Source: a virus (lineage: Duplodnaviria; Caudoviricetes). From it: 48,272 nucleotides of DNA. Location: the IMG/VR virus record IMGVR_UViG_3300021082_000036, positions 1-48,272 of that record, one strand, 5' to 3'. The notes beneath the pieces were generated by a model that saw only the letters and a program-made list of their open reading frames with translations, was not told where the DNA came from and ran no database searches. The stretch's first letter is position 1; each line of letters opens with the position of its first letter. Shown piece after piece: positions 1 to 48,272 of this stretch. A program made the position numbers and the translations under genes.

Positions 1-275
1 GTCCCGGCCTCGCGCAGAAGCTGGACCGCCTGACGGATCTTGTCGAGAGGATCGCCGCTGACTTCCTCTTCGGCTGCCGACGCCTCTTCCCCGGCCATCG
101 GACCCTGGGCGAGCATGTCGGTCGAGTTCGCCCCGCCGCCGCCACCGAGCGCGGCCATCAACTCGGGAGGAAGTCCCCCTCCTCCGCCCATCTCGGGGCC
201 GAGGCCGGGACCGCCGCCCATCATGCCGGGGTCTGGGGGTGGAGCGCCCGGAGGCGGCATCATCATCTGGCTCAC
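1..275 (-). CDS. 5' part of a Gly/Pro-rich hypothetical protein spanning the window junction (continues at 48272..48149)
   Basis: GTG at 275 with GAGGAG SD upstream. Open frame MSQMMMPPPG...LREAG runs to position 1 and continues in frame at the far end (TDETDDQRSH...ALGG*). Confidence 0.75.
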   Translation of the reverse strand, partial: MSQMMMPPPGAPPPDPGMMGGGPGLGPEMGGGGGLPPELMAALGGGGGANSTDMLAQGPMAGEEASAAEEEVSGDPLDKIRQAVQLLREAG

Positions 276-329
276 GGTGACTCCTCAGTCTCGGGATCGT
301 CCCAGATCGTAGGGAATGAGCCAGACGGC

Positions 330-1949
330 TCACTCCCACTCATAGGTGGCACGATACTGCTTCCGCCGCTTCTTGACCTTCTTCCTGTTGTCGTGGGCGT
401 GGTGCCCATAGAGGCGATACAACTCCAGCACCAGGCAGAAGGCCATCACCCGGTCGTCGTTCGCTCCGTCGGCAGCCCTCGGTGAGGGAGAGACGTCGCG
501 GCGGACGAAGGTCTTGCATTCGAGGATCAGAAGCTCGGGCATGTGGGGGCAGGTCCGCTCGCGGATCCACTGCTCGGCCTGGTTGATGATCTGCGGCCTC
601 GTCTTGGTGGTGATCGGGAAGCCGTAGGTGATGTGCTGCTTGAAGTCCGGACGATCCTCGATCCGGTGGCGGTAGAGCTTCGGGTAGGGCGGTCGGCCTT
701 TCCGCCCATCCCGAAGGCTGAGGACGACAGGCTCGCCGTAGCCGCCGCCCATCTCGGGCGCGATCCGCGCCGTGTTGAACATCCGACCGAGGAAGTGCAG
801 CTGCTCGGCGAAGAGGTCGGGATCGATCCGGCAGTGGATCTCGGCGCAGATCTCGCCGTTGGTCAGGTCGATCACGTAGGCGCAGGAGTAGTCCTTGCCG
901 CGCCCGGTCGCGATGTCGGCCCCGATGGCATAGCTCCGCCCCTGGATCGGGTCGACGTAGAGGTGGATCCAGCCGTCCTTCTTCCTCGCCACCGTCGCCT
1001 TCGATCCGTCCTCGGCGACCATGAACTGGAAGCGGAACTGGGCCTTGCGCGTGTGCTGCGCGTACCAGGAGAGCGCCTCGGAGTCGAACCAGCAGCCTGC
1101 CGTGCCGAGGAAGGCATCGGCGGGGGTGAGCGGGTACTGCTCGGCGCGGTCGAACTCGGGCAGAGCCTTCGCCACCCTCGCGTACCAGTCCTCGTCTCGG
1201 CGCGGGTGGTAGTTCCAGGGCAGGAAGATCGTGTGGACGCCGCGGTCGTCGGCGTTCATCCAGAGGTCGTAGAAGGTGCCGCCGATTCCGTTCGCGGTCG
1301 AGATGATGATGATCTGACCGCCGTCGGCGATGACCGGGACGAAGGCCTTCCACCCTTCCTCCGCGTAGGCGTGTCGGGCATGCTCGTCGAGGATGACGAG
1401 CGTGGCGACCTGACCGTGCCCGGCCTTCGGGGTCGAGGGCATCGCGATCAGCGAGGAGATCTGCCCCGACGGGTGGCGCAGTTCGATCCGGGTCGATGGT
1501 CGTCCCTTCTGTGGGCGGATCACTTCAACCTCGAAGCGGAGATGCTCGGGCAGCGACTCGAACAGGTCCCAGGCCCGGTTGATCAGGACCGAGGCTTCCG
1601 TCTCGTTGATCGAGACGGCGAGCGCGTTCGTGCCCGGCGTCGTCAGTACCTTCCAGAGCGCGTAGCCGATGGCGATCCAGCTGATCCCCAGCTGCCGCGC
1701 CTTCAGGGCCAGCGTGATCTGGTTCATCCGGAAGTCGTCGAGGACGTCCCCCTGCCAGGCCCAGCCCGAGTCCTCGCTGAAGTCGAAGCTGAAGATCTCT
1801 CCCGTACGAGCGTCGGTGGCGGAGGCGTGTTCGAGCAGGAACTGGGGGGCGGTGAGCGCGGCCTCCCGCTCTCGGTCCATCTGCTCGAAGCGAGCCTTCG
1901 CGATCTCGAAGGCTTCCTGCTGCTCTTGATCGAGATCAAGCGTCGTCAT
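330..1949 (-). CDS. terL: terminase large subunit
   Basis: Walker A-like LKARQLGISW, Walker B LVILDE, coupling motif ISTANG, nuclease motifs IGADIATG and DDRVMA; next to the portal gene across the junction. Confidence 0.93.
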   Translation of the reverse strand: MTTLDLDQEQQEAFEIAKARFEQMDREREAALTAPQFLLEHASATDARTGEIFSFDFSEDSGWAWQGDVLDDFRMNQITLALKARQLGISWIAIGYALWKVLTTPGTNALAVSINETEASVLINRAWDLFESLPEHLRFEVEVIRPQKGRPSTRIELRHPSGQISSLIAMPSTPKAGHGQVATLVILDEHARHAYAEEGWKAFVPVIADGGQIIIISTANGIGGTFYDLWMNADDRGVHTIFLPWNYHPRRDEDWYARVAKALPEFDRAEQYPLTPADAFLGTAGCWFDSEALSWYAQHTRKAQFRFQFMVAEDGSKATVARKKDGWIHLYVDPIQGRSYAIGADIATGRGKDYSCAYVIDLTNGEICAEIHCRIDPDLFAEQLHFLGRMFNTARIAPEMGGGYGEPVVLSLRDGRKGRPPYPKLYRHRIEDRPDFKQHITYGFPITTKTRPQIINQAEQWIRERTCPHMPELLILECKTFVRRDVSPSPRAADGANDDRVMAFCLVLELYRLYGHHAHDNRKKVKKRRKQYRATYEWE

Positions 1950-2080
1950 TGGCGTCTAGACTAGACCCTTACCCACACAGACGTGAGCCAGGGTCGCCTC
2001 TGAGGGGACCCGTCGCCGCTACGCACTGGTGCCTCTAAGGATCGACCCCGGCTCTCCGTCCGACTATCGGAGGTGACCCG

Positions 2081-2458
2081 ATGAGAACGATTCTACTCGC
2101 GTTCGCAATAGTGGTCGTGCTTGCGTTCGCCAGCACGGCGGGAGCGGACAACTACGGCACCAACTCGGCCCAGTACGCGAAGTCGAAGGCAATGGTGATG
2201 AAGACGTTCGGCCCCCGCTACGGCCCGACGATGGTGCGCTGCATGAACCGCGAGTCCGGCGGCAACCCCCGCGCCTCGAACTGGGGCGACTCGAACGGCG
2301 GCAGCTTCGGCCTCCTGCAGCTGAACGGCGTCCACCGCTGGCGGAGCGAATCGATGGCACAGTTCCGTGCCAGGATGTGGAACCCGGTCACGCACCTGAT
2401 CGCCGCGAAGCGACTCTTCGACGGCTCGGGTCTTGGCCCTTGGGGAGGAGGATGTTGA
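2081..2458 (+). CDS. secreted lysozyme-like transglycosylase (Rpf/SLT-like)
   Basis: Signal peptide MRTILLAFAIVVVLAFASTAGA; catalytic RESGGN, GLLQ and C-terminal GLGPW motifs; GGAGG SD. Confidence 0.8.
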   Translation: MRTILLAFAIVVVLAFASTAGADNYGTNSAQYAKSKAMVMKTFGPRYGPTMVRCMNRESGGNPRASNWGDSNGGSFGLLQLNGVHRWRSESMAQFRARMWNPVTHLIAAKRLFDGSGLGPWGGGC

Positions 2459-2757
2459 TGACGGAGTTCGTGAAGAAGCCCATCGTGATCCAGGCGGTGC
2501 AGTGGCTCGGTGACGCAGAGGCGCTGTCGGAGCTTGGCAACGGCGGCGAGATCACCGTGTCCGGCGAGAACCTCCTGATCGAGACTCGCGAAGGGACGAT
2601 GATGGCCGACCTCGGCGACTGGATCATCCGCGGGATCGCGGGAGAGGTCTACCCGTGCAAGCCCGAGATCTTCGAGGCCTCCTACGAGGAGGTCAGTCCA
2701 CCGAGCGGAGAAGCCGCAGGAGAGCCTGCCATTCCTGCTGCCCTCCCTTCAGCCTGA
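2458..2757 (+). CDS. conserved small phage protein (KKPxVIxAVQW...GDWII.G..GE.YPCKP type)
   Basis: Recognisable widespread phage protein motif; ATG overlaps the upstream stop. Confidence 0.7.
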   Translation: MTEFVKKPIVIQAVQWLGDAEALSELGNGGEITVSGENLLIETREGTMMADLGDWIIRGIAGEVYPCKPEIFEASYEEVSPPSGEAAGEPAIPAALPSA

Positions 2758-2989
2758 AGATCTCGCGCTGAGAGGGAGTCGATAGACCGGGGGTGAGGGC
2801 GGCGAGAAGCGCGAACGCCGCTCTCGCCCCTCCTCCGTTGTTCGGCATCACGACGAGGCCGCTTCCGACCAGCTGTCCAGCCTGGTTGTTGTTCAGGTTG
2901 ACCCCGTCCTTGCGTGAGAAGGCGGCGTAGGGGCCACCCGTCCCGGCGACCTGCGCGTCGGTCGGGTTGAGGACGGTGAAGAGAGGCAC
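2693..2989 (-). CDS. hypothetical protein
   Basis: Part of a tightly packed minus-strand operon with start/stop overlaps. Confidence 0.55.
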   Translation of the reverse strand: MPLFTVLNPTDAQVAGTGGPYAAFSRKDGVNLNNNQAGQLVGSGLVVMPNNGGGARAAFALLAALTPGLSTPSQREIFRLKGGQQEWQALLRLLRSVD

Positions 2990-3225
2990 TACGGCTCCTG
3001 CACGATGGGCAGGACGAGATCTCGCAGCCCGTGCGCCTGGCCCCAGTGGAAGATGCAGAGGTTCTCGGCGGTGGTGTTGACCCCGTTCACCGAGGTGACG
3101 AGCTTGCGACCGCAGGGCGAGTTGTTGATCGCGTCCGCGAACGGCAGCGCCTGGGCCGAAGGAGTCGTCCAGGGCGGGTTCGCGACGGGTGCCCTGGTTC
3201 CCCGCGCCAGCGCAGCGCAGGGCAT
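2989..3225 (-). CDS. hypothetical protein
   Basis: Start and stop overlap both neighbours. Confidence 0.55.
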   Translation of the reverse strand: MPCAALARGTRAPVANPPWTTPSAQALPFADAINNSPCGRKLVTSVNGVNTTAENLCIFHWGQAHGLRDLVLPIVQEP

Positions 3226-3458
3226 CAGGACTTGACCTCGGTCTGCTCCTTCTTCACCGCGGCAGGCTTCTTCGGAGCGGGGGCCTTGCGCTTGACGGGA
3301 GGCTCATAGCCCTCAACCCGGACCAGCGTCTCGCCGTGGCCGAAGGCCTGGATGAAGTGCATCGAGCAGTACTCCTGGCCGTCGGGGCCGATCCAGCGAG
3401 CCTCGGAGGGATCGCCGAGAGAGGCCTGCCGCGCCACGCACGTCGGGCAGGGACTCAT
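3225..3458 (-). CDS. small Cys-containing hypothetical protein
   Basis: ATG at 3458 overlaps the upstream stop; CPTC...YCSMH motif and Lys-rich tail. Confidence 0.6.
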   Translation of the reverse strand: MSPCPTCVARQASLGDPSEARWIGPDGQEYCSMHFIQAFGHGETLVRVEGYEPPVKRKAPAPKKPAAVKKEQTEVKS

Positions 3459-3856
3459 ACCACTGCCACCTTCGCGTTGCCGAGGACCTCCGTCGTGTTG
3501 ATCGCGACGGAGAGGCTCCTCGTCCCCGCTCCCGCCCACGTCACCGGGTCAAGCTCGTCGGTGGCGATGGGAGTCGTGGCCGGGGTGCCCAGTTCGATGG
3601 TGATCGTGGCCGGGGTCGCTCCGCCGACGTTCATCGCGAGCGCGACGTGCGGCGTCTGCTGCGTCGTCTCGATGCAGTAGATCCCGAGCGCGTTGCGGAG
3701 GTTCCCCTTGCCCTGCCTACCGCGCCCACCCGTCTGCCGCTTGCAGCCGCCGGGAGCGTTCGCGTTCGCGCTGATCTTGTTCAGCGCGTCGGTGCGTAGC
3801 CCGGCGGGGAGCTTGAGGATCGAGCTTCGTTCCTTGGCTGCGGTCAGTGGTGGCAT
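3455..3856 (-). CDS. hypothetical protein
   Basis: GGAGG SD; coupled to the upstream holin-like gene. Confidence 0.6.
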   Translation of the reverse strand: MPPLTAAKERSSILKLPAGLRTDALNKISANANAPGGCKRQTGGRGRQGKGNLRNALGIYCIETTQQTPHVALAMNVGGATPATITIELGTPATTPIATDELDPVTWAGAGTRSLSVAINTTEVLGNAKVAVV

Positions 3857-4074
3857 CAGTCCTCCTGGTTGTCCACAGAATGATCATCGGAGGGTCGGAC
3901 GACAGGCTCCTCGTCCCGATCCCTACTGAGCAGGCGCTCCTTCATCTCGTCAATCCCCTCCAGGCGACCGACCTTCTGCGACAGCGTCCATACCCCGCGC
4001 AGGATCGCGCCAACCACGATGACGAGCAGCGCGGTGACGGCGTCGTTGGCAGCACCCCAGTCGAAGGCAAGCAT
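3856..4074 (-). CDS. putative holin / small membrane protein
   Basis: One N-terminal TM helix (VTALLVIVVGAIL), charged C-terminus, directly downstream of the endolysin. Confidence 0.5.
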   Translation of the reverse strand: MLAFDWGAANDAVTALLVIVVGAILRGVWTLSQKVGRLEGIDEMKERLLSRDRDEEPVVRPSDDHSVDNQED

Positions 4075-4166
4075 CCATCAAGGATGCCGTCAGAGTCGGA
4101 AGGTGGCCGTTTCCAGTTCGGGATCCCTGCTACAGCCCACGGCCAAAGCTCTCGCGGTGACGAATC

Positions 4167-4937
4167 CTAGTGGTCTTGGAACTGCTTCCGGATCGTCGGG
4201 ATGCCGGACACGGAGTAGTTCGTCCCGTGCTTCAACTCCTTACCCTTCCCCCACAGCTGCTCGACGTTGACGCCGAGGTGGAGGTGCGGCGTGTAGCCCG
4301 AGAACTGGCCCACCTTGCCGACGGTCGCGCCCTTACCGATGATCTTGCCGACCGCGGGGGCCGACACCATGTGCCCGAACCAGTACTTGATTCCGCTCAC
4401 GCCCTCGGCGTAGCAGGCATCGCCGGGACTCGACGAGGAGGCCTTGTAGATCTCGATCTTCTCGGGGGCGATGATCGTGCAGCCGGGAGTCCAGACCGTG
4501 TCGGTGGCGGGGAAGAGGGCGATCCCGCTCGTCGCGTGTGAGAGAGCGAAGTCGAGCAGCGAGGCTCCGCCCTTCTCCAGCGGCCCGAGGTCGGGGACCT
4601 TCTTGCCCTGATCGGAGGCGTACTCGGTCTGCACCTGATTGATCGCCACCGAGTCGAGCGCCTGCTCTCCAGCATGGCTCCCGGTCTTGACGACCGCAGC
4701 GCGGATCTTGTCGTAGCGCCCGGTCCCGTAGCCATTCTTGCCTGGATCCCATTCGTCCAGAGCCGCCTCCAGCTTCTTGTTGAAGGCGTTGTCCCAGACG
4801 TCCGGCTCCCATGGCAGGAAGCCTAGACGGGACATCGCTCGCTTCAGCGCGAGCGCCGTGTTGCCCTTGTGCTTGCCGTCACCCTCGACCGAGTACGGCC
4901 CGGTGTAGGGGAACTCACTCTTGGCGATGGTCGCCAT
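4167..4937 (-). CDS. putative endolysin (peptidoglycan-binding-like N-terminus plus M23-like peptidase)
   Basis: M23-type motifs YWFGHM, G..VGKVG and PHLHLG; adjacent to a holin-like gene. Confidence 0.65.
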   Translation of the reverse strand: MATIAKSEFPYTGPYSVEGDGKHKGNTALALKRAMSRLGFLPWEPDVWDNAFNKKLEAALDEWDPGKNGYGTGRYDKIRAAVVKTGSHAGEQALDSVAINQVQTEYASDQGKKVPDLGPLEKGGASLLDFALSHATSGIALFPATDTVWTPGCTIIAPEKIEIYKASSSSPGDACYAEGVSGIKYWFGHMVSAPAVGKIIGKGATVGKVGQFSGYTPHLHLGVNVEQLWGKGKELKHGTNYSVSGIPTIRKQFQDH

Positions 4938-5206
4938 CAGGATCCGGCTTGAGCGGCGGTGATGACTTCCTTCAGCGTTCCCGCGCAGGCGGCGGAGCAG
5001 TAGACCTGCTCCCCGACCGTGATCGGCATCGGGAACGGAGGCGGCAGCGAAGGGCCGTCCTTCGTCGCGGGAGCGGCGGGTGGCGTCACCTGGGTCGACG
5101 CGGTGACCCGGATCCAGCCGTCGTAGGACTTGGGGTCGAGGTCATTCCCTGGACACTTCGGGTTGTCGCACTCGATCTTGATCACGGTCTTGCTCGTCAC
5201 GCCCAT
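4937..5206 (-). CDS. hypothetical Zn-binding protein
   Basis: CDNPKC and YCSAAC Cys pairs; AGGAGG SD. Confidence 0.6.
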   Translation of the reverse strand: MGVTSKTVIKIECDNPKCPGNDLDPKSYDGWIRVTASTQVTPPAAPATKDGPSLPPPFPMPITVGEQVYCSAACAGTLKEVITAAQAGS

Positions 5207-5272
5207 CGTCGGCCTCCTTCAGGACGGCTCGGATCCATGCCTCCAGCAGGAGGTCTGAGTCGAGCGTCTGGC

Positions 5273-5689
5273 TCAGGTGTTCTGCAGTTGCGTTGCCCAT
5301 GGCTCATCGGCTCCCATACTCGCAGAGAAGTCGGCCAGAGTGAACTCCCTTACCCTCGGCTGCCAGCGCATCGCTACGCCTCCCCGCTTCAGCTTCACCT
5401 TGCGCCAGCCCCATAGCTCCAGCTTCGCTCCCGGCGTCGAGAGCCAGTCGACGGACTCCTGGGCACGCTCCTCCAGGATCTTGCGCTCATGGGCAGCGAA
5501 GTCGGAGCCGCAGGACTGGATCCCGACGACGCCTCTCTCTGGATCGAGGGCGATGATGTCGATGATCCCGAACAGGTCCTGCCTGATCCCGTGCGGCCCG
5601 ACGTGGGCGTTGTAGCGCTCGACGATCCCGCAGACGCGGCCCTGGTCCTTGAGCGCCCGGATCGTCCGCTGGGTCGGTGAAGTACTCAC
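5273..5689 (-). CDS. PD-(D/E)XK-like endonuclease (Holliday-junction resolvase/VRR-NUC-like)
   Basis: QDLFGIIDIIAL...GIQ motif and ELWGWRK; GTG start overlaps the upstream stop. Confidence 0.55.
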   Translation of the reverse strand: MSTSPTQRTIRALKDQGRVCGIVERYNAHVGPHGIRQDLFGIIDIIALDPERGVVGIQSCGSDFAAHERKILEERAQESVDWLSTPGAKLELWGWRKVKLKRGGVAMRWQPRVREFTLADFSASMGADEPWATQLQNT

Positions 5690-5886
5690 TCCGTCGCGTA
5701 GGTGAAGACGACCGCCTTCTTGGCCCACATCGACGTCTCCTCCAGCTTCGTCAGAGCCAGAGAGCGGAAGCGGGACTCGGGAAGCTGGTGGAGCATGTCG
5801 TTGACGTTCAACATCTGCCGCGTCACCTCGTCCAGCATCTCGGCCTGCTCTTCGTTCGGCGCTCGGTTCGTGAACAGATCCTCCAT
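5686..5886 (-). CDS. Acb2/Tad1-type helical-hairpin protein (candidate immune-signal sponge)
   Basis: C-terminal PESRFRSLALTKLEETSMWAKKAV resembles the SRE..(L/C)ALT.(L/V)EEA.MW hairpin of Tad1/Acb2-like proteins. Confidence 0.55.
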   Translation of the reverse strand: MEDLFTNRAPNEEQAEMLDEVTRQMLNVNDMLHQLPESRFRSLALTKLEETSMWAKKAVVFTYATE

Positions 5887-5933
5887 CGTGTCCTCTCGTC
5901 AGAGTGGAAGAGGGGAGCGGCGGCTCCCCCCTG

Positions 5934-6173
5934 TTACTTCTCCTCGGCCTTCTCGCTCTTCTTGGCCTCGGCTGCTGCAGCCTTCGCGGCCTTCTCCTCG
6001 GCCTCCGCCTCCTCCTCTACGGAGGGGCGTCCGCTCCGTTCGCGAGCGGCGTTCTCCTCCGCCAGCGCCCGTGCGTCCTCCGCCTCGCGAGCCTCCTGCA
6101 CCCGCTCGACGTAGGCCTCGGGGTCCTCCTCCTGCTGGACCTCGATCTCCGCCTCGGTCAGTTCATCCGTCAT
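5934..6173 (-). CDS. acidic, Glu/Ala-rich hypothetical protein
   Basis: GGAGGAGGT SD before ATG at 6173; low-complexity helical sequence. Confidence 0.65.
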   Translation of the reverse strand: MTDELTEAEIEVQQEEDPEAYVERVQEAREAEDARALAEENAARERSGRPSVEEEAEAEEKAAKAAAAEAKKSEKAEEK

Positions 6174-6235
6174 CTGTGTCACCTCCTCCGAGTGAGTGGG
6201 GGGCGAGGCCGAAGCCCCGCCCCCGACATCATTCC

Positions 6236-7303
6236 CTACGCGCAGTAGACGTACACAGTTCCGGAGAGCGCGGCTCCCGAGGACTGCTTGATCGTCCATG
6301 CGTTCGTGCCCGTCGGTGCGCCTGCCGCGTTCGAGCGGTAGGAGGCAGTGACCGATCCCTGGATGTCGAAGCCACCCGAGATCGCCTGCTTGCCAGCCGG
6401 ACAGGTGACGGTGAACTGCTTCTCTCCCGTCGCCGTGCCGCCCGTGACCGTCTCCAGGGATCCGATGTCCCCGGTATCACCCTTCGGGCCAGCAGGGCCT
6501 GCCGGGCCAGCGGGACCCGCGGGACCAGCCGGGCCAGTGGCTCCAGAGTCGCCCTTCGGCCCCGCGGGACCTGTTGCACCAGCAGGGCCAGCCGCACCAG
6601 CCGCGCCAGTGTCACCCTTCGGGCCTGCGGGACCAGCGGCCCCGGTAGCGCCCGTCTCACCCTTCGCACCAGCAGGGCCAGTGGCACCGACGGCTCCTGC
6701 CGCTCCGGTGTCGCCCTTCGGGCCAGCCGGGCCGACGGCACCCGCCGCTCCGGTGTCGCCCTTGGCACCAGCGGGACCCGTAGCGCCTGTCGCGCCCGTG
6801 TCGCCCTTGGCACCAGTGGCTCCCGTCTCGCCCTTGGCTCCGGTCGCTCCAACAGCACCAGTAGCTCCGGTTTCACCCTTCGCTCCCGCTGCTCCCGTCG
6901 CTCCCGTCTCGCCCTTCGGGCCTACTGCGCCAGCGGCCCCAGTTGCTCCGATAGCACCCGTCGCACCCGCCACGCCCTGGGCACCCGCAGAGCCGTTGGC
7001 CCCCTTCTCGCCCTGAGGGCCTGCCGGACCCCTCGGCCCCGAGACGGCTACTCCGTCGCGGCGGTTCTCCCAGGGACGGCACTTCTCGTCCTTCGACACC
7101 GAGCGAACCACTCCCGCCCGGAGGATCGAGAGCCGAAGCTCGGGAGACGTCGTCTGCTGACCACGCTGCACGGGCTGCAAGAAGCGCTTGCCGATGCAGA
7201 AAGGCCCGGCGAGTCGACGCCCCTGGTCGCTTGTCGCCGCGGTCGTCGATCCGACCATGATGACCGCACAGAGCGCGGCCAGGAACACGTACCACTTCTT
7301 CAT
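6236..7303 (-). CDS. secreted collagen-like protein
   Basis: Signal peptide [22 protein letters not shown]; long uninterrupted Gly-X-Y run; C-terminal [11 protein letters not shown]...VYCA domain. Confidence 0.85.
6466..7041 (-). repeat. Gly-X-Y collagen repeat tract
   Basis: Repeated [11 protein letters not shown] / GAKGETGAT units. Confidence 0.9.
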
Positions 7304-7339
7304 CTTCCCCTCCTCGTTGGGTACTTCATTGTGCGCTCT

Positions 7340-7813
7340 TCACAGGCTCGTCATCTCCCCGCAGACGTAGCCTCGATAGCGAAGGCGCAGGGTACGGTCA
7401 GCCCGGATTCGGCGCTGACCATCTTGATCGCGCAGCCCCTCGACATCAAGGTTGGCGCGAACGAACTCGTCCTCGGTGAGCGAGAGGTTCGCTCTCGCCA
7501 CAGGCCGCGGGATGCCGCCGTAGATCACGTAGTGCTGACCGATCACGGGCCGCTGATCGGGCTTCAAGGCGCGAAGCTCGCGAAGCTCGACCGAATCCGG
7601 CGGCAGTGAGGGGTCGACGACCACCGGAAGCCCGAATGCCTCCTCCTCGGGCCAATCTCCCGGCTCAATCGGCGGCTCGTCGGCCAGAATCGGCGCGAGA
7701 GCCGGGATTTCGGCCACCAGAGCCTCGGATTCGGCCTCTGAGAGCGGTCCGGGGTCGTTGGAGGGGTCATCGAGGCCCGGATAGCCCTCGATCAGGCTGT
7801 CGAACTCGCTCAT
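7340..7813 (-). CDS. hypothetical protein with acidic Pro-rich N-terminus
   Basis: ATG at 7813 overlaps the stop of the upstream small gene. Confidence 0.55.
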   Translation of the reverse strand: MSEFDSLIEGYPGLDDPSNDPGPLSEAESEALVAEIPALAPILADEPPIEPGDWPEEEAFGLPVVVDPSLPPDSVELRELRALKPDQRPVIGQHYVIYGGIPRPVARANLSLTEDEFVRANLDVEGLRDQDGQRRIRADRTLRLRYRGYVCGEMTSL

Positions 7814-7932
7814 CGGGGCGTGATCCGGCCCAGAGCATGCTTGACGAGGCCCCGAACCCACTCGGCTGGGTCTTTCCCGGCCTCACGGAGCTTCTTCTCG
7901 TCGTCCTTGTTGACGTACACGGAGATCTTCAT
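7810..7932 (-). CDS. small ribbon-helix-helix-like DNA-binding protein
   Basis: MKISVYVNKDDEKKLREAGKDPAEWVRGLVKHAL: alternating beta-strand followed by two helices; divergent from 7982. Confidence 0.45.
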   Translation of the reverse strand: MKISVYVNKDDEKKLREAGKDPAEWVRGLVKHALGRITPR

Positions 7933-7981
7933 TCCAGTAGCATACAGGTGTTTGGTACCCCACGTACACGGAGGGATGAGA

Positions 7982-8410
7982 ATGGCTCGACAGCCGAAGA
8001 AGGAGGCGGTGAGGGAGATCGAAGGGATCCCCGGCACGGTCACGCACGGCTTCAAGGAGCAGCCGATCATCGAGCAGAAGATGCCCGAGAACGTGAGACG
8101 GGCCTTCGAGGAGAACCGGATAGACCCCTCCTCGCTCTCGATCTTCACGATGGGGCCATGCTCGATCTTCGTCGGCCTCGAACCCGCCGCGGTGGACGGC
8201 TCACACCTCTGGCACCTGACGATCTCCTGCCCCTCGCGCCACCCAACCTGGGACGAGATCAAGGTCGCTCGCTACCGCCTCGTCCCGCACCACGTCTGCA
8301 TGGCGATGCTGCTGCCACCGCCCGAGTTCTACGTCAACGTGCCCGAGCAAGACCACGTCTTCCAGCTGTGGGAAGTCACCGACCCCAGGCAGCCATGGAC
8401 AACTGGCTAG
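7982..8410 (+). CDS. conserved phage hypothetical protein (H.S.S...R.PTWDE...H...LWE type)
   Basis: Motif WHLTISCPSRHPTWDEIK...LLPPPEFYVNV...HVFQLWE; ACACGGAGG RBS. Confidence 0.7.
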   Translation: MARQPKKEAVREIEGIPGTVTHGFKEQPIIEQKMPENVRRAFEENRIDPSSLSIFTMGPCSIFVGLEPAAVDGSHLWHLTISCPSRHPTWDEIKVARYRLVPHHVCMAMLLPPPEFYVNVPEQDHVFQLWEVTDPRQPWTTG

Positions 8411-8496
8411 CCGACGGTGTCGATCCCGAAGCAGAAGATCAAGATCAAGGCCGCTGCGATCAGCGCCAACATCACGTCCTGAAAGGTGAGGTTCAC
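8407..8496 (-). CDS. 29-aa hydrophobic peptide
   Basis: GGAGG SD 9 nt before GTG; MNLTFQDVMLALIAAALILIFCFGIDTVG; exactly fills the gap between two plus-strand genes. Confidence 0.4.
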   Translation of the reverse strand: MNLTFQDVMLALIAAALILIFCFGIDTVG

Positions 8497-8497
8497 G

Positions 8498-8755
8498 ATG
8501 ACATCCCTCCATCTCGTAGGTGAAGATGACCTTACCCCGATGCCCGGCTGTCCACTCCTCTGTCGCCTCGGCCTGCACAAGTGGGAGGCCCTGAACGAAC
8601 ACGTCCAGCGGATAGAAGACGGCGTCTGGTTCGACCGCACCTGGAACCGCTGCAGCCGCGAAGGCTGCCCCAAGTCGGAGTGGTGGCGCTGCTACGACGT
8701 CGAGAAGTCACGCTGGCAGATGCCGTACGAGGACCCGGTCGAGCGGCACCTCTAG
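8498..8755 (+). CDS. hypothetical protein (LCRLGLHKW...C..C type)
   Basis: Cys/His motif typical of small phage proteins; GAGG SD. Confidence 0.55.
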   Translation: MTSLHLVGEDDLTPMPGCPLLCRLGLHKWEALNEHVQRIEDGVWFDRTWNRCSREGCPKSEWWRCYDVEKSRWQMPYEDPVERHL

Positions 8756-9094
8756 AGAGAGGACCCCGACCCTGTCGCGCCTTACCCCGTAGGGAGCTAC
8801 TCCCGATCCGCAGGCCCTCTCAGAGAGGACCCTACCGAACGGATGTGCGGCAGGGGGCAGGATCTGCAGATTCGTAGCTGGCGCTGGGGTGAGGCCCCCG
8901 AGCCAGGACCCGCGCACTCACCCGAGCGCGGGGGAAGCCCTCCCCCCGGCCCTAGCTAAGAGCTAGGGCTGGGCATGCGTGTGGGCAAGGCCTATCCCTT
9001 GGATAGTCCTTGCCTTACTGCCCCTCGTTCCTTGGCCCCTCACTGCGTAGCAGTGGCTGGGGAGGGTGGACAGTGGTGCTGCTGTCCTTGACCC

Positions 9095-9829
9095 TCAGCC
9101 CGTAGGGCTGAAGATGGAGCGCAGCTGCCGCCAGGTGGCCTGCTCCGCACCCTCTCTAGAGAGGGTCAGCGTGGCCTCCTCCTGCTGCAGTGGGTCGACG
9201 GAGTCGACGAGCGCCAGCACAGCGCGGGTCTGGCTCAAGCCTTCGGCTTGGAGAGCGCCAGCCACAGCCGCCTCAGCCAGATCCTCAGCCCGTAGGGCTA
9301 CCACTGCCTTCAGTGCCTTTCGGGGGGATAGACGAGGCTTTGCCTCTGTGTCGGGGTCCGAGGCAAGGGAGGCCAGCCCCTCGTCGGTCAGCGCCAGGTG
9401 CGAGTGGAAGACGCACACTTCCAGTCCCCGCATTCGGCCTACCCGGCAGCGCCGACCGTGGACCGTCATTGCCCTGCACCGCTTCTCCTCTGGGATCACA
9501 AGGCTTACAGCCTTGGTCCGGTGGACGTTCCCATCCTCGTCTTCGACGACCACAGGCTGCTTTGCAGCCTGCTTCCTGGCCCTGGCAGCGTTGCCGTTTC
9601 GGCGGTCCACCTCTCGCACCGGATCGGCGAGCAGTTCTACGCGCTGATCCCCCACCAAGAGGGACTGGGATACCACTTCGGACTGGGTAACCACTCCTTC
9701 GGAGTGACTGGGGTCGGTGAGTGGTGCAAGGGGTACAGCTTCGCTGAGGGATTCTGCAGCCCTTTCCGGGCGCGTCAGGGCTTCGCCCTGTGCGTCACTC
9801 ACGTAGCGGAAGCGTGGCGATCCCATCAC
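9095..9829 (-). CDS. putative terminase small subunit-like / Zn-finger protein (start uncertain)
   Basis: CRAMTVHGRRC...CVFH motif of the kind seen in actinophage TerS-like proteins; first gene of the minus-strand block leading to terL. Confidence 0.4.
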   Translation of the reverse strand: MMGSPRFRYVSDAQGEALTRPERAAESLSEAVPLAPLTDPSHSEGVVTQSEVVSQSLLVGDQRVELLADPVREVDRRNGNAARARKQAAKQPVVVEDEDGNVHRTKAVSLVIPEEKRCRAMTVHGRRCRVGRMRGLEVCVFHSHLALTDEGLASLASDPDTEAKPRLSPRKALKAVVALRAEDLAEAAVAGALQAEGLSQTRAVLALVDSVDPLQQEEATLTLSREGAEQATWRQLRSIFSPTG

Positions 9830-9893
9830 CTGATCCTACATGCTCGGAGCCGCCAACGCTACCCGCAAACCCGCATACCTGGGCCGTTTCACG

Positions 9894-10366
9894 GCCTCTA
9901 CGCGCCTTCGGATCTTCGATCCGGGCTGTTAGCATTCTGTTCGGATCACTGGACAGCTGCCCAATCCGTCAGCTAGGTTCGAAGCGGTTCGCCGATCCTG
10001 TCCCGGTTCGAACGGGGTAGCAGGGTAGGTGGCAAGCGGTTCCGCCGAGGGATGATCCCCGAAGGCCGATCCCGAGCCTCAATGTGACCCAGATGGACGA
10101 GGGAGACACGGACAGTTCCGCCTGGATCTCCCCTGCAGCGTCGGGAAGCCGAACAGATGCTGGGAAGGGGGATGTACCGAAGGTAAAGAGCCGCGTCGAG
10201 CCGGGAGGGAAAGCCTCCACGTCCACACAAACACACCCAACAGCATGCGACACCATTGGTGTTACCGCGCCGTTGGAGCTTCGGCTTTGGCTTTCTGCCG
10301 TCCGATGCTCCTCCGCCGCGGTGACGCCCACGGTGCCGAAGGCACTGGTGCATCACCACACGGAGG
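9894..10366 (+). ncRNA. structured non-coding element, copy A
   Basis: Collinear with 14151-14611, with 1-2 nt indels and compensatory stem changes; G-U pairs favour the + strand. Confidence 0.6.
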
Positions 10367-10373
10367 AGGCAGC

Positions 10374-10583
10374 ATGAAGAAAGCAGCGAAGCTCGGGACC
10401 CCCGTAGGGGGTCAGGAAGGCCGGATCCGGTGTGACCTTCGTGGTCACTTCAACGGCACACCCCGACCGAAGGTCGTCGGGGTCAGCGAGCAGGTTGCCT
10501 TGGCAACCCGCTACATGGAGCGGGACGCAGCGAAGGCCCTTCGGGCCTGGAAGCGGACTCTCCCGAAGGGAGTGAGGATCTAG
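10374..10583 (+). CDS. early hypothetical protein
   Basis: ACACGGAGG RBS at 10358. Confidence 0.65.
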   Translation: MKKAAKLGTPVGGQEGRIRCDLRGHFNGTPRPKVVGVSEQVALATRYMERDAAKALRAWKRTLPKGVRI

Positions 10584-10801
10584 TGGAAGCGGTCTACCTG
10601 ACCGTAGGTCAGATCGAGACGCTCTACCGCTTGTCGAAGACAAGCCAGATCGGGATGGAGCTTCGCTCCACAGTCTCCGATCAGTCGGTGGCTCACGTCG
10701 TCTCCGTCCTGAAGGACGGTTCGATGGGCTGGTCAGCCGTCCTCCCCGACGGCACAGGCCCGAACCTCTCTCCGAGAGGTCGACCGCTCTGGGAACGCTG
10801 A
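10583..10801 (+). CDS. early hypothetical protein
   Basis: Start overlaps the upstream stop; GAGG SD. Confidence 0.55.
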   Translation: MEAVYLTVGQIETLYRLSKTSQIGMELRSTVSDQSVAHVVSVLKDGSMGWSAVLPDGTGPNLSPRGRPLWER

Positions 10802-10881
10802 TCACGTAGTGATTCGGTGTGGCTCGTCACGGAGCCTCGCCGAATCCCTTCGGGAAGCGAAGGGCAACACGGAGGTACACG

Positions 10882-11310
10882 ATGGGCTGGAGCGATGCTC
10901 TGCAGGATGCAGAGCGTGAGATGTGGAACGAGATCGCCGTCAACGACGGCGGAGCAAGGGTGACCAGCACCTACGGTGCTGTCGAGACGAACGGCCTGGA
11001 CGATCACGTCAAGGCCCTTCGGGATGCCGTTCACAACGGCAGCGGCGAGATCGTAGATCTCGGAGACAAGCGGCTCGGACGCATCACCAGGCTTCGCCTG
11101 GTCACCGACCGGGACGTCCCATTCTGGGACTTCAGCTACTGCTACGGGACGCTGAAGGACGGCTCTGCCGTCCGGGTTCGGCTTCCCCTGTCGCAGTTCC
11201 CCAAGCAGGGCCTCAACCAGTCCCTGGTTGAGATGTGCCGCTCGGTCGGCGCGTTCGGCAAGGGTCTTGGGATCTTCGATCCCGAGGTCATCTCGAAGCT
11301 CTACGGATAG
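10882..11310 (+). CDS. early hypothetical protein
   Basis: ACACGGAGG RBS at 10867. Confidence 0.75.
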   Translation: MGWSDALQDAEREMWNEIAVNDGGARVTSTYGAVETNGLDDHVKALRDAVHNGSGEIVDLGDKRLGRITRLRLVTDRDVPFWDFSYCYGTLKDGSAVRVRLPLSQFPKQGLNQSLVEMCRSVGAFGKGLGIFDPEVISKLYG

Positions 11311-11370
11311 GGTCGATGGGGCCTCTAGAGGCCCTGTCGTTCCGTTCCGTTGGAACGGTGTACACGGAGG
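11305..11370 (+). repeat. two-hairpin leader module, copy 1
   Basis: GGATAGGGTCGATGG-hairpin-GTTCCGTTCC GTT GGAACGG-ACACGGAGG; also at 11804 and 12778. Confidence 0.8.
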
Positions 11371-11375
11371 TCAGC

Positions 11376-11798
11376 ATGAGCAACTACATGAGGCTGGACA
11401 CCGCAGAGCGGTGCCACTGTGGGGCGCACAAGCAGGGCAGTGACCACTGCCCTGAGTGTGGCTGCGAGGAGTTCGAGAGTCGCTGTGACCATGTCCACGT
11501 AGTGGACCCCACCTTCGTGGTGATTCACGGCAACCACACCTCGACGAAGTCGGTCGTCGACTACGTGGCCCACATCGTCTACGGATGCCCTCGCATCGAG
11601 GCTGTCCTGGTCGGGAGCCACTTCGTGGCTCTGGTCGAGTTCCCTGCCAGCCAGGCAACTCAAGCTCGAACTACGTTCGAGAGGATGGGCAGCTTCCCGC
11701 ACGGAGCCTGCATGGCGATGGACAAGGCTATCGCCTTGAGGGAGTTCGGCAGCTGGATCTACCACTACGCCCCCGGCACAGTCGTTGGAAACGACTGA
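11376..11798 (+). CDS. early hypothetical protein with N-terminal Zn ribbon
   Basis: CHCG...CPECGC motif; ACACGGAGG RBS. Confidence 0.7.
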   Translation: MSNYMRLDTAERCHCGAHKQGSDHCPECGCEEFESRCDHVHVVDPTFVVIHGNHTSTKSVVDYVAHIVYGCPRIEAVLVGSHFVALVEFPASQATQARTTFERMGSFPHGACMAMDKAIALREFGSWIYHYAPGTVVGND

Positions 11799-11803
11799 CC
11801 AGC

Positions 11804-11873
11804 GGACAGGGTCGGTGGGGCTTCGAGGAGCCTCGCCGTTCCATTCCGGTGGAATGGATGTACAACACGGAGG
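11804..11873 (+). repeat. two-hairpin leader module, copy 2
   Basis: GGACAGGGTCGGTGG...GCCGTTCCATTCC GGT GGAATGG...ACACGGAGG; compensatory G-C to A-T change in hairpin 2. Confidence 0.8.
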
Positions 11874-11881
11874 TGTCAAGC

Positions 11882-12655
11882 ATGGACATCATTCGCTTTC
11901 AGCGAATGGCTGAGGCTGGTGGCGTCGAGTACGACCTCGAAGAGGTCTACGGCGGCGAGATCCGTGGTCTACTGACCACGAACCAGAAGGTCGAGAAGGG
12001 TGAGAAGCAGGGATGGCTTACAGCCATCATGCACCTGGCCCCGGCGAAAGCCTCTGGCTTTCAGGTCTGCTCCTCGGCGACCAAGGGCTGCGAAGCAGCC
12101 TGCCTCAACACGGCGGGTCGTGGCGGGATCTTCACCAAGGGTGAAGTCGACAACGCCATCCAGAGGAAGCGCCGTCTTCGGACGGCGTGGTACTTCGCCA
12201 GGAGGAACGAGTTCCTCCTGCAGCTGGATGCCGAGATCGGCACCCACAAGCGGAGAGCAGCGCGGAAAGGCTTCCAGCCTGCCGTGCGGCTCAACGGGAC
12301 CAGCGACATCCGCTGGGAGTCGGTGAGGATCGATGGTCAGACGCTCTTCGAGCGTCACCCCGACGTCGTCTTCTACGACTACACCAAGCACAGCGACCGG
12401 GATGTCTCTGACATCCCGAACTACTCGCTGACGTTCTCGCTGGCCGAGAACAACGACAGCAAGGCTGTCGAGGCCCTCTCGAACGGGCTGAACGTGGCGG
12501 CGGTGTTCCACACCGTCCCCGAGACGTTCATGGGTCTTCCCGTCTTCGACGGGGATGCCTCGGACCTGAGGTTCCTCGACCCCTCTGGGGTCATCGTCGG
12601 CCTCAAGGCGAAGGGCAAGGCCCGGCAGGATCGCAGCAGCGGGTTCGTGAGGTGA
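11882..12655 (+). CDS. GP88-like protein (radical-SAM-related Cys motif)
   Basis: LAPA...C..AT.GC...CLN.AGRG, VRLNGTSDI.W, FYDYTK and Y.LTFS motifs. Confidence 0.75.
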   Translation: MDIIRFQRMAEAGGVEYDLEEVYGGEIRGLLTTNQKVEKGEKQGWLTAIMHLAPAKASGFQVCSSATKGCEAACLNTAGRGGIFTKGEVDNAIQRKRRLRTAWYFARRNEFLLQLDAEIGTHKRRAARKGFQPAVRLNGTSDIRWESVRIDGQTLFERHPDVVFYDYTKHSDRDVSDIPNYSLTFSLAENNDSKAVEALSNGLNVAAVFHTVPETFMGLPVFDGDASDLRFLDPSGVIVGLKAKGKARQDRSSGFVR

Positions 12656-12783
12656 GCGTCATCATCCAGATAGCGGTCATTCTGACCGTGATCTTCGCCA
12701 CTCCCCTCTTCGCTCCCTGGTGGCTGATTCTGCTCGTCTGGTGGATGGCCCTCTGGGCCATGCCGGACCTCAACGGCGGATAG
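12652..12783 (+). CDS. small Trp-rich membrane protein
   Basis: MSVIIQIAVILTVIFATPLFAPWWLILLVWWMALWAMPDLNGG; GTGA overlap with the upstream stop. Confidence 0.55.
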   Translation: MSVIIQIAVILTVIFATPLFAPWWLILLVWWMALWAMPDLNGG

Positions 12784-12842
12784 GGTCGGTGGCAGCCTCT
12801 GGCTGCTGCCGTTCCGTTCCGGTGGAACGGTTGACACGGAGG
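12778..12842 (+). repeat. two-hairpin leader module, copy 3
   Basis: GGATAGGGTCGGTGG...GCCGTTCCGTTCC GGT GGAACGG..ACACGGAGG. Confidence 0.8.
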
Positions 12843-12847
12843 TCGAC

Positions 12848-13306
12848 ATGCACTTCATGAACACCTGGGACATCGAGCGCTGCGTGGCGGTCTACGACCG
12901 ACACCCGATCCTCGGCCCAGCGTCGAAGACGCTGCTCAATCTGGAGCGGTGGACGAATCAGAACAGCGACGGTTGGGCCTATTGGCCCAAGCCCGTCCGG
13001 GCCGCGAAGAAGCTCATGGAGCTTCTGGAGCGGGACTACCGCTACGGCGAAGCCGAGGTGACCGAGGCGGAGTACAAGGCCGCTTTGCGGCCTATCAAGG
13101 CCTTCAGGACCCGACAGGGTGCTGACTTCGTCATCGAGGTGCCAGTCTCGGAGAGACTGGAGGAGCTTCGCAAGGTGATCCGCTCGGAGAGCATCTCCTG
13201 GGGAGAGCTTGCCGAGCTTCAGGGCCTCGCCCATCACATCTCCGATGGAGATGTCGAGCTTCTCGAATGGGCCGGGGTCGCCGAAGGCGAAAGACCGCTT
13301 GGCTGA
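12848..13306 (+). CDS. early hypothetical protein (actinophage-type N.NSDGW.YW.KP.RAA..L motif)
   Basis: Motif-like core; ACACGGAGG RBS. Confidence 0.75.
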   Translation: MHFMNTWDIERCVAVYDRHPILGPASKTLLNLERWTNQNSDGWAYWPKPVRAAKKLMELLERDYRYGEAEVTEAEYKAALRPIKAFRTRQGADFVIEVPVSERLEELRKVIRSESISWGELAELQGLAHHISDGDVELLEWAGVAEGERPLG

Positions 13307-13361
13307 GGTCACGGTGGGACCATTCGGTCCCGCCGCCTCTTCACCCAACACGGAGGGCAAC

Positions 13362-13685
13362 ATGCACGAAGGAGTGGTCGAAGACGGCACGATCTCGCGC
13401 TGTGGGATCTGCGGCTGTCAGGTTCACATGCTCGACCCGCTGGAGATGGACTGGATCTGCGATCCATGCTCCCTCGACGGCTGGTCGGGGTTCAAGTCGG
13501 CGTGGCGGCTTCGCCGCGGCGACATCATCCACCGTCGGGGCGAGAGCTTCACGGTGATGATGGAAGAGGCCTTCGGCCTCAAGGTTCTGCTCACCCTCCG
13601 GGGTGAGAAGGGTCAGGTCTTCGACCTGATGCTGAGGGCGACCGACAAGGTGTACATCCACCTTGACCGGGACGACTCGGTCTGA
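13362..13685 (+). CDS. early hypothetical protein with Zn ribbon
   Basis: CGICG...CDPC; ACACGGAGG RBS. Confidence 0.65.
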   Translation: MHEGVVEDGTISRCGICGCQVHMLDPLEMDWICDPCSLDGWSGFKSAWRLRRGDIIHRRGESFTVMMEEAFGLKVLLTLRGEKGQVFDLMLRATDKVYIHLDRDDSV

Positions 13686-13762
13686 CCTACGGTCAGTGAC
13701 GGTGGGGCCATGAGGCCCTGCCGTGTCTGCACCCGCAGGCAGTTCAACACGGAGGTACGCGC

Positions 13763-14149
13763 ATGAGCAAGGGCTTCGAGAGAGGCATGAGAGTCTTCAT
13801 CGAAGACTCTCGGGGTGGTCACTTCGGCATCGTCCAGGGGACCCTCCGGAGCGGACTGATCTCAGTCCGCTGGGACTCGGGAGCGTTCGAGCGCTGCACA
13901 CCCGAGGAACTGACGATCCAGTTCACCATCTCTGATGGTGAGGAGGAGCAGCTGACCCCGACGGGCCACGTCATCGGTGCCGAGTACTACTCGGCCTACT
14001 GGGGCGGTGCCTACAAGGTGATCGGTCCGAATGGACCGTACGGCGTCGAGGTCGAATGCACCGTCCCCGGTGGCGGAGCGCACCAGACCGAGGGTGAGCG
14101 CTGGACGCACATGACCACGCTCGACCCCAAGGATGTACGCATCGGCTAG
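13763..14149 (+). CDS. early hypothetical protein
   Basis: ACACGGAGG RBS at 13747. Confidence 0.7.
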   Translation: MSKGFERGMRVFIEDSRGGHFGIVQGTLRSGLISVRWDSGAFERCTPEELTIQFTISDGEEEQLTPTGHVIGAEYYSAYWGGAYKVIGPNGPYGVEVECTVPGGGAHQTEGERWTHMTTLDPKDVRIG

Positions 14150-14150
14150 A

Positions 14151-14611
14151 GCCTCACACGCACGTTCGGAGCGAAGCTCCGGGCTGTAAGGAGTTTGTTC
14201 GGATGACTGGACAGTAGCCCAACTCGACAGCTACTTCTAGAGGGCAGCGCCGAATCGTCCCGGTTCCGACGGGGTAGCGATGAGGTGGCAGCGGTTCCGG
14301 CCCTGGATGATCCCAGAAGCCTGATCCCGCAGCCTTGATGTCTGCCGCAGCGAGGGAGTCACGGTCAGCAGCGCCGACCTGCCTTCCCCCGAGCCATGGC
14401 ACAGATGCGATGCCGACAGCCGCCGTAGGGCGGAACGAAGCTGGAGGTGCTAGGCGGAGATCAGGGGAGGCAGCGAAGCAACGTCGTGACGAGCCGCCAG
14501 GGAGAGCCTGGGCGCTGCCACTACACACTCAAACATGCGACACCATCGGTGGGGTCCTTCGGGACCTCGCCCACGGTGCCGATACACGGTTCCGTTCACG
14601 ACACACGGAGG
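14151..14611 (+). ncRNA. structured non-coding element, copy B
   Basis: Fills the whole intergenic gap; homologous to 9894-10366. Confidence 0.6.
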
Positions 14612-14621
14612 TGTCACACGT

Positions 14622-15053
14622 ATGCCCAAGTTCAAGGTCGAGGTGAGCTTCAACCTCGGAACGACCATCGAGCCTGAGGTCAGCCGTCACCACTGGGACA
14701 CCAGCGGGACGAGCGAGTTCTCGGACGACAGCTACTTCCAGAGCGAGGAGGTCACCTCCTCGGGCGGTAGCCTCACGTTCGAGATCGAGGACGACGGCTT
14801 CGAGGACGAGGACGACGTCAAGTCATGGGTCGAGTCGAACGTCATTGCCGATGGCAATGAGGTGCAGGACGACAACGACCTGACCTGGATCGTCGAGGAC
14901 CTCGACATCGAGGTCGAGAAGCTGGAGATGAGCATCGAGGAGGCGGCAACGCTCCTTCGGAGCTTCCTCGACAGCCGCGAGCCTGCGTTCTTCGAGGCTC
15001 ACCCGACGGTGGCAGAGGCGCTCGACGTCCTGCTCAAGCATCACGACGCATAG
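14622..15053 (+). CDS. highly acidic hypothetical protein
   Basis: Asp/Glu-rich sequence; ACACGGAGG RBS. Confidence 0.75.
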   Translation: MPKFKVEVSFNLGTTIEPEVSRHHWDTSGTSEFSDDSYFQSEEVTSSGGSLTFEIEDDGFEDEDDVKSWVESNVIADGNEVQDDNDLTWIVEDLDIEVEKLEMSIEEAATLLRSFLDSREPAFFEAHPTVAEALDVLLKHHDA

Positions 15054-15140
15054 CCGTCCGACAGCGGGTGGGGGAGCTTGCTCCCCTCGCCCGGTGCGGT
15101 ACGTCTGGCACCATCACGACGACACGGAGGTGTCACGCAT

Positions 15141-15563
15141 ATGAGTCTCAACTGGTCGCTCGCCGACATCGAGAACTGGGACGAGGTCTGCCACATCGTG
15201 GCGACCGTGGACTGGCCGATGGACGGCACGAAGAAGGGTGACAAGCTGCTCAACCCGGTCACGACCGCGCTGATCTGGCACAGCCTGAACACGGGCATCG
15301 GTCGGATCAAGGCGGAGAACGCGGCTGAGGTCTTCGCCCGGATCTCCCTGGTCGAGGAGCTTTACGGCTCCTCGCTGCGGAGCGGTGACGGCAAGGATCG
15401 TCGGATCACGATGGACGACGTCGCCGCCCACGTTGGTCTGTCGACCAACGCATCGTTCAAGGACGAGTCCCGCGCCAGCTTCATGAAGCGCCACGTCACG
15501 TCCAAGCTCGACGGCAAGGCGAAGGCGTACGAGCGGTACGCCAAGCAGGAGGTCCCGGCCTGA
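15141..15563 (+). CDS. hypothetical protein
   Basis: ACACGGAGG RBS at 15122; typical codon usage. Confidence 0.75.
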   Translation: MSLNWSLADIENWDEVCHIVATVDWPMDGTKKGDKLLNPVTTALIWHSLNTGIGRIKAENAAEVFARISLVEELYGSSLRSGDGKDRRITMDDVAAHVGLSTNASFKDESRASFMKRHVTSKLDGKAKAYERYAKQEVPA

Positions 15564-15772
15564 TGCCGCGGGACTACACCGACGCCGTTCGCCGGGTCGA
15601 CGCCGACATCCTGTCGGCTCGCTCGACGGACGAGATCGTCGCCCGGATCCCGGCCAAGCACCTGTACGACGCGCTGTGCGTGTTCCTGCTCGACGAGGAG
15701 CTTCGCCCGGTGCTGGAGATCCTCTCTCCGAAGGCTGTCGAGCAAGCTCGACACGCTCTGCTGCTCACGTAG
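15563..15772 (+). CDS. hypothetical protein
   Basis: TGATG overlap; AGGAGG SD. Confidence 0.6.
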   Translation: MPRDYTDAVRRVDADILSARSTDEIVARIPAKHLYDALCVFLLDEELRPVLEILSPKAVEQARHALLLT

Positions 15773-15783
15773 CGTCCGGCAGT

Positions 15784-15823
15784 GGGTGTGGACAGTAGCA
15801 CTTGTGCTACACTGTCCATGCCC
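15784..15823. promoter_or_regulatory. nested inverted repeat (candidate operator/promoter) upstream of the HTH gene
   Basis: GGGTGTGGACAGTAGCAC TT GTGCTACACTGTCCATGCCC; contains a TG-TACACT -10-like hexamer. Confidence 0.5.
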
Positions 15824-15858
15824 AGTGCGGATGTCCGCGCTGTAACCGAGAGGAAAGG

Positions 15859-16074
15859 ATGGCAGCACGACCGATCAGCAAGACCCGGTTCGCGGAGGCG
15901 GTCCAAGACCGCCTGCTCGACACGCATCAGGTGATGGAGATGCTCGGCGTACGTAGCCGGACGACCATCGCCAACATGGTCGCAGCTGGGACTCTCCCGG
16001 CTCCGATTCTCAAGGTGGAGAGGGTGTACTCCCTCTGGGATCGCCTCGCCATCGAATCGCACACACGGAGGTAA
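15859..16074 (+). CDS. AlpA/excisionase-like HTH DNA-binding protein
   Basis: LLDTHQVMEMLGVRSRTTIANMVAAGTLPAP...W pattern. Confidence 0.75.
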   Translation: MAARPISKTRFAEAVQDRLLDTHQVMEMLGVRSRTTIANMVAAGTLPAPILKVERVYSLWDRLAIESHTRR

Positions 16075-16079
16075 CACAG

Positions 16080-17180
16080 GTGACTCGCACAGTCGAGAAC
16101 CTCGACGCGCTGATGTCGAGGATCGTGGCGGAAGACCGCCGCAAGTACGACGTGATCGCCGACACCCGCAGCATGAACGTGGGCGTCCGCGTGAACGAGG
16201 ACGGCAAGGGTGGTGTGGTCGAACTCGACCTCGACACCGAGGGCAGCGAGCTTCGCTCGTTCCGCCTGACCGACCACATGCAGGGCCAGATCTCGACCGA
16301 TCTGGGCATCCCGAAGAAGTACTTCGACCGGATGCGTCAGGACGCCCCGTCTCTGTTCGAGACGAACGTCCGCCACTGGATGAACAACGAGCCGAAGGCT
16401 CGCATGATCCGTGGCCTCACCAACGACGGCGGTCAGATGATGACGGGCCGGGCGTGGATGAGCGACAAGTTCCGCCGCCTCGACAACATCGAGGTCGCAC
16501 GGATGCTCCTCCCCGAGTTCGACAAGCTCGGCACCGAGGTGCAGTTCCACCAGGCCGCGGTCACGGAGCAGAAGCTCCACATCCGCGCCCTGTTCCCCGC
16601 TCTTGAGCGGGACATCAAGGCGGTCGGTGACACCGTCCGCTGGGGCATCGCCATCGAGAACTCCGAGATCGGCGCTGGCTCGCTGAAGCTCTCGGGCTTC
16701 GTGATGGTGCTGATCTGCACCAACGGCATGGTCACGAACAAGGTGCTGAACGTGCGCCACGTCGGCAAGCGTGAGGGCGAGGGCGTCCTCTCGAACGAGG
16801 CCCTCCGGGCCGACGACAAGGCCTTCTGGCTCGCGGCTCGGGACGAGCTTCGCGCCCTCTGCACCGAGGCCGCGTTCGAGACGGTCGTCGCCCAGCTGAA
16901 GGGCCTCTCGGACACCGAGGTCATCAGCCCGGTGGCTGCGACGAAGGTGCTGGCTCGGGAGTTCGCGCTCACCGAGGCCGAGGAGGAGGCAGTCATGCTC
17001 TCCCTCGTCAAGGACCCCAACGGGGTCGGTCGTGGTCAGTGGGGCGCGATCAACGCCTTCACGGCAGCGGCCAAGACGGCGGAGGGGTTCGACCGCCAGG
17101 CCGAGATCGAGGCCATCGGTTGGGGCCTCGCTCAGATGCCCGAGAAGACGTGGGAGAAGGTCGCCCTGGCGGTCAAGTAG
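16080..17180 (+). CDS. DUF932-like protein
   Basis: RA.MSDKFRRLDN, I.NSEIG.GSL, L.CTNGM and WGAINAFT motifs. Confidence 0.7.
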   Translation: MTRTVENLDALMSRIVAEDRRKYDVIADTRSMNVGVRVNEDGKGGVVELDLDTEGSELRSFRLTDHMQGQISTDLGIPKKYFDRMRQDAPSLFETNVRHWMNNEPKARMIRGLTNDGGQMMTGRAWMSDKFRRLDNIEVARMLLPEFDKLGTEVQFHQAAVTEQKLHIRALFPALERDIKAVGDTVRWGIAIENSEIGAGSLKLSGFVMVLICTNGMVTNKVLNVRHVGKREGEGVLSNEALRADDKAFWLAARDELRALCTEAAFETVVAQLKGLSDTEVISPVAATKVLAREFALTEAEEEAVMLSLVKDPNGVGRGQWGAINAFTAAAKTAEGFDRQAEIEAIGWGLAQMPEKTWEKVALAVK

Positions 17181-17336
17181 ATGGCTGCCAAGCCGAAGGC
17201 TGGCTACTCCTGTGCCCGGTGCGGACGCCGGGTACGGGAGGGCCAGTACCTGTACTCACGGTTCACGAAGAACCGCTACTGCATCAAGCTCGACGAATGC
17301 GCCAGGCGAGTGGCGAACAAGGCGAAGCGGAAGTAG
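17181..17336 (+). CDS. small basic Zn-finger protein
   Basis: MAAKPKAGYSCARCGRR...YCIKLDEC; ATG immediately follows the upstream stop. Confidence 0.55.
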   Translation: MAAKPKAGYSCARCGRRVREGQYLYSRFTKNRYCIKLDECARRVANKAKRK

Positions 17337-17417
17337 CGGGTCGAGGCTCTCTCAGGGGGAGCCTCGGTCCGGTGCTGCTGGTTCTGCACCACGCACGAAG
17401 ACACGGAGGTGTCACCT

Positions 17418-17603
17418 ATGGCCGAAGCAACGGTCACAGTCAAGCTCAGTACGACCGAGTTCAAGCTGGTCGAGCAGGCTCTGCGGAGCCTGATCCAGGT
17501 CCACAAGGAGATCGTCGCTGACCTGTCCGAGCATGCCTCAGAGAGGCAGAAGGCTCGCAAGGTGGTCGACGAGGCCGGGGGCTTGCTCGGTCGGCTGGCG
17601 TGA
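17418..17603 (+). CDS. hypothetical protein
   Basis: ACACGGAGG RBS at 17401. Confidence 0.65.
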   Translation: MAEATVTVKLSTTEFKLVEQALRSLIQVHKEIVADLSEHASERQKARKVVDEAGGLLGRLA

Positions 17604-17800
17604 CGAAGATCCTCGCGGTGACCCAGAAGCAGGAGTCCCCGCAGACCGTCTCCCTCGAACTGAGGGAGAGCGTTGCCAACCTGCTGGTCGGCTACGTCGA
17701 GATCACCCTCGTCCCCAACGGGGCGAGGATCGAGGCCTGGAACGCAGACGACTCGCCCGTCGAGGGCGGTGGCGTCGTTCAGGCGGAGCGTCCGTCGTGA
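17600..17800 (+). CDS. hypothetical protein
   Basis: GTGA overlap with the upstream gene. Confidence 0.55.
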   Translation: MTKILAVTQKQESPQTVSLELRESVANLLVGYVEITLVPNGARIEAWNADDSPVEGGGVVQAERPS

Positions 17801-17928
17801 AGCTCGAAGACGTCACGACCAAGCTCGTAGACGTGCTGGCGTTCGTGTTCGTCCTGCTGCTCCTCGTCGGGCTGATCGGCGGCGTGATCGCTGCCGTGGT
17901 CTGGGGCATCGTGGCGGTGGCTTCGTGA
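17797..17928 (+). CDS. small membrane protein
   Basis: Long hydrophobic stretch; GTGA overlaps at both ends. Confidence 0.55.
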   Translation: MKLEDVTTKLVDVLAFVFVLLLLVGLIGGVIAAVVWGIVAVAS

Positions 17929-18116
17929 AGTACCGGGCCATCATCCGCGACGAGAAGACGGGCGAGTGTACGTGGTTCGTCTACGTCGAGAGCGGCTTCG
18001 GCACGGTCTACGCCTGCCGCTTCGGCACCCGCGATCACGCCGAGCGAGTGGCGGCGGCGATGAACCGTGCCTGGACAGCAGAGGGTCGGCTCTACGAGCC
18101 GAAGCTCGATGACTGA
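17925..18116 (+). CDS. hypothetical protein
   Basis: GTGA overlap; coupled operon. Confidence 0.55.
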   Translation: MKYRAIIRDEKTGECTWFVYVESGFGTVYACRFGTRDHAERVAAAMNRAWTAEGRLYEPKLDD

Positions 18117-18558
18117 CGCGACCTGCATCCATGAGGCTAGCCACGCAGCTGTCGCCCTCCGCCTGGGCCTGACCGTACGTCGGGTCCAGGTCGGAGGGTG
18201 GTGCCGGGTCCCCCGTTACTGTGCCCAGCTGTATCCGGGCCTGGTGGCGGGGGTCCCGATCCGCTCGGCGATCACGCTCCTCGAAGAGGACTGCCTCGAC
18301 CACTCCACGGTCGAGGTGCTGATCGCGATGGCTGCCCCGATGTTCGTCGTCACCGACGACTCGAAGATCAACACCTACGCCTGGCTGGAGGCGAAGCTCG
18401 CCACCCGCTACGCGAAGAACAAGACGAAGCTCCGCCCCGACCTGATCCTCAGCCGGGCGAAGTCCCTCGCCGCTGTCTGCGAGCCTCGGATCTACGAGAT
18501 CGCGGAGCGGCTCGAACAGGAGAGGAGGATCGATGACCTGCAGCTGCCTTGCGTGTAG
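18109..18558 (+). CDS. putative zinc metallopeptidase (HExxH)
   Basis: N-terminal CIHEASHAAVALRLG, as in M41-like standalone peptidases. Confidence 0.55.
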   Translation: MTDATCIHEASHAAVALRLGLTVRRVQVGGWCRVPRYCAQLYPGLVAGVPIRSAITLLEEDCLDHSTVEVLIAMAAPMFVVTDDSKINTYAWLEAKLATRYAKNKTKLRPDLILSRAKSLAAVCEPRIYEIAERLEQERRIDDLQLPCV

Positions 18559-18715
18559 AACGCAGGCGATGGTGGTCGAGTGGGCTGAGGGCCGAGGCCC
18601 GAAGCCGGACGAGGAGATCATCAAGGAGGTGCTGCTTCGCGTCATCCGTCAGGACCGACTCAAGCGTGACGTCGAGACGGCGGTGGCGCTGAGGCAGAAG
18701 TCACGCCTGAACTGA
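18533..18715 (+). CDS. hypothetical protein
   Basis: AGGAGG SD; N-terminal CSCLAC. Confidence 0.5.
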   Translation: MTCSCLACRTQAMVVEWAEGRGPKPDEEIIKEVLLRVIRQDRLKRDVETAVALRQKSRLN

Positions 18716-18845
18716 AGAGCGGCCACCGCCCCTGGCGACACGGAGGTGAACACCAGGGGCGGGGCTGCTAGTGTCGGCACCGGACAGCACAGACGGGGCG
18801 AGTATGCCACAACCCCGTCGCGACAGGTAGTCAGACGGGAGGAAG

Positions 18846-19358
18846 GTGGCGGGAGTCCAGACGACGTTGACGGATCTCGAAGTCGAGATCTGCAAGCACG
18901 TCGCCCGGCAACGCCAGGCTGACGCCGAACGGGCGGGGGCGGATCCTCACAAGCACGGCCTCGCCGTCGAAGGCGGCTACATCTTCCACCTCAACGGCTG
19001 CCTACGCGAGATGGCCTTCGCCAAGATCGTCAACCGCTACTGGACCGGAGCAGGTCTGCACTGGGAAGAGGACGACGACGTGGGCGGAGTCCAGGTTCGC
19101 TCGACCGCTCACGCCAACGGACACCTGATCATCAGGCCCGACGACGAGGAGGTCTGGGATCAGATCTGGGCGCTCGTCATCGGCATGGACGGGGGCAGGG
19201 AGTACACCTACGTCGGCTCGATCCTCGACCAGTTCACCCGCATCCCCGAGTTCTGGGGGGCGAAGGATCCATCCCGTCCACCCTGCTGGTGGATCCCACA
19301 GGATGCGCTGACGCCGCCGAAGGGCGGCTACTACGAGAGGCGTGTTGCCCCTCGGTAG
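18846..19358 (+). CDS. conserved phage hypothetical protein (possible PD-(D/E)XK fold)
   Basis: G..REMAFAK...DVGGVQVRST...LIIRP pattern. Confidence 0.6.
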   Translation: MAGVQTTLTDLEVEICKHVARQRQADAERAGADPHKHGLAVEGGYIFHLNGCLREMAFAKIVNRYWTGAGLHWEEDDDVGGVQVRSTAHANGHLIIRPDDEEVWDQIWALVIGMDGGREYTYVGSILDQFTRIPEFWGAKDPSRPPCWWIPQDALTPPKGGYYERRVAPR

Positions 19359-19371
19359 CCAGGGCTGACAT

Positions 19372-19554
19372 CTCCAGTGAGAGTCGGGCGGAGGTTGCGT
19401 AAGCGGTAGGAGCCTGTAACGAGGGACATGACGGCGGCAGGCAGCGTGACGACGGCGGCGACAGCGGACGAGAACATCGCACCGCGCCTGTCATCGAAGC
19501 GAGCGGGGCTTACGCAGTAAGAGTGGGAACACCTCAGGATCTTGGACACTGGAG
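19372..19554 (+). ncRNA. candidate rod-shaped structured RNA
   Basis: Nested long-range complementarities across an intergenic gap with no plus-strand gene (see findings). Confidence 0.35.
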
Positions 19555-19614
19555 CTAGAAGACCCCCGGCTCCCTCAAGGGAAAGACGACACGTACCTCA
19601 ACACGGAGGAAGGA

Positions 19615-20619
19615 ATGCTGAAGTTCCAGACTTACGACGACGCGGTCTACGCGCACACGGACTACGTGAAGTTCCTGCGCCGACCCGAGTTCGCCGGGCT
19701 GATGAACGCCTGGCTGACCGACCGCGACAACAAGTACGGGGAGCAGGCTGCTCTCCCGTCCTGGGTCGCGTTCCACTACGCGCTGGTCGACGCGCTCGGC
19801 ACCGACATCATGTGGCTGACGACCGAGATCATGGATCTCGTCCAGTCGGCGATGCAGAGCTTCGATCCGAGCGAGCCTGTCCGGCTCGACGACATCTTCC
19901 TGAAGGACGGCTTCCTCGTCCTGCCCCACTCGTTCCTCTCGTCCGACGTCAACGGCAAGACCGTTGGCTGGCGAGCGATGTGCTGGAAGACGGTCGACCC
20001 GCTGGTCAAGTGGGTCAACGAGGTCGAGGGCGCGGAGGACCTGCAGTACACCTACGACCTGAGCATGGAGGGGAAGCCAGAGGCTGGCGTCCGCTTCATG
20101 CAGATCTCATGGACGCACGACGACGACGACTGGAGCGACGAGTACCCCGAGCTTCGCGACGAGCTTCGCGACTCGGGCGAGCAGTGGGGCATCGCCCACG
20201 CCACCTCGATCCCGCTCCGCTACATGAACGACGAGCGCGAGATGACCGGGGAGGGAGATCGCAACGCCAGCTGGCTCCTCTTCTGGCGCGTCCTCCAGAA
20301 GCTGGCGGCGGAGACGATTGTGAAGTCCGACCCCCAGCACCCTGGCCGTCCGGCCCGGCGCGAGGCGCAGCGGTTCGAGATGCCGCCCTCGATCCTGAGG
20401 GTGATCGAGCTTCGCCGCGCTCGCTCCCACAAGGAGGGCAGCAGCGAGAACGGTGCGGCCCGGCACTACACGCACCGCTGGATCGTGCGTGGTCACTGGC
20501 GCAACCAGTGGTACCCGAGCGAGGGCAGGCACAAGCAGAAGTACATCGGCGAACACGTCAAGGGTCCGGACGACCTCGACCTGATCGTCAAGACCCGAGT
20601 CTGGAACTGGGACCGATGA
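19615..20619 (+). CDS. hypothetical protein with C-terminal VRGHWR motif
   Basis: HRWIVRGHWRNQWY...HVKGP motif common in phages; ACACGGAGG RBS. Confidence 0.8.
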   Translation: MLKFQTYDDAVYAHTDYVKFLRRPEFAGLMNAWLTDRDNKYGEQAALPSWVAFHYALVDALGTDIMWLTTEIMDLVQSAMQSFDPSEPVRLDDIFLKDGFLVLPHSFLSSDVNGKTVGWRAMCWKTVDPLVKWVNEVEGAEDLQYTYDLSMEGKPEAGVRFMQISWTHDDDDWSDEYPELRDELRDSGEQWGIAHATSIPLRYMNDEREMTGEGDRNASWLLFWRVLQKLAAETIVKSDPQHPGRPARREAQRFEMPPSILRVIELRRARSHKEGSSENGAARHYTHRWIVRGHWRNQWYPSEGRHKQKYIGEHVKGPDDLDLIVKTRVWNWDR

Positions 20620-20951
20620 CGAAGTCATTCCTCGACCGACTCCGGGTCGGCGACATCAAGATCGACGAGGACCTCTGGGGTCCCGGCTCCAGGGAGCAGA
20701 TCGAGTTCTTCCTCCAGAACGAGTACGACCCGGAGAAGATGCCGCTGCTCGCAGCCGCGGACGTGAAGAACCGAGAGGGCACCTGGCTGCTCGGCTGGGA
20801 GAACGACGGCACGGCCTACCCGCCGATGCTCGTCTACATCTTCGGCCAGGAGTACGCCGACGCGAGGCTCGCCGAGATCCACCTCCGCAAGCAGCAGTCG
20901 GCAGAGGGAGAGGGCCGCTTCGGCTTCGGCTTCCACCGGGTGCGACCGTGA
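20616..20951 (+). CDS. hypothetical protein
   Basis: ATGA overlap with the upstream gene. Confidence 0.6.
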   Translation: MTKSFLDRLRVGDIKIDEDLWGPGSREQIEFFLQNEYDPEKMPLLAAADVKNREGTWLLGWENDGTAYPPMLVYIFGQEYADARLAEIHLRKQQSAEGEGRFGFGFHRVRP

Positions 20952-21166
20952 GGTGCGACGTCCCGACGTGCAAGCGGGAGATCCCCGACGGCGAGTCGAT
21001 CTGGTACGAGGTGATCGGCTGGGAGCGGGGGCGCGGGAGGCAGCGCAACACGAAGGAGATCTTCGGACGCAAGCGCACAGGATCCGTCATGTGCGACCAC
21101 TGCAAGCTCCGCTTGCAGCACACAGGCCAACCAGGACAGGGGGAACTCTTTGCCCAGGGAACGTGA
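20948..21166 (+). CDS. small Zn-finger protein
   Basis: CDVPTC...CDHC. Confidence 0.55.
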   Translation: MRCDVPTCKREIPDGESIWYEVIGWERGRGRQRNTKEIFGRKRTGSVMCDHCKLRLQHTGQPGQGELFAQGT

Positions 21167-21782
21167 CCTCAGCTTCGAGAAGCTGGCGGAGGTGTGCGGC
21201 GTGGACATCACAGCGCTCACCCCGACGGCGAGGGGAGCGCTGAACCGAGCGCTCTCGGACATCCGCTCTGCGACCGAGGAACTGGACGACGGCGAGCTTG
21301 CTCTCGTCATCGAGTCGAAGGCGGCGACCTACCGCAAGGTGATGGACGGTGCGCTGCTTACGCCCACCGCCCTCGCCAAGCACTGGCCGAGCCTTGAGGG
21401 GATGGCGGCGGCAGCAGCAGCGCCGACGACCTACGTCACCCACGACCTTGCCTACTGCACGACCTGCGAGGGGATGCGGTTCGTCTTCGCCTTCTACCGA
21501 CAGCCGAAGCTGTCGCAGTGGATGATCGACGTGGCGAAGCTGCCGAAGGCACGACCGCCAGCCGAGTGGCTGACCGACCCCTCGAAGTACGTCGAGGAGC
21601 GGCACGGCCATGAGGTCTACAGCCCCTGCCCCGACTGCAACCAGGCCGGGCTGCAGATCGTGAACGAGTACCTCGCACGGTTCAACCGACTTCACTCGGG
21701 AGGGCCTCGCCTTCCCGCACCCGAGCAGGCCACACGCTTGTTCGGTAACATGGACACAACCAACACGGAGGGAGCAGCATGA
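21150..21782 (+). CDS. putative replication-initiation-related protein
   Basis: LTPTALAKHWPSL motif resembles the C-termini of actinophage replication proteins; CTTC...CPDC; next to the SSB-like gene. Confidence 0.4.
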   Translation: MPRERDLSFEKLAEVCGVDITALTPTARGALNRALSDIRSATEELDDGELALVIESKAATYRKVMDGALLTPTALAKHWPSLEGMAAAAAAPTTYVTHDLAYCTTCEGMRFVFAFYRQPKLSQWMIDVAKLPKARPPAEWLTDPSKYVEERHGHEVYSPCPDCNQAGLQIVNEYLARFNRLHSGGPRLPAPEQATRLFGNMDTTNTEGAA

Positions 21783-22522
21783 ATCAGCAGATCATCGGGA
21801 CCATCACTGGTCTTGAGCAGCGCAGTGGGGGATGGGTCGCCGTCTCCATCTCGGAGCCGGGCAAGGACTACCCGAAGAAGCTCTCGACCAAGAAGCAGGA
21901 GTTGATCGGCCAGGCCCAGCAGCTGATGGGACAGCTGGTCACCGCTGGCTTCAACGAGCAGGAGTCCACGAACATCAACCCGAACAACGGGCAGCCGTAC
22001 ACCAACCGCTACCTGGAGGCGCTCGCGATGGGTCAGGTCGACCTCGTCGGGATGCCGACCCAGATCCAGCCGCAGCAGTACATGCCGCAGCAGCCCCAGC
22101 CCCAGCAGTACCAGCCCCAGCCCGTGCAGCAGCAGCAGTACCAGCCGCAGCCCATCGTCCAGCAGCCGATCCAGCAGCCGCAGCCCGTCCAGCAGCAGCC
22201 GATCATGCAGCCGCACGGTGACCTGCGCGAGGCCAAGATCCACCGCCAGACGGCGACCAAGGTGGCGGTCGAGTTGCTCGCCTACCTCGACCCGTCGGAG
22301 CGGAACCTCGCCTCGCTCGTCCGGATCAGCGAGCAGCTGGTGCAGTACTACGACAACGGCGTCCAGTGGACGACGCCTCCGGTGCAGCCGCAGGCTCCGC
22401 AGCCCCAGGCTCCGCAGCCGCAGGGCCAGCAGCAGCACCAGGGTGGGTACGAGAACCCCGCCGAGGGTGGGCAGCAGCCCTACTACGGCGAGCCTGATCC
22501 CGACGACGGCATCCCCTTCTAG
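21779..22522 (+). CDS. putative single-stranded DNA-binding protein with Gln/Pro-rich linkers
   Basis: OB-like beta-rich N-terminus and acidic C-terminal tail DPDDGIPF (SSB-type DDIPF). Confidence 0.55.
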   Translation: MNQQIIGTITGLEQRSGGWVAVSISEPGKDYPKKLSTKKQELIGQAQQLMGQLVTAGFNEQESTNINPNNGQPYTNRYLEALAMGQVDLVGMPTQIQPQQYMPQQPQPQQYQPQPVQQQQYQPQPIVQQPIQQPQPVQQQPIMQPHGDLREAKIHRQTATKVAVELLAYLDPSERNLASLVRISEQLVQYYDNGVQWTTPPVQPQAPQPQAPQPQGQQQHQGGYENPAEGGQQPYYGEPDPDDGIPF

Positions 22523-22524
22523 GG

Positions 22525-22800
22525 ATGCCGCTCCCTCCCGACCACGCCAAGATCCTCGCCTGGCTGCGTGAGCAGAAGGGCGTCGACTTCATCACGACCA
22601 TCGCCAACCGTCAGGTGATCCTCGTCATGACCCGTGACGCCGAGCTTGTCGCCGGGCTGCAGCGGCGTGGTGCCACCGCCCGGTGGTACGACCGCACGGA
22701 GTTCTCGACGAAGGCAGGCAAGAGCAAGGCCGACCAGCAGTGCGAGGTCTTGCTCGGCCCTCCCTTCTGGGCGAGGCTCGAAGAGCAGGCTGCGGCATGA
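22525..22800 (+). CDS. hypothetical protein
   Basis: Packed operon. Confidence 0.55.
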   Translation: MPLPPDHAKILAWLREQKGVDFITTIANRQVILVMTRDAELVAGLQRRGATARWYDRTEFSTKAGKSKADQQCEVLLGPPFWARLEEQAAA

Positions 22801-22922
22801 CCGTCTGCTCGAACGCGCTCTGCTTCAACCGCTGCGAGCCGTCGAGCGATCCGGCGAAGCCGCCCTTCTGCGACAAGTGCAAGGCGAAGTCCAAGCTCAA
22901 CACACACGGAGGTAAGACATGA
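22797..22922 (+). CDS. small Cys-rich protein
   Basis: ATGA overlaps at both ends; CSNALC...CDKC. Confidence 0.45.
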   Translation: MTVCSNALCFNRCEPSSDPAKPPFCDKCKAKSKLNTHGGKT

Positions 22923-23140
22923 CCGTCGAAGAGGCAGTCGAGATTCGGGACCGGGCGATCACGCTCGGGCTGGAGTCCTGCTGCGAGACGTGCGCTGACG
23001 CCATCGAGCGTCTCCGCAAGCTCGGCACCACCGGAGACTGGACGATCATCCCGTCCGGCTCGGCGAAGGAGCCGACCATCGGCCTCGGCCAGGAGGAAGC
23101 AGTCCGCTACCTCCGCCGCCAGATCGGGGCAGCAGCATGA
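22919..23140 (+). CDS. hypothetical protein
   Basis: ACACGGAGG RBS at 22904. Confidence 0.65.
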   Translation: MTVEEAVEIRDRAITLGLESCCETCADAIERLRKLGTTGDWTIIPSGSAKEPTIGLGQEEAVRYLRRQIGAAA

Positions 23141-23337
23141 CGATCATCACACCCCGAGAGTTGGCGTACATCCTCGACATCGAGGAGACGGAGGCCAGGT
23201 CCTGGCTCCGCCACTTCTTCCCCGACTCCGCGCCCGGCAAGGGTGGCCGCTGGATGGTCACCCCGCGGATGGCGCGACAGGTTGCACGAATGGTGAGGGC
23301 CGACGCGGTCCGATCCTTTGCATCGAGGGCGGCATGA
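23137..23337 (+). CDS. small HTH DNA-binding protein
   Basis: TPRELAYILDI...ARSWLR...GGRW pattern. Confidence 0.55.
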   Translation: MTIITPRELAYILDIEETEARSWLRHFFPDSAPGKGGRWMVTPRMARQVARMVRADAVRSFASRAA

Positions 23338-24293
23338 GCTACGTCTCCCTCGACCAGTTCCTGGGTGGGGTTGCCTCCGTGGCCTCACCCACGGAAGTTC
23401 CTCCGACCTCGGAGCTTCAGTGGCCGAGCAGGATGCGGCACCTGAGCGCGACGAGCATCGGCATGTTCCGCCGCTGCCCCGAGCAGTTCCGCCACCGCTA
23501 CATCCTCGGCGAGAAGGAGCGGCCAGGCGAGGGCCTCGTCATCGGCTCCGCCTTCCACGAAGGGCTGGAGTTCAACTACGCCCAGAAGATCGAGAGCCAC
23601 GTCGACCGCCCCACCGCTGAAGTCGTCGAGTACCTGCAGGACGTCGGGGTACCGAAGGTGCTGGAGGAGCAGGGCGGTGCCGACGAGATCGCCTGGGACA
23701 AGGACGATCCCGTCAAGGGGGTCGAGCTTCTGCGCCGGGACAGCGAGCGGATCCTGATCCGCTACCACGAAGACGTCGTGCCCCGGCTGCAGCCCATCGC
23801 GCTCGAAGAGGAACTCTTCATCCGCGACGACCGCCTCCCGGTGCCGATCATCGGCTACGTGGACGTGCGGACGGGCTACGAGGTGGAGATGGACACCGTC
23901 TCGACCTGGGTCCCCGACCGGATCATCGACACGAAGACGGGCAAGCAGTCCGTCTCGAAGCTGAAGCCGTCGTGGATGCTGCAGGCCACGATCTACTCGG
24001 CGATGACGAACCTGCCCGTCGAGTACCACTCGATCTCGCGAGCGGCCACGCCGAAGATCACGACCGGGCTGCAGTCAGCCGACATGGTCTTCACGCCGAA
24101 CGCGACGAAGACCGAGAACGTGATCAACTCAGCTGCCCAGATCGCCAGCATGATCGCCTGGATGTACACGACCTACGGGCCTGATGAAGTCTGGCCCACC
24201 ATGGGGAGATTCGCCGACTGGAGCATGAGCTTCAGCCCCTGCAACAACTGCGGCTGGCGCAAGGTCTGCCCGGCCATGGAAGGAGAGCTATGA
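23334..24293 (+). CDS. PD-(D/E)XK exonuclease (RecB/Cas4-like, Fe-S)
   Basis: LSATSI...CP, GSAFH, GYVD, IIDTKTG, Q..IY and C-terminal CNNC....C. Confidence 0.85.
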   Translation: MSYVSLDQFLGGVASVASPTEVPPTSELQWPSRMRHLSATSIGMFRRCPEQFRHRYILGEKERPGEGLVIGSAFHEGLEFNYAQKIESHVDRPTAEVVEYLQDVGVPKVLEEQGGADEIAWDKDDPVKGVELLRRDSERILIRYHEDVVPRLQPIALEEELFIRDDRLPVPIIGYVDVRTGYEVEMDTVSTWVPDRIIDTKTGKQSVSKLKPSWMLQATIYSAMTNLPVEYHSISRAATPKITTGLQSADMVFTPNATKTENVINSAAQIASMIAWMYTTYGPDEVWPTMGRFADWSMSFSPCNNCGWRKVCPAMEGEL

Positions 24294-24697
24294 CCACGCT
24301 GCAGTACACCGAGGTTCTGACCGTCGTCCACTGCACCTGTGGGATCGCCTTCGCCATCCCGACCGACCTTCACTCCCAGATGCTCAGTCACCGGGCGACC
24401 GACCCCGGCAAGACGGTCAGCGTCTACTGCCCCCTCGGTCACAGCTGGCACTTCCTCGGCGAGAGCGAGGCGGCGAAGGCACAGCGTGAGGCAGCGGAGG
24501 CACGTCGCCGCGAGCGAGCGGTGCGCGATCTGCTCACCCAGGAGGAGCGGAGCCACTCGGCAACCAAGGGTCAGCTGACGAAGGTGAAGAAGCGCGTGGC
24601 GGCAGGGGTCTGCCCTCACTGCAACCGCACCTTCACGAACGTGCAGCGCCACATGAAGTCCAAGCATCCAGAGGAGTGTTCGCATGTCGAAGGGTAA
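24290..24697 (+). CDS. Zn-finger / coiled-coil protein
   Basis: CTCG, YCPLGH and C2H2-like CPHCNRTF....RHMKSKH. Confidence 0.7.
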   Translation: MTTLQYTEVLTVVHCTCGIAFAIPTDLHSQMLSHRATDPGKTVSVYCPLGHSWHFLGESEAAKAQREAAEARRRERAVRDLLTQEERSHSATKGQLTKVKKRVAAGVCPHCNRTFTNVQRHMKSKHPEECSHVEG

Positions 24698-24917
24698 GGT
24701 CCGGCTCCACGTCCAGCGCGGCGTCGGGATGACGAGCGTCTCCTTCGAGGCACCCGCCGAGGATCGCGAGGCGATGGTCGCCGCGGTGAAGGAGGTTCTC
24801 ACGGCGATGCCCGAGTCCACCTTCACGGGCGAGGGCGTCGTGATCTCCTCGATCCCGAGCCACGGGCCGGGCATGGACGGGCCGCAGGGGTTCATCCGGA
24901 AGCCGAACGATGAGTGA
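24684..24917 (+). CDS. hypothetical protein
   Basis: GAGGAG SD. Confidence 0.55.
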   Translation: MSKGKVRLHVQRGVGMTSVSFEAPAEDREAMVAAVKEVLTAMPESTFTGEGVVISSIPSHGPGMDGPQGFIRKPNDE

Positions 24918-25074
24918 CATGGCGTTCCTCGTCGGGACGTTCGTCCTCTGCGCGACGATCACGGTGCTGTCCATCGTCGGCACCTTCGTCACCTCCCCGG
25001 TGATGGCGATCTTTGCGCTCGTCTTCCTGCTCGCATCGTGTCTAGTGCTGGCCGAGATCAGGAATCACCGATGA
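24910..25074 (+). CDS. small membrane protein
   Basis: Two hydrophobic segments; overlaps both neighbours. Confidence 0.5.
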   Translation: MSDMAFLVGTFVLCATITVLSIVGTFVTSPVMAIFALVFLLASCLVLAEIRNHR

Positions 25075-25787
25075 GCCTCGCCCCCGCCGTCCACCCGGAC
25101 ATCCGCGGCGTCGAGGGGAAGGCGCGTCCGGTCGAGGCGACCTGCGCTGCGCCGGGCTGCATCAGCCTCAGCCAGCAGGGCCACCACCTCTGGAGCCGTG
25201 CCTACCTGAGGGGTCAGCCCTACGACTGGGTCAGGCTGCCCTCGGGCCGGGTGATCTCGAACGTGATCGGGCTGTGCATGCGCCATCACAACATGGTCAC
25301 CGGAGGCGTCGGCGGACACCAGGCGATGATCCGGCTGGAGCCTGACGAGACGTTCATCTGGCTGACCCCGGACACGGGCGACATCAACCAGCCCGTCTGG
25401 GTCCATGAGGGCCTGCTCCACCCCCAGCCCTGGTCGGAGACGCCCATCGACACCGAGCCTGCCCGAGCTACGCGCTCGGCAGCCCACGCCCATCCCGACC
25501 TGGCTCCAGGGGAGACGTGCCCGTCTTGCCACTACACGCGCCCTCTGCCGCGTCCTGCGGGGCCGAAGCGGAAGACCAAGACCTACTCGATGCTCGTCCC
25601 CGATGACGCTGAGATCGGCGCTGACGTCCTTGACGAGTGGGTTTCTCAGCTGGCTGCGACCCTCGGCTTCGGCGACGACGTCAGCCAGAGGCTCGTCCGC
25701 TACCACACCATCGTCGCGGCTCTCGCCTGGACGATGCAGCACAGGCAGCAGTTCATCGAAGACATCGCGGAGGTGGCAGCGTCATGA
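25071..25787 (+). CDS. HNH-like / Zn-binding protein
   Basis: CAAPGC...HHLW...NVIGLCMRHH motif. Confidence 0.55.
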   Translation: MSLAPAVHPDIRGVEGKARPVEATCAAPGCISLSQQGHHLWSRAYLRGQPYDWVRLPSGRVISNVIGLCMRHHNMVTGGVGGHQAMIRLEPDETFIWLTPDTGDINQPVWVHEGLLHPQPWSETPIDTEPARATRSAAHAHPDLAPGETCPSCHYTRPLPRPAGPKRKTKTYSMLVPDDAEIGADVLDEWVSQLAATLGFGDDVSQRLVRYHTIVAALAWTMQHRQQFIEDIAEVAAS

Positions 25788-25990
25788 CCGAGGCACAGCG
25801 CAAGGTCTACGACTGGGTGATCGCCTTCATCAACGAGCATGGCTACGCACCGACGGTGCGGCAGATCGGTGCGGCTCTCGGGTACTCGTCCTCGGCGACG
25901 ACCCAGCAGCACCTCAAGGCTCTGGTCGCCAGCGGCTACCTGGAGGGGGAAGGTAGGACCCTGCGACCGGGGAAGGACGCCTCTAGTTGA
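25784..25990 (+). CDS. LexA-type winged-HTH DNA-binding domain protein
   Basis: TEAQRKVYDW...GYAPTVRQIGAALGYSSSATTQQHLKAL..GYL; no peptidase domain. Confidence 0.85.
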   Translation: MTEAQRKVYDWVIAFINEHGYAPTVRQIGAALGYSSSATTQQHLKALVASGYLEGEGRTLRPGKDASS

Positions 25991-25994
25991 GGGG

Positions 25995-26867
25995 CTAGAG
26001 CGTCCGGTCGAGGTGGAGGTGCGGGGCGGCGTGGTTCGCAGAGATGCGTGACAGCGTCTGCCCCGCCCTCACCCTCGTACCAGCAGGCAGCGAGTAGCGC
26101 CCGTCGATGTGGCCGAGCCACCATGTGTGGCCCTCGTCGTCGCGGAAGTACATCGACTGCCCACCCTGCGCCGACCCGAGCCTGACGACTACGCCGTCAC
26201 GGGGAGCGGGGACGGCGGTGCCCGGCTTCGCCATGATGTCGACCGCCGTCTTCGCCCCGTGGTTGAGGTCGAGGCCGTCGGTGACGTGGGTGCCGTGGCC
26301 CGTCCAGGCGTTGACGTTGACCGACCCCTTCGGCAGCGCCACGTTCCCTCCTCCGCCGCCGGGGAACCCGGAGAAGTCGAGCGCTGGCATCTTGCGGTAG
26401 GCGTTCGGCCCGATCCCCCATGCTCCGAAGTCCTTGCCACCCTTGCTCATTGCATAGGCCACCCTTGCATTCGTCTCCGGGTTGAGCAGGTCCTTGTACG
26501 AGGACAGCCCGTACTGCTTCAGCCGCGCAGGCCCGAGCTTGCCGAGCATGTTGATCTGGAAGAGGCCGTAGCTGTCGTCGCCCGTCGAGCGGTCGGGGTT
26601 GTAGGCATCAGCCCTGCCTCCGCTCTCCCGCTTGGCGATGGCCCAGGCCGTCTTCAGCGCCTGCCCCTTGAAGCCAGCCTGCTGCAGGGTGTGGACGAGC
26701 GGGTCGCCGACCCCGCCCGGTACGGAGGTGGAGCCGAAGCTCGGCGGTGGCGTCAGCCCGAGGTCGAAGTCCGGTGGGTCGGAAAGATCAAGGAAAGATC
26801 TTTCCGTCTTCTTTCCCTGGTCGAGCAGCAGGTCGGCTGCGCTCAGGGTGGGGAGCTTGAAGGCCAT
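25995..26867 (-). CDS. virion-associated peptidoglycan hydrolase (SLT transglycosylase plus M23 peptidase)
   Basis: AIAKRESGG...SYGLFQIN (SLT); AVDI...G..V.AP.DG.V, LGH and PHLH (M23). Confidence 0.85.
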   Translation of the reverse strand: MAFKLPTLSAADLLLDQGKKTERSFLDLSDPPDFDLGLTPPPSFGSTSVPGGVGDPLVHTLQQAGFKGQALKTAWAIAKRESGGRADAYNPDRSTGDDSYGLFQINMLGKLGPARLKQYGLSSYKDLLNPETNARVAYAMSKGGKDFGAWGIGPNAYRKMPALDFSGFPGGGGGNVALPKGSVNVNAWTGHGTHVTDGLDLNHGAKTAVDIMAKPGTAVPAPRDGVVVRLGSAQGGQSMYFRDDEGHTWWLGHIDGRYSLPAGTRVRAGQTLSRISANHAAPHLHLDRTL

Positions 26868-29800
26868 CAGCCTGGAGCGTAGGGGTCAGCGCTCGGCGAG
26901 TTGTCCACCGGAGCGTAGGGATCCTCGCCTCCCGCCGGGCCAGAGTCAGGCGCGTAGGGATCGTCGTCGCCTCCGCCGCCACCTCCGCCTGTCGACTTCG
27001 GCTTCTTCGCCCCGTAGCTAGAGAAGCCGATCCCGAAGGTGCCGAAGAAGAGCGCCACGGCTGCAGCTGTGGCTGCGTCGACCGGATCCTTCGGCTCGCG
27101 CCAGACGTCGAGAACGTCACGCAGCATCATCGGCGCGGTCGAGTTGATCGCCTCGCCCTTGAGCGTGACAGGCTCACCGATGAAGGTCTGCCCCCGCAGG
27201 ACATCGAGGCCGATGCCCGTCGTCGGCGCAGCCTTCGACTCCAAGAAGCGGTAGACGATGTCGAGCCGGGACGAGTTGCCGAAGCCACCCTTCAGGTCCT
27301 GCGTCTTGCCTGTCGTCGAGGAGGTCGAGCGCCCGACCGTCAGCCGGGTGAAGAAGACGAGCAGTGGGCCGAACCCCGCCATGATGTCGATCCGGGTGTC
27401 GCCGATCCGGATCTTGCCGAAGTTCGCCGACGTCGGATCCATGCCCACCGTCACGCCCGGCATCTGCGCGGCGACCGCGAGGACCATCCCCGTCGCGAGG
27501 GCGGTGGACATCAGGTTCTTCGTCGCCTCAGCGAAGAGGAACGGGTCGCTCTGGTAGAGCTTGATGTAGTAGGCGGGGCTGATCATGTTGATCCGCGAGG
27601 CGAGTAGCCGCGGCGAGAAGAGGAACGTGTTCAGCAGCGGGGCCGACGTCTCGACCCTGAGCAGATGCGTCTCGGGCAGGACTCCACGACCAGTCATCTG
27701 GTTGACCATCCGGCCAAGGCCCTCGACGAACTCGTCGCTCTCGACGTTGACGCCCTTCGCCCTCGCTGCCTCCATCGTGAGGTCGAAGACGTCCGCTCGC
27801 AGCCTGTGCAGGAACGCCTCGTAGGCACGGCCCGACCACTTCACGGGCGGGATGAACTGCTCCGCGTAGGAGGAGTAGAACTGCTCCTCGCGCATGGCGA
27901 GGTCGGGGCTTGAGGCCGACGTCTCGATGGCGAGCTTGCCGCGCCCGTAGTGGACGAAGTTCTCCCGGTTGGCGATCTCCTCGGCGATGTCGGCTGCCCT
28001 CTCCTCGGAGGAGAGCGCCTTGAACATCGGCTTGAAGGCCTTCGCGAACAGGATCGGGTGCCGGGTGCCTGCGATCAGGCCCTGGCGCAGCGGGGCGGAG
28101 AGGTCGAACGAGGCGGCGATGGAGCGAGGGATGTTCCAGACCTCGACGATCACCTTCTCGATCCCCTTCAGGGTCTGCTTGCGGAAGCCAGCGTCCTTGC
28201 CGAAGACCCTGTTCAGGAGCAGAAGCTCGCTGTCGGTCGGCACCGCTCCCTCGGTGGCTCGGATCACCGCCTCCGCCGCCCGGACCTTCTCGAAGGGGCG
28301 GACCTTGGTCGAGAACCTGATCGACTTGATCAGCGAGGCGACGGCCTCCGGGGTCAGGTCGTCGAGGCCCGTGTACTCCTCCTTGGGAAGCTCGCCCTTC
28401 AGGGCCGAGAGCGCCGAGTGGAACTCGTCCACCCCTTCCTCCCCCGTCCACTCGTCGAACATCTGAGCGATCCGCTTCCCCCGCTCCGCCGAGTAGCCAG
28501 CCTTCTGGGCCTTGCGGATCTTCGGCGCTGTCTTCAGCAGCCGCACCAGCTGCTCGGCGGGAGTCTCGTTCTTGACGAGCATCCGGTCGAAGACCTGCTT
28601 CACCTCGGGGTGGACGTGAGCGCCGATGTTGTTGACGTGCAGGTAGACCTGCCCCATCCAGGCCTTGATCTTGGCGAAGACGCCGTCGAGTTCGGAGGTC
28701 GCCGCCATCCCGTCGTAGACGTAGCGCTCCAGCGCCCTGGCGTAGGCCTCATGGTCGGCGGTCGTGGCGAAGTTGCCGAAGTGGCGGTTGAGGATCGCCC
28801 GGTCGACGTCGTTCAGGTCGGGGAGGACGACGTGGGAAAGCTCATGGATCACGGTCGAGACGTCCGCCCCCTCGAAGAGGTGGATCGCGCTCGTCCCGTC
28901 GGCGAAGAACTCGGACGCCCCCTTCGGGATCGCCTCCCAGGCTCGCTGCTGGTAGTAGGCCATCGGCGCTGCCACCTTCGCCTTGGCGGCGTCGGTCATC
29001 TCGATCACGTAGCCGTCCATCGCATGGACAGCTGGTCCCACCGGGCCAGCGTTCGGGTCGGGCACGATCACATGGACGTAGTGGGCAGGCTTGACGACCA
29101 TCCGCCGCCCGATCTCGACGCCGATCTCGCCGTTCGCGTACGCGGCCTGCACGATCCCCGGCCCCTCGACCGTCATCACCCTGTCGCCGCGCTTCGGCTC
29201 GGGGAAGGTCGGATCCTCCATGTACCTGACCCCGTCGATGACGAAGTCGTCCTGCGGTGGCTGGCGGCTGAAGGCCCGGCCCTCGTCGGCGTAGCCGCCG
29301 TGGAAGATCCCCTGCTTGACCGCCCCCGTCTCGCCCATCTCCTTCTCGAAGATCTTCTGCACCTTGCCAGCCTCGTTGCCCTGGCCGTAGAGATCCATGA
29401 ACCCCTTCACCATCCCCTCGCGGTGAGCGGGGTCGTTGGCGTAGGCCTGGATCTCGGCCTGGCTCATCCCGGCGGCGTCGTCCCGCAGCTTGGCGACGTC
29501 GTTCTGCCAGTTCGGGTTGTCGTGGATCTGGATCGCCCGGCCCTTCGGGGTCACCCGGTAGGCCTGGTTGCGGATCGCCTGGACATCCCCCTGGACGATG
29601 ATGATCCGCTCGACCCCCGACTCCTGCGCGAAGCGGAGGGTGCGCTTGACGAGCGCCTCCATCTGCTTGGAGCCGAGCGGCGGAGGGCCGGGGACGTTGT
29701 CGCTCAGGTCCCTGAGGTCGTTCAGCTGGTCGCGGTTGGTGCGGTAGAGGTCTTCGAGGTCGGCGATCTCGGCGGCGTAGCGGCTCGGATCCTGCTCCAT

Positions 29801-31861
29801 GATCGCGATGTCCTCGGCGATCCGGCGCGACTGATCCTCCAGGTCCTTGATCCGTGAGTCGGCCTTGTCCGGAACGCTCGCCTCTCCCTCCACCATCGAG
29901 GTCCTCTTCTTGAGCGAACCCCACTGGCTCGCCCAGTCGGACTGCACCTCGTCAACGAGCAGCGCCTTCTTGCCGTCGGTGTCGGTGATCAGGTGCATGC
30001 GGACGTGGCCGACGACGTCGTCCTCGCGCCAGTGGACGTCGCCCTTGCCGACGTAGGAGGAGGGGAACGGGTTGTCTCCGAAGAGGCCGCGCCTGACTCT
30101 CGTCCGCAGCGGCGTCCGCAGCTTCATGAACAACTCGATGTACGGCTCGGCGTCGGTCGGGTCCCTGACGATCAGGCCACCGTCGGCGTAGCTCGCCCAC
30201 ATCGTCGCCGACTCCCCGCCAGCGATCCTGTTCGTGATCAGCTGGCCCGAGTCGCTGCGGTAGATGACCTCGTCGAGGTCGTAGGCGTTGAGCGCCGTCG
30301 CGAGGTGGTACTGGATCTCGGACTTCGGGATCTTCTCGCCCGGCGCGTACTCGGCGAGGAAGGCCTCCATCCCTGAGTCCTCCCACTCGGATGGCTTGAC
30401 CGCGTTGCGAAGCTGTCCCGCCGTCTGCTCCTTCGAGAGTCCCTCCTCGGGCAGCTTCGCCACCTGGGCCGGAAGCTCGGCCCGGAAGACGGGAGTCCCC
30501 ACCCCGACGACGTCGTCGTTGACGAAGTGGCCGCTGCCCTGCTTGAGGACCTGGCGAGCCTGCTCCATCGTCAGGTCGTGCGTCTCCCAGGTCTGGTTCT
30601 CCGGGTCGGTCAGGACCTCGATCTGGAAGTGATCGGGGCCGACCTTGTCGAGCATCGCCGGGTCGCCCTCGAAGGTGTCGAAGTGGACGAGGTTGTCGAC
30701 GCTCGCGTTCACATGCTTGAAGGCAGCCTTCTTGCCGATGGGCCTCTTCGTCTGCCCGGTGAATCCCTCGACAATCCCTTGCCTCGGCCCGGCCTCGGTC
30801 TGGAACCTCGTCGTCCCGCCCGGCGCGAAGTCGGCGAAGTTCCCGGCATGCATCGGCGTCTGCTCGTAGAGCAGGTTCGGGTTCTTGGGGTGCAGGTTCC
30901 GGGCAGCGCTGTCGGTGAGCAGGATCAGGTCGTTCGCCTTCTCCTCTCCGAGCCGCTGCGCCATCGCCGCCTTCCAGGCTGTCCGCTCGGGCGTGTCGGG
31001 CAGAGCCTGGCCGATCTTGCCTGCCACCCTCGCCGCCCGACCGAGCTTCGCCAGCTGGGTGATCTTGCCGAGGGGGAGGATCCCGAGGATTCCGAGGCTG
31101 AGGCCTGCCGCCTCCATCCCCGAGCCGGGCGTGTCGCCGTGGAGCGCGAGGTTGACGAGGCTCTTGCCCCAGATCTCCTCCTGCCCCTCCTCGGAGCCGA
31201 TGAACTTCGCCGTCGCATCGACGGGGCGGACGACAGGCTCTGCCTCCCCGACCACCCGGCCTGCCTTGGCGAGGCCCTGCGGTACACCGCGTGGCCCGGC
31301 GGGGGACTGGTCGAGTAGCGCCCGGAGCGTGTTGCCGGGAACGTCGGCCACCTCTCCTGCCCAGGACTCGATCCCCTTCGCGCCCTTGATCGCCGCCGCC
31401 TTGCCTGCCATCCCGAGGCCGAGCGCGATGTCGTGCGCTGGCTTCCACATCGTGATGTGCTGGCCGAAGGGGAGGTCGATGGTGCTGTGACTGCGGTGCG
31501 GGATCCGCTCGGGGACGGCGTCGAGGTTGTTCCTGCCCGTCGGTGAGGAGATCCTGAGGCCGAGCCGCAGCCGCTCGCGAGCGTGAGTCTCCCGCTTCTG
31601 CCGCGCCTTCTTCTGTGCCGTCGTCTCGGGCTTCGGCTTCTCGGGCTTGAGGACGACGCTCTGCCGCCGCGGCACCTTCTTCGGGCCGCGCTCGTTCTGA
31701 AGCTCGGGCGGGACGAAGATCGAGGTCGCCGCACCGAAGGCGCGAGCGTCCGCGCTCGGCTTGAAGGTCGGCACCGGAGGCCCGAGGACGGGCTTCTTCT
31801 TCCGCTTCGGCACCTTCTTCGCCGCCTGCCGCTCGCGAGCCGTATCGGCGCTGTCGCCCAT
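26867..31861 (-). CDS. large polyvalent / ejection protein
   Basis: 1664 aa in the internal-virion position; LLVDEVQSDW motif, zincin-like ADVSTVIHELSH, and a hydrophobic C-terminal region. Confidence 0.7.
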   Translation of the reverse strand: MGDSADTARERQAAKKVPKRKKKPVLGPPVPTFKPSADARAFGAATSIFVPPELQNERGPKKVPRRQSVVLKPEKPKPETTAQKKARQKRETHARERLRLGLRISSPTGRNNLDAVPERIPHRSHSTIDLPFGQHITMWKPAHDIALGLGMAGKAAAIKGAKGIESWAGEVADVPGNTLRALLDQSPAGPRGVPQGLAKAGRVVGEAEPVVRPVDATAKFIGSEEGQEEIWGKSLVNLALHGDTPGSGMEAAGLSLGILGILPLGKITQLAKLGRAARVAGKIGQALPDTPERTAWKAAMAQRLGEEKANDLILLTDSAARNLHPKNPNLLYEQTPMHAGNFADFAPGGTTRFQTEAGPRQGIVEGFTGQTKRPIGKKAAFKHVNASVDNLVHFDTFEGDPAMLDKVGPDHFQIEVLTDPENQTWETHDLTMEQARQVLKQGSGHFVNDDVVGVGTPVFRAELPAQVAKLPEEGLSKEQTAGQLRNAVKPSEWEDSGMEAFLAEYAPGEKIPKSEIQYHLATALNAYDLDEVIYRSDSGQLITNRIAGGESATMWASYADGGLIVRDPTDAEPYIELFMKLRTPLRTRVRRGLFGDNPFPSSYVGKGDVHWREDDVVGHVRMHLITDTDGKKALLVDEVQSDWASQWGSLKKRTSMVEGEASVPDKADSRIKDLEDQSRRIAEDIAIMEQDPSRYAAEIADLEDLYRTNRDQLNDLRDLSDNVPGPPPLGSKQMEALVKRTLRFAQESGVERIIIVQGDVQAIRNQAYRVTPKGRAIQIHDNPNWQNDVAKLRDDAAGMSQAEIQAYANDPAHREGMVKGFMDLYGQGNEAGKVQKIFEKEMGETGAVKQGIFHGGYADEGRAFSRQPPQDDFVIDGVRYMEDPTFPEPKRGDRVMTVEGPGIVQAAYANGEIGVEIGRRMVVKPAHYVHVIVPDPNAGPVGPAVHAMDGYVIEMTDAAKAKVAAPMAYYQQRAWEAIPKGASEFFADGTSAIHLFEGADVSTVIHELSHVVLPDLNDVDRAILNRHFGNFATTADHEAYARALERYVYDGMAATSELDGVFAKIKAWMGQVYLHVNNIGAHVHPEVKQVFDRMLVKNETPAEQLVRLLKTAPKIRKAQKAGYSAERGKRIAQMFDEWTGEEGVDEFHSALSALKGELPKEEYTGLDDLTPEAVASLIKSIRFSTKVRPFEKVRAAEAVIRATEGAVPTDSELLLLNRVFGKDAGFRKQTLKGIEKVIVEVWNIPRSIAASFDLSAPLRQGLIAGTRHPILFAKAFKPMFKALSSEERAADIAEEIANRENFVHYGRGKLAIETSASSPDLAMREEQFYSSYAEQFIPPVKWSGRAYEAFLHRLRADVFDLTMEAARAKGVNVESDEFVEGLGRMVNQMTGRGVLPETHLLRVETSAPLLNTFLFSPRLLASRINMISPAYYIKLYQSDPFLFAEATKNLMSTALATGMVLAVAAQMPGVTVGMDPTSANFGKIRIGDTRIDIMAGFGPLLVFFTRLTVGRSTSSTTGKTQDLKGGFGNSSRLDIVYRFLESKAAPTTGIGLDVLRGQTFIGEPVTLKGEAINSTAPMMLRDVLDVWREPKDPVDAATAAAVALFFGTFGIGFSSYGAKKPKSTGGGGGGGDDDPYAPDSGPAGGEDPYAPVDNSPSADPYAPG

Positions 31862-31864
31862 GGC

Positions 31865-33346
31865 CTACACCTTAGGGCCGAAGCCGGGGTTGGCCTGCAG
31901 CCAAGACCTCGGAGCATCCACGTTCGGCGATACGAGGTTGTACGCCATCCGCTTGATCTGGGTCGAGGTGTAGCCGATCTCCTTCAGATAGGGACCGATC
32001 ACGTTGATCGTGCGGTACATGATCGTGCCGAAGTTGAGGGTCGCCCGGCGCTGCGCCTCCCGCTTGGCGGTCGCGTACTCCTTCGTCAGCGCGTAGTCCT
32101 TGGCGGTCACGCCCGGAGGCGGGTTGATGTTCGGCGTCTTCGAGGCGATGGCCTTGATCGCCTGGAAGGCAGCTGCCGACCCTGCCTTCTGAGCAGCCGA
32201 GATCGCAGTCCTCTTCGTCGCCGGGGTGGCAGCCTTCGGGTTGCCTGCGTTCGCGGCCCTCGTCGCCGAGGCGTTGGCGCTGATCCGGCTCGACTCCGCG
32301 TTCTGCTGCGAGATCCCGACCCGTGCCTGTTCGAGGATCACGTTCTGCTGCTTGTACCACTGGTCGAGCGCGAACTTCTGGGCCGTGGTCGTGGCCTTGA
32401 TCTTGGCCTCCTGGTACTGGAGGTTGATCTTCTGCTGGGCCTGCTCGATCTGGACCTTCTTCAGGGCCATCGAGGCCTGGAACTCACGCTCGTCCTGGGT
32501 CGCCTTCAGCTGGGCGCTCTGCGCTCCGAGCAGCTGCTCCCGCAGGTCGGACTCCATCTTGGTGCGGTTGATCGTGAGGTCGCCGATCTGGCCCATCAGG
32601 TCGGAGTTGATCTTGGCCCGGTCACCGCTCTCGGCTGCGATCCCCTCCTGCAGGCCACGGTCGGCGAGCGCCTTCGCGGCCTCGTTCATCCACTGCCGCC
32701 CGACCCCGCCCATCCGGGTGTCGTACTCGCCGGGGATCCCGCCGCCGCGGAAGTACTCCGTGTTTGCCTGCGAGGTGGCGTCGAAGCCCGTGCCGCCAGC
32801 ACCGACCCGAGAGAGCGCCTGCTCCTGAGAGGCGAGGTCGGCGAGGAGGGAGTCCCTGACGCCACCCGTCGCTGTGCCTGCGAGGCCCGTGATCGTGCGA
32901 GCGGCCTGCTCCCAGCCGTCCTGCACGTCAACGCCGAAGCCTGCGTTCAGCTTCGCCGCCGCGGCGTAGGCATCCTGCAGCGCGAGCCTCCGACCCTCGG
33001 CTTCCTTACGGAGGCGGTCAGCCTGGTCGTTCAGCACCTTCTGCTGGCTCGACATCGACTCGCTCGCCATCCTCTTGACCCGCTCCTCGATCTGAGCGGG
33101 TGTCTCGATGGTCGAGAAGCTGCCCTGCGGCGTCGTCTTGTTGACGACCTTCGTCGTCAGCTTCGGAGCCTTCGTCGCCACCGTCTTCGGCCCGGCCCAG
33201 TAGCCGAGGCCCTCGGTGAAGCGGACCTCCTGGTTCTTGCCGAGCTTGAGGACGTCCGCGTTCGAGTAGCCAGCCTTCGGCGGGGCCTTCTTGAAGGTCT
33301 GGTAGTTGCGGCCCTTGACTGGGACGGGCTTCGGCTTGATCGCCAT
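31865..33346 (-). CDS. putative internal virion / ejection protein
   Basis: Ala/Gln-rich helical protein between the tail genes and the large ejection gene. Confidence 0.6.
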   Translation of the reverse strand: MAIKPKPVPVKGRNYQTFKKAPPKAGYSNADVLKLGKNQEVRFTEGLGYWAGPKTVATKAPKLTTKVVNKTTPQGSFSTIETPAQIEERVKRMASESMSSQQKVLNDQADRLRKEAEGRRLALQDAYAAAAKLNAGFGVDVQDGWEQAARTITGLAGTATGGVRDSLLADLASQEQALSRVGAGGTGFDATSQANTEYFRGGGIPGEYDTRMGGVGRQWMNEAAKALADRGLQEGIAAESGDRAKINSDLMGQIGDLTINRTKMESDLREQLLGAQSAQLKATQDEREFQASMALKKVQIEQAQQKINLQYQEAKIKATTTAQKFALDQWYKQQNVILEQARVGISQQNAESSRISANASATRAANAGNPKAATPATKRTAISAAQKAGSAAAFQAIKAIASKTPNINPPPGVTAKDYALTKEYATAKREAQRRATLNFGTIMYRTINVIGPYLKEIGYTSTQIKRMAYNLVSPNVDAPRSWLQANPGFGPKV

Positions 33347-34321
33347 CTAGGCCCAGCCGAGGGTCTGAGCGGCACCTGGATGGTTCCTGATCCAGGTCGC
33401 CCGGTTCACTCCCGTCCGTGACAACTCGGCTGCCAGCTGGGCGGCGTTCATCTGCGACCCACCCCAGCTGACCGTGCCGGGCTTCGGGGCAGCGCCCGGT
33501 ACCGGAGAGACGGTGCCACCCGAGGCCGGGATCTCGTAGGTCGACTCGGGCGTCCCCTCCTCCCAGGTGTTCGGGTACTGGGCGGCGAGGCGAGCAGCGG
33601 CGGAGGAGCGAGCAGCCGCGATCTTGTCGGCGATCTGCTGCCTCGTCTGAGCGAGGCCAGCGGTGCCCTCGTCCGCGTAGCCGAGCAGGGAGCGCAGCGC
33701 CGTGTAGTCGCCCTGCTCCTTCGCCTCAAGCGCCCGGCGCGTCGACTCCGTGTTCGCACCCGAGGATCCGATCCCGCGAGCAGCGAGCGCGGCCCTCGAC
33801 TGGCGCAGCCCCTTCGTCATCGCGGCCAGGTTCTGGGCCGTCTGCGAGAACTTGTTCTGCTGCGCTGCCTCGATGGTCGGCGCGTCGATGTACTTCGCGT
33901 AGTCGCCGAGCTTCGAGGAGTCGCCGCCGTAGTCGATGAAGGCCTGGCGCAGCGCCTTCTGGAACGCGCCCTCTGCCTCCCCCGTCAGCTTGTTGCCCTG
34001 CGCCTGCGCTTCGCTGACCTCCCAGTCGCCGGGGATCATCGAGGCCCAGTCGGTGGTGTTCCAGTGGCCGGGCGTGGCAGGCTTGACCGCCGTCACCGCA
34101 GGCGTAAACGAGGAGGCCGGGTTCAGGATGTCTCCCGGCTTGTCGTAGCCGAAGCCCGACATGTCGTTCGCGTTCGTTGCCGCGCCCCAGCCTGCGTTCG
34201 TCGGCTGGTAGACGGGGGTCGCCTTCTTCGGGACGACGTTCAGCTTCTGCACCGGAGCCACGTTGCCCATGTAGTAGTAGGGGCTGCTCTTCGGCACGGT
34301 GGTGGGGGGCTTCAGAGCCAC
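33347..34321 (-). CDS. putative internal virion / ejection protein
   Basis: Ala/Gln-rich; AARGIGSSG motif typical of podovirus ejection proteins. Confidence 0.6.
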   Translation of the reverse strand: MALKPPTTVPKSSPYYYMGNVAPVQKLNVVPKKATPVYQPTNAGWGAATNANDMSGFGYDKPGDILNPASSFTPAVTAVKPATPGHWNTTDWASMIPGDWEVSEAQAQGNKLTGEAEGAFQKALRQAFIDYGGDSSKLGDYAKYIDAPTIEAAQQNKFSQTAQNLAAMTKGLRQSRAALAARGIGSSGANTESTRRALEAKEQGDYTALRSLLGYADEGTAGLAQTRQQIADKIAAARSSAAARLAAQYPNTWEEGTPESTYEIPASGGTVSPVPGAAPKPGTVSWGGSQMNAAQLAAELSRTGVNRATWIRNHPGAAQTLGWA

Positions 34322-34333
34322 GACAGGATGCTA

Positions 34334-35179
34334 CTACCCCAAGGTGATGACATAGAGGATGCCGTGGTAGCCGGGGCTGTCCGCGCCCGGACCACCGGAG
34401 GAGTTCCCGGCCACCGCGTGGGTGTGCGCTCCGTCGGCGGAGATCGAATGCTGGTGGTTCCCGACGCCGTCGATGTGGAGTCCGTGGCCGTGGCTGCCGT
34501 CGCCGCCGACCCCGGCGCTTGAGTAGTTGAGGCTGTCGACGGGGTCGAAGAAGGCACCCGCTGTGCCCTGCTGGCGGGTGATGTAGTTCGGCCCGGCGAT
34601 GTTGAAGGTGTGCCCGTGTGCCCCTCCTCCATCGACGCCACCGCTGTGGCTGTGGCCTCCCGCCGCTCCGTCCGCGCCACCGTGGGAGTGGCTCCCCTTC
34701 GAGTCCGTGTTCAGCGCGATCCCGTGATGGTGAGAGGGGCCGCGCTGGCCCATCGGCCTGCCGTCGTTGTCGGTCAGCGCAGCCAGGATCGAGCCGATCC
34801 CAAACAGCGTCCGGTCCCGGTAGTCGGGGACGTTGAACGAGTTCACGTCGACCGCCCCGTAGGTGGTGCCGATGGCCTCGAACAGGCCCGGATAGGTGAG
34901 CCGGGCCACCGACTGGCCGTTGCAGGGGAGCGAGCCGGGCGGAGCGACTGGCCCCGCGAAGGGCAGCACGATCCCGGCGGCGAGGTTTCGGACCGAGCCT
35001 GTGCCGGGCGAGAAGGTGCCGAAGATCGAGGAGGCCGGAAGCTGGATCCCCGACTGCTCGATGAAGCGCTTCAGCCAGACGAGGAACTCGGGCGGGAAGA
35101 CGGTCGGGTCGCCGAGCGTGTACTCGGCGGTGTCCTTCCGGCGCTCGACATCGACGATGCCCTCGTCACGGCTGCTCAC
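34334..35179 (-). CDS. tail collar / short fibre protein
   Basis: Collar motif G.VLPFAG..APPG.LPCNGQ.V.R..YP.LFEAIGTTYG...FNVPDYR, plus repeated HxH motifs. Confidence 0.85.
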   Translation of the reverse strand: MSSRDEGIVDVERRKDTAEYTLGDPTVFPPEFLVWLKRFIEQSGIQLPASSIFGTFSPGTGSVRNLAAGIVLPFAGPVAPPGSLPCNGQSVARLTYPGLFEAIGTTYGAVDVNSFNVPDYRDRTLFGIGSILAALTDNDGRPMGQRGPSHHHGIALNTDSKGSHSHGGADGAAGGHSHSGGVDGGGAHGHTFNIAGPNYITRQQGTAGAFFDPVDSLNYSSAGVGGDGSHGHGLHIDGVGNHQHSISADGAHTHAVAGNSSGGPGADSPGYHGILYVITLG

Positions 35180-36720
35180 GTCGTGACCTTGGCCCGGTCC
35201 TGACTGGTCTGCTGGACGCCGACAGCGTAGAAGCGGTGGATCCGCGAGGGTGTCAGGGCCGAGACGCGCACCATCAGCCCGAAGCCGCGCTTGCCGACGG
35301 GCAGCTTCTTGCGCGAGTACTCGATCACGTCAGGCAGCTTCCCTGCCTCCACCCACCCGGTCACCGAGCCTGTCGCGAAGTCGATGTCCTCGGGGGTCGG
35401 CGGGTCGGTGCGGTACTCGACCTTGACCCCGTTCGGCGTCGGCGCTCGCGTGAACGACTGGTGGTGGTAGGAGGTGAAGAGGCTGTGCAGCCGCTGCATC
35501 CCCTCGTCCTTCGAGAGGCGCTCGAAGCCCGTCGTGAACGAGGAGAGGACGGGGACGCCGTTGCCATCGACGTAGTCGGGCAGCGGGTCGGGCGGAGGGA
35601 TCTGGTCTTGGAACATCCGCGAGAGCCGCACCATCCGGTTCGTCGTCAGGTGCCCGACCCAGGACTGCTCCATCGCCGACTCCGAGGGGATGTAGCAGGT
35701 CGCCGGGAAGTTCGTGAAGCGGAACCACGACCGCGTATTGAGGTCGCAGACGACCGTGAAGTTGACCGCGAGCGCGGGAGGCACGGCGCAGTTGACGGTG
35801 ACGACGAGGTAGTCGAGGAAGATCCCCGCCGAGACGGCGTTCGAGATGATCCGGTTCCCGTAGGCCACGCGCCAGAAGTCGCCGATCCCGCCAAGCTCGG
35901 CCAGGTTCCTGACCGTCGAGCCGTCGGTCAGGAAGATCCCGCGCTCGTCCACGAAGATGATGTTCTCGCGCCAGGCCGTGATCGTCTGGGGCAGGGTGCA
36001 GCCGACCTGCTCGGTCAGCGGCTCCACGAACATGTCGGTGTCGACGTCGAGCGCAGGCGGGATCGATCCCCTGATCCGCTCGATGGCGGCGGGGTGGTAG
36101 ACGAGGATCTGTCCGGCCATCGCGGCCATCCCCCCGACCTCGTTCGTCGTCCCGATCCATGAGGTCGTGTCCCAGGCTGCGAGAGGGCCACCGTCCTCCT
36201 CCAGCTGGGAGAAGAAGACCTTCGACGGGCTGGCCGGATCACCAGCGAGAACGAGCCTCGCCTTGTAGGCGATCCCCACCTTCGCCTTCGGAGTCGAGGC
36301 GTGGGAGTCAGCGACGGTGACCGTGGCCCCGTCGTAGGTCACGACCTTGGGCACCGTCAGGCCAGCGCCGTCGAAGAAGTAGACGCGGTCGTTCAGCTTG
36401 ACCCCGTTCTGGACCATCGTCGCCGGGCCTGCGCCGACATCGGTCGCCGCTCCGGTCGTCAGGTTCACGTCCCAGATGCGGGAGTTGGCAACGACCAGCA
36501 GCTTCTCGCCCTTGGTGAAGGAAGCGTGGTAGCCGCCCTGGATCGTGCCGCCGAAGACCGAGGTGAAGTACTCCCAGGCTCCGCGCTGCTCGATCCGTGC
36601 CCCCTTGCGGTTCGGGATCGCGTCGATCAGGTCCCAGAGGTAGCCCGAGGGGAGGGAGTCGACCGCGAAGTCCCGCGTCATCCCCTTGATGTTCTTGAAG
36701 ATCTCGACGGGCTGGGCCAT
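35176..36720 (-). CDS. tail nozzle / stabilisation protein (beta-propeller; P22 gp10 / T7 gp12-like)
   Basis: Size, beta-rich sequence (RLVLAG...VFFS, VGC....I, IFVDERGIF) and position after the adaptor. Confidence 0.65.
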   Translation of the reverse strand: MAQPVEIFKNIKGMTRDFAVDSLPSGYLWDLIDAIPNRKGARIEQRGAWEYFTSVFGGTIQGGYHASFTKGEKLLVVANSRIWDVNLTTGAATDVGAGPATMVQNGVKLNDRVYFFDGAGLTVPKVVTYDGATVTVADSHASTPKAKVGIAYKARLVLAGDPASPSKVFFSQLEEDGGPLAAWDTTSWIGTTNEVGGMAAMAGQILVYHPAAIERIRGSIPPALDVDTDMFVEPLTEQVGCTLPQTITAWRENIIFVDERGIFLTDGSTVRNLAELGGIGDFWRVAYGNRIISNAVSAGIFLDYLVVTVNCAVPPALAVNFTVVCDLNTRSWFRFTNFPATCYIPSESAMEQSWVGHLTTNRMVRLSRMFQDQIPPPDPLPDYVDGNGVPVLSSFTTGFERLSKDEGMQRLHSLFTSYHHQSFTRAPTPNGVKVEYRTDPPTPEDIDFATGSVTGWVEAGKLPDVIEYSRKKLPVGKRGFGLMVRVSALTPSRIHRFYAVGVQQTSQDRAKVTT

Positions 36721-37398
36721 CTAGCCCCCCATGTAGTACGAGGCGTTCGGCACCCGCCCGACCGTTCGCATCGGGTTGCGCCTGCGCGGACCACCGGGCG
36801 TCACGCGCTTGGCGAGGATCCGCTTGATCTTCGCGACCTCACCGCCGTTGCCGTCCTGGCCCTCGTACTGGACGCGCCACTTCTCCCCGTTCCCTGACGC
36901 CTCATGCTGCATGTACTCCCCTGCCTTCCAGAGGCAGTAGGTGATGATCGTCGGGTGGAACTCGGCAGCGAGGCCACCGTAGTCCTTGTGCGAGGGGGAG
37001 TCGGTTTCGAGCGGCATCGGCTGGGGCCGGAAGACTCCGACCACCCGCAGCGTCTGCTCCCCGATGGGGGAGATCCAGAGCAGCGGCTCCTCCCAGCAGT
37101 AGCCCCGTCCGCCCTGGCCCTGGATCCGCTCGATGTCCTCCCGCGTGTAGCGGTCGAGGAAGCCATGCTCGTCGGCGAGGTCGAGCAGGGCGATCAGCGA
37201 GAAGGTGGACATGTCGTGCGTCTGGGTGTCCGCGGTCGTCGTCATGTTGATGATCCGCGCCCCCGGTCGGGTGCGAGCGACGATGTCGCAGATGCCCTCG
37301 TAGATCAGGTCGGTGACGAACGTCGTCTCCGAGAACGTGGTGTCGTCCTGCAGCCCCAGCGTGTACTGGATCCGCTCCATGATCTGCTTGCGGGTCAC
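36721..37398 (-). CDS. head-tail adaptor protein
   Basis: Size, position and helical termini (FHPTIITYCLWKA). Confidence 0.6.
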   Translation of the reverse strand: MTRKQIMERIQYTLGLQDDTTFSETTFVTDLIYEGICDIVARTRPGARIINMTTTADTQTHDMSTFSLIALLDLADEHGFLDRYTREDIERIQGQGGRGYCWEEPLLWISPIGEQTLRVVGVFRPQPMPLETDSPSHKDYGGLAAEFHPTIITYCLWKAGEYMQHEASGNGEKWRVQYEGQDGNGGEVAKIKRILAKRVTPGGPRRRNPMRTVGRVPNASYYMGG

Positions 37399-37598
37399 TC
37401 GATGACCCCCTGGAGATGCTCAACCATCTCCTCGTTCAGGCCCTCGGCGAGCTTCCCGTTCTCGGGCGGCTCGTAGACGGCGAGCTTTGCCTCAAGCTCT
37501 ACGATCCTCGCGTCCCGCGCCTGGATCTCCATGATCAGGGCACGGCGGGTGACCTCCAGATCACCGATGGCTGCGAGCATGACTTCGTGCTGGTTCAT
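37395..37598 (-). CDS. small coiled-coil protein (possible fibre chaperone)
   Basis: AGGAG SD; heptad pattern; follows the fibre gene. Confidence 0.55.
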   Translation of the reverse strand: MNQHEVMLAAIGDLEVTRRALIMEIQARDARIVELEAKLAVYEPPENGKLAEGLNEEMVEHLQGVIE

Positions 37599-37605
37599 TG
37601 TTCTC

Positions 37606-39681
37606 CTAGTTGATTCCGTAGAGGGCCACCTTCGACCCGGCTTTGAGGTTGCCCGATCCGAACGAGGCCAGCAGTGTGATCCGGTTCACGGCGACGTTGC
37701 TCCCTCCGAGCCAGACTCCGGTTCCCATCCCCCAGGAGACATCCCCCGAGCCAGAGTCGTTGATCCTGGCGGTGTAGGTTCCTATCGCGCCGGGGGAACC
37801 CGAGGCAGCCGCATAGTAGGGGATCTCGACCACGAACCTGCTGTTGCCAGCCCCGTTCATGTTGGTGTGAGCGCCCGTGATCCGGGCAACCTCGATCCTG
37901 TTGTCGAGTCCGCTGCCGAGATCGCCTGCGTACTGGTAGCTGCCGCCGCCAGTGTCGTTGTTGAAGCGCAGCCGCAGGAAGTCGCCCTTCTGGGAGGTGT
38001 CCGACCCACGAACCATGCCCTCGATCCGCAGGTGCTTGAAGGTGGCCGGGATGCCCGTGAAGTCGATCACCCCGTCGGCCCCGAGGGTGATCTCCTGAAT
38101 CAGCACCATCGTCCCGACAGCCGCCGTCGTCTGGACGGTGGCGTCGGGGAACTTGATCCCCGCAGCCTTGAAGAAGGCGTTCGTTTCAAGGTTCGCTGGT
38201 GTGGGGCGATAGATGTACTCGGCGCTGGCGCTGCCGAACCAGATCGCGGGTGACCCAGCGTTGGGACCGAGCTTGATCTGCCCCGCGCTTCCCTTGGCAA
38301 CGACGATCTCGCTCCCAGCCCCGCTGCTCAACTCGCCGCCCGACTGGAACGCGCCGTCCGTCTTCAGGGCGCTGGCCCCGGCGCGGTAGAGGGTGGTGTC
38401 GCCAGGGGCAGCCCCACCGCCGAAGGTCATGTAGCCGCCTGAGTTCATCAGGAACCGCCAGTGGGCGTCCCCGACCTGCTGGCTGATCAGCAGCCAGCCG
38501 CTGCCGTCGGCGGGGAGACTGGAGGTCTGGAAGGCGACCTGGCCTGTGTCGCTCCCGATGGACTGGAAGTGGTTTGCCGTGATCTTTGAACCCGTGGACA
38601 GGATTCCTGCGGCGGAGCGGTAGAAGCTGGTGTCGGCGGCGGATCCGAAGTAGATCCCCGCGTTCGCCCCGACCTCCCCGATCACGACCTGGGTGGCTGC
38701 ACCCGTGTTGGCCCAGACCGACATGGTCGCCTTCAGCCTTCCTTCGACCTTCAACTCGTTCGCCGCCGAGCGGTACACCTGCGTGTCCGCCCCCGCAGCC
38801 CCGCCGCCGAAGTACATGTGGCCGTCGTTACTGAGCGTGAAGCGGTTGTCCGCGTCTCCTGCCGCACGGGAGATGATGGTGGCGTAGCCCAGTGGCTTCG
38901 CCCCGTCGTAGATGTAGGAGGCAGCGCCGAGGGAGAGAGTCCCTGCGGGGTAGATCGCCCCGGAGACTCCCAGCGACCCACCAACATAGAGCGTCCCCGC
39001 CCCGGAGCGGTACATGACGACATCGGTTGCGCCTGCGCCTCCCGGCCCCCACTCCATCCGCCCGTTGCCGTCAACCGTGAAGCGGTACGCCGCCTCGGTG
39101 TCGAGCCACGTTCCGAGGATCAGGTTCGTCGCCGCCACCTTGGTGTTGATGTCGAGCGTCCCGTCGCTCAACATCAGATTCTCGGTCGTCAACTGATGGG
39201 GCGTTCCTCGGGCGAGCCAGGTGTCGAGGGGGAGGTTCCCCTGCCCCCACCACATCGTCCCGTTGACGAGCATCTTGAAGTGGTCTGCTCCCGGCCACGG
39301 CTCCAGGTAGTACTCCAGCGCGATGTCGGTCGGGGCGACGGCCTGCTTGTAGATCGGGCCTTCCGTTCCGAGGAATCCCTGCGTCCAGAACCAACTGTCG
39401 AGGTTCAGCCCACCACCACTCCCGGCTGATCGCCAGAGATTCACGTCCGGCGCGGCAGCCCCTCCCGCTCCCCACTGCATCCTTCCGTCGGCGTCGAGCC
39501 GGAAAGCAGGCTGGGTGTCAGCCGCCCCGAAGCGGTTGCGGATCAGGTGGGCGGTGGCCGGGGTGACGACCACGTCGGCGGGGATCCCGACCGCCGCCGC
39601 GAGTCCCTGCTCCAGCTTGTTGAGATTGGCGGCGTTGACGGGGGTGACCCCGTCCTGCCAGATGGTGGGCGTGTAGGTCAT
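37606..39681 (-). CDS. tail fibre protein
   Basis: N-terminal TPVNAANLNKLEQG anchor; about six repeats of G.GGAA.D(T/V).LYRSAA..L. Confidence 0.75.
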   Translation of the reverse strand: MTYTPTIWQDGVTPVNAANLNKLEQGLAAAVGIPADVVVTPATAHLIRNRFGAADTQPAFRLDADGRMQWGAGGAAAPDVNLWRSAGSGGGLNLDSWFWTQGFLGTEGPIYKQAVAPTDIALEYYLEPWPGADHFKMLVNGTMWWGQGNLPLDTWLARGTPHQLTTENLMLSDGTLDINTKVAATNLILGTWLDTEAAYRFTVDGNGRMEWGPGGAGATDVVMYRSGAGTLYVGGSLGVSGAIYPAGTLSLGAASYIYDGAKPLGYATIISRAAGDADNRFTLSNDGHMYFGGGAAGADTQVYRSAANELKVEGRLKATMSVWANTGAATQVVIGEVGANAGIYFGSAADTSFYRSAAGILSTGSKITANHFQSIGSDTGQVAFQTSSLPADGSGWLLISQQVGDAHWRFLMNSGGYMTFGGGAAPGDTTLYRAGASALKTDGAFQSGGELSSGAGSEIVVAKGSAGQIKLGPNAGSPAIWFGSASAEYIYRPTPANLETNAFFKAAGIKFPDATVQTTAAVGTMVLIQEITLGADGVIDFTGIPATFKHLRIEGMVRGSDTSQKGDFLRLRFNNDTGGGSYQYAGDLGSGLDNRIEVARITGAHTNMNGAGNSRFVVEIPYYAAASGSPGAIGTYTARINDSGSGDVSWGMGTGVWLGGSNVAVNRITLLASFGSGNLKAGSKVALYGIN

Positions 39682-39709
39682 CAGCCTGGAGTATGGACGC
39701 AGGTACGGA

Positions 39710-41719
39710 TCACATCGACCTCTCTGTGGTCGGGACGAGCAGCGAGTCCTCTTCCTCCGTTGCCGCCAGCACCACATCCTCCTCCTCTGAGGGGACGAGG
39801 GTGACGGAGCCGTCGGCGGTGGGGACGAGGACCCACGGTACTTCCTGGGTCGGCGGCAGCAGGATGTCGCCGGGGGATGTCGGCCCGAGCCAGTCGTAGG
39901 TGAGCTTGGCTCTGACCTGGGCCTGGCCCTGGATCAGGATCGGCAGGTTCAGCAGCTGGTTCAGCCGGGCGAAGACATCCGCCTGTCCCTGCACCGCCGC
40001 CGCGAGCGCGAGCGTGAGGACGGACTGGGCCTGGGCCTGCGCCTGTCCCTGGATCGCCGCTGCGAACGGGAGGCTCGGGCGCAGCAGCGCCTCGATCTCC
40101 GCCTGCCCGTGGACGGGCACCTCCCAGGAGAGCGTCCGCGTCGTGCCGATGGTGATCACCGAGTGTGGCCCCGAGAAGCCGCCGCAGATGAACGGCCCTC
40201 CGATGGCGAGGACGTTGCAGAGGTTCTCGCCGCAGAGCGGGATGATCGTCTGGATCCGGGCCTCGAAGAGGACGAGCCTGATCACGGTCGGGGTGACGGA
40301 GATCACCGTCGCCGCCCTCACGATGGGGGCCGCGAACGTGACCGTCGTGGATCTATCTGCGGAGATGGCTGCAGCCCCGGAGATCCCGGCGGAGAAGGTG
40401 ATGAAGCTCGCCGTGGCGACGGTGAGATCCGGGGCGACCGTGGCCTTGCCGACGATGGGCGCAACGAGCGACTCCTGTTCGGTGGCCTGAACGCCGACCT
40501 GCCCTGCCCCGGCGACGAAGGTGTCGAAGCCGACGTAGCTCGCGTTCGTGACCGTCAGCGACGGGGCGACTACAGCAGCCCCCGACACAACACAGCCGAA
40601 TGTCACGGTGACCGGAACGCGGACGAGGTCGGCGCTGACAGCCGCCGCCCTTGAGATCACAGCAGCCAGGCCGCGAACCTCGTTCGCCTGCGCGACGACA
40701 GCGGCAGCCCGGTCGATGCTGGCCGCGAGGCCGAGAGCGCGAGCCGTCTGGGCTGCGACCGCAGCCTGGCCCACCACCGTGACGGCGAGGTCCTTCGTGA
40801 CCGTGAGCGAGGCTGCGACCTGCGCCTGGCCTGCGATCAGCCCGTCGAGGAAGTCGATCAGGACGATCTGGAGGTCGACGGCGAGGACGTTCTCCATGCC
40901 TGCCAGGAACTCCCCGGCCTCCCACTCTCCCGCGTAGGGCTGGTTCGTCTGGAGGTCGATGGCGAAGGTGATCGGCGGCGGCACCACCGTCATCCCGACC
41001 GAGACAGCAGCCGCCCTCGCGATGGTCACGGCGGTGTTGCGGAACGGGGTGATCTGAGCGTCGAGCAGCCCCTTGCCGACCACCGAGGCGTCGAGCGGAG
41101 TGATCACCGGGACTTCCTCGATCTCGATGGTGTGAGCGCGGTAGGCCGCGTTCGTCCCCGTCGTCGCGATGGAGTCGGCGGTCGGATTCGAGGTCAGCCC
41201 GAGCCGGGTGTGGACGGCCATCAGGGCCGAGGCCCCGGCAGGCTGGATCGACTGGTTCGTCCAGCCAGCAGGGACGTTCGTCCCGACCTCGGAGTCCGCC
41301 GTGACGCGGGTACCGATCCTGACCCCCATCGAGGAGCCGTCGGTGTCGATCAGGGTCAGCGCCGGGTAGACGATGGTCTGCGTGTTGTTCGCGTTCCCCG
41401 TCGAGGAGCGAGCAGCCGCGGTCTGCAGCTTCTGGCCTGCCGTCGGGCGAAGGACGAGGACGCAGATATGGGTCGCGTTCGTGAACGCGCCCGTCGTGTG
41501 GTTCGTGGCCGTCGCGACGAAGGCCACCGTCGTCAGGCCGATGGAGTTAGCGAGGCCGGACTGCAGCGTCGTCCAGGCGGGGACGGTGCCGCCTGCCGCC
41601 GGGACCGACGGCGCAGCGGCGGTTCCCCGCGCAGAGACGATGATCAGATCGCCGACCGCGTGGGCCGGGATCGCAACGGATGTTGCCGCCGCGGACGCCT
41701 GTCCGACGACTGAGGACAC
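39710..41719 (-). CDS. putative tail or virion appendage protein
   Basis: Ala/Val/Thr-rich repetitive beta-strand protein in the structural operon. Confidence 0.55.
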   Translation of the reverse strand: MSSVVGQASAAATSVAIPAHAVGDLIIVSARGTAAAPSVPAAGGTVPAWTTLQSGLANSIGLTTVAFVATATNHTTGAFTNATHICVLVLRPTAGQKLQTAAARSSTGNANNTQTIVYPALTLIDTDGSSMGVRIGTRVTADSEVGTNVPAGWTNQSIQPAGASALMAVHTRLGLTSNPTADSIATTGTNAAYRAHTIEIEEVPVITPLDASVVGKGLLDAQITPFRNTAVTIARAAAVSVGMTVVPPPITFAIDLQTNQPYAGEWEAGEFLAGMENVLAVDLQIVLIDFLDGLIAGQAQVAASLTVTKDLAVTVVGQAAVAAQTARALGLAASIDRAAAVVAQANEVRGLAAVISRAAAVSADLVRVPVTVTFGCVVSGAAVVAPSLTVTNASYVGFDTFVAGAGQVGVQATEQESLVAPIVGKATVAPDLTVATASFITFSAGISGAAAISADRSTTVTFAAPIVRAATVISVTPTVIRLVLFEARIQTIIPLCGENLCNVLAIGGPFICGGFSGPHSVITIGTTRTLSWEVPVHGQAEIEALLRPSLPFAAAIQGQAQAQAQSVLTLALAAAVQGQADVFARLNQLLNLPILIQGQAQVRAKLTYDWLGPTSPGDILLPPTQEVPWVLVPTADGSVTLVPSEEEDVVLAATEEEDSLLVPTTERSM

Positions 41720-41722
41720 GGG

Positions 41723-42313
41723 CTAGGTGTCCGTGTAGGAGAACGCCCCGGTGTTGATCTGCGCCGTGTCGCCCAGCTGGACGGCCTTCGCTGTCGTGAA
41801 GTCGCCCCACAGCAGCAGGTTGTCCGCCGCCGTCTTCGCGTTGCCGTCGAAGACCGCAAGCTGCGGGATCACGGCTGCGGCGTTCCAGTTGGCGGTGGCC
41901 GTCACCCAGGTGATCGCGTTCGAGTTGACCTTCGCGGCCATGCCGACGATGGTGGCGAAGTTGGTCGTGTTGTTGACCTTCGCCACGCGGTCGTAGGAGC
42001 CACCACTGACCTCGCCTGCGGTGTTGCCGACGTAGGCGGACATGTTCGTCCCTGCCGCCGTCGTCCAGAGGCCGAAGTAGATGTTGCCGGGAGCCGCGAA
42101 GGCGACGGCCCCGAGCACCTCGTTGCGGAGCTTCTCGGAGAAGTAGTTCGACTTCCCCGAGGCCATCAGGATCCGGTCGTAGAACTTCCGCAGCCGGGCC
42201 AGCATCTCCTTGGGGAGATCGGCGTCCTTGAGCGGGTCGCGCAGAAGCTCCGCACCCGCACCAAGCTGGAAGCGGACTGGAGCGAACGTCACTGGCTGAA
42301 ACACTGCGTCCAT
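41723..42313 (-). CDS. phage structural protein (tail-fibre-associated type)
   Basis: EVSGGSYDRV...NSNAITW..ATANW...AVFD...NLLLWG motif. Confidence 0.6.
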   Translation of the reverse strand: MDAVFQPVTFAPVRFQLGAGAELLRDPLKDADLPKEMLARLRKFYDRILMASGKSNYFSEKLRNEVLGAVAFAAPGNIYFGLWTTAAGTNMSAYVGNTAGEVSGGSYDRVAKVNNTTNFATIVGMAAKVNSNAITWVTATANWNAAAVIPQLAVFDGNAKTAADNLLLWGDFTTAKAVQLGDTAQINTGAFSYTDT

Positions 42314-42314
42314 G

Positions 42315-42551
42315 TCATGCCTCCGATGATGCTTGGCCGTGGATCTCTTCCACCTCTAGCTCAACGATGTTGAGTGGGTGCTGAACCGGGTCGTCGTCGG
42401 TCGCCACCCGGAAGCCGTCGTCGCCGCCGTCGACCAACCGGACAGGACCGGACGCGGTGTCCGCGAAGTGAGCGGTGACGCCGTCGATGGTCTGGATCGA
42501 CCTCGGGCCGTCGTAGCTCTCACCGGGCTTCAGCTTTCGGGCGGTACCCAT
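42315..42551 (-). CDS. hypothetical protein
   Basis: ATG at 42551; packed operon. Confidence 0.5.
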   Translation of the reverse strand: MGTARKLKPGESYDGPRSIQTIDGVTAHFADTASGPVRLVDGGDDGFRVATDDDPVQHPLNIVELEVEEIHGQASSEA

Positions 42552-42871
42552 AGTTCCCCCATCCTGGTCAACTCGTCGGACAGACTGAGCCGCGAGCCGA
42601 TCTGCTCCTCGCCGACGTCGTCGTGGCCCAGCTGGATCAGCTGAAGCTCCTTGACGGGGAAGCCGCAGGTCCCGCAGTTGTCGGGGAAGGCTCCCTGCGG
42701 CCTCAGGTCGGCGAAGCACTGGATGCAGAGGTGGCCCTGGCGCAGCCACTCGAAGCCCTCGCGGGTGAAGGTGATCTTCGGCTCGTAGGCGACCCTGCCG
42801 CCCGACAGCTGCCGCACCCGCGAGCGCTCGCCCTCGTCGATGTCGACGATCAGGCCTTCGAGGTAGCTCAC
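42530..42871 (-). CDS. Zn-ribbon hypothetical protein
   Basis: CIQC...CGTCG; GTGA overlap. Confidence 0.55.
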   Translation of the reverse strand: MSYLEGLIVDIDEGERSRVRQLSGGRVAYEPKITFTREGFEWLRQGHLCIQCFADLRPQGAFPDNCGTCGFPVKELQLIQLGHDDVGEEQIGSRLSLSDELTRMGELWVPPES

Positions 42872-43413
42872 GCGACGACCTCTTCGACCTGCTGATCCTT
42901 GAGCGTCTCCTCCAGGGCCTCGATCACAGCCTCGCGGCCAGGGCCGAAGACGCGCTCGTAGGAGAGGGCGCTGTTGAGATCGAATCCCATCTTGACGAGG
43001 CCAGCCACCATCTCGAAGGCAGGCTCGTCGGAGGTGTCCCAGGACGGGTAGGGCGCATCGAGCGGCTTCTCGGTGGCGATGAAGAAGTCGTCGTTCAGAC
43101 CCTCCAGTTCGAGCAGCTTCGCCTCGACGATGCCCCTCGTCTCCAGGTCCTCGACCCATTCGGTGTCGAAGACCGAGAGGCGGTAGAGGACATCAGCCGG
43201 GGTCGCCTCGTCGATGTGCTGGTAGCGCCCCCGGAAGGAGAACGTCTTCATCGCTCGCTCGATCTCGACCTCGTAGATGGCGGCGTCCGACGCTGGCTTG
43301 AACTTGGCGTAGATCGGCTCCGTCGTGACCTGGATCGATCCGTCTCCCATGCCCTTCTGCGCCTGGGGTCGGATCTGGATCCCGTACTCGCCGTACTGAC
43401 TGATCGCTCGCAT
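42868..43413 (-). CDS. hypothetical protein downstream of the capsid gene
   Basis: AGGAGG SD; acidic, with an R..VIEAL C-terminal motif. Confidence 0.65.
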   Translation of the reverse strand: MRAISQYGEYGIQIRPQAQKGMGDGSIQVTTEPIYAKFKPASDAAIYEVEIERAMKTFSFRGRYQHIDEATPADVLYRLSVFDTEWVEDLETRGIVEAKLLELEGLNDDFFIATEKPLDAPYPSWDTSDEPAFEMVAGLVKMGFDLNSALSYERVFGPGREAVIEALEETLKDQQVEEVVA

Positions 43414-43490
43414 GCTTTCCTCCTGGCCTCGGGCCTATCGGGGAGCCACGGCCCGAGGCCGCGGATCCGTGACTCCCCGATGCTACTCGC

Positions 43491-44678
43491 CTACGCGATG
43501 CCCGTGAGCAGGCCGTGCGTCCGCTCCTGGGCCACCGTCCAGCTGGACTCGGTCAGGTACTCAGCCGAGACGCGGTCCATACCGGGACCCTGGCGGTTGG
43601 TCAGGAGCTTCGTGTCGCGATCACGCAGAGGCCGACGCTCGACGTTCGAGATGTCGACGACGAAGAGGTTGCCGTTGAACCCGTTCACGCCGGACGGGTA
43701 GTTCGACCACTCCTTCTTGACCACGACCGGGATCAGGGTGCCGAAGACTCCCGAGAGGAAGCCGTCGACCTGGACGCCGTGGACCTTCTCGTTCGACGGC
43801 TTCCAGAACGCGCCCTGGCCCGAGCGGTTGAAGCGCGAGATGTAGTACGCAGCGATGGTGCCTGCGTAGATCACCTTGTCGGGCGACCCCTTCGCGAGGA
43901 CGGTGGCGAGGAACTGGTCGAGGAAGTCCGACGTCAGTTCGCCTGCCACGTTCTGCTTGTTGGTCTGGATGAACTCGTAGAGTCCACCCGCCGACCCGGT
44001 CACATCGTCGTTGCCGCCACCCGCGACGTTGACGAAGTCGCGAGCGCCGAAGAAGCCGTTGGCCTCCAGCTTCCGCTTATGCTCGACGAGCTTGCGAGCC
44101 GCCTCCTTCGCAGGCTCACGACCGCCGTAAAGCTCGATGGCCGTCGCCGTGCCCGAGAAGGTCCAGCTGGTGCGGTGGATCTGGGTGTAGTTGAAGCCCA
44201 GCACCCGCTGGCTGTACTTCATCGCCGGGATGTCCGCGCCCTGCTTCTGCGCGTCCCCGACGATCAGGAGCTTGTCGCCGATCAGCCCGGCCACCGAGGC
44301 CGCAGGCATGTTGCCCCACGACGGTACGACGGTGAGCGAGCCTGCAGCGTTCGCGGTGACGAGGAGGGCCTCGCCTGTCCGCATGTTCCGCAGGACGTCC
44401 TGGGCGGCGACGGAGACTCCGTCCGCTCCCGAGACGACCACGGTCACGGCACCCGCGGAGTAGTTCGCCGTCACGGTCACGACCGTGTTGACGTACTGCT
44501 CTTCGAGCCAGTTGACCTTCTCGCGTGTCGCCACGCGGTTGACGCTTCTCTGCGTCATGGTCGTGAACTGGGTCTGGTCCGGATCCAGAAGACGCATCTT
44601 CGGATCCATGTCCACGACCTTCTCATCCGCGAGGAACTCCTCGGTCTGGATGAAGTTGCCTACGGCGATGTCCGCCAT
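43491..44678 (-). CDS. major capsid protein (HK97 fold, SU10/DUF5309-like)
   Basis: 395 aa after the scaffold gene; NYTQI.R.....SGTA.A, EHKRKLE....FG and E...VAQERTHG motifs. Confidence 0.85.
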   Translation of the reverse strand: MADIAVGNFIQTEEFLADEKVVDMDPKMRLLDPDQTQFTTMTQRSVNRVATREKVNWLEEQYVNTVVTVTANYSAGAVTVVVSGADGVSVAAQDVLRNMRTGEALLVTANAAGSLTVVPSWGNMPAASVAGLIGDKLLIVGDAQKQGADIPAMKYSQRVLGFNYTQIHRTSWTFSGTATAIELYGGREPAKEAARKLVEHKRKLEANGFFGARDFVNVAGGGNDDVTGSAGGLYEFIQTNKQNVAGELTSDFLDQFLATVLAKGSPDKVIYAGTIAAYYISRFNRSGQGAFWKPSNEKVHGVQVDGFLSGVFGTLIPVVVKKEWSNYPSGVNGFNGNLFVVDISNVERRPLRDRDTKLLTNRQGPGMDRVSAEYLTESSWTVAQERTHGLLTGIA

Positions 44679-44831
44679 GTCTCTCCCTGGTTCGAGTGTG
44701 GTTGCTTCCTCGACTCCATCGGGAGTACCGCGCTCGGCGGTTCCTTCGGCGTCCTATGTCTGCCCGACCGTGCCGCCTCGGCGGTGGTCATGGGGGCTGG
44801 CCGAGATGATAGACCAGCCCCCCGGATGTCG

Positions 44832-45947
44832 CTACTGGGTCTGGTCGTCCCTGCCGTAGGTGGGGCGGTTCCCGTCCCAGCCTCGCTCTTCGATCTCGGC
44901 GTCGAACTGCTCCCAGAAGGGGGACTTCTTCGGCGACTCGACACGGGGTCCGCCCTGGGTGATCCCGGCGGCGTTCTGGCGCAGCTGCTCCTCCTGCACC
45001 CGCGCTGCGACGACGTCGTCGGTCTTCGCCTTCTGGACAGTGGTCTTGCCCTGGGTGACGAGGTCGAAGATGGCGCGGGTCGCGATCTTGCGGACGTCGG
45101 GGTCGTGGGACATCATCCCGATCACTGCCGGATGGCCGTTCCCTAGCTCCTCGGCCTTCGAGAGGACGAGTGGCCCGTGCTGCTCGATGTCGAGGCCGAG
45201 CGAGACGAACGTCTGCCCGAGCGCGGCGGTGTACGTCTCCTGCTCGGAGGGCTGGGGGGCGGTGACGACCTGCAGCACCTTGGAGTGGAGCGCCCTCGCC
45301 TGCCGTGCCTCCTGCTCGCCGAGCGCTGACCAGCGGTCCATGATCGAGGCGTAGAGATCGGGCCGCTCCGCCTGCAGCGCGTTGTAGGCGTACTCGCCGG
45401 GGTCGTTCGAGATCAGGGCCTCGTTGACCCAGTTGTCCTCCTCCTGGGTCAGGACGCCGGGCGTGTTGAGCGCATCGATCCGCTGCTGGACCTCGATGGC
45501 CTCGCGCTCCTGCTGCGCCACCTTGGCCTCCTCGGCCTTCTTGCCGAGCAGCTTCTCCTTCTCGTAGTTCGCCCGAGCGAGCTTCGCGATCTGCTCGTTC
45601 TCGAAGTCGAGGTCGTCGCCGTACTGCTTCTTGGCCCAGGTGCGGTACTCGTCCTCGGCAGGCTCTTCCGGTTCTGTCACCTCATCCTGAGGTGGCGTTT
45701 CGGGAAGAGCGTCCGGGTCGACCGGGATCTCCTCGCCCGGCGGCGTCGTCTCGTCGGGAGGGGTATCGTCGGGAGGTGTCTCGACCGCCTCCTCGACGGG
45801 CGTGTCGATCACGACCTCCTCGACGGGCTTCGTCTCGGGGGGCGCGGTCGGGAACGGAGCCTCATTCTCGACGGGCGGCTTGGCTCCGAAGATCTCCTCG
45901 TTGAAGAAGTCCTCTACCTCTCGCTCTGCATCTGCGGCCTCAGGCAT
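44832..45947 (-). CDS. capsid scaffolding protein
   Basis: Acidic Pro/Glu-rich N-terminus plus helical body, directly upstream of the capsid gene. Confidence 0.7.
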   Translation of the reverse strand: MPEAADAEREVEDFFNEEIFGAKPPVENEAPFPTAPPETKPVEEVVIDTPVEEAVETPPDDTPPDETTPPGEEIPVDPDALPETPPQDEVTEPEEPAEDEYRTWAKKQYGDDLDFENEQIAKLARANYEKEKLLGKKAEEAKVAQQEREAIEVQQRIDALNTPGVLTQEEDNWVNEALISNDPGEYAYNALQAERPDLYASIMDRWSALGEQEARQARALHSKVLQVVTAPQPSEQETYTAALGQTFVSLGLDIEQHGPLVLSKAEELGNGHPAVIGMMSHDPDVRKIATRAIFDLVTQGKTTVQKAKTDDVVAARVQEEQLRQNAAGITQGGPRVESPKKSPFWEQFDAEIEERGWDGNRPTYGRDDQTQ

Positions 45948-46257
45948 TGCTCAACTCCTCCTCTTCGTCTTCGATCTCCACTCCCTGCGAGCGGAGGTAT
46001 CGAACTAGGTTGCGTTCAGCGGCGACGGGCATCGCGATCTGCCACTTCAGGATGAACAGGCAGCCGCGCCAGAAGTCGATAGCTCGCTGGTCGACGGGGT
46101 CAGGACCCTTCGCCGCCTGCAGCATCTTCCTCTCGATCCGGGCGATCTCGCGCCGATGCTCCTCGATGTACTCGGGCCAGTTCGGGTTCTTGGTCAGACC
46201 CGACAACGCGGCCTGGCGACGAGTCAGGACCTCACGGTCCTCGCGGGACATCGGCAT
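45940..46257 (-). CDS. small conserved protein between portal and scaffold
   Basis: Position and L...P.W motif typical of podoviruses. Confidence 0.65.
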   Translation of the reverse strand: MPMSREDREVLTRRQAALSGLTKNPNWPEYIEEHRREIARIERKMLQAAKGPDPVDQRAIDFWRGCLFILKWQIAMPVAAERNLVRYLRSQGVEIEDEEEELSNA

Positions 46258-46266
46258 CCCGCAAGG

Positions 46267-48156
46267 CTACTGCGTCCGGCCCACCTGAGCGAGTTGCGAC
46301 TGGGCGAAGGACTCGGGCGTCATCGAGAGTCCGCCGCCGGGAGGGGCTGTCATCCCGGCGGGGTTGCCTGGGACGGGAGGGCCACCGGGCGCAGCTGGGG
46401 AAGGGGCTGTCGCCACACCACCGGGTGGGGACCCAGGAGGTGTCGGGGAGGCAGCGGCCCCTGCCGTCCCAGGTGCGTGGGCGAAGTACTTCTCCGTGTC
46501 CTGCACCCCGTAGCTCTTGAGGAAGTCCTCCATGAACGCCTTCAAGTTGAGGGGGAGGATCTGGGAGACGTTCGCCGCCGTCTGAAGCTTTGCCTGCTCC
46601 TCCTGGCGCTTCTCCTGGCGGAGCATCGAGTCGTCCATGACGTGGATCTTGACGTCGAAGTCGCCCTGGATGTCGAGCGGGGAGAGCAGCAGCAGGCGTC
46701 GGTTTCCTTCCTTGCCCATCACCGAGATCGCCCGGTCGCCGCGCATCATCTGCCCCATCACCTGGAGGAACTGCTCCCCGATCTGCTCGTAGGCCCAGGT
46801 GTAGTGTTGCTTCCTGGCGCTGATGATCTTCTGCGCGATGGAGGTGATGATCGACATCCCCGTCGCCGTCGTCTGGTCGATGGTGCCGGATGAGACTCCC
46901 CCGGCCATCGGCAGCCCACCCATGATGTTCTGCAGGTCGCCCTTGATCAGCTGCTCACGCTGGATCGTGATGTTGCCGACGTTCGGATCGAGCGGCAGGT
47001 TCGTCACCTGGCCCGGATCCTCGACGATCCACTGAGCGCCGGGGTGGAACTCGAAGGCGTCGGGGTCATCGACGTCGGAGCGGATCAGGGTGACCGGGTT
47101 TCCGTTCAGGCGGAGCGCGTCGAGGCCCTGGTTCTGGATCGTCCACAGCATCGACTGCAGCTGGCCGAGAGCCTCGACGACCGAGATCCCGTCCATCTGG
47201 AAGGCGTCCGGCATCGCCGAGGTGACGACGAAGGGCTTCCTGCCGTGACGGTAGGGGTTCGGGATGTCCTGCAGGACGACGCGGCGGTTGCCGACCGTGA
47301 TCACGCGCTCGTCGGTCCAGTACTCCAGCACCTCGACGAGGCCCTTGGTGCGGTCCTGGTTGCGGAGGATCTGCTCGCGCTCGCCGTAGCCCGTCTGAGC
47401 GGCGATGTTCTGCGTCTCCCGCAGCTGATCGACGCGCTTGTACAGCCCCGCCTCTTCCATCTTCTTGAGCGCGTCGAAGGTCTGCCAGGAGCGGTCGATG
47501 ATCCAGGCGGCGTCATCGACGTTCGTGGCCGACTCGGGCCGGAAGAAGTCGCGCACGTCGCGCACGGTCATCGTCGGGCCGTCGAAGATGGTGACGTCCT
47601 GCTCGTCCTCCTGGGTCGAGGGGAAGGTGTGGACGACGTTGCCGAAGCTGTCGAGGATCTGCGCCTCTACCGGGGTCAGCACCATCCGGCGCGTCTTCTT
47701 CGTGCGCCAGCCGATCTTCGCGACCGTCTTCCCGGCGACGAGATCCTGCTGCATGAAGGGCCTCTGCTTCATCGGGAAGTCGTCGTTGTCCATCGCCCAC
47801 TGCAGCCCCTGGCTCGCGATCTCGCCGCCGCCGAGCCGGGCCATGATCACCTCAAGCGGCTCGAACGGCTGTGGCCGCGGCGTCACGTTCCACATCGGGT
47901 TCGGATCGAGCATGGTTGCGATCATTCCTTCAACGGTCTGAAGGATGTACGGCGTCGTCAGGTTGGAGCGCCACTCGTCGCCCTCGTCGACCTTCAACTC
48001 CGCCATACCGCGGTAGGCGCGGTATCGCCGCTCGACCTTGTCGACGTAGTTCTGGGCGAACATCTCCGCCGACTCCTGTGCCGAGACGACCATCGAGAGC
48101 GCGTCCGCGTACTCCAGCGTCGGGTCGTACGGGTCCCTGAGGTCTTCCTTAGCCAC
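46267..48156 (-). CDS. portal protein
   Basis: 629 aa upstream of scaffold and capsid; VLEYWT, NPY.HG.KPFV, G.SVVE.L..LQ and TATG motifs of podovirus portals. Confidence 0.88.
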   Translation of the reverse strand: MAKEDLRDPYDPTLEYADALSMVVSAQESAEMFAQNYVDKVERRYRAYRGMAELKVDEGDEWRSNLTTPYILQTVEGMIATMLDPNPMWNVTPRPQPFEPLEVIMARLGGGEIASQGLQWAMDNDDFPMKQRPFMQQDLVAGKTVAKIGWRTKKTRRMVLTPVEAQILDSFGNVVHTFPSTQEDEQDVTIFDGPTMTVRDVRDFFRPESATNVDDAAWIIDRSWQTFDALKKMEEAGLYKRVDQLRETQNIAAQTGYGEREQILRNQDRTKGLVEVLEYWTDERVITVGNRRVVLQDIPNPYRHGRKPFVVTSAMPDAFQMDGISVVEALGQLQSMLWTIQNQGLDALRLNGNPVTLIRSDVDDPDAFEFHPGAQWIVEDPGQVTNLPLDPNVGNITIQREQLIKGDLQNIMGGLPMAGGVSSGTIDQTTATGMSIITSIAQKIISARKQHYTWAYEQIGEQFLQVMGQMMRGDRAISVMGKEGNRRLLLLSPLDIQGDFDVKIHVMDDSMLRQEKRQEEQAKLQTAANVSQILPLNLKAFMEDFLKSYGVQDTEKYFAHAPGTAGAAASPTPPGSPPGGVATAPSPAAPGGPPVPGNPAGMTAPPGGGLSMTPESFAQSQLAQVGRTQ

Positions 48157-48272
48157 CGAGCGCGGACCGTAGCTTGTCGGTCTTCTGCGACTCCTGCGCG
48201 AGGATCTTCTGGAGATCCGCCTGCACCTTGTCGATCAGGTGAGAGCGCTGGTCGTCCGTCTCGTCGGTCCCG
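48149..48272 (-). CDS. 3' part of the junction-spanning gene (starts at 275)
   Basis: In frame with 275..1; TAA stop at 48149-48151 overlaps the portal start. Confidence 0.7.
   Translation of the reverse strand, partial: GTDETDDQRSHLIDKVQADLQKILAQESQKTDKLRSALGG

Follow-up and report, generated by a model that had tools for sequence, protein, structure and literature searches.

Layout of the hairpin field

The window analysed, 48,272 nt in length, is the whole genome of an uncultured high-GC phage, opened at an arbitrary point and without terminal repeats. Between positions 8940 and 14200 (the field), short perfect inverted repeats crowd together across two divergent transcription units which, as predicted from the sequence, probably form the start of the early region. 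The left edge (8949-9055) consists of three perfect hairpins between two convergent genes, 8486-8755 (plus strand) and 9098-9829 (minus strand), namely GCCCTAGCT-AAG-AGCTAGGGC at 8949, CTATCC-CTT-GGATAG at 8992 and CACTGC-GTA-GCAGTG at 9041. These are retained in relatives, with stems longer or altered and loops of AAG, CTT, AGG or CCT; the relatives are three uncultured phages (L001-L003; 57-71% amino acid identity), giving four genomes with this one. The leftward gene (9098-9829) encodes 244 amino acids with a Cys/His motif, matches no family and is found at full length in L001-L003 with 65-69% amino acid identity. It carries about ten hairpins and, at 9149-9166, a full palindrome of 18 bp. 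The initial annotation set the field beside terS, a placement that does not hold, as TerL lies at 330-1949, 7 kb from the field. The ORFs at 7820-8410, 8486-8755 and 9098-9829 match no terminase family.

The spacer between the two units (9882-9923) contains two conserved hairpins, GGCCGT-TTC-ACGGCC and CGGATC-TTC-GATCCG, which lie between predicted divergent promoters and show the paired changes GGTCGT/ACGACC and CGGAGC/GCTCCG in relatives. Going by the predicted promoter positions, this DNA would fall outside the transcribed region. It is followed on the plus strand by module R1 (9938-10374), comprising a promoter-like TGGACA-18 nt-TAGGTT, a conserved leader of about 390 nt and the end ACGGAGG-ATG. 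The consensus fold of the leader includes G·U pairs that do not vary, along with 18 pairs that covary. The transcribed leaders, that of R1 included, are nearly free of field-type hairpins, which we count against the explanation preferred below, as we do the failure of a scan for E. coli-type promoters to find any.

Module R1 leads into the predicted first rightward operon (10375-14149, plus strand), and the initial suggestion that the field stands where the early operon starts agrees with this prediction. The operon has eight ORFs, at 10375-10583, 10583-10801, 10819-11310, 11376-11798, 11885-12655 (GP88 family, PF17338), 12848-13306, 13359-13685 and 13763-14149, and 64 triloop hairpins with stems of at least 5 bp lie in it (10375-14200). 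The right edge (14167-14625, plus strand) is formed by the hairpin CGGAGC-GAA-GCTCCG and then module R2, a second copy of the promoter-plus-leader module of about 440 bp. There the field stops, hairpin density falling about five-fold past R2; the genes beyond are equally small, yet the edge is sharp. A tail of weak enrichment on the plus-strand side (14626-18500) has 8-11 hairpins per 2 kb (stem at least 5 bp), mainly with 5-bp stems and mixed loops.

Hairpin numbers, loops and stems

Hairpins were defined as perfect inverted repeats with a stem of at least 5 bp and a 3-nt loop, and the full window holds 189 of them. The 2-kb bins at 8-10, 10-12 and 12-14 kb contain 18, 33 and 33, and each bin outside 8-20 kb contains 0-9. 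Within the field 82 were observed, against 7.4 ± 2.8 expected from a first-order Markov model (maximum 15 in 200 resamples), with 64 against 1.8 for stems of at least 6 bp and 38 against 0.5 for at least 7 bp. The genome outside the field (38,172 nt) is at chance level, with 82 observed and 65 expected for stems of at least 5 bp, 22 and 18.2 for at least 6 bp, and 4 and 4.8 for at least 7 bp. In seven field ORFs (3288 nt) there are 41 hairpins with stems of at least 6 bp, whereas synonymous-codon shuffling yields 3.3 ± 1.7 (maximum 9 in 300) and codon shuffling 1.1; nine plus-strand ORFs at 15-26 kb, taken for comparison, have 8 against 3.5 in shuffles. The field is real and far above chance, exceeding both the codon-shuffled controls and the rest of the genome, the two comparisons that the initial annotation had proposed.

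All 24 hairpins quoted in that annotation are present where it placed them; the spacing, given there as about 100-150 bp, is in fact tighter (mean 64 nt, median 52). Apart from a hard-core exclusion the spacing is random (CV 0.75), which we count against the DNA-level buffer proposed below. The fading described past about 15 kb is borne out, the density of hairpins with stems of at least 6 bp being 12.2 per kb at 9938-14196, 2.5 per kb over the next 4 kb and 0.7 per kb further on. A further 22 field palindromes have 4-nt loops (2-3 times enriched, with no preference for GNRA or UUCG), which with the 82 triloops makes about 100 palindromes.

The centre of the field hairpins is C-GNA-G or its complement C-TNC-G. 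As had been claimed from inspection, loops and closing pairs are biased: 63 of the 82 field hairpins, against 25 of 82 outside, have C as the base that closes the loop on its 5' side, and 50 of the 82 field loops are GNA or TNC. Across the rightward units of the four genomes, GAA is a loop 47 times and GAG never, TTC 50 times and CTC never, GTA 14 times and GTG once, and TAC 21 times and CAC once; GAG, CTC, GTG and CAC are the commoner words, yet almost never loops. In the same units TCT loops outnumber AGA loops by 26 to 2, which counts against a DNA-level reading. GNA and TNC loops both occur on the plus strand in every zone, with no overall strand bias. Beyond C-GNA-G the field hairpins share no conserved flank, and their stems are unrelated. 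The middle base of GNA is A in 28 of 52 GNA-oriented hairpins, T being second commonest, and A or T in 42 of 52; by the kinetics of cruciform formation, either base at the loop centre would ease opening. According to the available part of a review, of all NNN loops GNA alone forms the mini-hairpin, TTC loops being ordinary (PMC13037366). TTC would therefore be special only through its complement GAA; since loops seem to be selected for GNA on either of the two strands, both strands appear to matter.

In 33 of 55 hairpins of the rightward operon the loop coincides with a codon of the reading frame. Rare codons have been taken up as loops (GTA, 3 of 4; TCT, 5 of 7), and family-conserved residues are altered to yield TTC and TCT loops. 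The stems are Watson-Crick only and avoid wobble. Hairpins with one mismatch number 33 across the four fields (8 G·T, 4 A·C and 21 other), against 196 perfect hairpins with stems of at least 6 bp in the rightward units alone. They are about two-fold enriched (33 in about 22.6 kb against 53 in about 82 kb), and perfect hairpins with stems of at least 7 bp reach a density of about 7 per kb within the field, as against 0.1 per kb elsewhere in the genome. The first mismatch ending a stem, read on the sense strand, is G·T in 43 of 196 cases and A·C in 26 of 196 (p = 0.053, with genomes that are not independent).

Conservation among relatives

Of the hairpins that can be aligned, 42 of 60, 38 of 51 and 33 of 52 have a counterpart at the same site in the three relatives, respectively, whereas shifted controls give 6.2, 4.8 and 3.7 in the same comparisons. 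Compensatory paired changes in the arms, which the initial annotation had proposed looking for in related genomes, are frequent, and TTC/GAA loop flips occur too; the hairpins at 9909 and 14167, rightly described there as homologous, differ by both a paired stem change and such a flip. Third codon positions vary less within hairpins (21 of 74 against 93 of 182; p = 0.0009). The alignments support the view that the field is conserved as structure, not as sequence. Genes unique to this window also bear hairpins, and residues within hairpins are less conserved with respect to outgroups (36% against 46%).

Such hairpins are absent from the homologous genes of five other phages; three of these phages have at least 60% GC, and all have many small non-structural genes. 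That a T7-like phage, in which host transcription enters the early region, has no field counts against the preferred explanation. A literature search found no published description of such a field, and the array with its C-GNA-G motif is likely to be an undescribed DNA-level structural signal.

Possible roles of the array

What we tentatively take to be the likely explanation, at a probability of roughly 0.3, is that the field is a 5.2-kb structural array acting on both strands at the level of DNA, which would fold out as mini-cruciforms under early transcription. Transcription, presumably from the R1 promoters, would unwind and negatively supercoil the DNA, and the palindromes would be extruded as paired hairpins. 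Each palindrome of 15-21 bp would absorb about 1.5-2 helical turns, and many small, independent and reversible extrusions might jointly form a torsional and single-strand buffer, which would allow transcription of the first operon to go on, with fewer R-loops and less exposed single strand, while no phage protein has yet been made. A DNA-level reading is suggested because GAA and TTC are equally strict whereas GAG and CTC are never loops, because the stems avoid wobble whereas the leader RNA fold uses invariant G·U pairs, and because two conserved hairpins sit between the predicted divergent promoters. The initial preference for DNA over mRNA thus seems sound, the more so as RNA-type tetraloops are lacking. 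Against it, cruciforms with arms of 5-9 bp are estimated to be costly to extrude.

The palindromes could instead act in RNA, as hairpins that form locally and fast in the earliest transcripts of the two divergent units. Such hairpins would shield the transcripts from RNases, RNA-guided defence or the loading of Rho, or would block RNA polymerase backtracking and R-loops. We consider this somewhat unlikely. The limits of the field are those of the predicted transcription units, with its stop at R2, and are just as compatible with a role at the RNA level; also in favour of such a role are the small surplus of G·T on the sense strand where stems end and the preponderance of TCT over AGA. However, UUC is chosen as strictly as GAA while CUC and GAG never are, and we know of no RNA rule that would produce this. 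G·U pairs are nearly absent from the stems yet present in the neighbouring leader fold, stable RNA tetraloops are unused, the spacer hairpins lie between predicted promoters, and the untranslated leaders, the most Rho-exposed RNA, are without hairpins. A case that speaks for RNA is mycobacteriophage Patience, in which a single 1-kb bin at gene 47 holds 18 hairpins (stem at least 5 bp) while the surrounding 50 kb is otherwise bare. Of the 18, 17 lie inside the gene and 16 of these 17 have GAA on the coding strand, which suggests a role tied to one strand in Patience. The accessible text on Patience reports detection of the gene 47 product by mass spectrometry in the early sample only and ascribes the gene's 62% GC to lateral transfer; the terms 'inverted repeat' and 'stem-loop' have 0 occurrences in it (PMC4324244). 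Unlike in the field, the hairpins are confined to one gene, and its protein has no homology to those of this window.

A rather low probability also attaches to the view that the hairpins have no function of their own, transcription-associated template switching perfecting quasi-palindromes and arm-to-arm conversion keeping the arms identical, so that the most transcribed and least constrained genes fill with 'selfish' palindromes, among which foldable C-GNA-G centres survive best. This would account for the near-binary state (one-mismatch hairpins scarcely enriched beside long perfect ones), the paired changes and loop inversions, the hairpins in genes unique to the window and the lower conservation of hairpin residues. 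In yeast, quasi-palindrome mutations were observed only at high levels of transcription, as far as the available part of that study goes (PMC3820800). The same argument has been made for the coding palindromes of Nematomorpha mitochondria. Like the hairpins of the field, these are perfect inverted repeats inside functional protein genes; they favour one codon phase, include few imperfect members, are gained and lost between relatives and have raised the same question of function versus conversion. They belong to an animal organelle and have arms of up to 284 bp, with no fixed loop motif or link to transcription units reported in the portion available (PMC6649704), whereas the field has stems of 5-10 bp, a fixed centre and sharp limits. 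Conversion does not template loops, yet family-conserved residues were changed to form them; nor does it sit well with the sharp edge at R2, the five phages without a field or hairpin positions held across 57-71% amino acid divergence. Within a DNA-level array, arm-to-arm templated correction may nonetheless help to maintain perfect arms.

That the field is the end that enters the cell first, its hairpins guarding unwound or resected strands from nucleases, SSB and RecA loading or acting as decoys, an idea that goes back to the initial annotation, is quite unlikely. Mini-hairpins are nuclease-resistant and, as the review suggests in the part available, unlikely SSB binders (PMC13037366), a non-coding gap of 190 bp adjoins the left edge, and packaging from there in the late-gene direction would package the field last. 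However, the assembly has no terminal repeat, the contigs of the relatives continue through 8.8 kb, and the right edge is a promoter module and not set by distance to an end.

The C-GNA-G centre has two known parallels. The phage N4 record has GTTGC-TTC-GCAAC at 96, AAGAAGC-TCC-GCTTCTT at 565 and AAGCTGC-TCC-GCAGCTT at 4554, just before gp1, gp2 and RNAP1, which we take to be the known early promoters, extruded by supercoiling and read by the virion RNA polymerase. A figure legend in the review agrees with this identity (PMC13037366). The d(GCGNAGC) mini-hairpins of Hirao and colleagues (G4 origin, ssiA) share the core and the mostly A middle base, and the same review, in the part available, describes their extreme stability and nuclease resistance and suggests poor SSB binding (PMC13037366). 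In nature such mini-hairpins are known as isolated sites, at the origins or promoters of single-stranded replicons, whereas the field is a kilobase array in coding double-stranded DNA. Initiation signals, either N4-type promoters (a parallel drawn in the initial annotation) for an injected RNA polymerase or single-strand primase sites, are highly improbable here. The geometry does match that of the N4 promoter hairpins, with stems of 5-7 bp, loops of 3 nt, closing C·G pairs, GNA on one of the strands and a place at the start of early genes. Promoter-proximal hairpins on both sides of R1 favour GNA on the sense (lagging-template) strand: rightward, the first 1 kb has 29 GNA and 10 TNC loops, and leftward there are 22 TNC and 15 GNA, a post hoc count on genomes that are not independent. 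But N4 has three non-coding, one-strand sites, a 3,500-aa virion polymerase gene and no field, whereas here 82 sites in 5 kb lie mostly inside ORFs on either strand without a common flank, and a scan of 58 ORFs turned up no family of RNA polymerases, DNA polymerases or primases.

Like the field, repetitive extragenic palindromes and other families of palindromic repeats equip one genome with numerous small palindromes able to form hairpins. The members of such a family have a sequence in common and are intergenic, whereas the stems of the field are unrelated and its hairpins mostly intragenic.

A dense array of perfect triloop palindromes

Between positions 8940 and 14200, 82 inverted repeats are perfect over a stem of at least 5 bp around a 3-nt loop, against 7.4 ± 2.8 in Markov resamples, and 64 remain at a stem of at least 6 bp, where resampling predicts 1.8. 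These triloop hairpins alone occupy approximately 1,300 of the 5,261 bases, and a further 22 perfect repeats in this field have 4-nt loops. All 24 hairpins quoted in the initial annotation, which described the field by eye, are present in the sequence, and the remaining 38 kb of the genome is at chance level (82 vs. 65 for stems of at least 5 bp; 22 vs. 18.2 for at least 6 bp). The weakening to the right noted by eye is likewise reproduced. Between R1 and R2, two + strand copies of a promoter-plus-leader module, there are 12.2 hairpins per kb (stem at least 6 bp); the density falls to 2.5 over the following 4 kb and to 0.7 farther on, and a similar drop behind R2 is seen in L003, one of three uncultured relatives (L001, L002 and L003). 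The mean spacing is 64 nt. A regular spacing was considered and rejected, as the coefficient of variation of 0.75 equals that of random placement with an exclusion of about 16 nt, and 11 of the 81 gaps exceed 100 nt.

The stems are 5–10 bp long (69 of 82 fall between 5 and 7 bp, and the longest is 10 bp) and unrelated in sequence, with information near zero everywhere outside the closing pair and the C-GNA-G core; a REP or MITE-like palindromic element family was rejected because the stems share no family sequence. The reported bias in loop and closing pair is real: the 5′ closing base is C in 63 of the 82 hairpins and the loop is GNA or its complement TNC in 50. When GNA/TNC hairpins are turned to one orientation (n = 52), information resides only in C-G-N-A-G, with a C·G closure in 40 and a middle base that is A in 28, T in 14, G in 8 and C in 2. 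As judged from sequence, the field therefore carries the DNA mini-hairpin motif of a GNA loop closed by C·G. The choice of loop is strict. Counted over the rightward units of all four genomes, the window and the three relatives, GAA is used 47 times and GAG never, TTC 50 times and CTC never, GTA 14 times and GTG once, and TAC 21 times and CAC once, even though the avoided words (GAG, CTC, GTG and CAC) are the commoner ones in that DNA. A full 18-bp palindrome, ACCCTCT-CTAG-AGAGGGT, also lies at 9149–9166 within the leftward gene.

Much of the array is written through protein-coding sequence. Seven of the field ORFs contain 41 hairpins with stems of at least 6 bp, far above the 3.3 obtained by synonymous-codon shuffling, the control proposed at the outset, and the 1.1 obtained by codon shuffling, which indicates that codon choice and amino acid sequence have both been bent to the palindromes. 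Of 55 hairpins, 33 have a loop that coincides with a codon in frame. Rare codons are recruited as loops (three of the four GTA and five of the seven TCT codons in field genes), while GAG (0/61), GTC (0/52), GAC (0/45) and GGC (0/45) are never loops.

Conservation of hairpins in related phages

The three relatives, which share 71, 59 and 57% amino acid identity with the window in one field protein, each have a field at the equivalent place that uses the same loops. Taking the 70 window hairpins with stems of at least 6 bp in the aligned stretch, 60, 51 and 52 can be aligned in the three relatives, and a hairpin is present at the homologous position for 42, 38 and 33 of these, compared with shifted-control means of 6.2, 4.8 and 3.7. 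Many stems are kept through paired changes in both arms, the compensatory pattern that had been anticipated, for example CCAGGC/GCCTGG versus CAAGGC/GCCTTG, or GAGATC-GTA-GATCTC versus GAGGTC-GTA-GACCTC versus GAGGTT-GTC-AACCTC. Loops also flip to their complement over an unchanged stem, as at 9699 (TTC/TAC/GAA), and the module hairpins at 9909 and 14167 have TTC and GAA, respectively, with the loop on opposite strands as originally observed. In the GP88-family gene (PF17338; 11885–12655), which holds 13 hairpins, third codon positions vary less within hairpins than outside (21/74 vs. 93/182, p = 0.0009), with 23/55 versus 50/88 varying in a 163-aa gene (p = 0.09). The hairpins nevertheless turn over, since 13–19 are lost per relative and ORFs found only in the window also bear them.

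The field ORFs are conserved as proteins in the relatives. Comparison with outgroup homologues shows lower conservation for residues encoded within hairpins (36% vs. 46%), and at two family-conserved sites the replacement falls precisely at a loop, Phe (TTC) replacing Ile and Ser (TCT) replacing Arg. The GP88 family is widespread and of unknown function, with tblastn homologues in 268 phage records that include cluster-A-type mycobacteriophages (near the right end) and Pelagibacter, Roseobacter and Caulobacter phages; in a T7-like Mesorhizobium phage the homologue is gene 02, and in these examples the gene lies near one genome end. The gene was rejected as a marker or cause of the field, which is absent from the genomes of all three GP88 phages inspected (the T7-like Mesorhizobium phage, Roseobacter phage CRP-6 and mycobacteriophage Bactobuster). 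It is also absent from NoShow and Rizwana, which have homologues of two other field genes. The field is a property of place and not of genes.

Limits of the field and competing explanations

The R1 (9938–10374) and R2 (14196–14625) modules, both on the + strand and of about 440 bp, each begin with a promoter-like sequence, TGGACA-18 nt-TAGGTT, of which R2 has a weaker version, followed by a conserved leader of about 390 nt that ends ACGGAGG-ATG; they are also present in L001, L002 and L003. To the left of R1, the field crosses a minus-strand gene (9098–9829; 65–69% amino acid identity in relatives; no ESM Atlas match at 0.9 or above) as far as three hairpins at 8949–9055, where it meets a convergent + strand gene. 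A TAGGAT conserved 6 nt before the ATG of this leftward gene (9826–9840, minus strand) in the window, L001 and L003 suggests a leaderless start. The right edge at R2 and the leftward run together indicate that the field coincides with two predicted divergent transcription units starting from R1. No E. coli-type promoters were found, and intrinsic terminators (a GC-rich hairpin followed by a T/U run) occur between 7200 and 16200 at four sites versus 3.7 in shuffles, so that the hairpins were rejected as terminators.

The leaders themselves are nearly devoid of field hairpins, and the largest gap in the field, of 340 nt, falls there. In their consensus fold 18 of the 67 predicted pairs covary, there are invariant G·U pairs, and 5-nt loops and long-range pairing both occur; the fold is an internal example of RNA-selected structure in these genomes. 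The leader might act in cis as a regulatory or antitermination RNA; a search of 8500–16500 with the covariance models of Rfam 15 returned only one chance-level match (E = 0.32).

The reading preferred here, to which a probability of about 0.3 is attached, is that supercoiling generated by early transcription would drive the palindromes to extrude as small paired hairpins, and that the array as a whole would buffer torsion and single strands for the first operon. The data establish the array, its both-strand motif of DNA type, its conservation and its limits; the extrusion itself, its dependence on transcription and the benefit are proposed.

One of the two main rival readings, that the hairpins act instead as RNA, is somewhat less likely, although some features point that way: the limits of the field are those of the predicted transcription units, more stems end in G·T than in A·C when read on the sense strand (43 vs. 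26 of 196, p = 0.053), and TCT loops outnumber AGA by 26 to 2. Against this, both strands appear to be under selection at the DNA level, TTC being chosen as strictly as GAA and CTC shunned like GAG, whereas according to a review of mini-hairpins the special structure arises from GNA alone and TTC loops are ordinary (PMC13037366). Furthermore, only 8 of 33 one-mismatch hairpins in the four fields have G·T, GNRA or UUCG tetraloops are not used in the field, and the spacer that separates the predicted promoters contains two conserved hairpins. Loop polarity on the + strand, pooled over the window and L001–L003, is GNA 29 versus TNC 10 up to 1 kb right of R1, TNC 22 plus TNT 5 versus GNA 15 to its left, and TNC 53 plus TNT 24 versus GNA 31 at 1–3 kb right. 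GNA thus leans towards the sense strand in the first 1 kb either side of R1, and pyrimidine-type loops predominate farther right. This polarity counts in favour of RNA or of a one-strand role, but is suggestive only, as a post hoc comparison among related genomes.

The other main rival, of about the same probability, is that the array is the functionless product of templated correction linked to transcription. The nearly binary pattern of perfect and imperfect repeats would fit such a process; the same argument has been made for coding palindromes in Nematomorpha (PMC6649704), and yeast quasi-palindrome mutations are described as arising only under high transcription (PMC3820800). Like the Nematomorpha palindromes, the repeats have perfect arms in working protein genes and a codon-phase bias, but stems in the window do not exceed 10 bp, whereas theirs extend over tens to hundreds of base pairs. 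However, five control phages have no field, the edge at R2 is sharp, and there are residue changes that create loops, all of which argue against conversion alone. Arm conversion may help to maintain the arms.

A role for the field as a putative genome end that enters the cell first is improbable. Least probable are N4-type promoters or priming signals, for which three of four defining features failed: although the hairpins resemble those of coliphage N4 in stem (mostly 5–7 bp), 3-nt loop and GNA on one strand, N4 lacks a field and has only three such hairpins, immediately ahead of gp1, gp2 and RNAP1, whereas here 82 lie in 5.3 kb, mostly in ORFs, on either strand and without a shared flank. 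No RNA polymerase family is detected in the 58 ORFs scanned (Pfam, PHROGs), the 1664-aa virion-type protein included, although a very remote homologue might escape such profiles.

A cultured analogue is found in mycobacteriophage Patience. Gene 47 (38753–39469 of the record) contains 17 perfect triloop hairpins with stems of at least 5 bp, 16 of which have GAA on the coding strand; the 1-kb bin at this gene contains 18, in 50 kb that are otherwise bare. The 62% GC island of the gene, ascribed to lateral transfer when Patience was described, coincides with the GC-rich stems. Its product is reported from the early sample only, and the terms 'inverted repeat' and 'stem-loop' do not occur in that paper (PMC4324244). 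In a full-text literature search, with hits judged mostly by title and abstract, no account of such fields in the early genes of phages came up. Tentatively, kilobase hairpin domains would be a general phage cis-element, made of DNA mini-hairpin palindromes running through the first early operon and extruding within minutes of the start of infection. Together they would form a buffer or shield for torsion and single strands that lets this operon be expressed before any phage protein is made; the actinophage-like lineage of the window would be the both-strand, 5-kb example and Patience gene 47 the cultured one.

Within 5 kb of working genes, a quarter of the sequence is under a double constraint, as protein and as perfect palindromes, strong enough to recruit rare codons and alter family-conserved residues. 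If functional, the field would be a new kind of protein-independent signal, active in the first minutes of infection when phage and host defence are in a race; if not, a strong transcription-linked conversion force is shaping viral genes. Either way, there are consequences for the physical behaviour of early phage DNA, for gene annotation (such genes seem foreign by GC, as Patience gene 47 did), for metagenome assembly and for phage genome recoding or synthesis, where synonymous changes in a field may not be neutral. With Patience in culture the question is directly testable.

The genome and its source

The 48,272 bases represent one entire assembled genome of 65% GC, with no close DNA relative among deposited phages by megablast and only two matches of about 100 nt by blastn. 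The minus strand encodes TerL (330–1949) and the portal, capsid and tail proteins, whose genes extend from 48 kb to 26 kb, and small ORFs run on the + strand from about 10.4 to 25.8 kb. The start of the window is arbitrary, as it separates terL from the portal gene and no terminal repeat was found in the assembly. Composition, distant homologues in Mycobacterium and Arthrobacter phages and TANNNT-type −10 boxes suggest that the host is high-GC and probably actinobacterial.

Public runs containing the sequence, where it is present as contigs, are sediment and soil metagenomes, and no RNA run is listed among them. Scans of viral contigs with TerL and the leftward protein, together with a metagenome scan, returned the same three long contigs and short fragments only. 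Contigs from four public runs placed on the field are pieces of the window strain and a co-occurring relative, with no termini seen. The second strain, found in contigs of runs X1, X2 and X4 (8900–14300), has gene-sized replacements within the field, with joints at 11306/11921, 11380/13237 and others, which indicates that the region is mosaic within one habitat.

Two further genes lie on the minus strand. The 1664-aa protein (26867–31861) has no Pfam match and one PHROG of unknown function. It contains an HELSH motif, and its C-terminal part is hydrophobic and rich in Gly; as its gene follows the tail genes, it may be a virion protein that is ejected or resembles a tape measure. The ORF at 6236–7303 strongly matches tail-fibre PHROGs and lies upstream of terL, away from the main tail block.

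Follow-up and report, generated by a model that had tools for sequence, protein, structure and literature searches.

Duplicated putative leaders at the two early gene blocks

The window, meaning the whole 48,272-nt stretch of IMG/VR record IMGVR_UViG_3300021082_000036 analysed here, comes from a high-GC, podovirus-type tailed phage with a portal and a terminase. Block A of its early genes begins with the RBS ACACGGAGG and a gene (10358–10583, plus strand; gene proper 10374–10583) for gp1, a basic 69-aa protein of no family that a single-sequence model renders as one helix (37–62) in an otherwise unstructured chain (pLDDT 68). The first gene of block B (14622–15053, plus strand) encodes a strongly acidic 143-aa protein, also of no family, and the ESM Atlas gave no usable match for either product. 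A preliminary description had placed a ~470-nt structured element, in two diverged copies, ahead of these blocks. Self-BLAST bears out the duplication, aligning 9900–10115 (copy A) with 14158–14368 (copy B) at 74.5% identity over 220 nt (E 1.4e-27). As also described, no conserved ORF runs through the element, the frame not being maintained across copies. The copy pair is, however, made of three separate parts rather than a single 470-nt element: a promoter-like DNA module, a structured RNA (domains D1–D3) and a 3' stem (D4). With its first ~90 nt read as likely promoter DNA and its 3' stem assigned to an ordinary intergenic family, the element leaves an unusual RNA of likely about 240–275 nt, not 470.

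Nine copies of the element, eight of them distinct, were found in six contigs. All three longer genomes carry one A and one B copy, and both are kept even though A and B are only 0.45–0.82 identical, depending on the domain. Retention of the pair points to a role in cis, since a trans-acting RNA would need a single copy. In B-type contigs the element is kept and the sequence 3' of the RBS differs (these are loose contig ends), so that the element is probably independent of any one gene product. Two relatives are informative by what they lack. L052B is a natural minimal form whose D3 has no extension, and L054 has the same predicted promoters, operons and stems at both sites with neither D2 nor D3; at least one lineage can therefore do without the RNA core. 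L060 and L061, which are more distantly related, had no match. The sequence blocks originally listed as shared are present in both window copies, and most are near-invariant in the eight distinct copies compared; the exception is ACAGATGC, which is limited to the window and absent from the relatives' copies.

Wider searches added little. Neither 17 terminase loci nor a terS-alignment search yielded further early regions, and pattern scans for copies returned mostly chance matches (22/26, 22/24 and 4/13 without further likeness). Seven records of annotated phages matched, solely at the 32-nt RBS end, and plasmids gave a single 25-nt match attributable to chance. In GTDB genome contigs the D2 pattern had 0 matches, and a terminase relative was found in 0 of 66 stretches.

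A probable promoter module

Judged from its sequence, the first ~90 bp of each copy is likely a sigma70-type promoter-like module of DNA, not RNA. It consists of an inverted repeat, phased GTTCGGA repeats and the pattern TGGACA/TTGACA-N16-19-GCTANNNN. In copy A, the inverted repeat (9909–9923; 6-bp arms, 3-nt spacer) precedes the predicted start by ~70 bp, and the GTTCGGA-like repeats (9904–9945, plus strand), spaced at 22 and 11 bp, are a likely regulator binding array. Predicted promoter A (9950–9979, plus strand) pairs a -35 hexamer, TGGACA (9950–9955), over 18 nt with a -10 hexamer, TAGGTT (9974–9979), that follows an invariant CAGC, and would place +1 near 9986. The copy B module (14164–14237, plus strand) holds an inverted repeat (14167–14181), GTTCGGA repeats, a -35 TGGACA (14208–14213) and a -10 region, GCTACTTC (14230–14237), with +1 predicted near 14244. 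L054 has TTGACA as the -35 at both sites and retains the module at both without the RNA core. Copies A and B account for the only two occurrences of the promoter-like pattern in the window, and 100 shuffles produced none. A strict sigma70 scan called neither promoter, TAGGTT having 3/6 consensus matches. Separately, GCTANAWC resembles Caulobacter RpoD promoters (PMC8144410), a lead on the host and no more; attempts to assign a host gave no result.

Two pairings originally proposed as stems fall in this module. The CGGAKC/GMTCCG inverted repeat stands, forming a perfect 6–7-bp stem in 10/10 copies. Its spacer flips between copies (TTC/GAA and TTT/AAA), which makes the repeat strand-symmetric and suggests that it acts as DNA. 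The G-U-containing hairpin YTGTTCGG/CTGGACAG does not survive comparison: its 5' arm is constant (TGTTCGG), its 3' arm changes to TTGACA, TTGACG or CCACAT without compensation, and just 5–6 of 8 pairs are left in 3/10 copies. It is better read as a DNA repeat adjoining the -35 hexamer.

The strand symmetry of the inverted repeat, together with several hairpins bearing C-GAA-G or C-GTA-G triloops, which are stable in DNA, would suit the suggestion that the element is a folded single-stranded promoter or primer site of the Frpo/ssi type. Against this, tailed phages, to which this genome belongs by its portal and terminase, inject double-stranded DNA. G-U cells also outnumber A-C cells (52 versus 11 of 609), a count biased by drawing the structure on the plus strand. 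What defines Frpo is a stem in single-stranded DNA by which the -35 and -10 elements become double-stranded again (PMC9849209), whereas here both hexamers lie outside any conserved duplex in single-stranded DNA folds (pairing probability 0.27–0.82, similar on either strand). We consider this suggestion unsupported and extremely unlikely.

A conserved structured RNA

Compensatory changes in the eight distinct copies support a plus-strand RNA of 240–275 nt (D1–D3), whose first helix, P1, sits at the predicted +1, starting 7 nt past the -10 hexamer in both copies. In copy A, P1 closes a junction (D1 and D2, 9986–10089) that carries the ultraconserved D2 arm (10031–10078; apical loop AUGAUC) as well as a long hairpin whose loop is 7 nt. 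D3 (10094–10225) is built around a three-way junction: a tandem G-A helix is predicted, one extension is variable, and a GRRAG pentaloop caps a 5-bp hairpin. An unpaired A/C-rich linker follows (10226–10244; 4% G over 10222–10244). D1–D3 of copy B span 14244–14518, also on the plus strand. Pairing holds in 97–98% of D1–D3 cells, with changes on both sides at 25/66 pairs; individual tallies gave 98.0%, 96.9% and 100% of cells kept and 10/31, 15/35 and 2/12 pairs changed on both sides, respectively. Slid controls retained 58% at most, and with 8 related sequences only, the shuffle control is not readable as a probability. The hairpin described as GGAGG/CCTCC in one copy and CCAGG/CCTGG in the other covaries at 5/5 pairs. 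Single-sequence folding gave z scores of -2.68 (A) and -0.93 (B), weak support taken alone, and whole-leader energies discriminated neither strand nor RNA from DNA.

The 50-nt D2 arm shows 100% identity among four distinct A copies and 95% among four B copies, compared with 65–82% at four-fold sites of a neighbouring gene. Identity so far above these sites is more suggestive of a surface for binding than of a simple stem. The two compensatory changes in D2 fall on the single A/B split, and its pairing thus rests largely on invariant columns. If the leader merely stabilised the 5' end or served as a folding scaffold, without any specific partner, the shorter leaders of L054, likewise built of hairpins, would be readily understood; unpaired and mismatched positions of D2 and D3 are, however, conserved beyond the needs of stability, and a cut at D4 would detach the leader from its message. 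We regard a pure scaffold as quite improbable.

The view that no known RNA family is present was upheld by Rfam 15, which had 0 matches in the window at the gathering threshold and only weak, unrelated off-target matches at E <= 10. Along with the compensatory changes, this supports a new structured phage RNA or leader. No tRNA or tmRNA was found, and we found no description of the motif in the literature searched. A survey of viral structured RNAs (PMC10690425) had no match in the supplementary files covered; the remainder could list the motif. GAGCCG precedes the pentaloop hairpin, raising a group II intron or permuted derivative, the marks of which are an intact domain 5 hairpin bearing the catalytic triad, a domain 6 and a D1 core, but the strand after the hairpin covaries with helix P3, and no group II match appeared in Rfam at E <= 10. 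A run in copy A that we took to resemble a T-box riboswitch, where an unpaired UGGN bulge would be expected in the antiterminator or antisequestrator, is paired throughout, contains no UGG and is missing from copy B, with no Rfam match. We also considered, and rejected, an "address loop" with a matching antisense RNA, the loops not being phage-specific (D2 invariant, D1 common to different phages).

An AUG after the A/C-rich linker is invariant and fuses in frame to gene 1 in 4/9 copies, as a leader peptide or N-terminal extension would. It has no RBS, its frame stops after 25–26 codons in another 4/9 copies, in one more it is not in frame, and every third position is conserved too, matching what RNA structure would lead one to expect. 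Translation from it is very improbable.

The 3' stem and probable intergenic processing signals

D4 is a member of a family of 10–11-bp stems preceding most early genes. Copy A D4 (10245–10338, plus strand) has a GGUG/CGCC upper stem, a 3x3 internal loop and a lower stem, A-type stems being 12-bp helices that run on into a longer irregular stem; copy B D4 with its RBS (14535–14611, plus strand) has a 10-bp upper stem and a UUCG loop. The contrast of a long stem in A and a short UUCG-capped one in B was correctly drawn at the outset. Related stems (10816–15091, plus strand) start at 10816, 11315, 11814, 12788, 13313, 13701 and 15067, 13–30 nt before early-gene RBSs. GGUG lies 9–11 bp from the loop in the best perfect stem at 22 of 59 RBS sites; 21 of these 22 stems share an identical U-G pair, and all four B-type D4 stems are among the 22. 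A genome-wide pattern search (30 stems versus a shuffle mean of 13 and maximum of 25) was not taken as enrichment, and the pattern imposes its first four pairs, so only location and the unbiased 22/59 count are used.

D4 and its relatives are likely RNase III-type sites. RNase III is described as requiring an 11-bp minimum helix and cutting once at an internal loop (PMC1540722, in part); the position of GGUG is consistent with both, and the stems have a helix of about 11 bp from loop to internal loop and lie between genes. The 10–11-bp upper stem with an internal loop, repeated before early RBSs, resembles the RNase III stems of T7-type early transcripts, from which the present stems differ by a GC-rich GGUG/YGCC signature versus E. 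coli box preferences (PMC1540722, in part).

The same stems could serve a riboswitch-like device, in which D1–D3 would sense a ligand or protein and set D4 (RBS free) against pairing of the RBS (off), polarity then silencing the operon. Anti-RBS strands differ by copy: the 3' arm of copy A D4 contains CUCCUCC, complementary to the RBS, and in copy B a GACACC strand has an alternative pairing with it. The mean energy of RBS-upstream duplexes is -15.8 kcal for the 8 element sites versus -10.5 (sd 1.9) for 53 other RBSs, the gap between D4 and RBS-paired folds is 0–6 kcal, and pairing between GAUG of the D2 loop and CAUY of D4 is feasible in 8/8 copies. Against shuffles, however, A sites alone stand out (0–5.5%; B sites 12–18.5%), the 8 sites represent just two lineages, and the loop–loop pairing rests on near-invariant columns. 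Moreover, D4 belongs to a generic stem family, and GGUGUC, 3' of the B RBS, recurs at other early genes. We judge such a switch unlikely.

A candidate antitermination leader

Our best reading, held tentatively and at somewhat less than an even chance, is that the element is a put/nut-like antitermination leader. It is predicted to be the phage's earliest RNA, most likely acting on the host's transcribing RNA polymerase. At each copy, a host sigma70-type early promoter would produce the 240–275-nt folded leader, D1–D3 would load onto the transcribing polymerase as an antiterminator, and an RNase III-type cut at D4, just 5' of the first RBS, would free the leader from the message. Polymerase binding could be by RNA only, as with put, or through basic gp1 and the boxB-like pentaloop hairpin, as with lambda N/nut; the effect would be readthrough of the 4-kb and ~12-kb short-gene blocks.

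The order of promoter, structured RNA, processing stem and RBS is the basis for likening the element to lambda and HK022 early leaders. The lambda N leader has an RNase III site. A 5-bp covarying stem with a GRRAG loop, present in 8/8 copies, invites comparison with boxB, a 5-bp stem with a purine pentaloop; the loop differs from the lambda boxB consensus, and no boxA was recognised by eye in the phage leader. In lambda, nutL precedes N by ~200 nt, and structured RNA lies in between (PMC5725501, in part). The pL leader likewise runs from a promoter through RNA with a 5-bp pentaloop hairpin and a processing-type stem to the RBS of a first gene whose product is small and basic (PMC5725501, PMC8632103, both in part). 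Compared with N, which carries an arginine-rich motif, gp1 is basic, largely unstructured in its model and without a family match; the conserved RNA core is much larger than nut.

In HK022, each of the two early promoters is followed by a put RNA; the two are similar to each other and need no tether for activity (PMC9378689, in part). The present phage likewise has two diverged structured RNAs in cis, one downstream of each predicted early promoter, with the irregular stems, bulges and non-canonical pairs of put (PMC9378689, in part), and its RNA is predicted to bind RNA polymerase and suppress pausing or termination as put does. Put measures ~70 nt and has two stems, whereas the phage RNA is 240–275 nt with two multi-way junctions (same source); we found no sequence relation between put, as covered there, and this RNA from a podovirus-type phage. 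This 3–4-fold difference in size and the different fold speak against antitermination, as does L054, which runs the same promoters and operons without D2/D3. Also against it, a consensus scan of the early genes found no U-tract terminators needing override (four weak sites in 8400–16200 versus 3.1 expected). Bacillus EAR RNA is also a larger structured RNA and proposed cis antiterminator (PMC8632103, in part), although chromosomal as described, and the phage element has no Rfam match.

Alternatively, D1–D3, perhaps with D4, could be a small RNA freed by the D4 cut and acting in trans within the first minute of infection. It might, for instance, be a ribozyme or assemble with itself, or serve as a decoy that draws off an RNA-binding or defence protein of the host. 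Such an RNA requires no translation, and the compact, multi-domain fold with its ultraconserved arm would suit it. Dimerisation through the GAUC palindrome of the invariant D2 loop is conceivable, and loss in L054 is consistent with an accessory function. After a single cut in an internal loop, the RNA would retain a protective hairpin at its 3' end (PMC1540722, in part). A copy at each promoter in 3/3 longer genomes, however, suits a cis role better, the RNA has no terminator of its own, and Rfam gave no match to GOLLD, ROOL, OLE or ribozyme families. GOLLD, ROOL and OLE, large multi-domain RNAs with phage associations whose function is likewise unassigned, are, in the accounts covered, longer stand-alone genes, whereas the phage RNA runs into mRNA. 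A trans-acting small RNA is thus on the unlikely side, if still a serious contender.

Few RNAs reprogram RNA polymerase without the help of a dedicated protein; put, EAR and RARE are named in the part of PMC8632103 covered. The element may be a new class of large RNA-only antiterminator or polymerase-modifying RNA outside enterobacterial lambdoids, transcribed first from both early promoters, clipped by RNase III and carried along on the host polymerase, or else a translation-free first anti-defence effector, a proposal we regard as doubtful. Should antitermination fail, the RNA motif is still uncatalogued and its core still ultraconserved. The system is tractable, offering a ~250-nt RNA, two natural paralogues, a minimal form (L052B) and a natural null (L054). 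If the antitermination reading is true, the class of polymerase-reprogramming RNAs would gain a larger, independently evolved member from a high-GC podovirus.

Conservation and distribution of the element

Copies A (9894-10366) and B (14151-14611), both on the + strand, are collinear as originally proposed, the two stretches matching with an E of 1.4e-27. In pattern and protein scans, the related contigs L052 and L053 each carried both copies in the same places as the window. A metagenome scan returned 13 stretches: two from the window's own record, four from L052 and L053, four chance or partial, and three further copies, each alone on a short contig (L078 and L079, type A; L069, type B). The L079 leader was left out because it matches that of L053 in alignment, and 8 distinct copies of 9 were kept. 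Consistent with the preliminary description, no reading frame is conserved across copies, and no known RNA family was matched in Rfam. A published description of the motif was not found in the literature, with the proviso that the supplements of one survey might still list it (PMC10690425). The element is real: a structured RNA leader whose core is ultraconserved, located downstream of a predicted promoter and upstream of a predicted processing stem. It is apparently uncatalogued, and its known range is narrow, being a few related phages.

The window spans the whole phage record (48 kb, 65% GC), with capsid, portal and adaptor genes of the SU10 type, together with a terminase, on the - strand and a block of short genes on the + strand from 10.4 to 26 kb. 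Many block genes are headed by ACACGGAGG (16 sites in the window), and from this layout we infer that the block is early. No close cultured relative was found (terminase identity <29%). The - strand also encodes a 1664-aa probable virion protein (26867-31861), partially matching an unknown PHROG, and, reading away from predicted promoter A, a conserved ORF of 244 aa (9095-9829) with no library match, whose Cys/His motif resembles that of small terminases. Non-coding region 8750-9090 holds palindromes (e.g. CTAGCT-N-AGCTAG) kept in L053 and in the related locus L054, and is possibly a genome end or packaging region.

Predicted promoter module and RNA core

The first part of the element is a DNA module that runs, in 10 copies, from an inverted repeat through GTTCGGA-like repeats in helical phase to TGGACA or TTGACA, 16-19 nt and GCTA-NNNN. 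L054 resembles the element over the first ~100 nt only, at both sites, and has the canonical TTGACA twice; L069B, unlike other copies, lacks a recognisable -35. The promoter-like pattern occurs twice in the window and in 0 of 100 shuffles. In soil contigs aligned to copy B, among 40 of 73 alignment rows, differences lie directly after the -35 hexamer and none is listed inside it. Counting against a promoter, a strict sigma70 scan called none. The G-U hairpin described earlier dissolves here, as the last repeat pairs with the -35 by coincidence and the pairing is not compensated. Two resemblances are leads only: the -10, of GCTA type, is similar to the RpoD consensus of Caulobacter (PMC8144410), and the 11-bp repeat to a LexA direct-repeat box (PMC3323433).

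The last gene of the + strand block (25784-25990) encodes a 68-aa protein that consists of a LexA DNA-binding domain on its own (Pfam E 2e-16) and is kept in related loci L058 and L062; it is a candidate binder of the GTTCGGA repeats. TGTTCGG recurs ahead of TAACAT or TACAAT a short way 5' of an RBS (window 21739-21750; L062 near 15160), possibly as a middle promoter.

The RNA core begins with helix P1, 7 nt past the -10 in both copies, at the expected +1. In our hand-curated structure, 98.0% of cells are paired in D1-D2 and 96.9% in D3, with both-side changes at 10/31 and 15/35 pairs, respectively. Slid-register controls paired at most 52% of cells, a contrast that overstates certainty, since the structure was drawn from these same related sequences. 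Several pairs in D1 and D3 change within the A or B group; both changed pairs of the D2 arm fall on the A/B split. Of 609 cells, 52 are G-U and 11 are A-C, a count biased towards the + strand. D2 identity is 100% within type A, 95% within type B and 82% from one type to the other, compared with 65-82% at four-fold sites of a GP88-like gene. The D3 extension is missing from L052B and, judged from sequence, is dispensable. L054 has short hairpin leaders in place of D2 and D3.

The 3' stem and early gene cassettes

The design of the 3' stem, D4, is common to stems preceding other early genes. At 22/59 RBS sites from five loci, GGUG lies 9-11 bp away from the loop in the best perfect stem. All four B-type D4 stems and the A leader of L054 are among these 22, of which 21 share the same U-G pair. 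Eight stems of this family lie between 10816 and 15067 in the window, each 13-31 nt 5' of an RBS. In having a fixed length and an internal loop they match the RNase III substrates described in PMC1540722, and by analogy D4-type stems may be cleaved by that enzyme.

Intergenic stem-plus-RBS cassettes occur at 10816-15091 and 17340-17400. Relatives differ in the order of the genes between these cassettes, and contig joints fall on them, which suggests that genes are shuffled as cassettes.

In several stems the lower 3' strand can refold as a small hairpin ahead of the RBS, and at D4 the RBS-sequestering alternative folds are stronger than at other genes, significantly so against shuffles for type A only. 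A translational switch built on such folds is an alternative reading of the leader, though a less probable one.

Proposed function of the leader

The leader retains a copy at both predicted early promoters through long divergence, which argues that it would act in cis on the nascent transcript, one copy per promoter; a released RNA acting in trans is a less likely alternative. Once cut at D4, the leader could no longer stabilise the message, and every downstream gene is preceded by an RBS of its own. The function that best withstands these points is modification of elongating polymerase.

Known systems offer partial parallels. Judged by the features tested, the element is not Frpo, to which it had been likened, nor a group II intron or T-box. 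The order of parts resembles that of the lambda pL leader, as outlined in PMC5725501 and PMC8632103. D3 includes a boxB-like hairpin, and the first protein is small and basic (modelled from its single sequence at low confidence). That first gene (10374-10583, homologues P0124-P0140) has two N-terminal types, the arginine-rich one occurring in L054, which is without D2-D3 (co-occurrence from one lineage only). The first gene of block B (14622-15053, +) encodes a very acidic 143-aa protein with no family or Atlas match, possibly a nucleic-acid mimic.

HK022 put also comes in two promoter-proximal copies and, as described in PMC9378689, is active untethered and modifies elongating polymerase. The leader belongs to neither put nor nut, whose size and fold it does not share, but may well work in the manner of one or the other. 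Against polymerase modification stand the loss of the RNA core in L054, the size of the RNA and the lack of recognisable terminators. Tentatively, at somewhat short of an even chance, the leader may modify the polymerase elongating from each predicted early promoter, as put and nut do.
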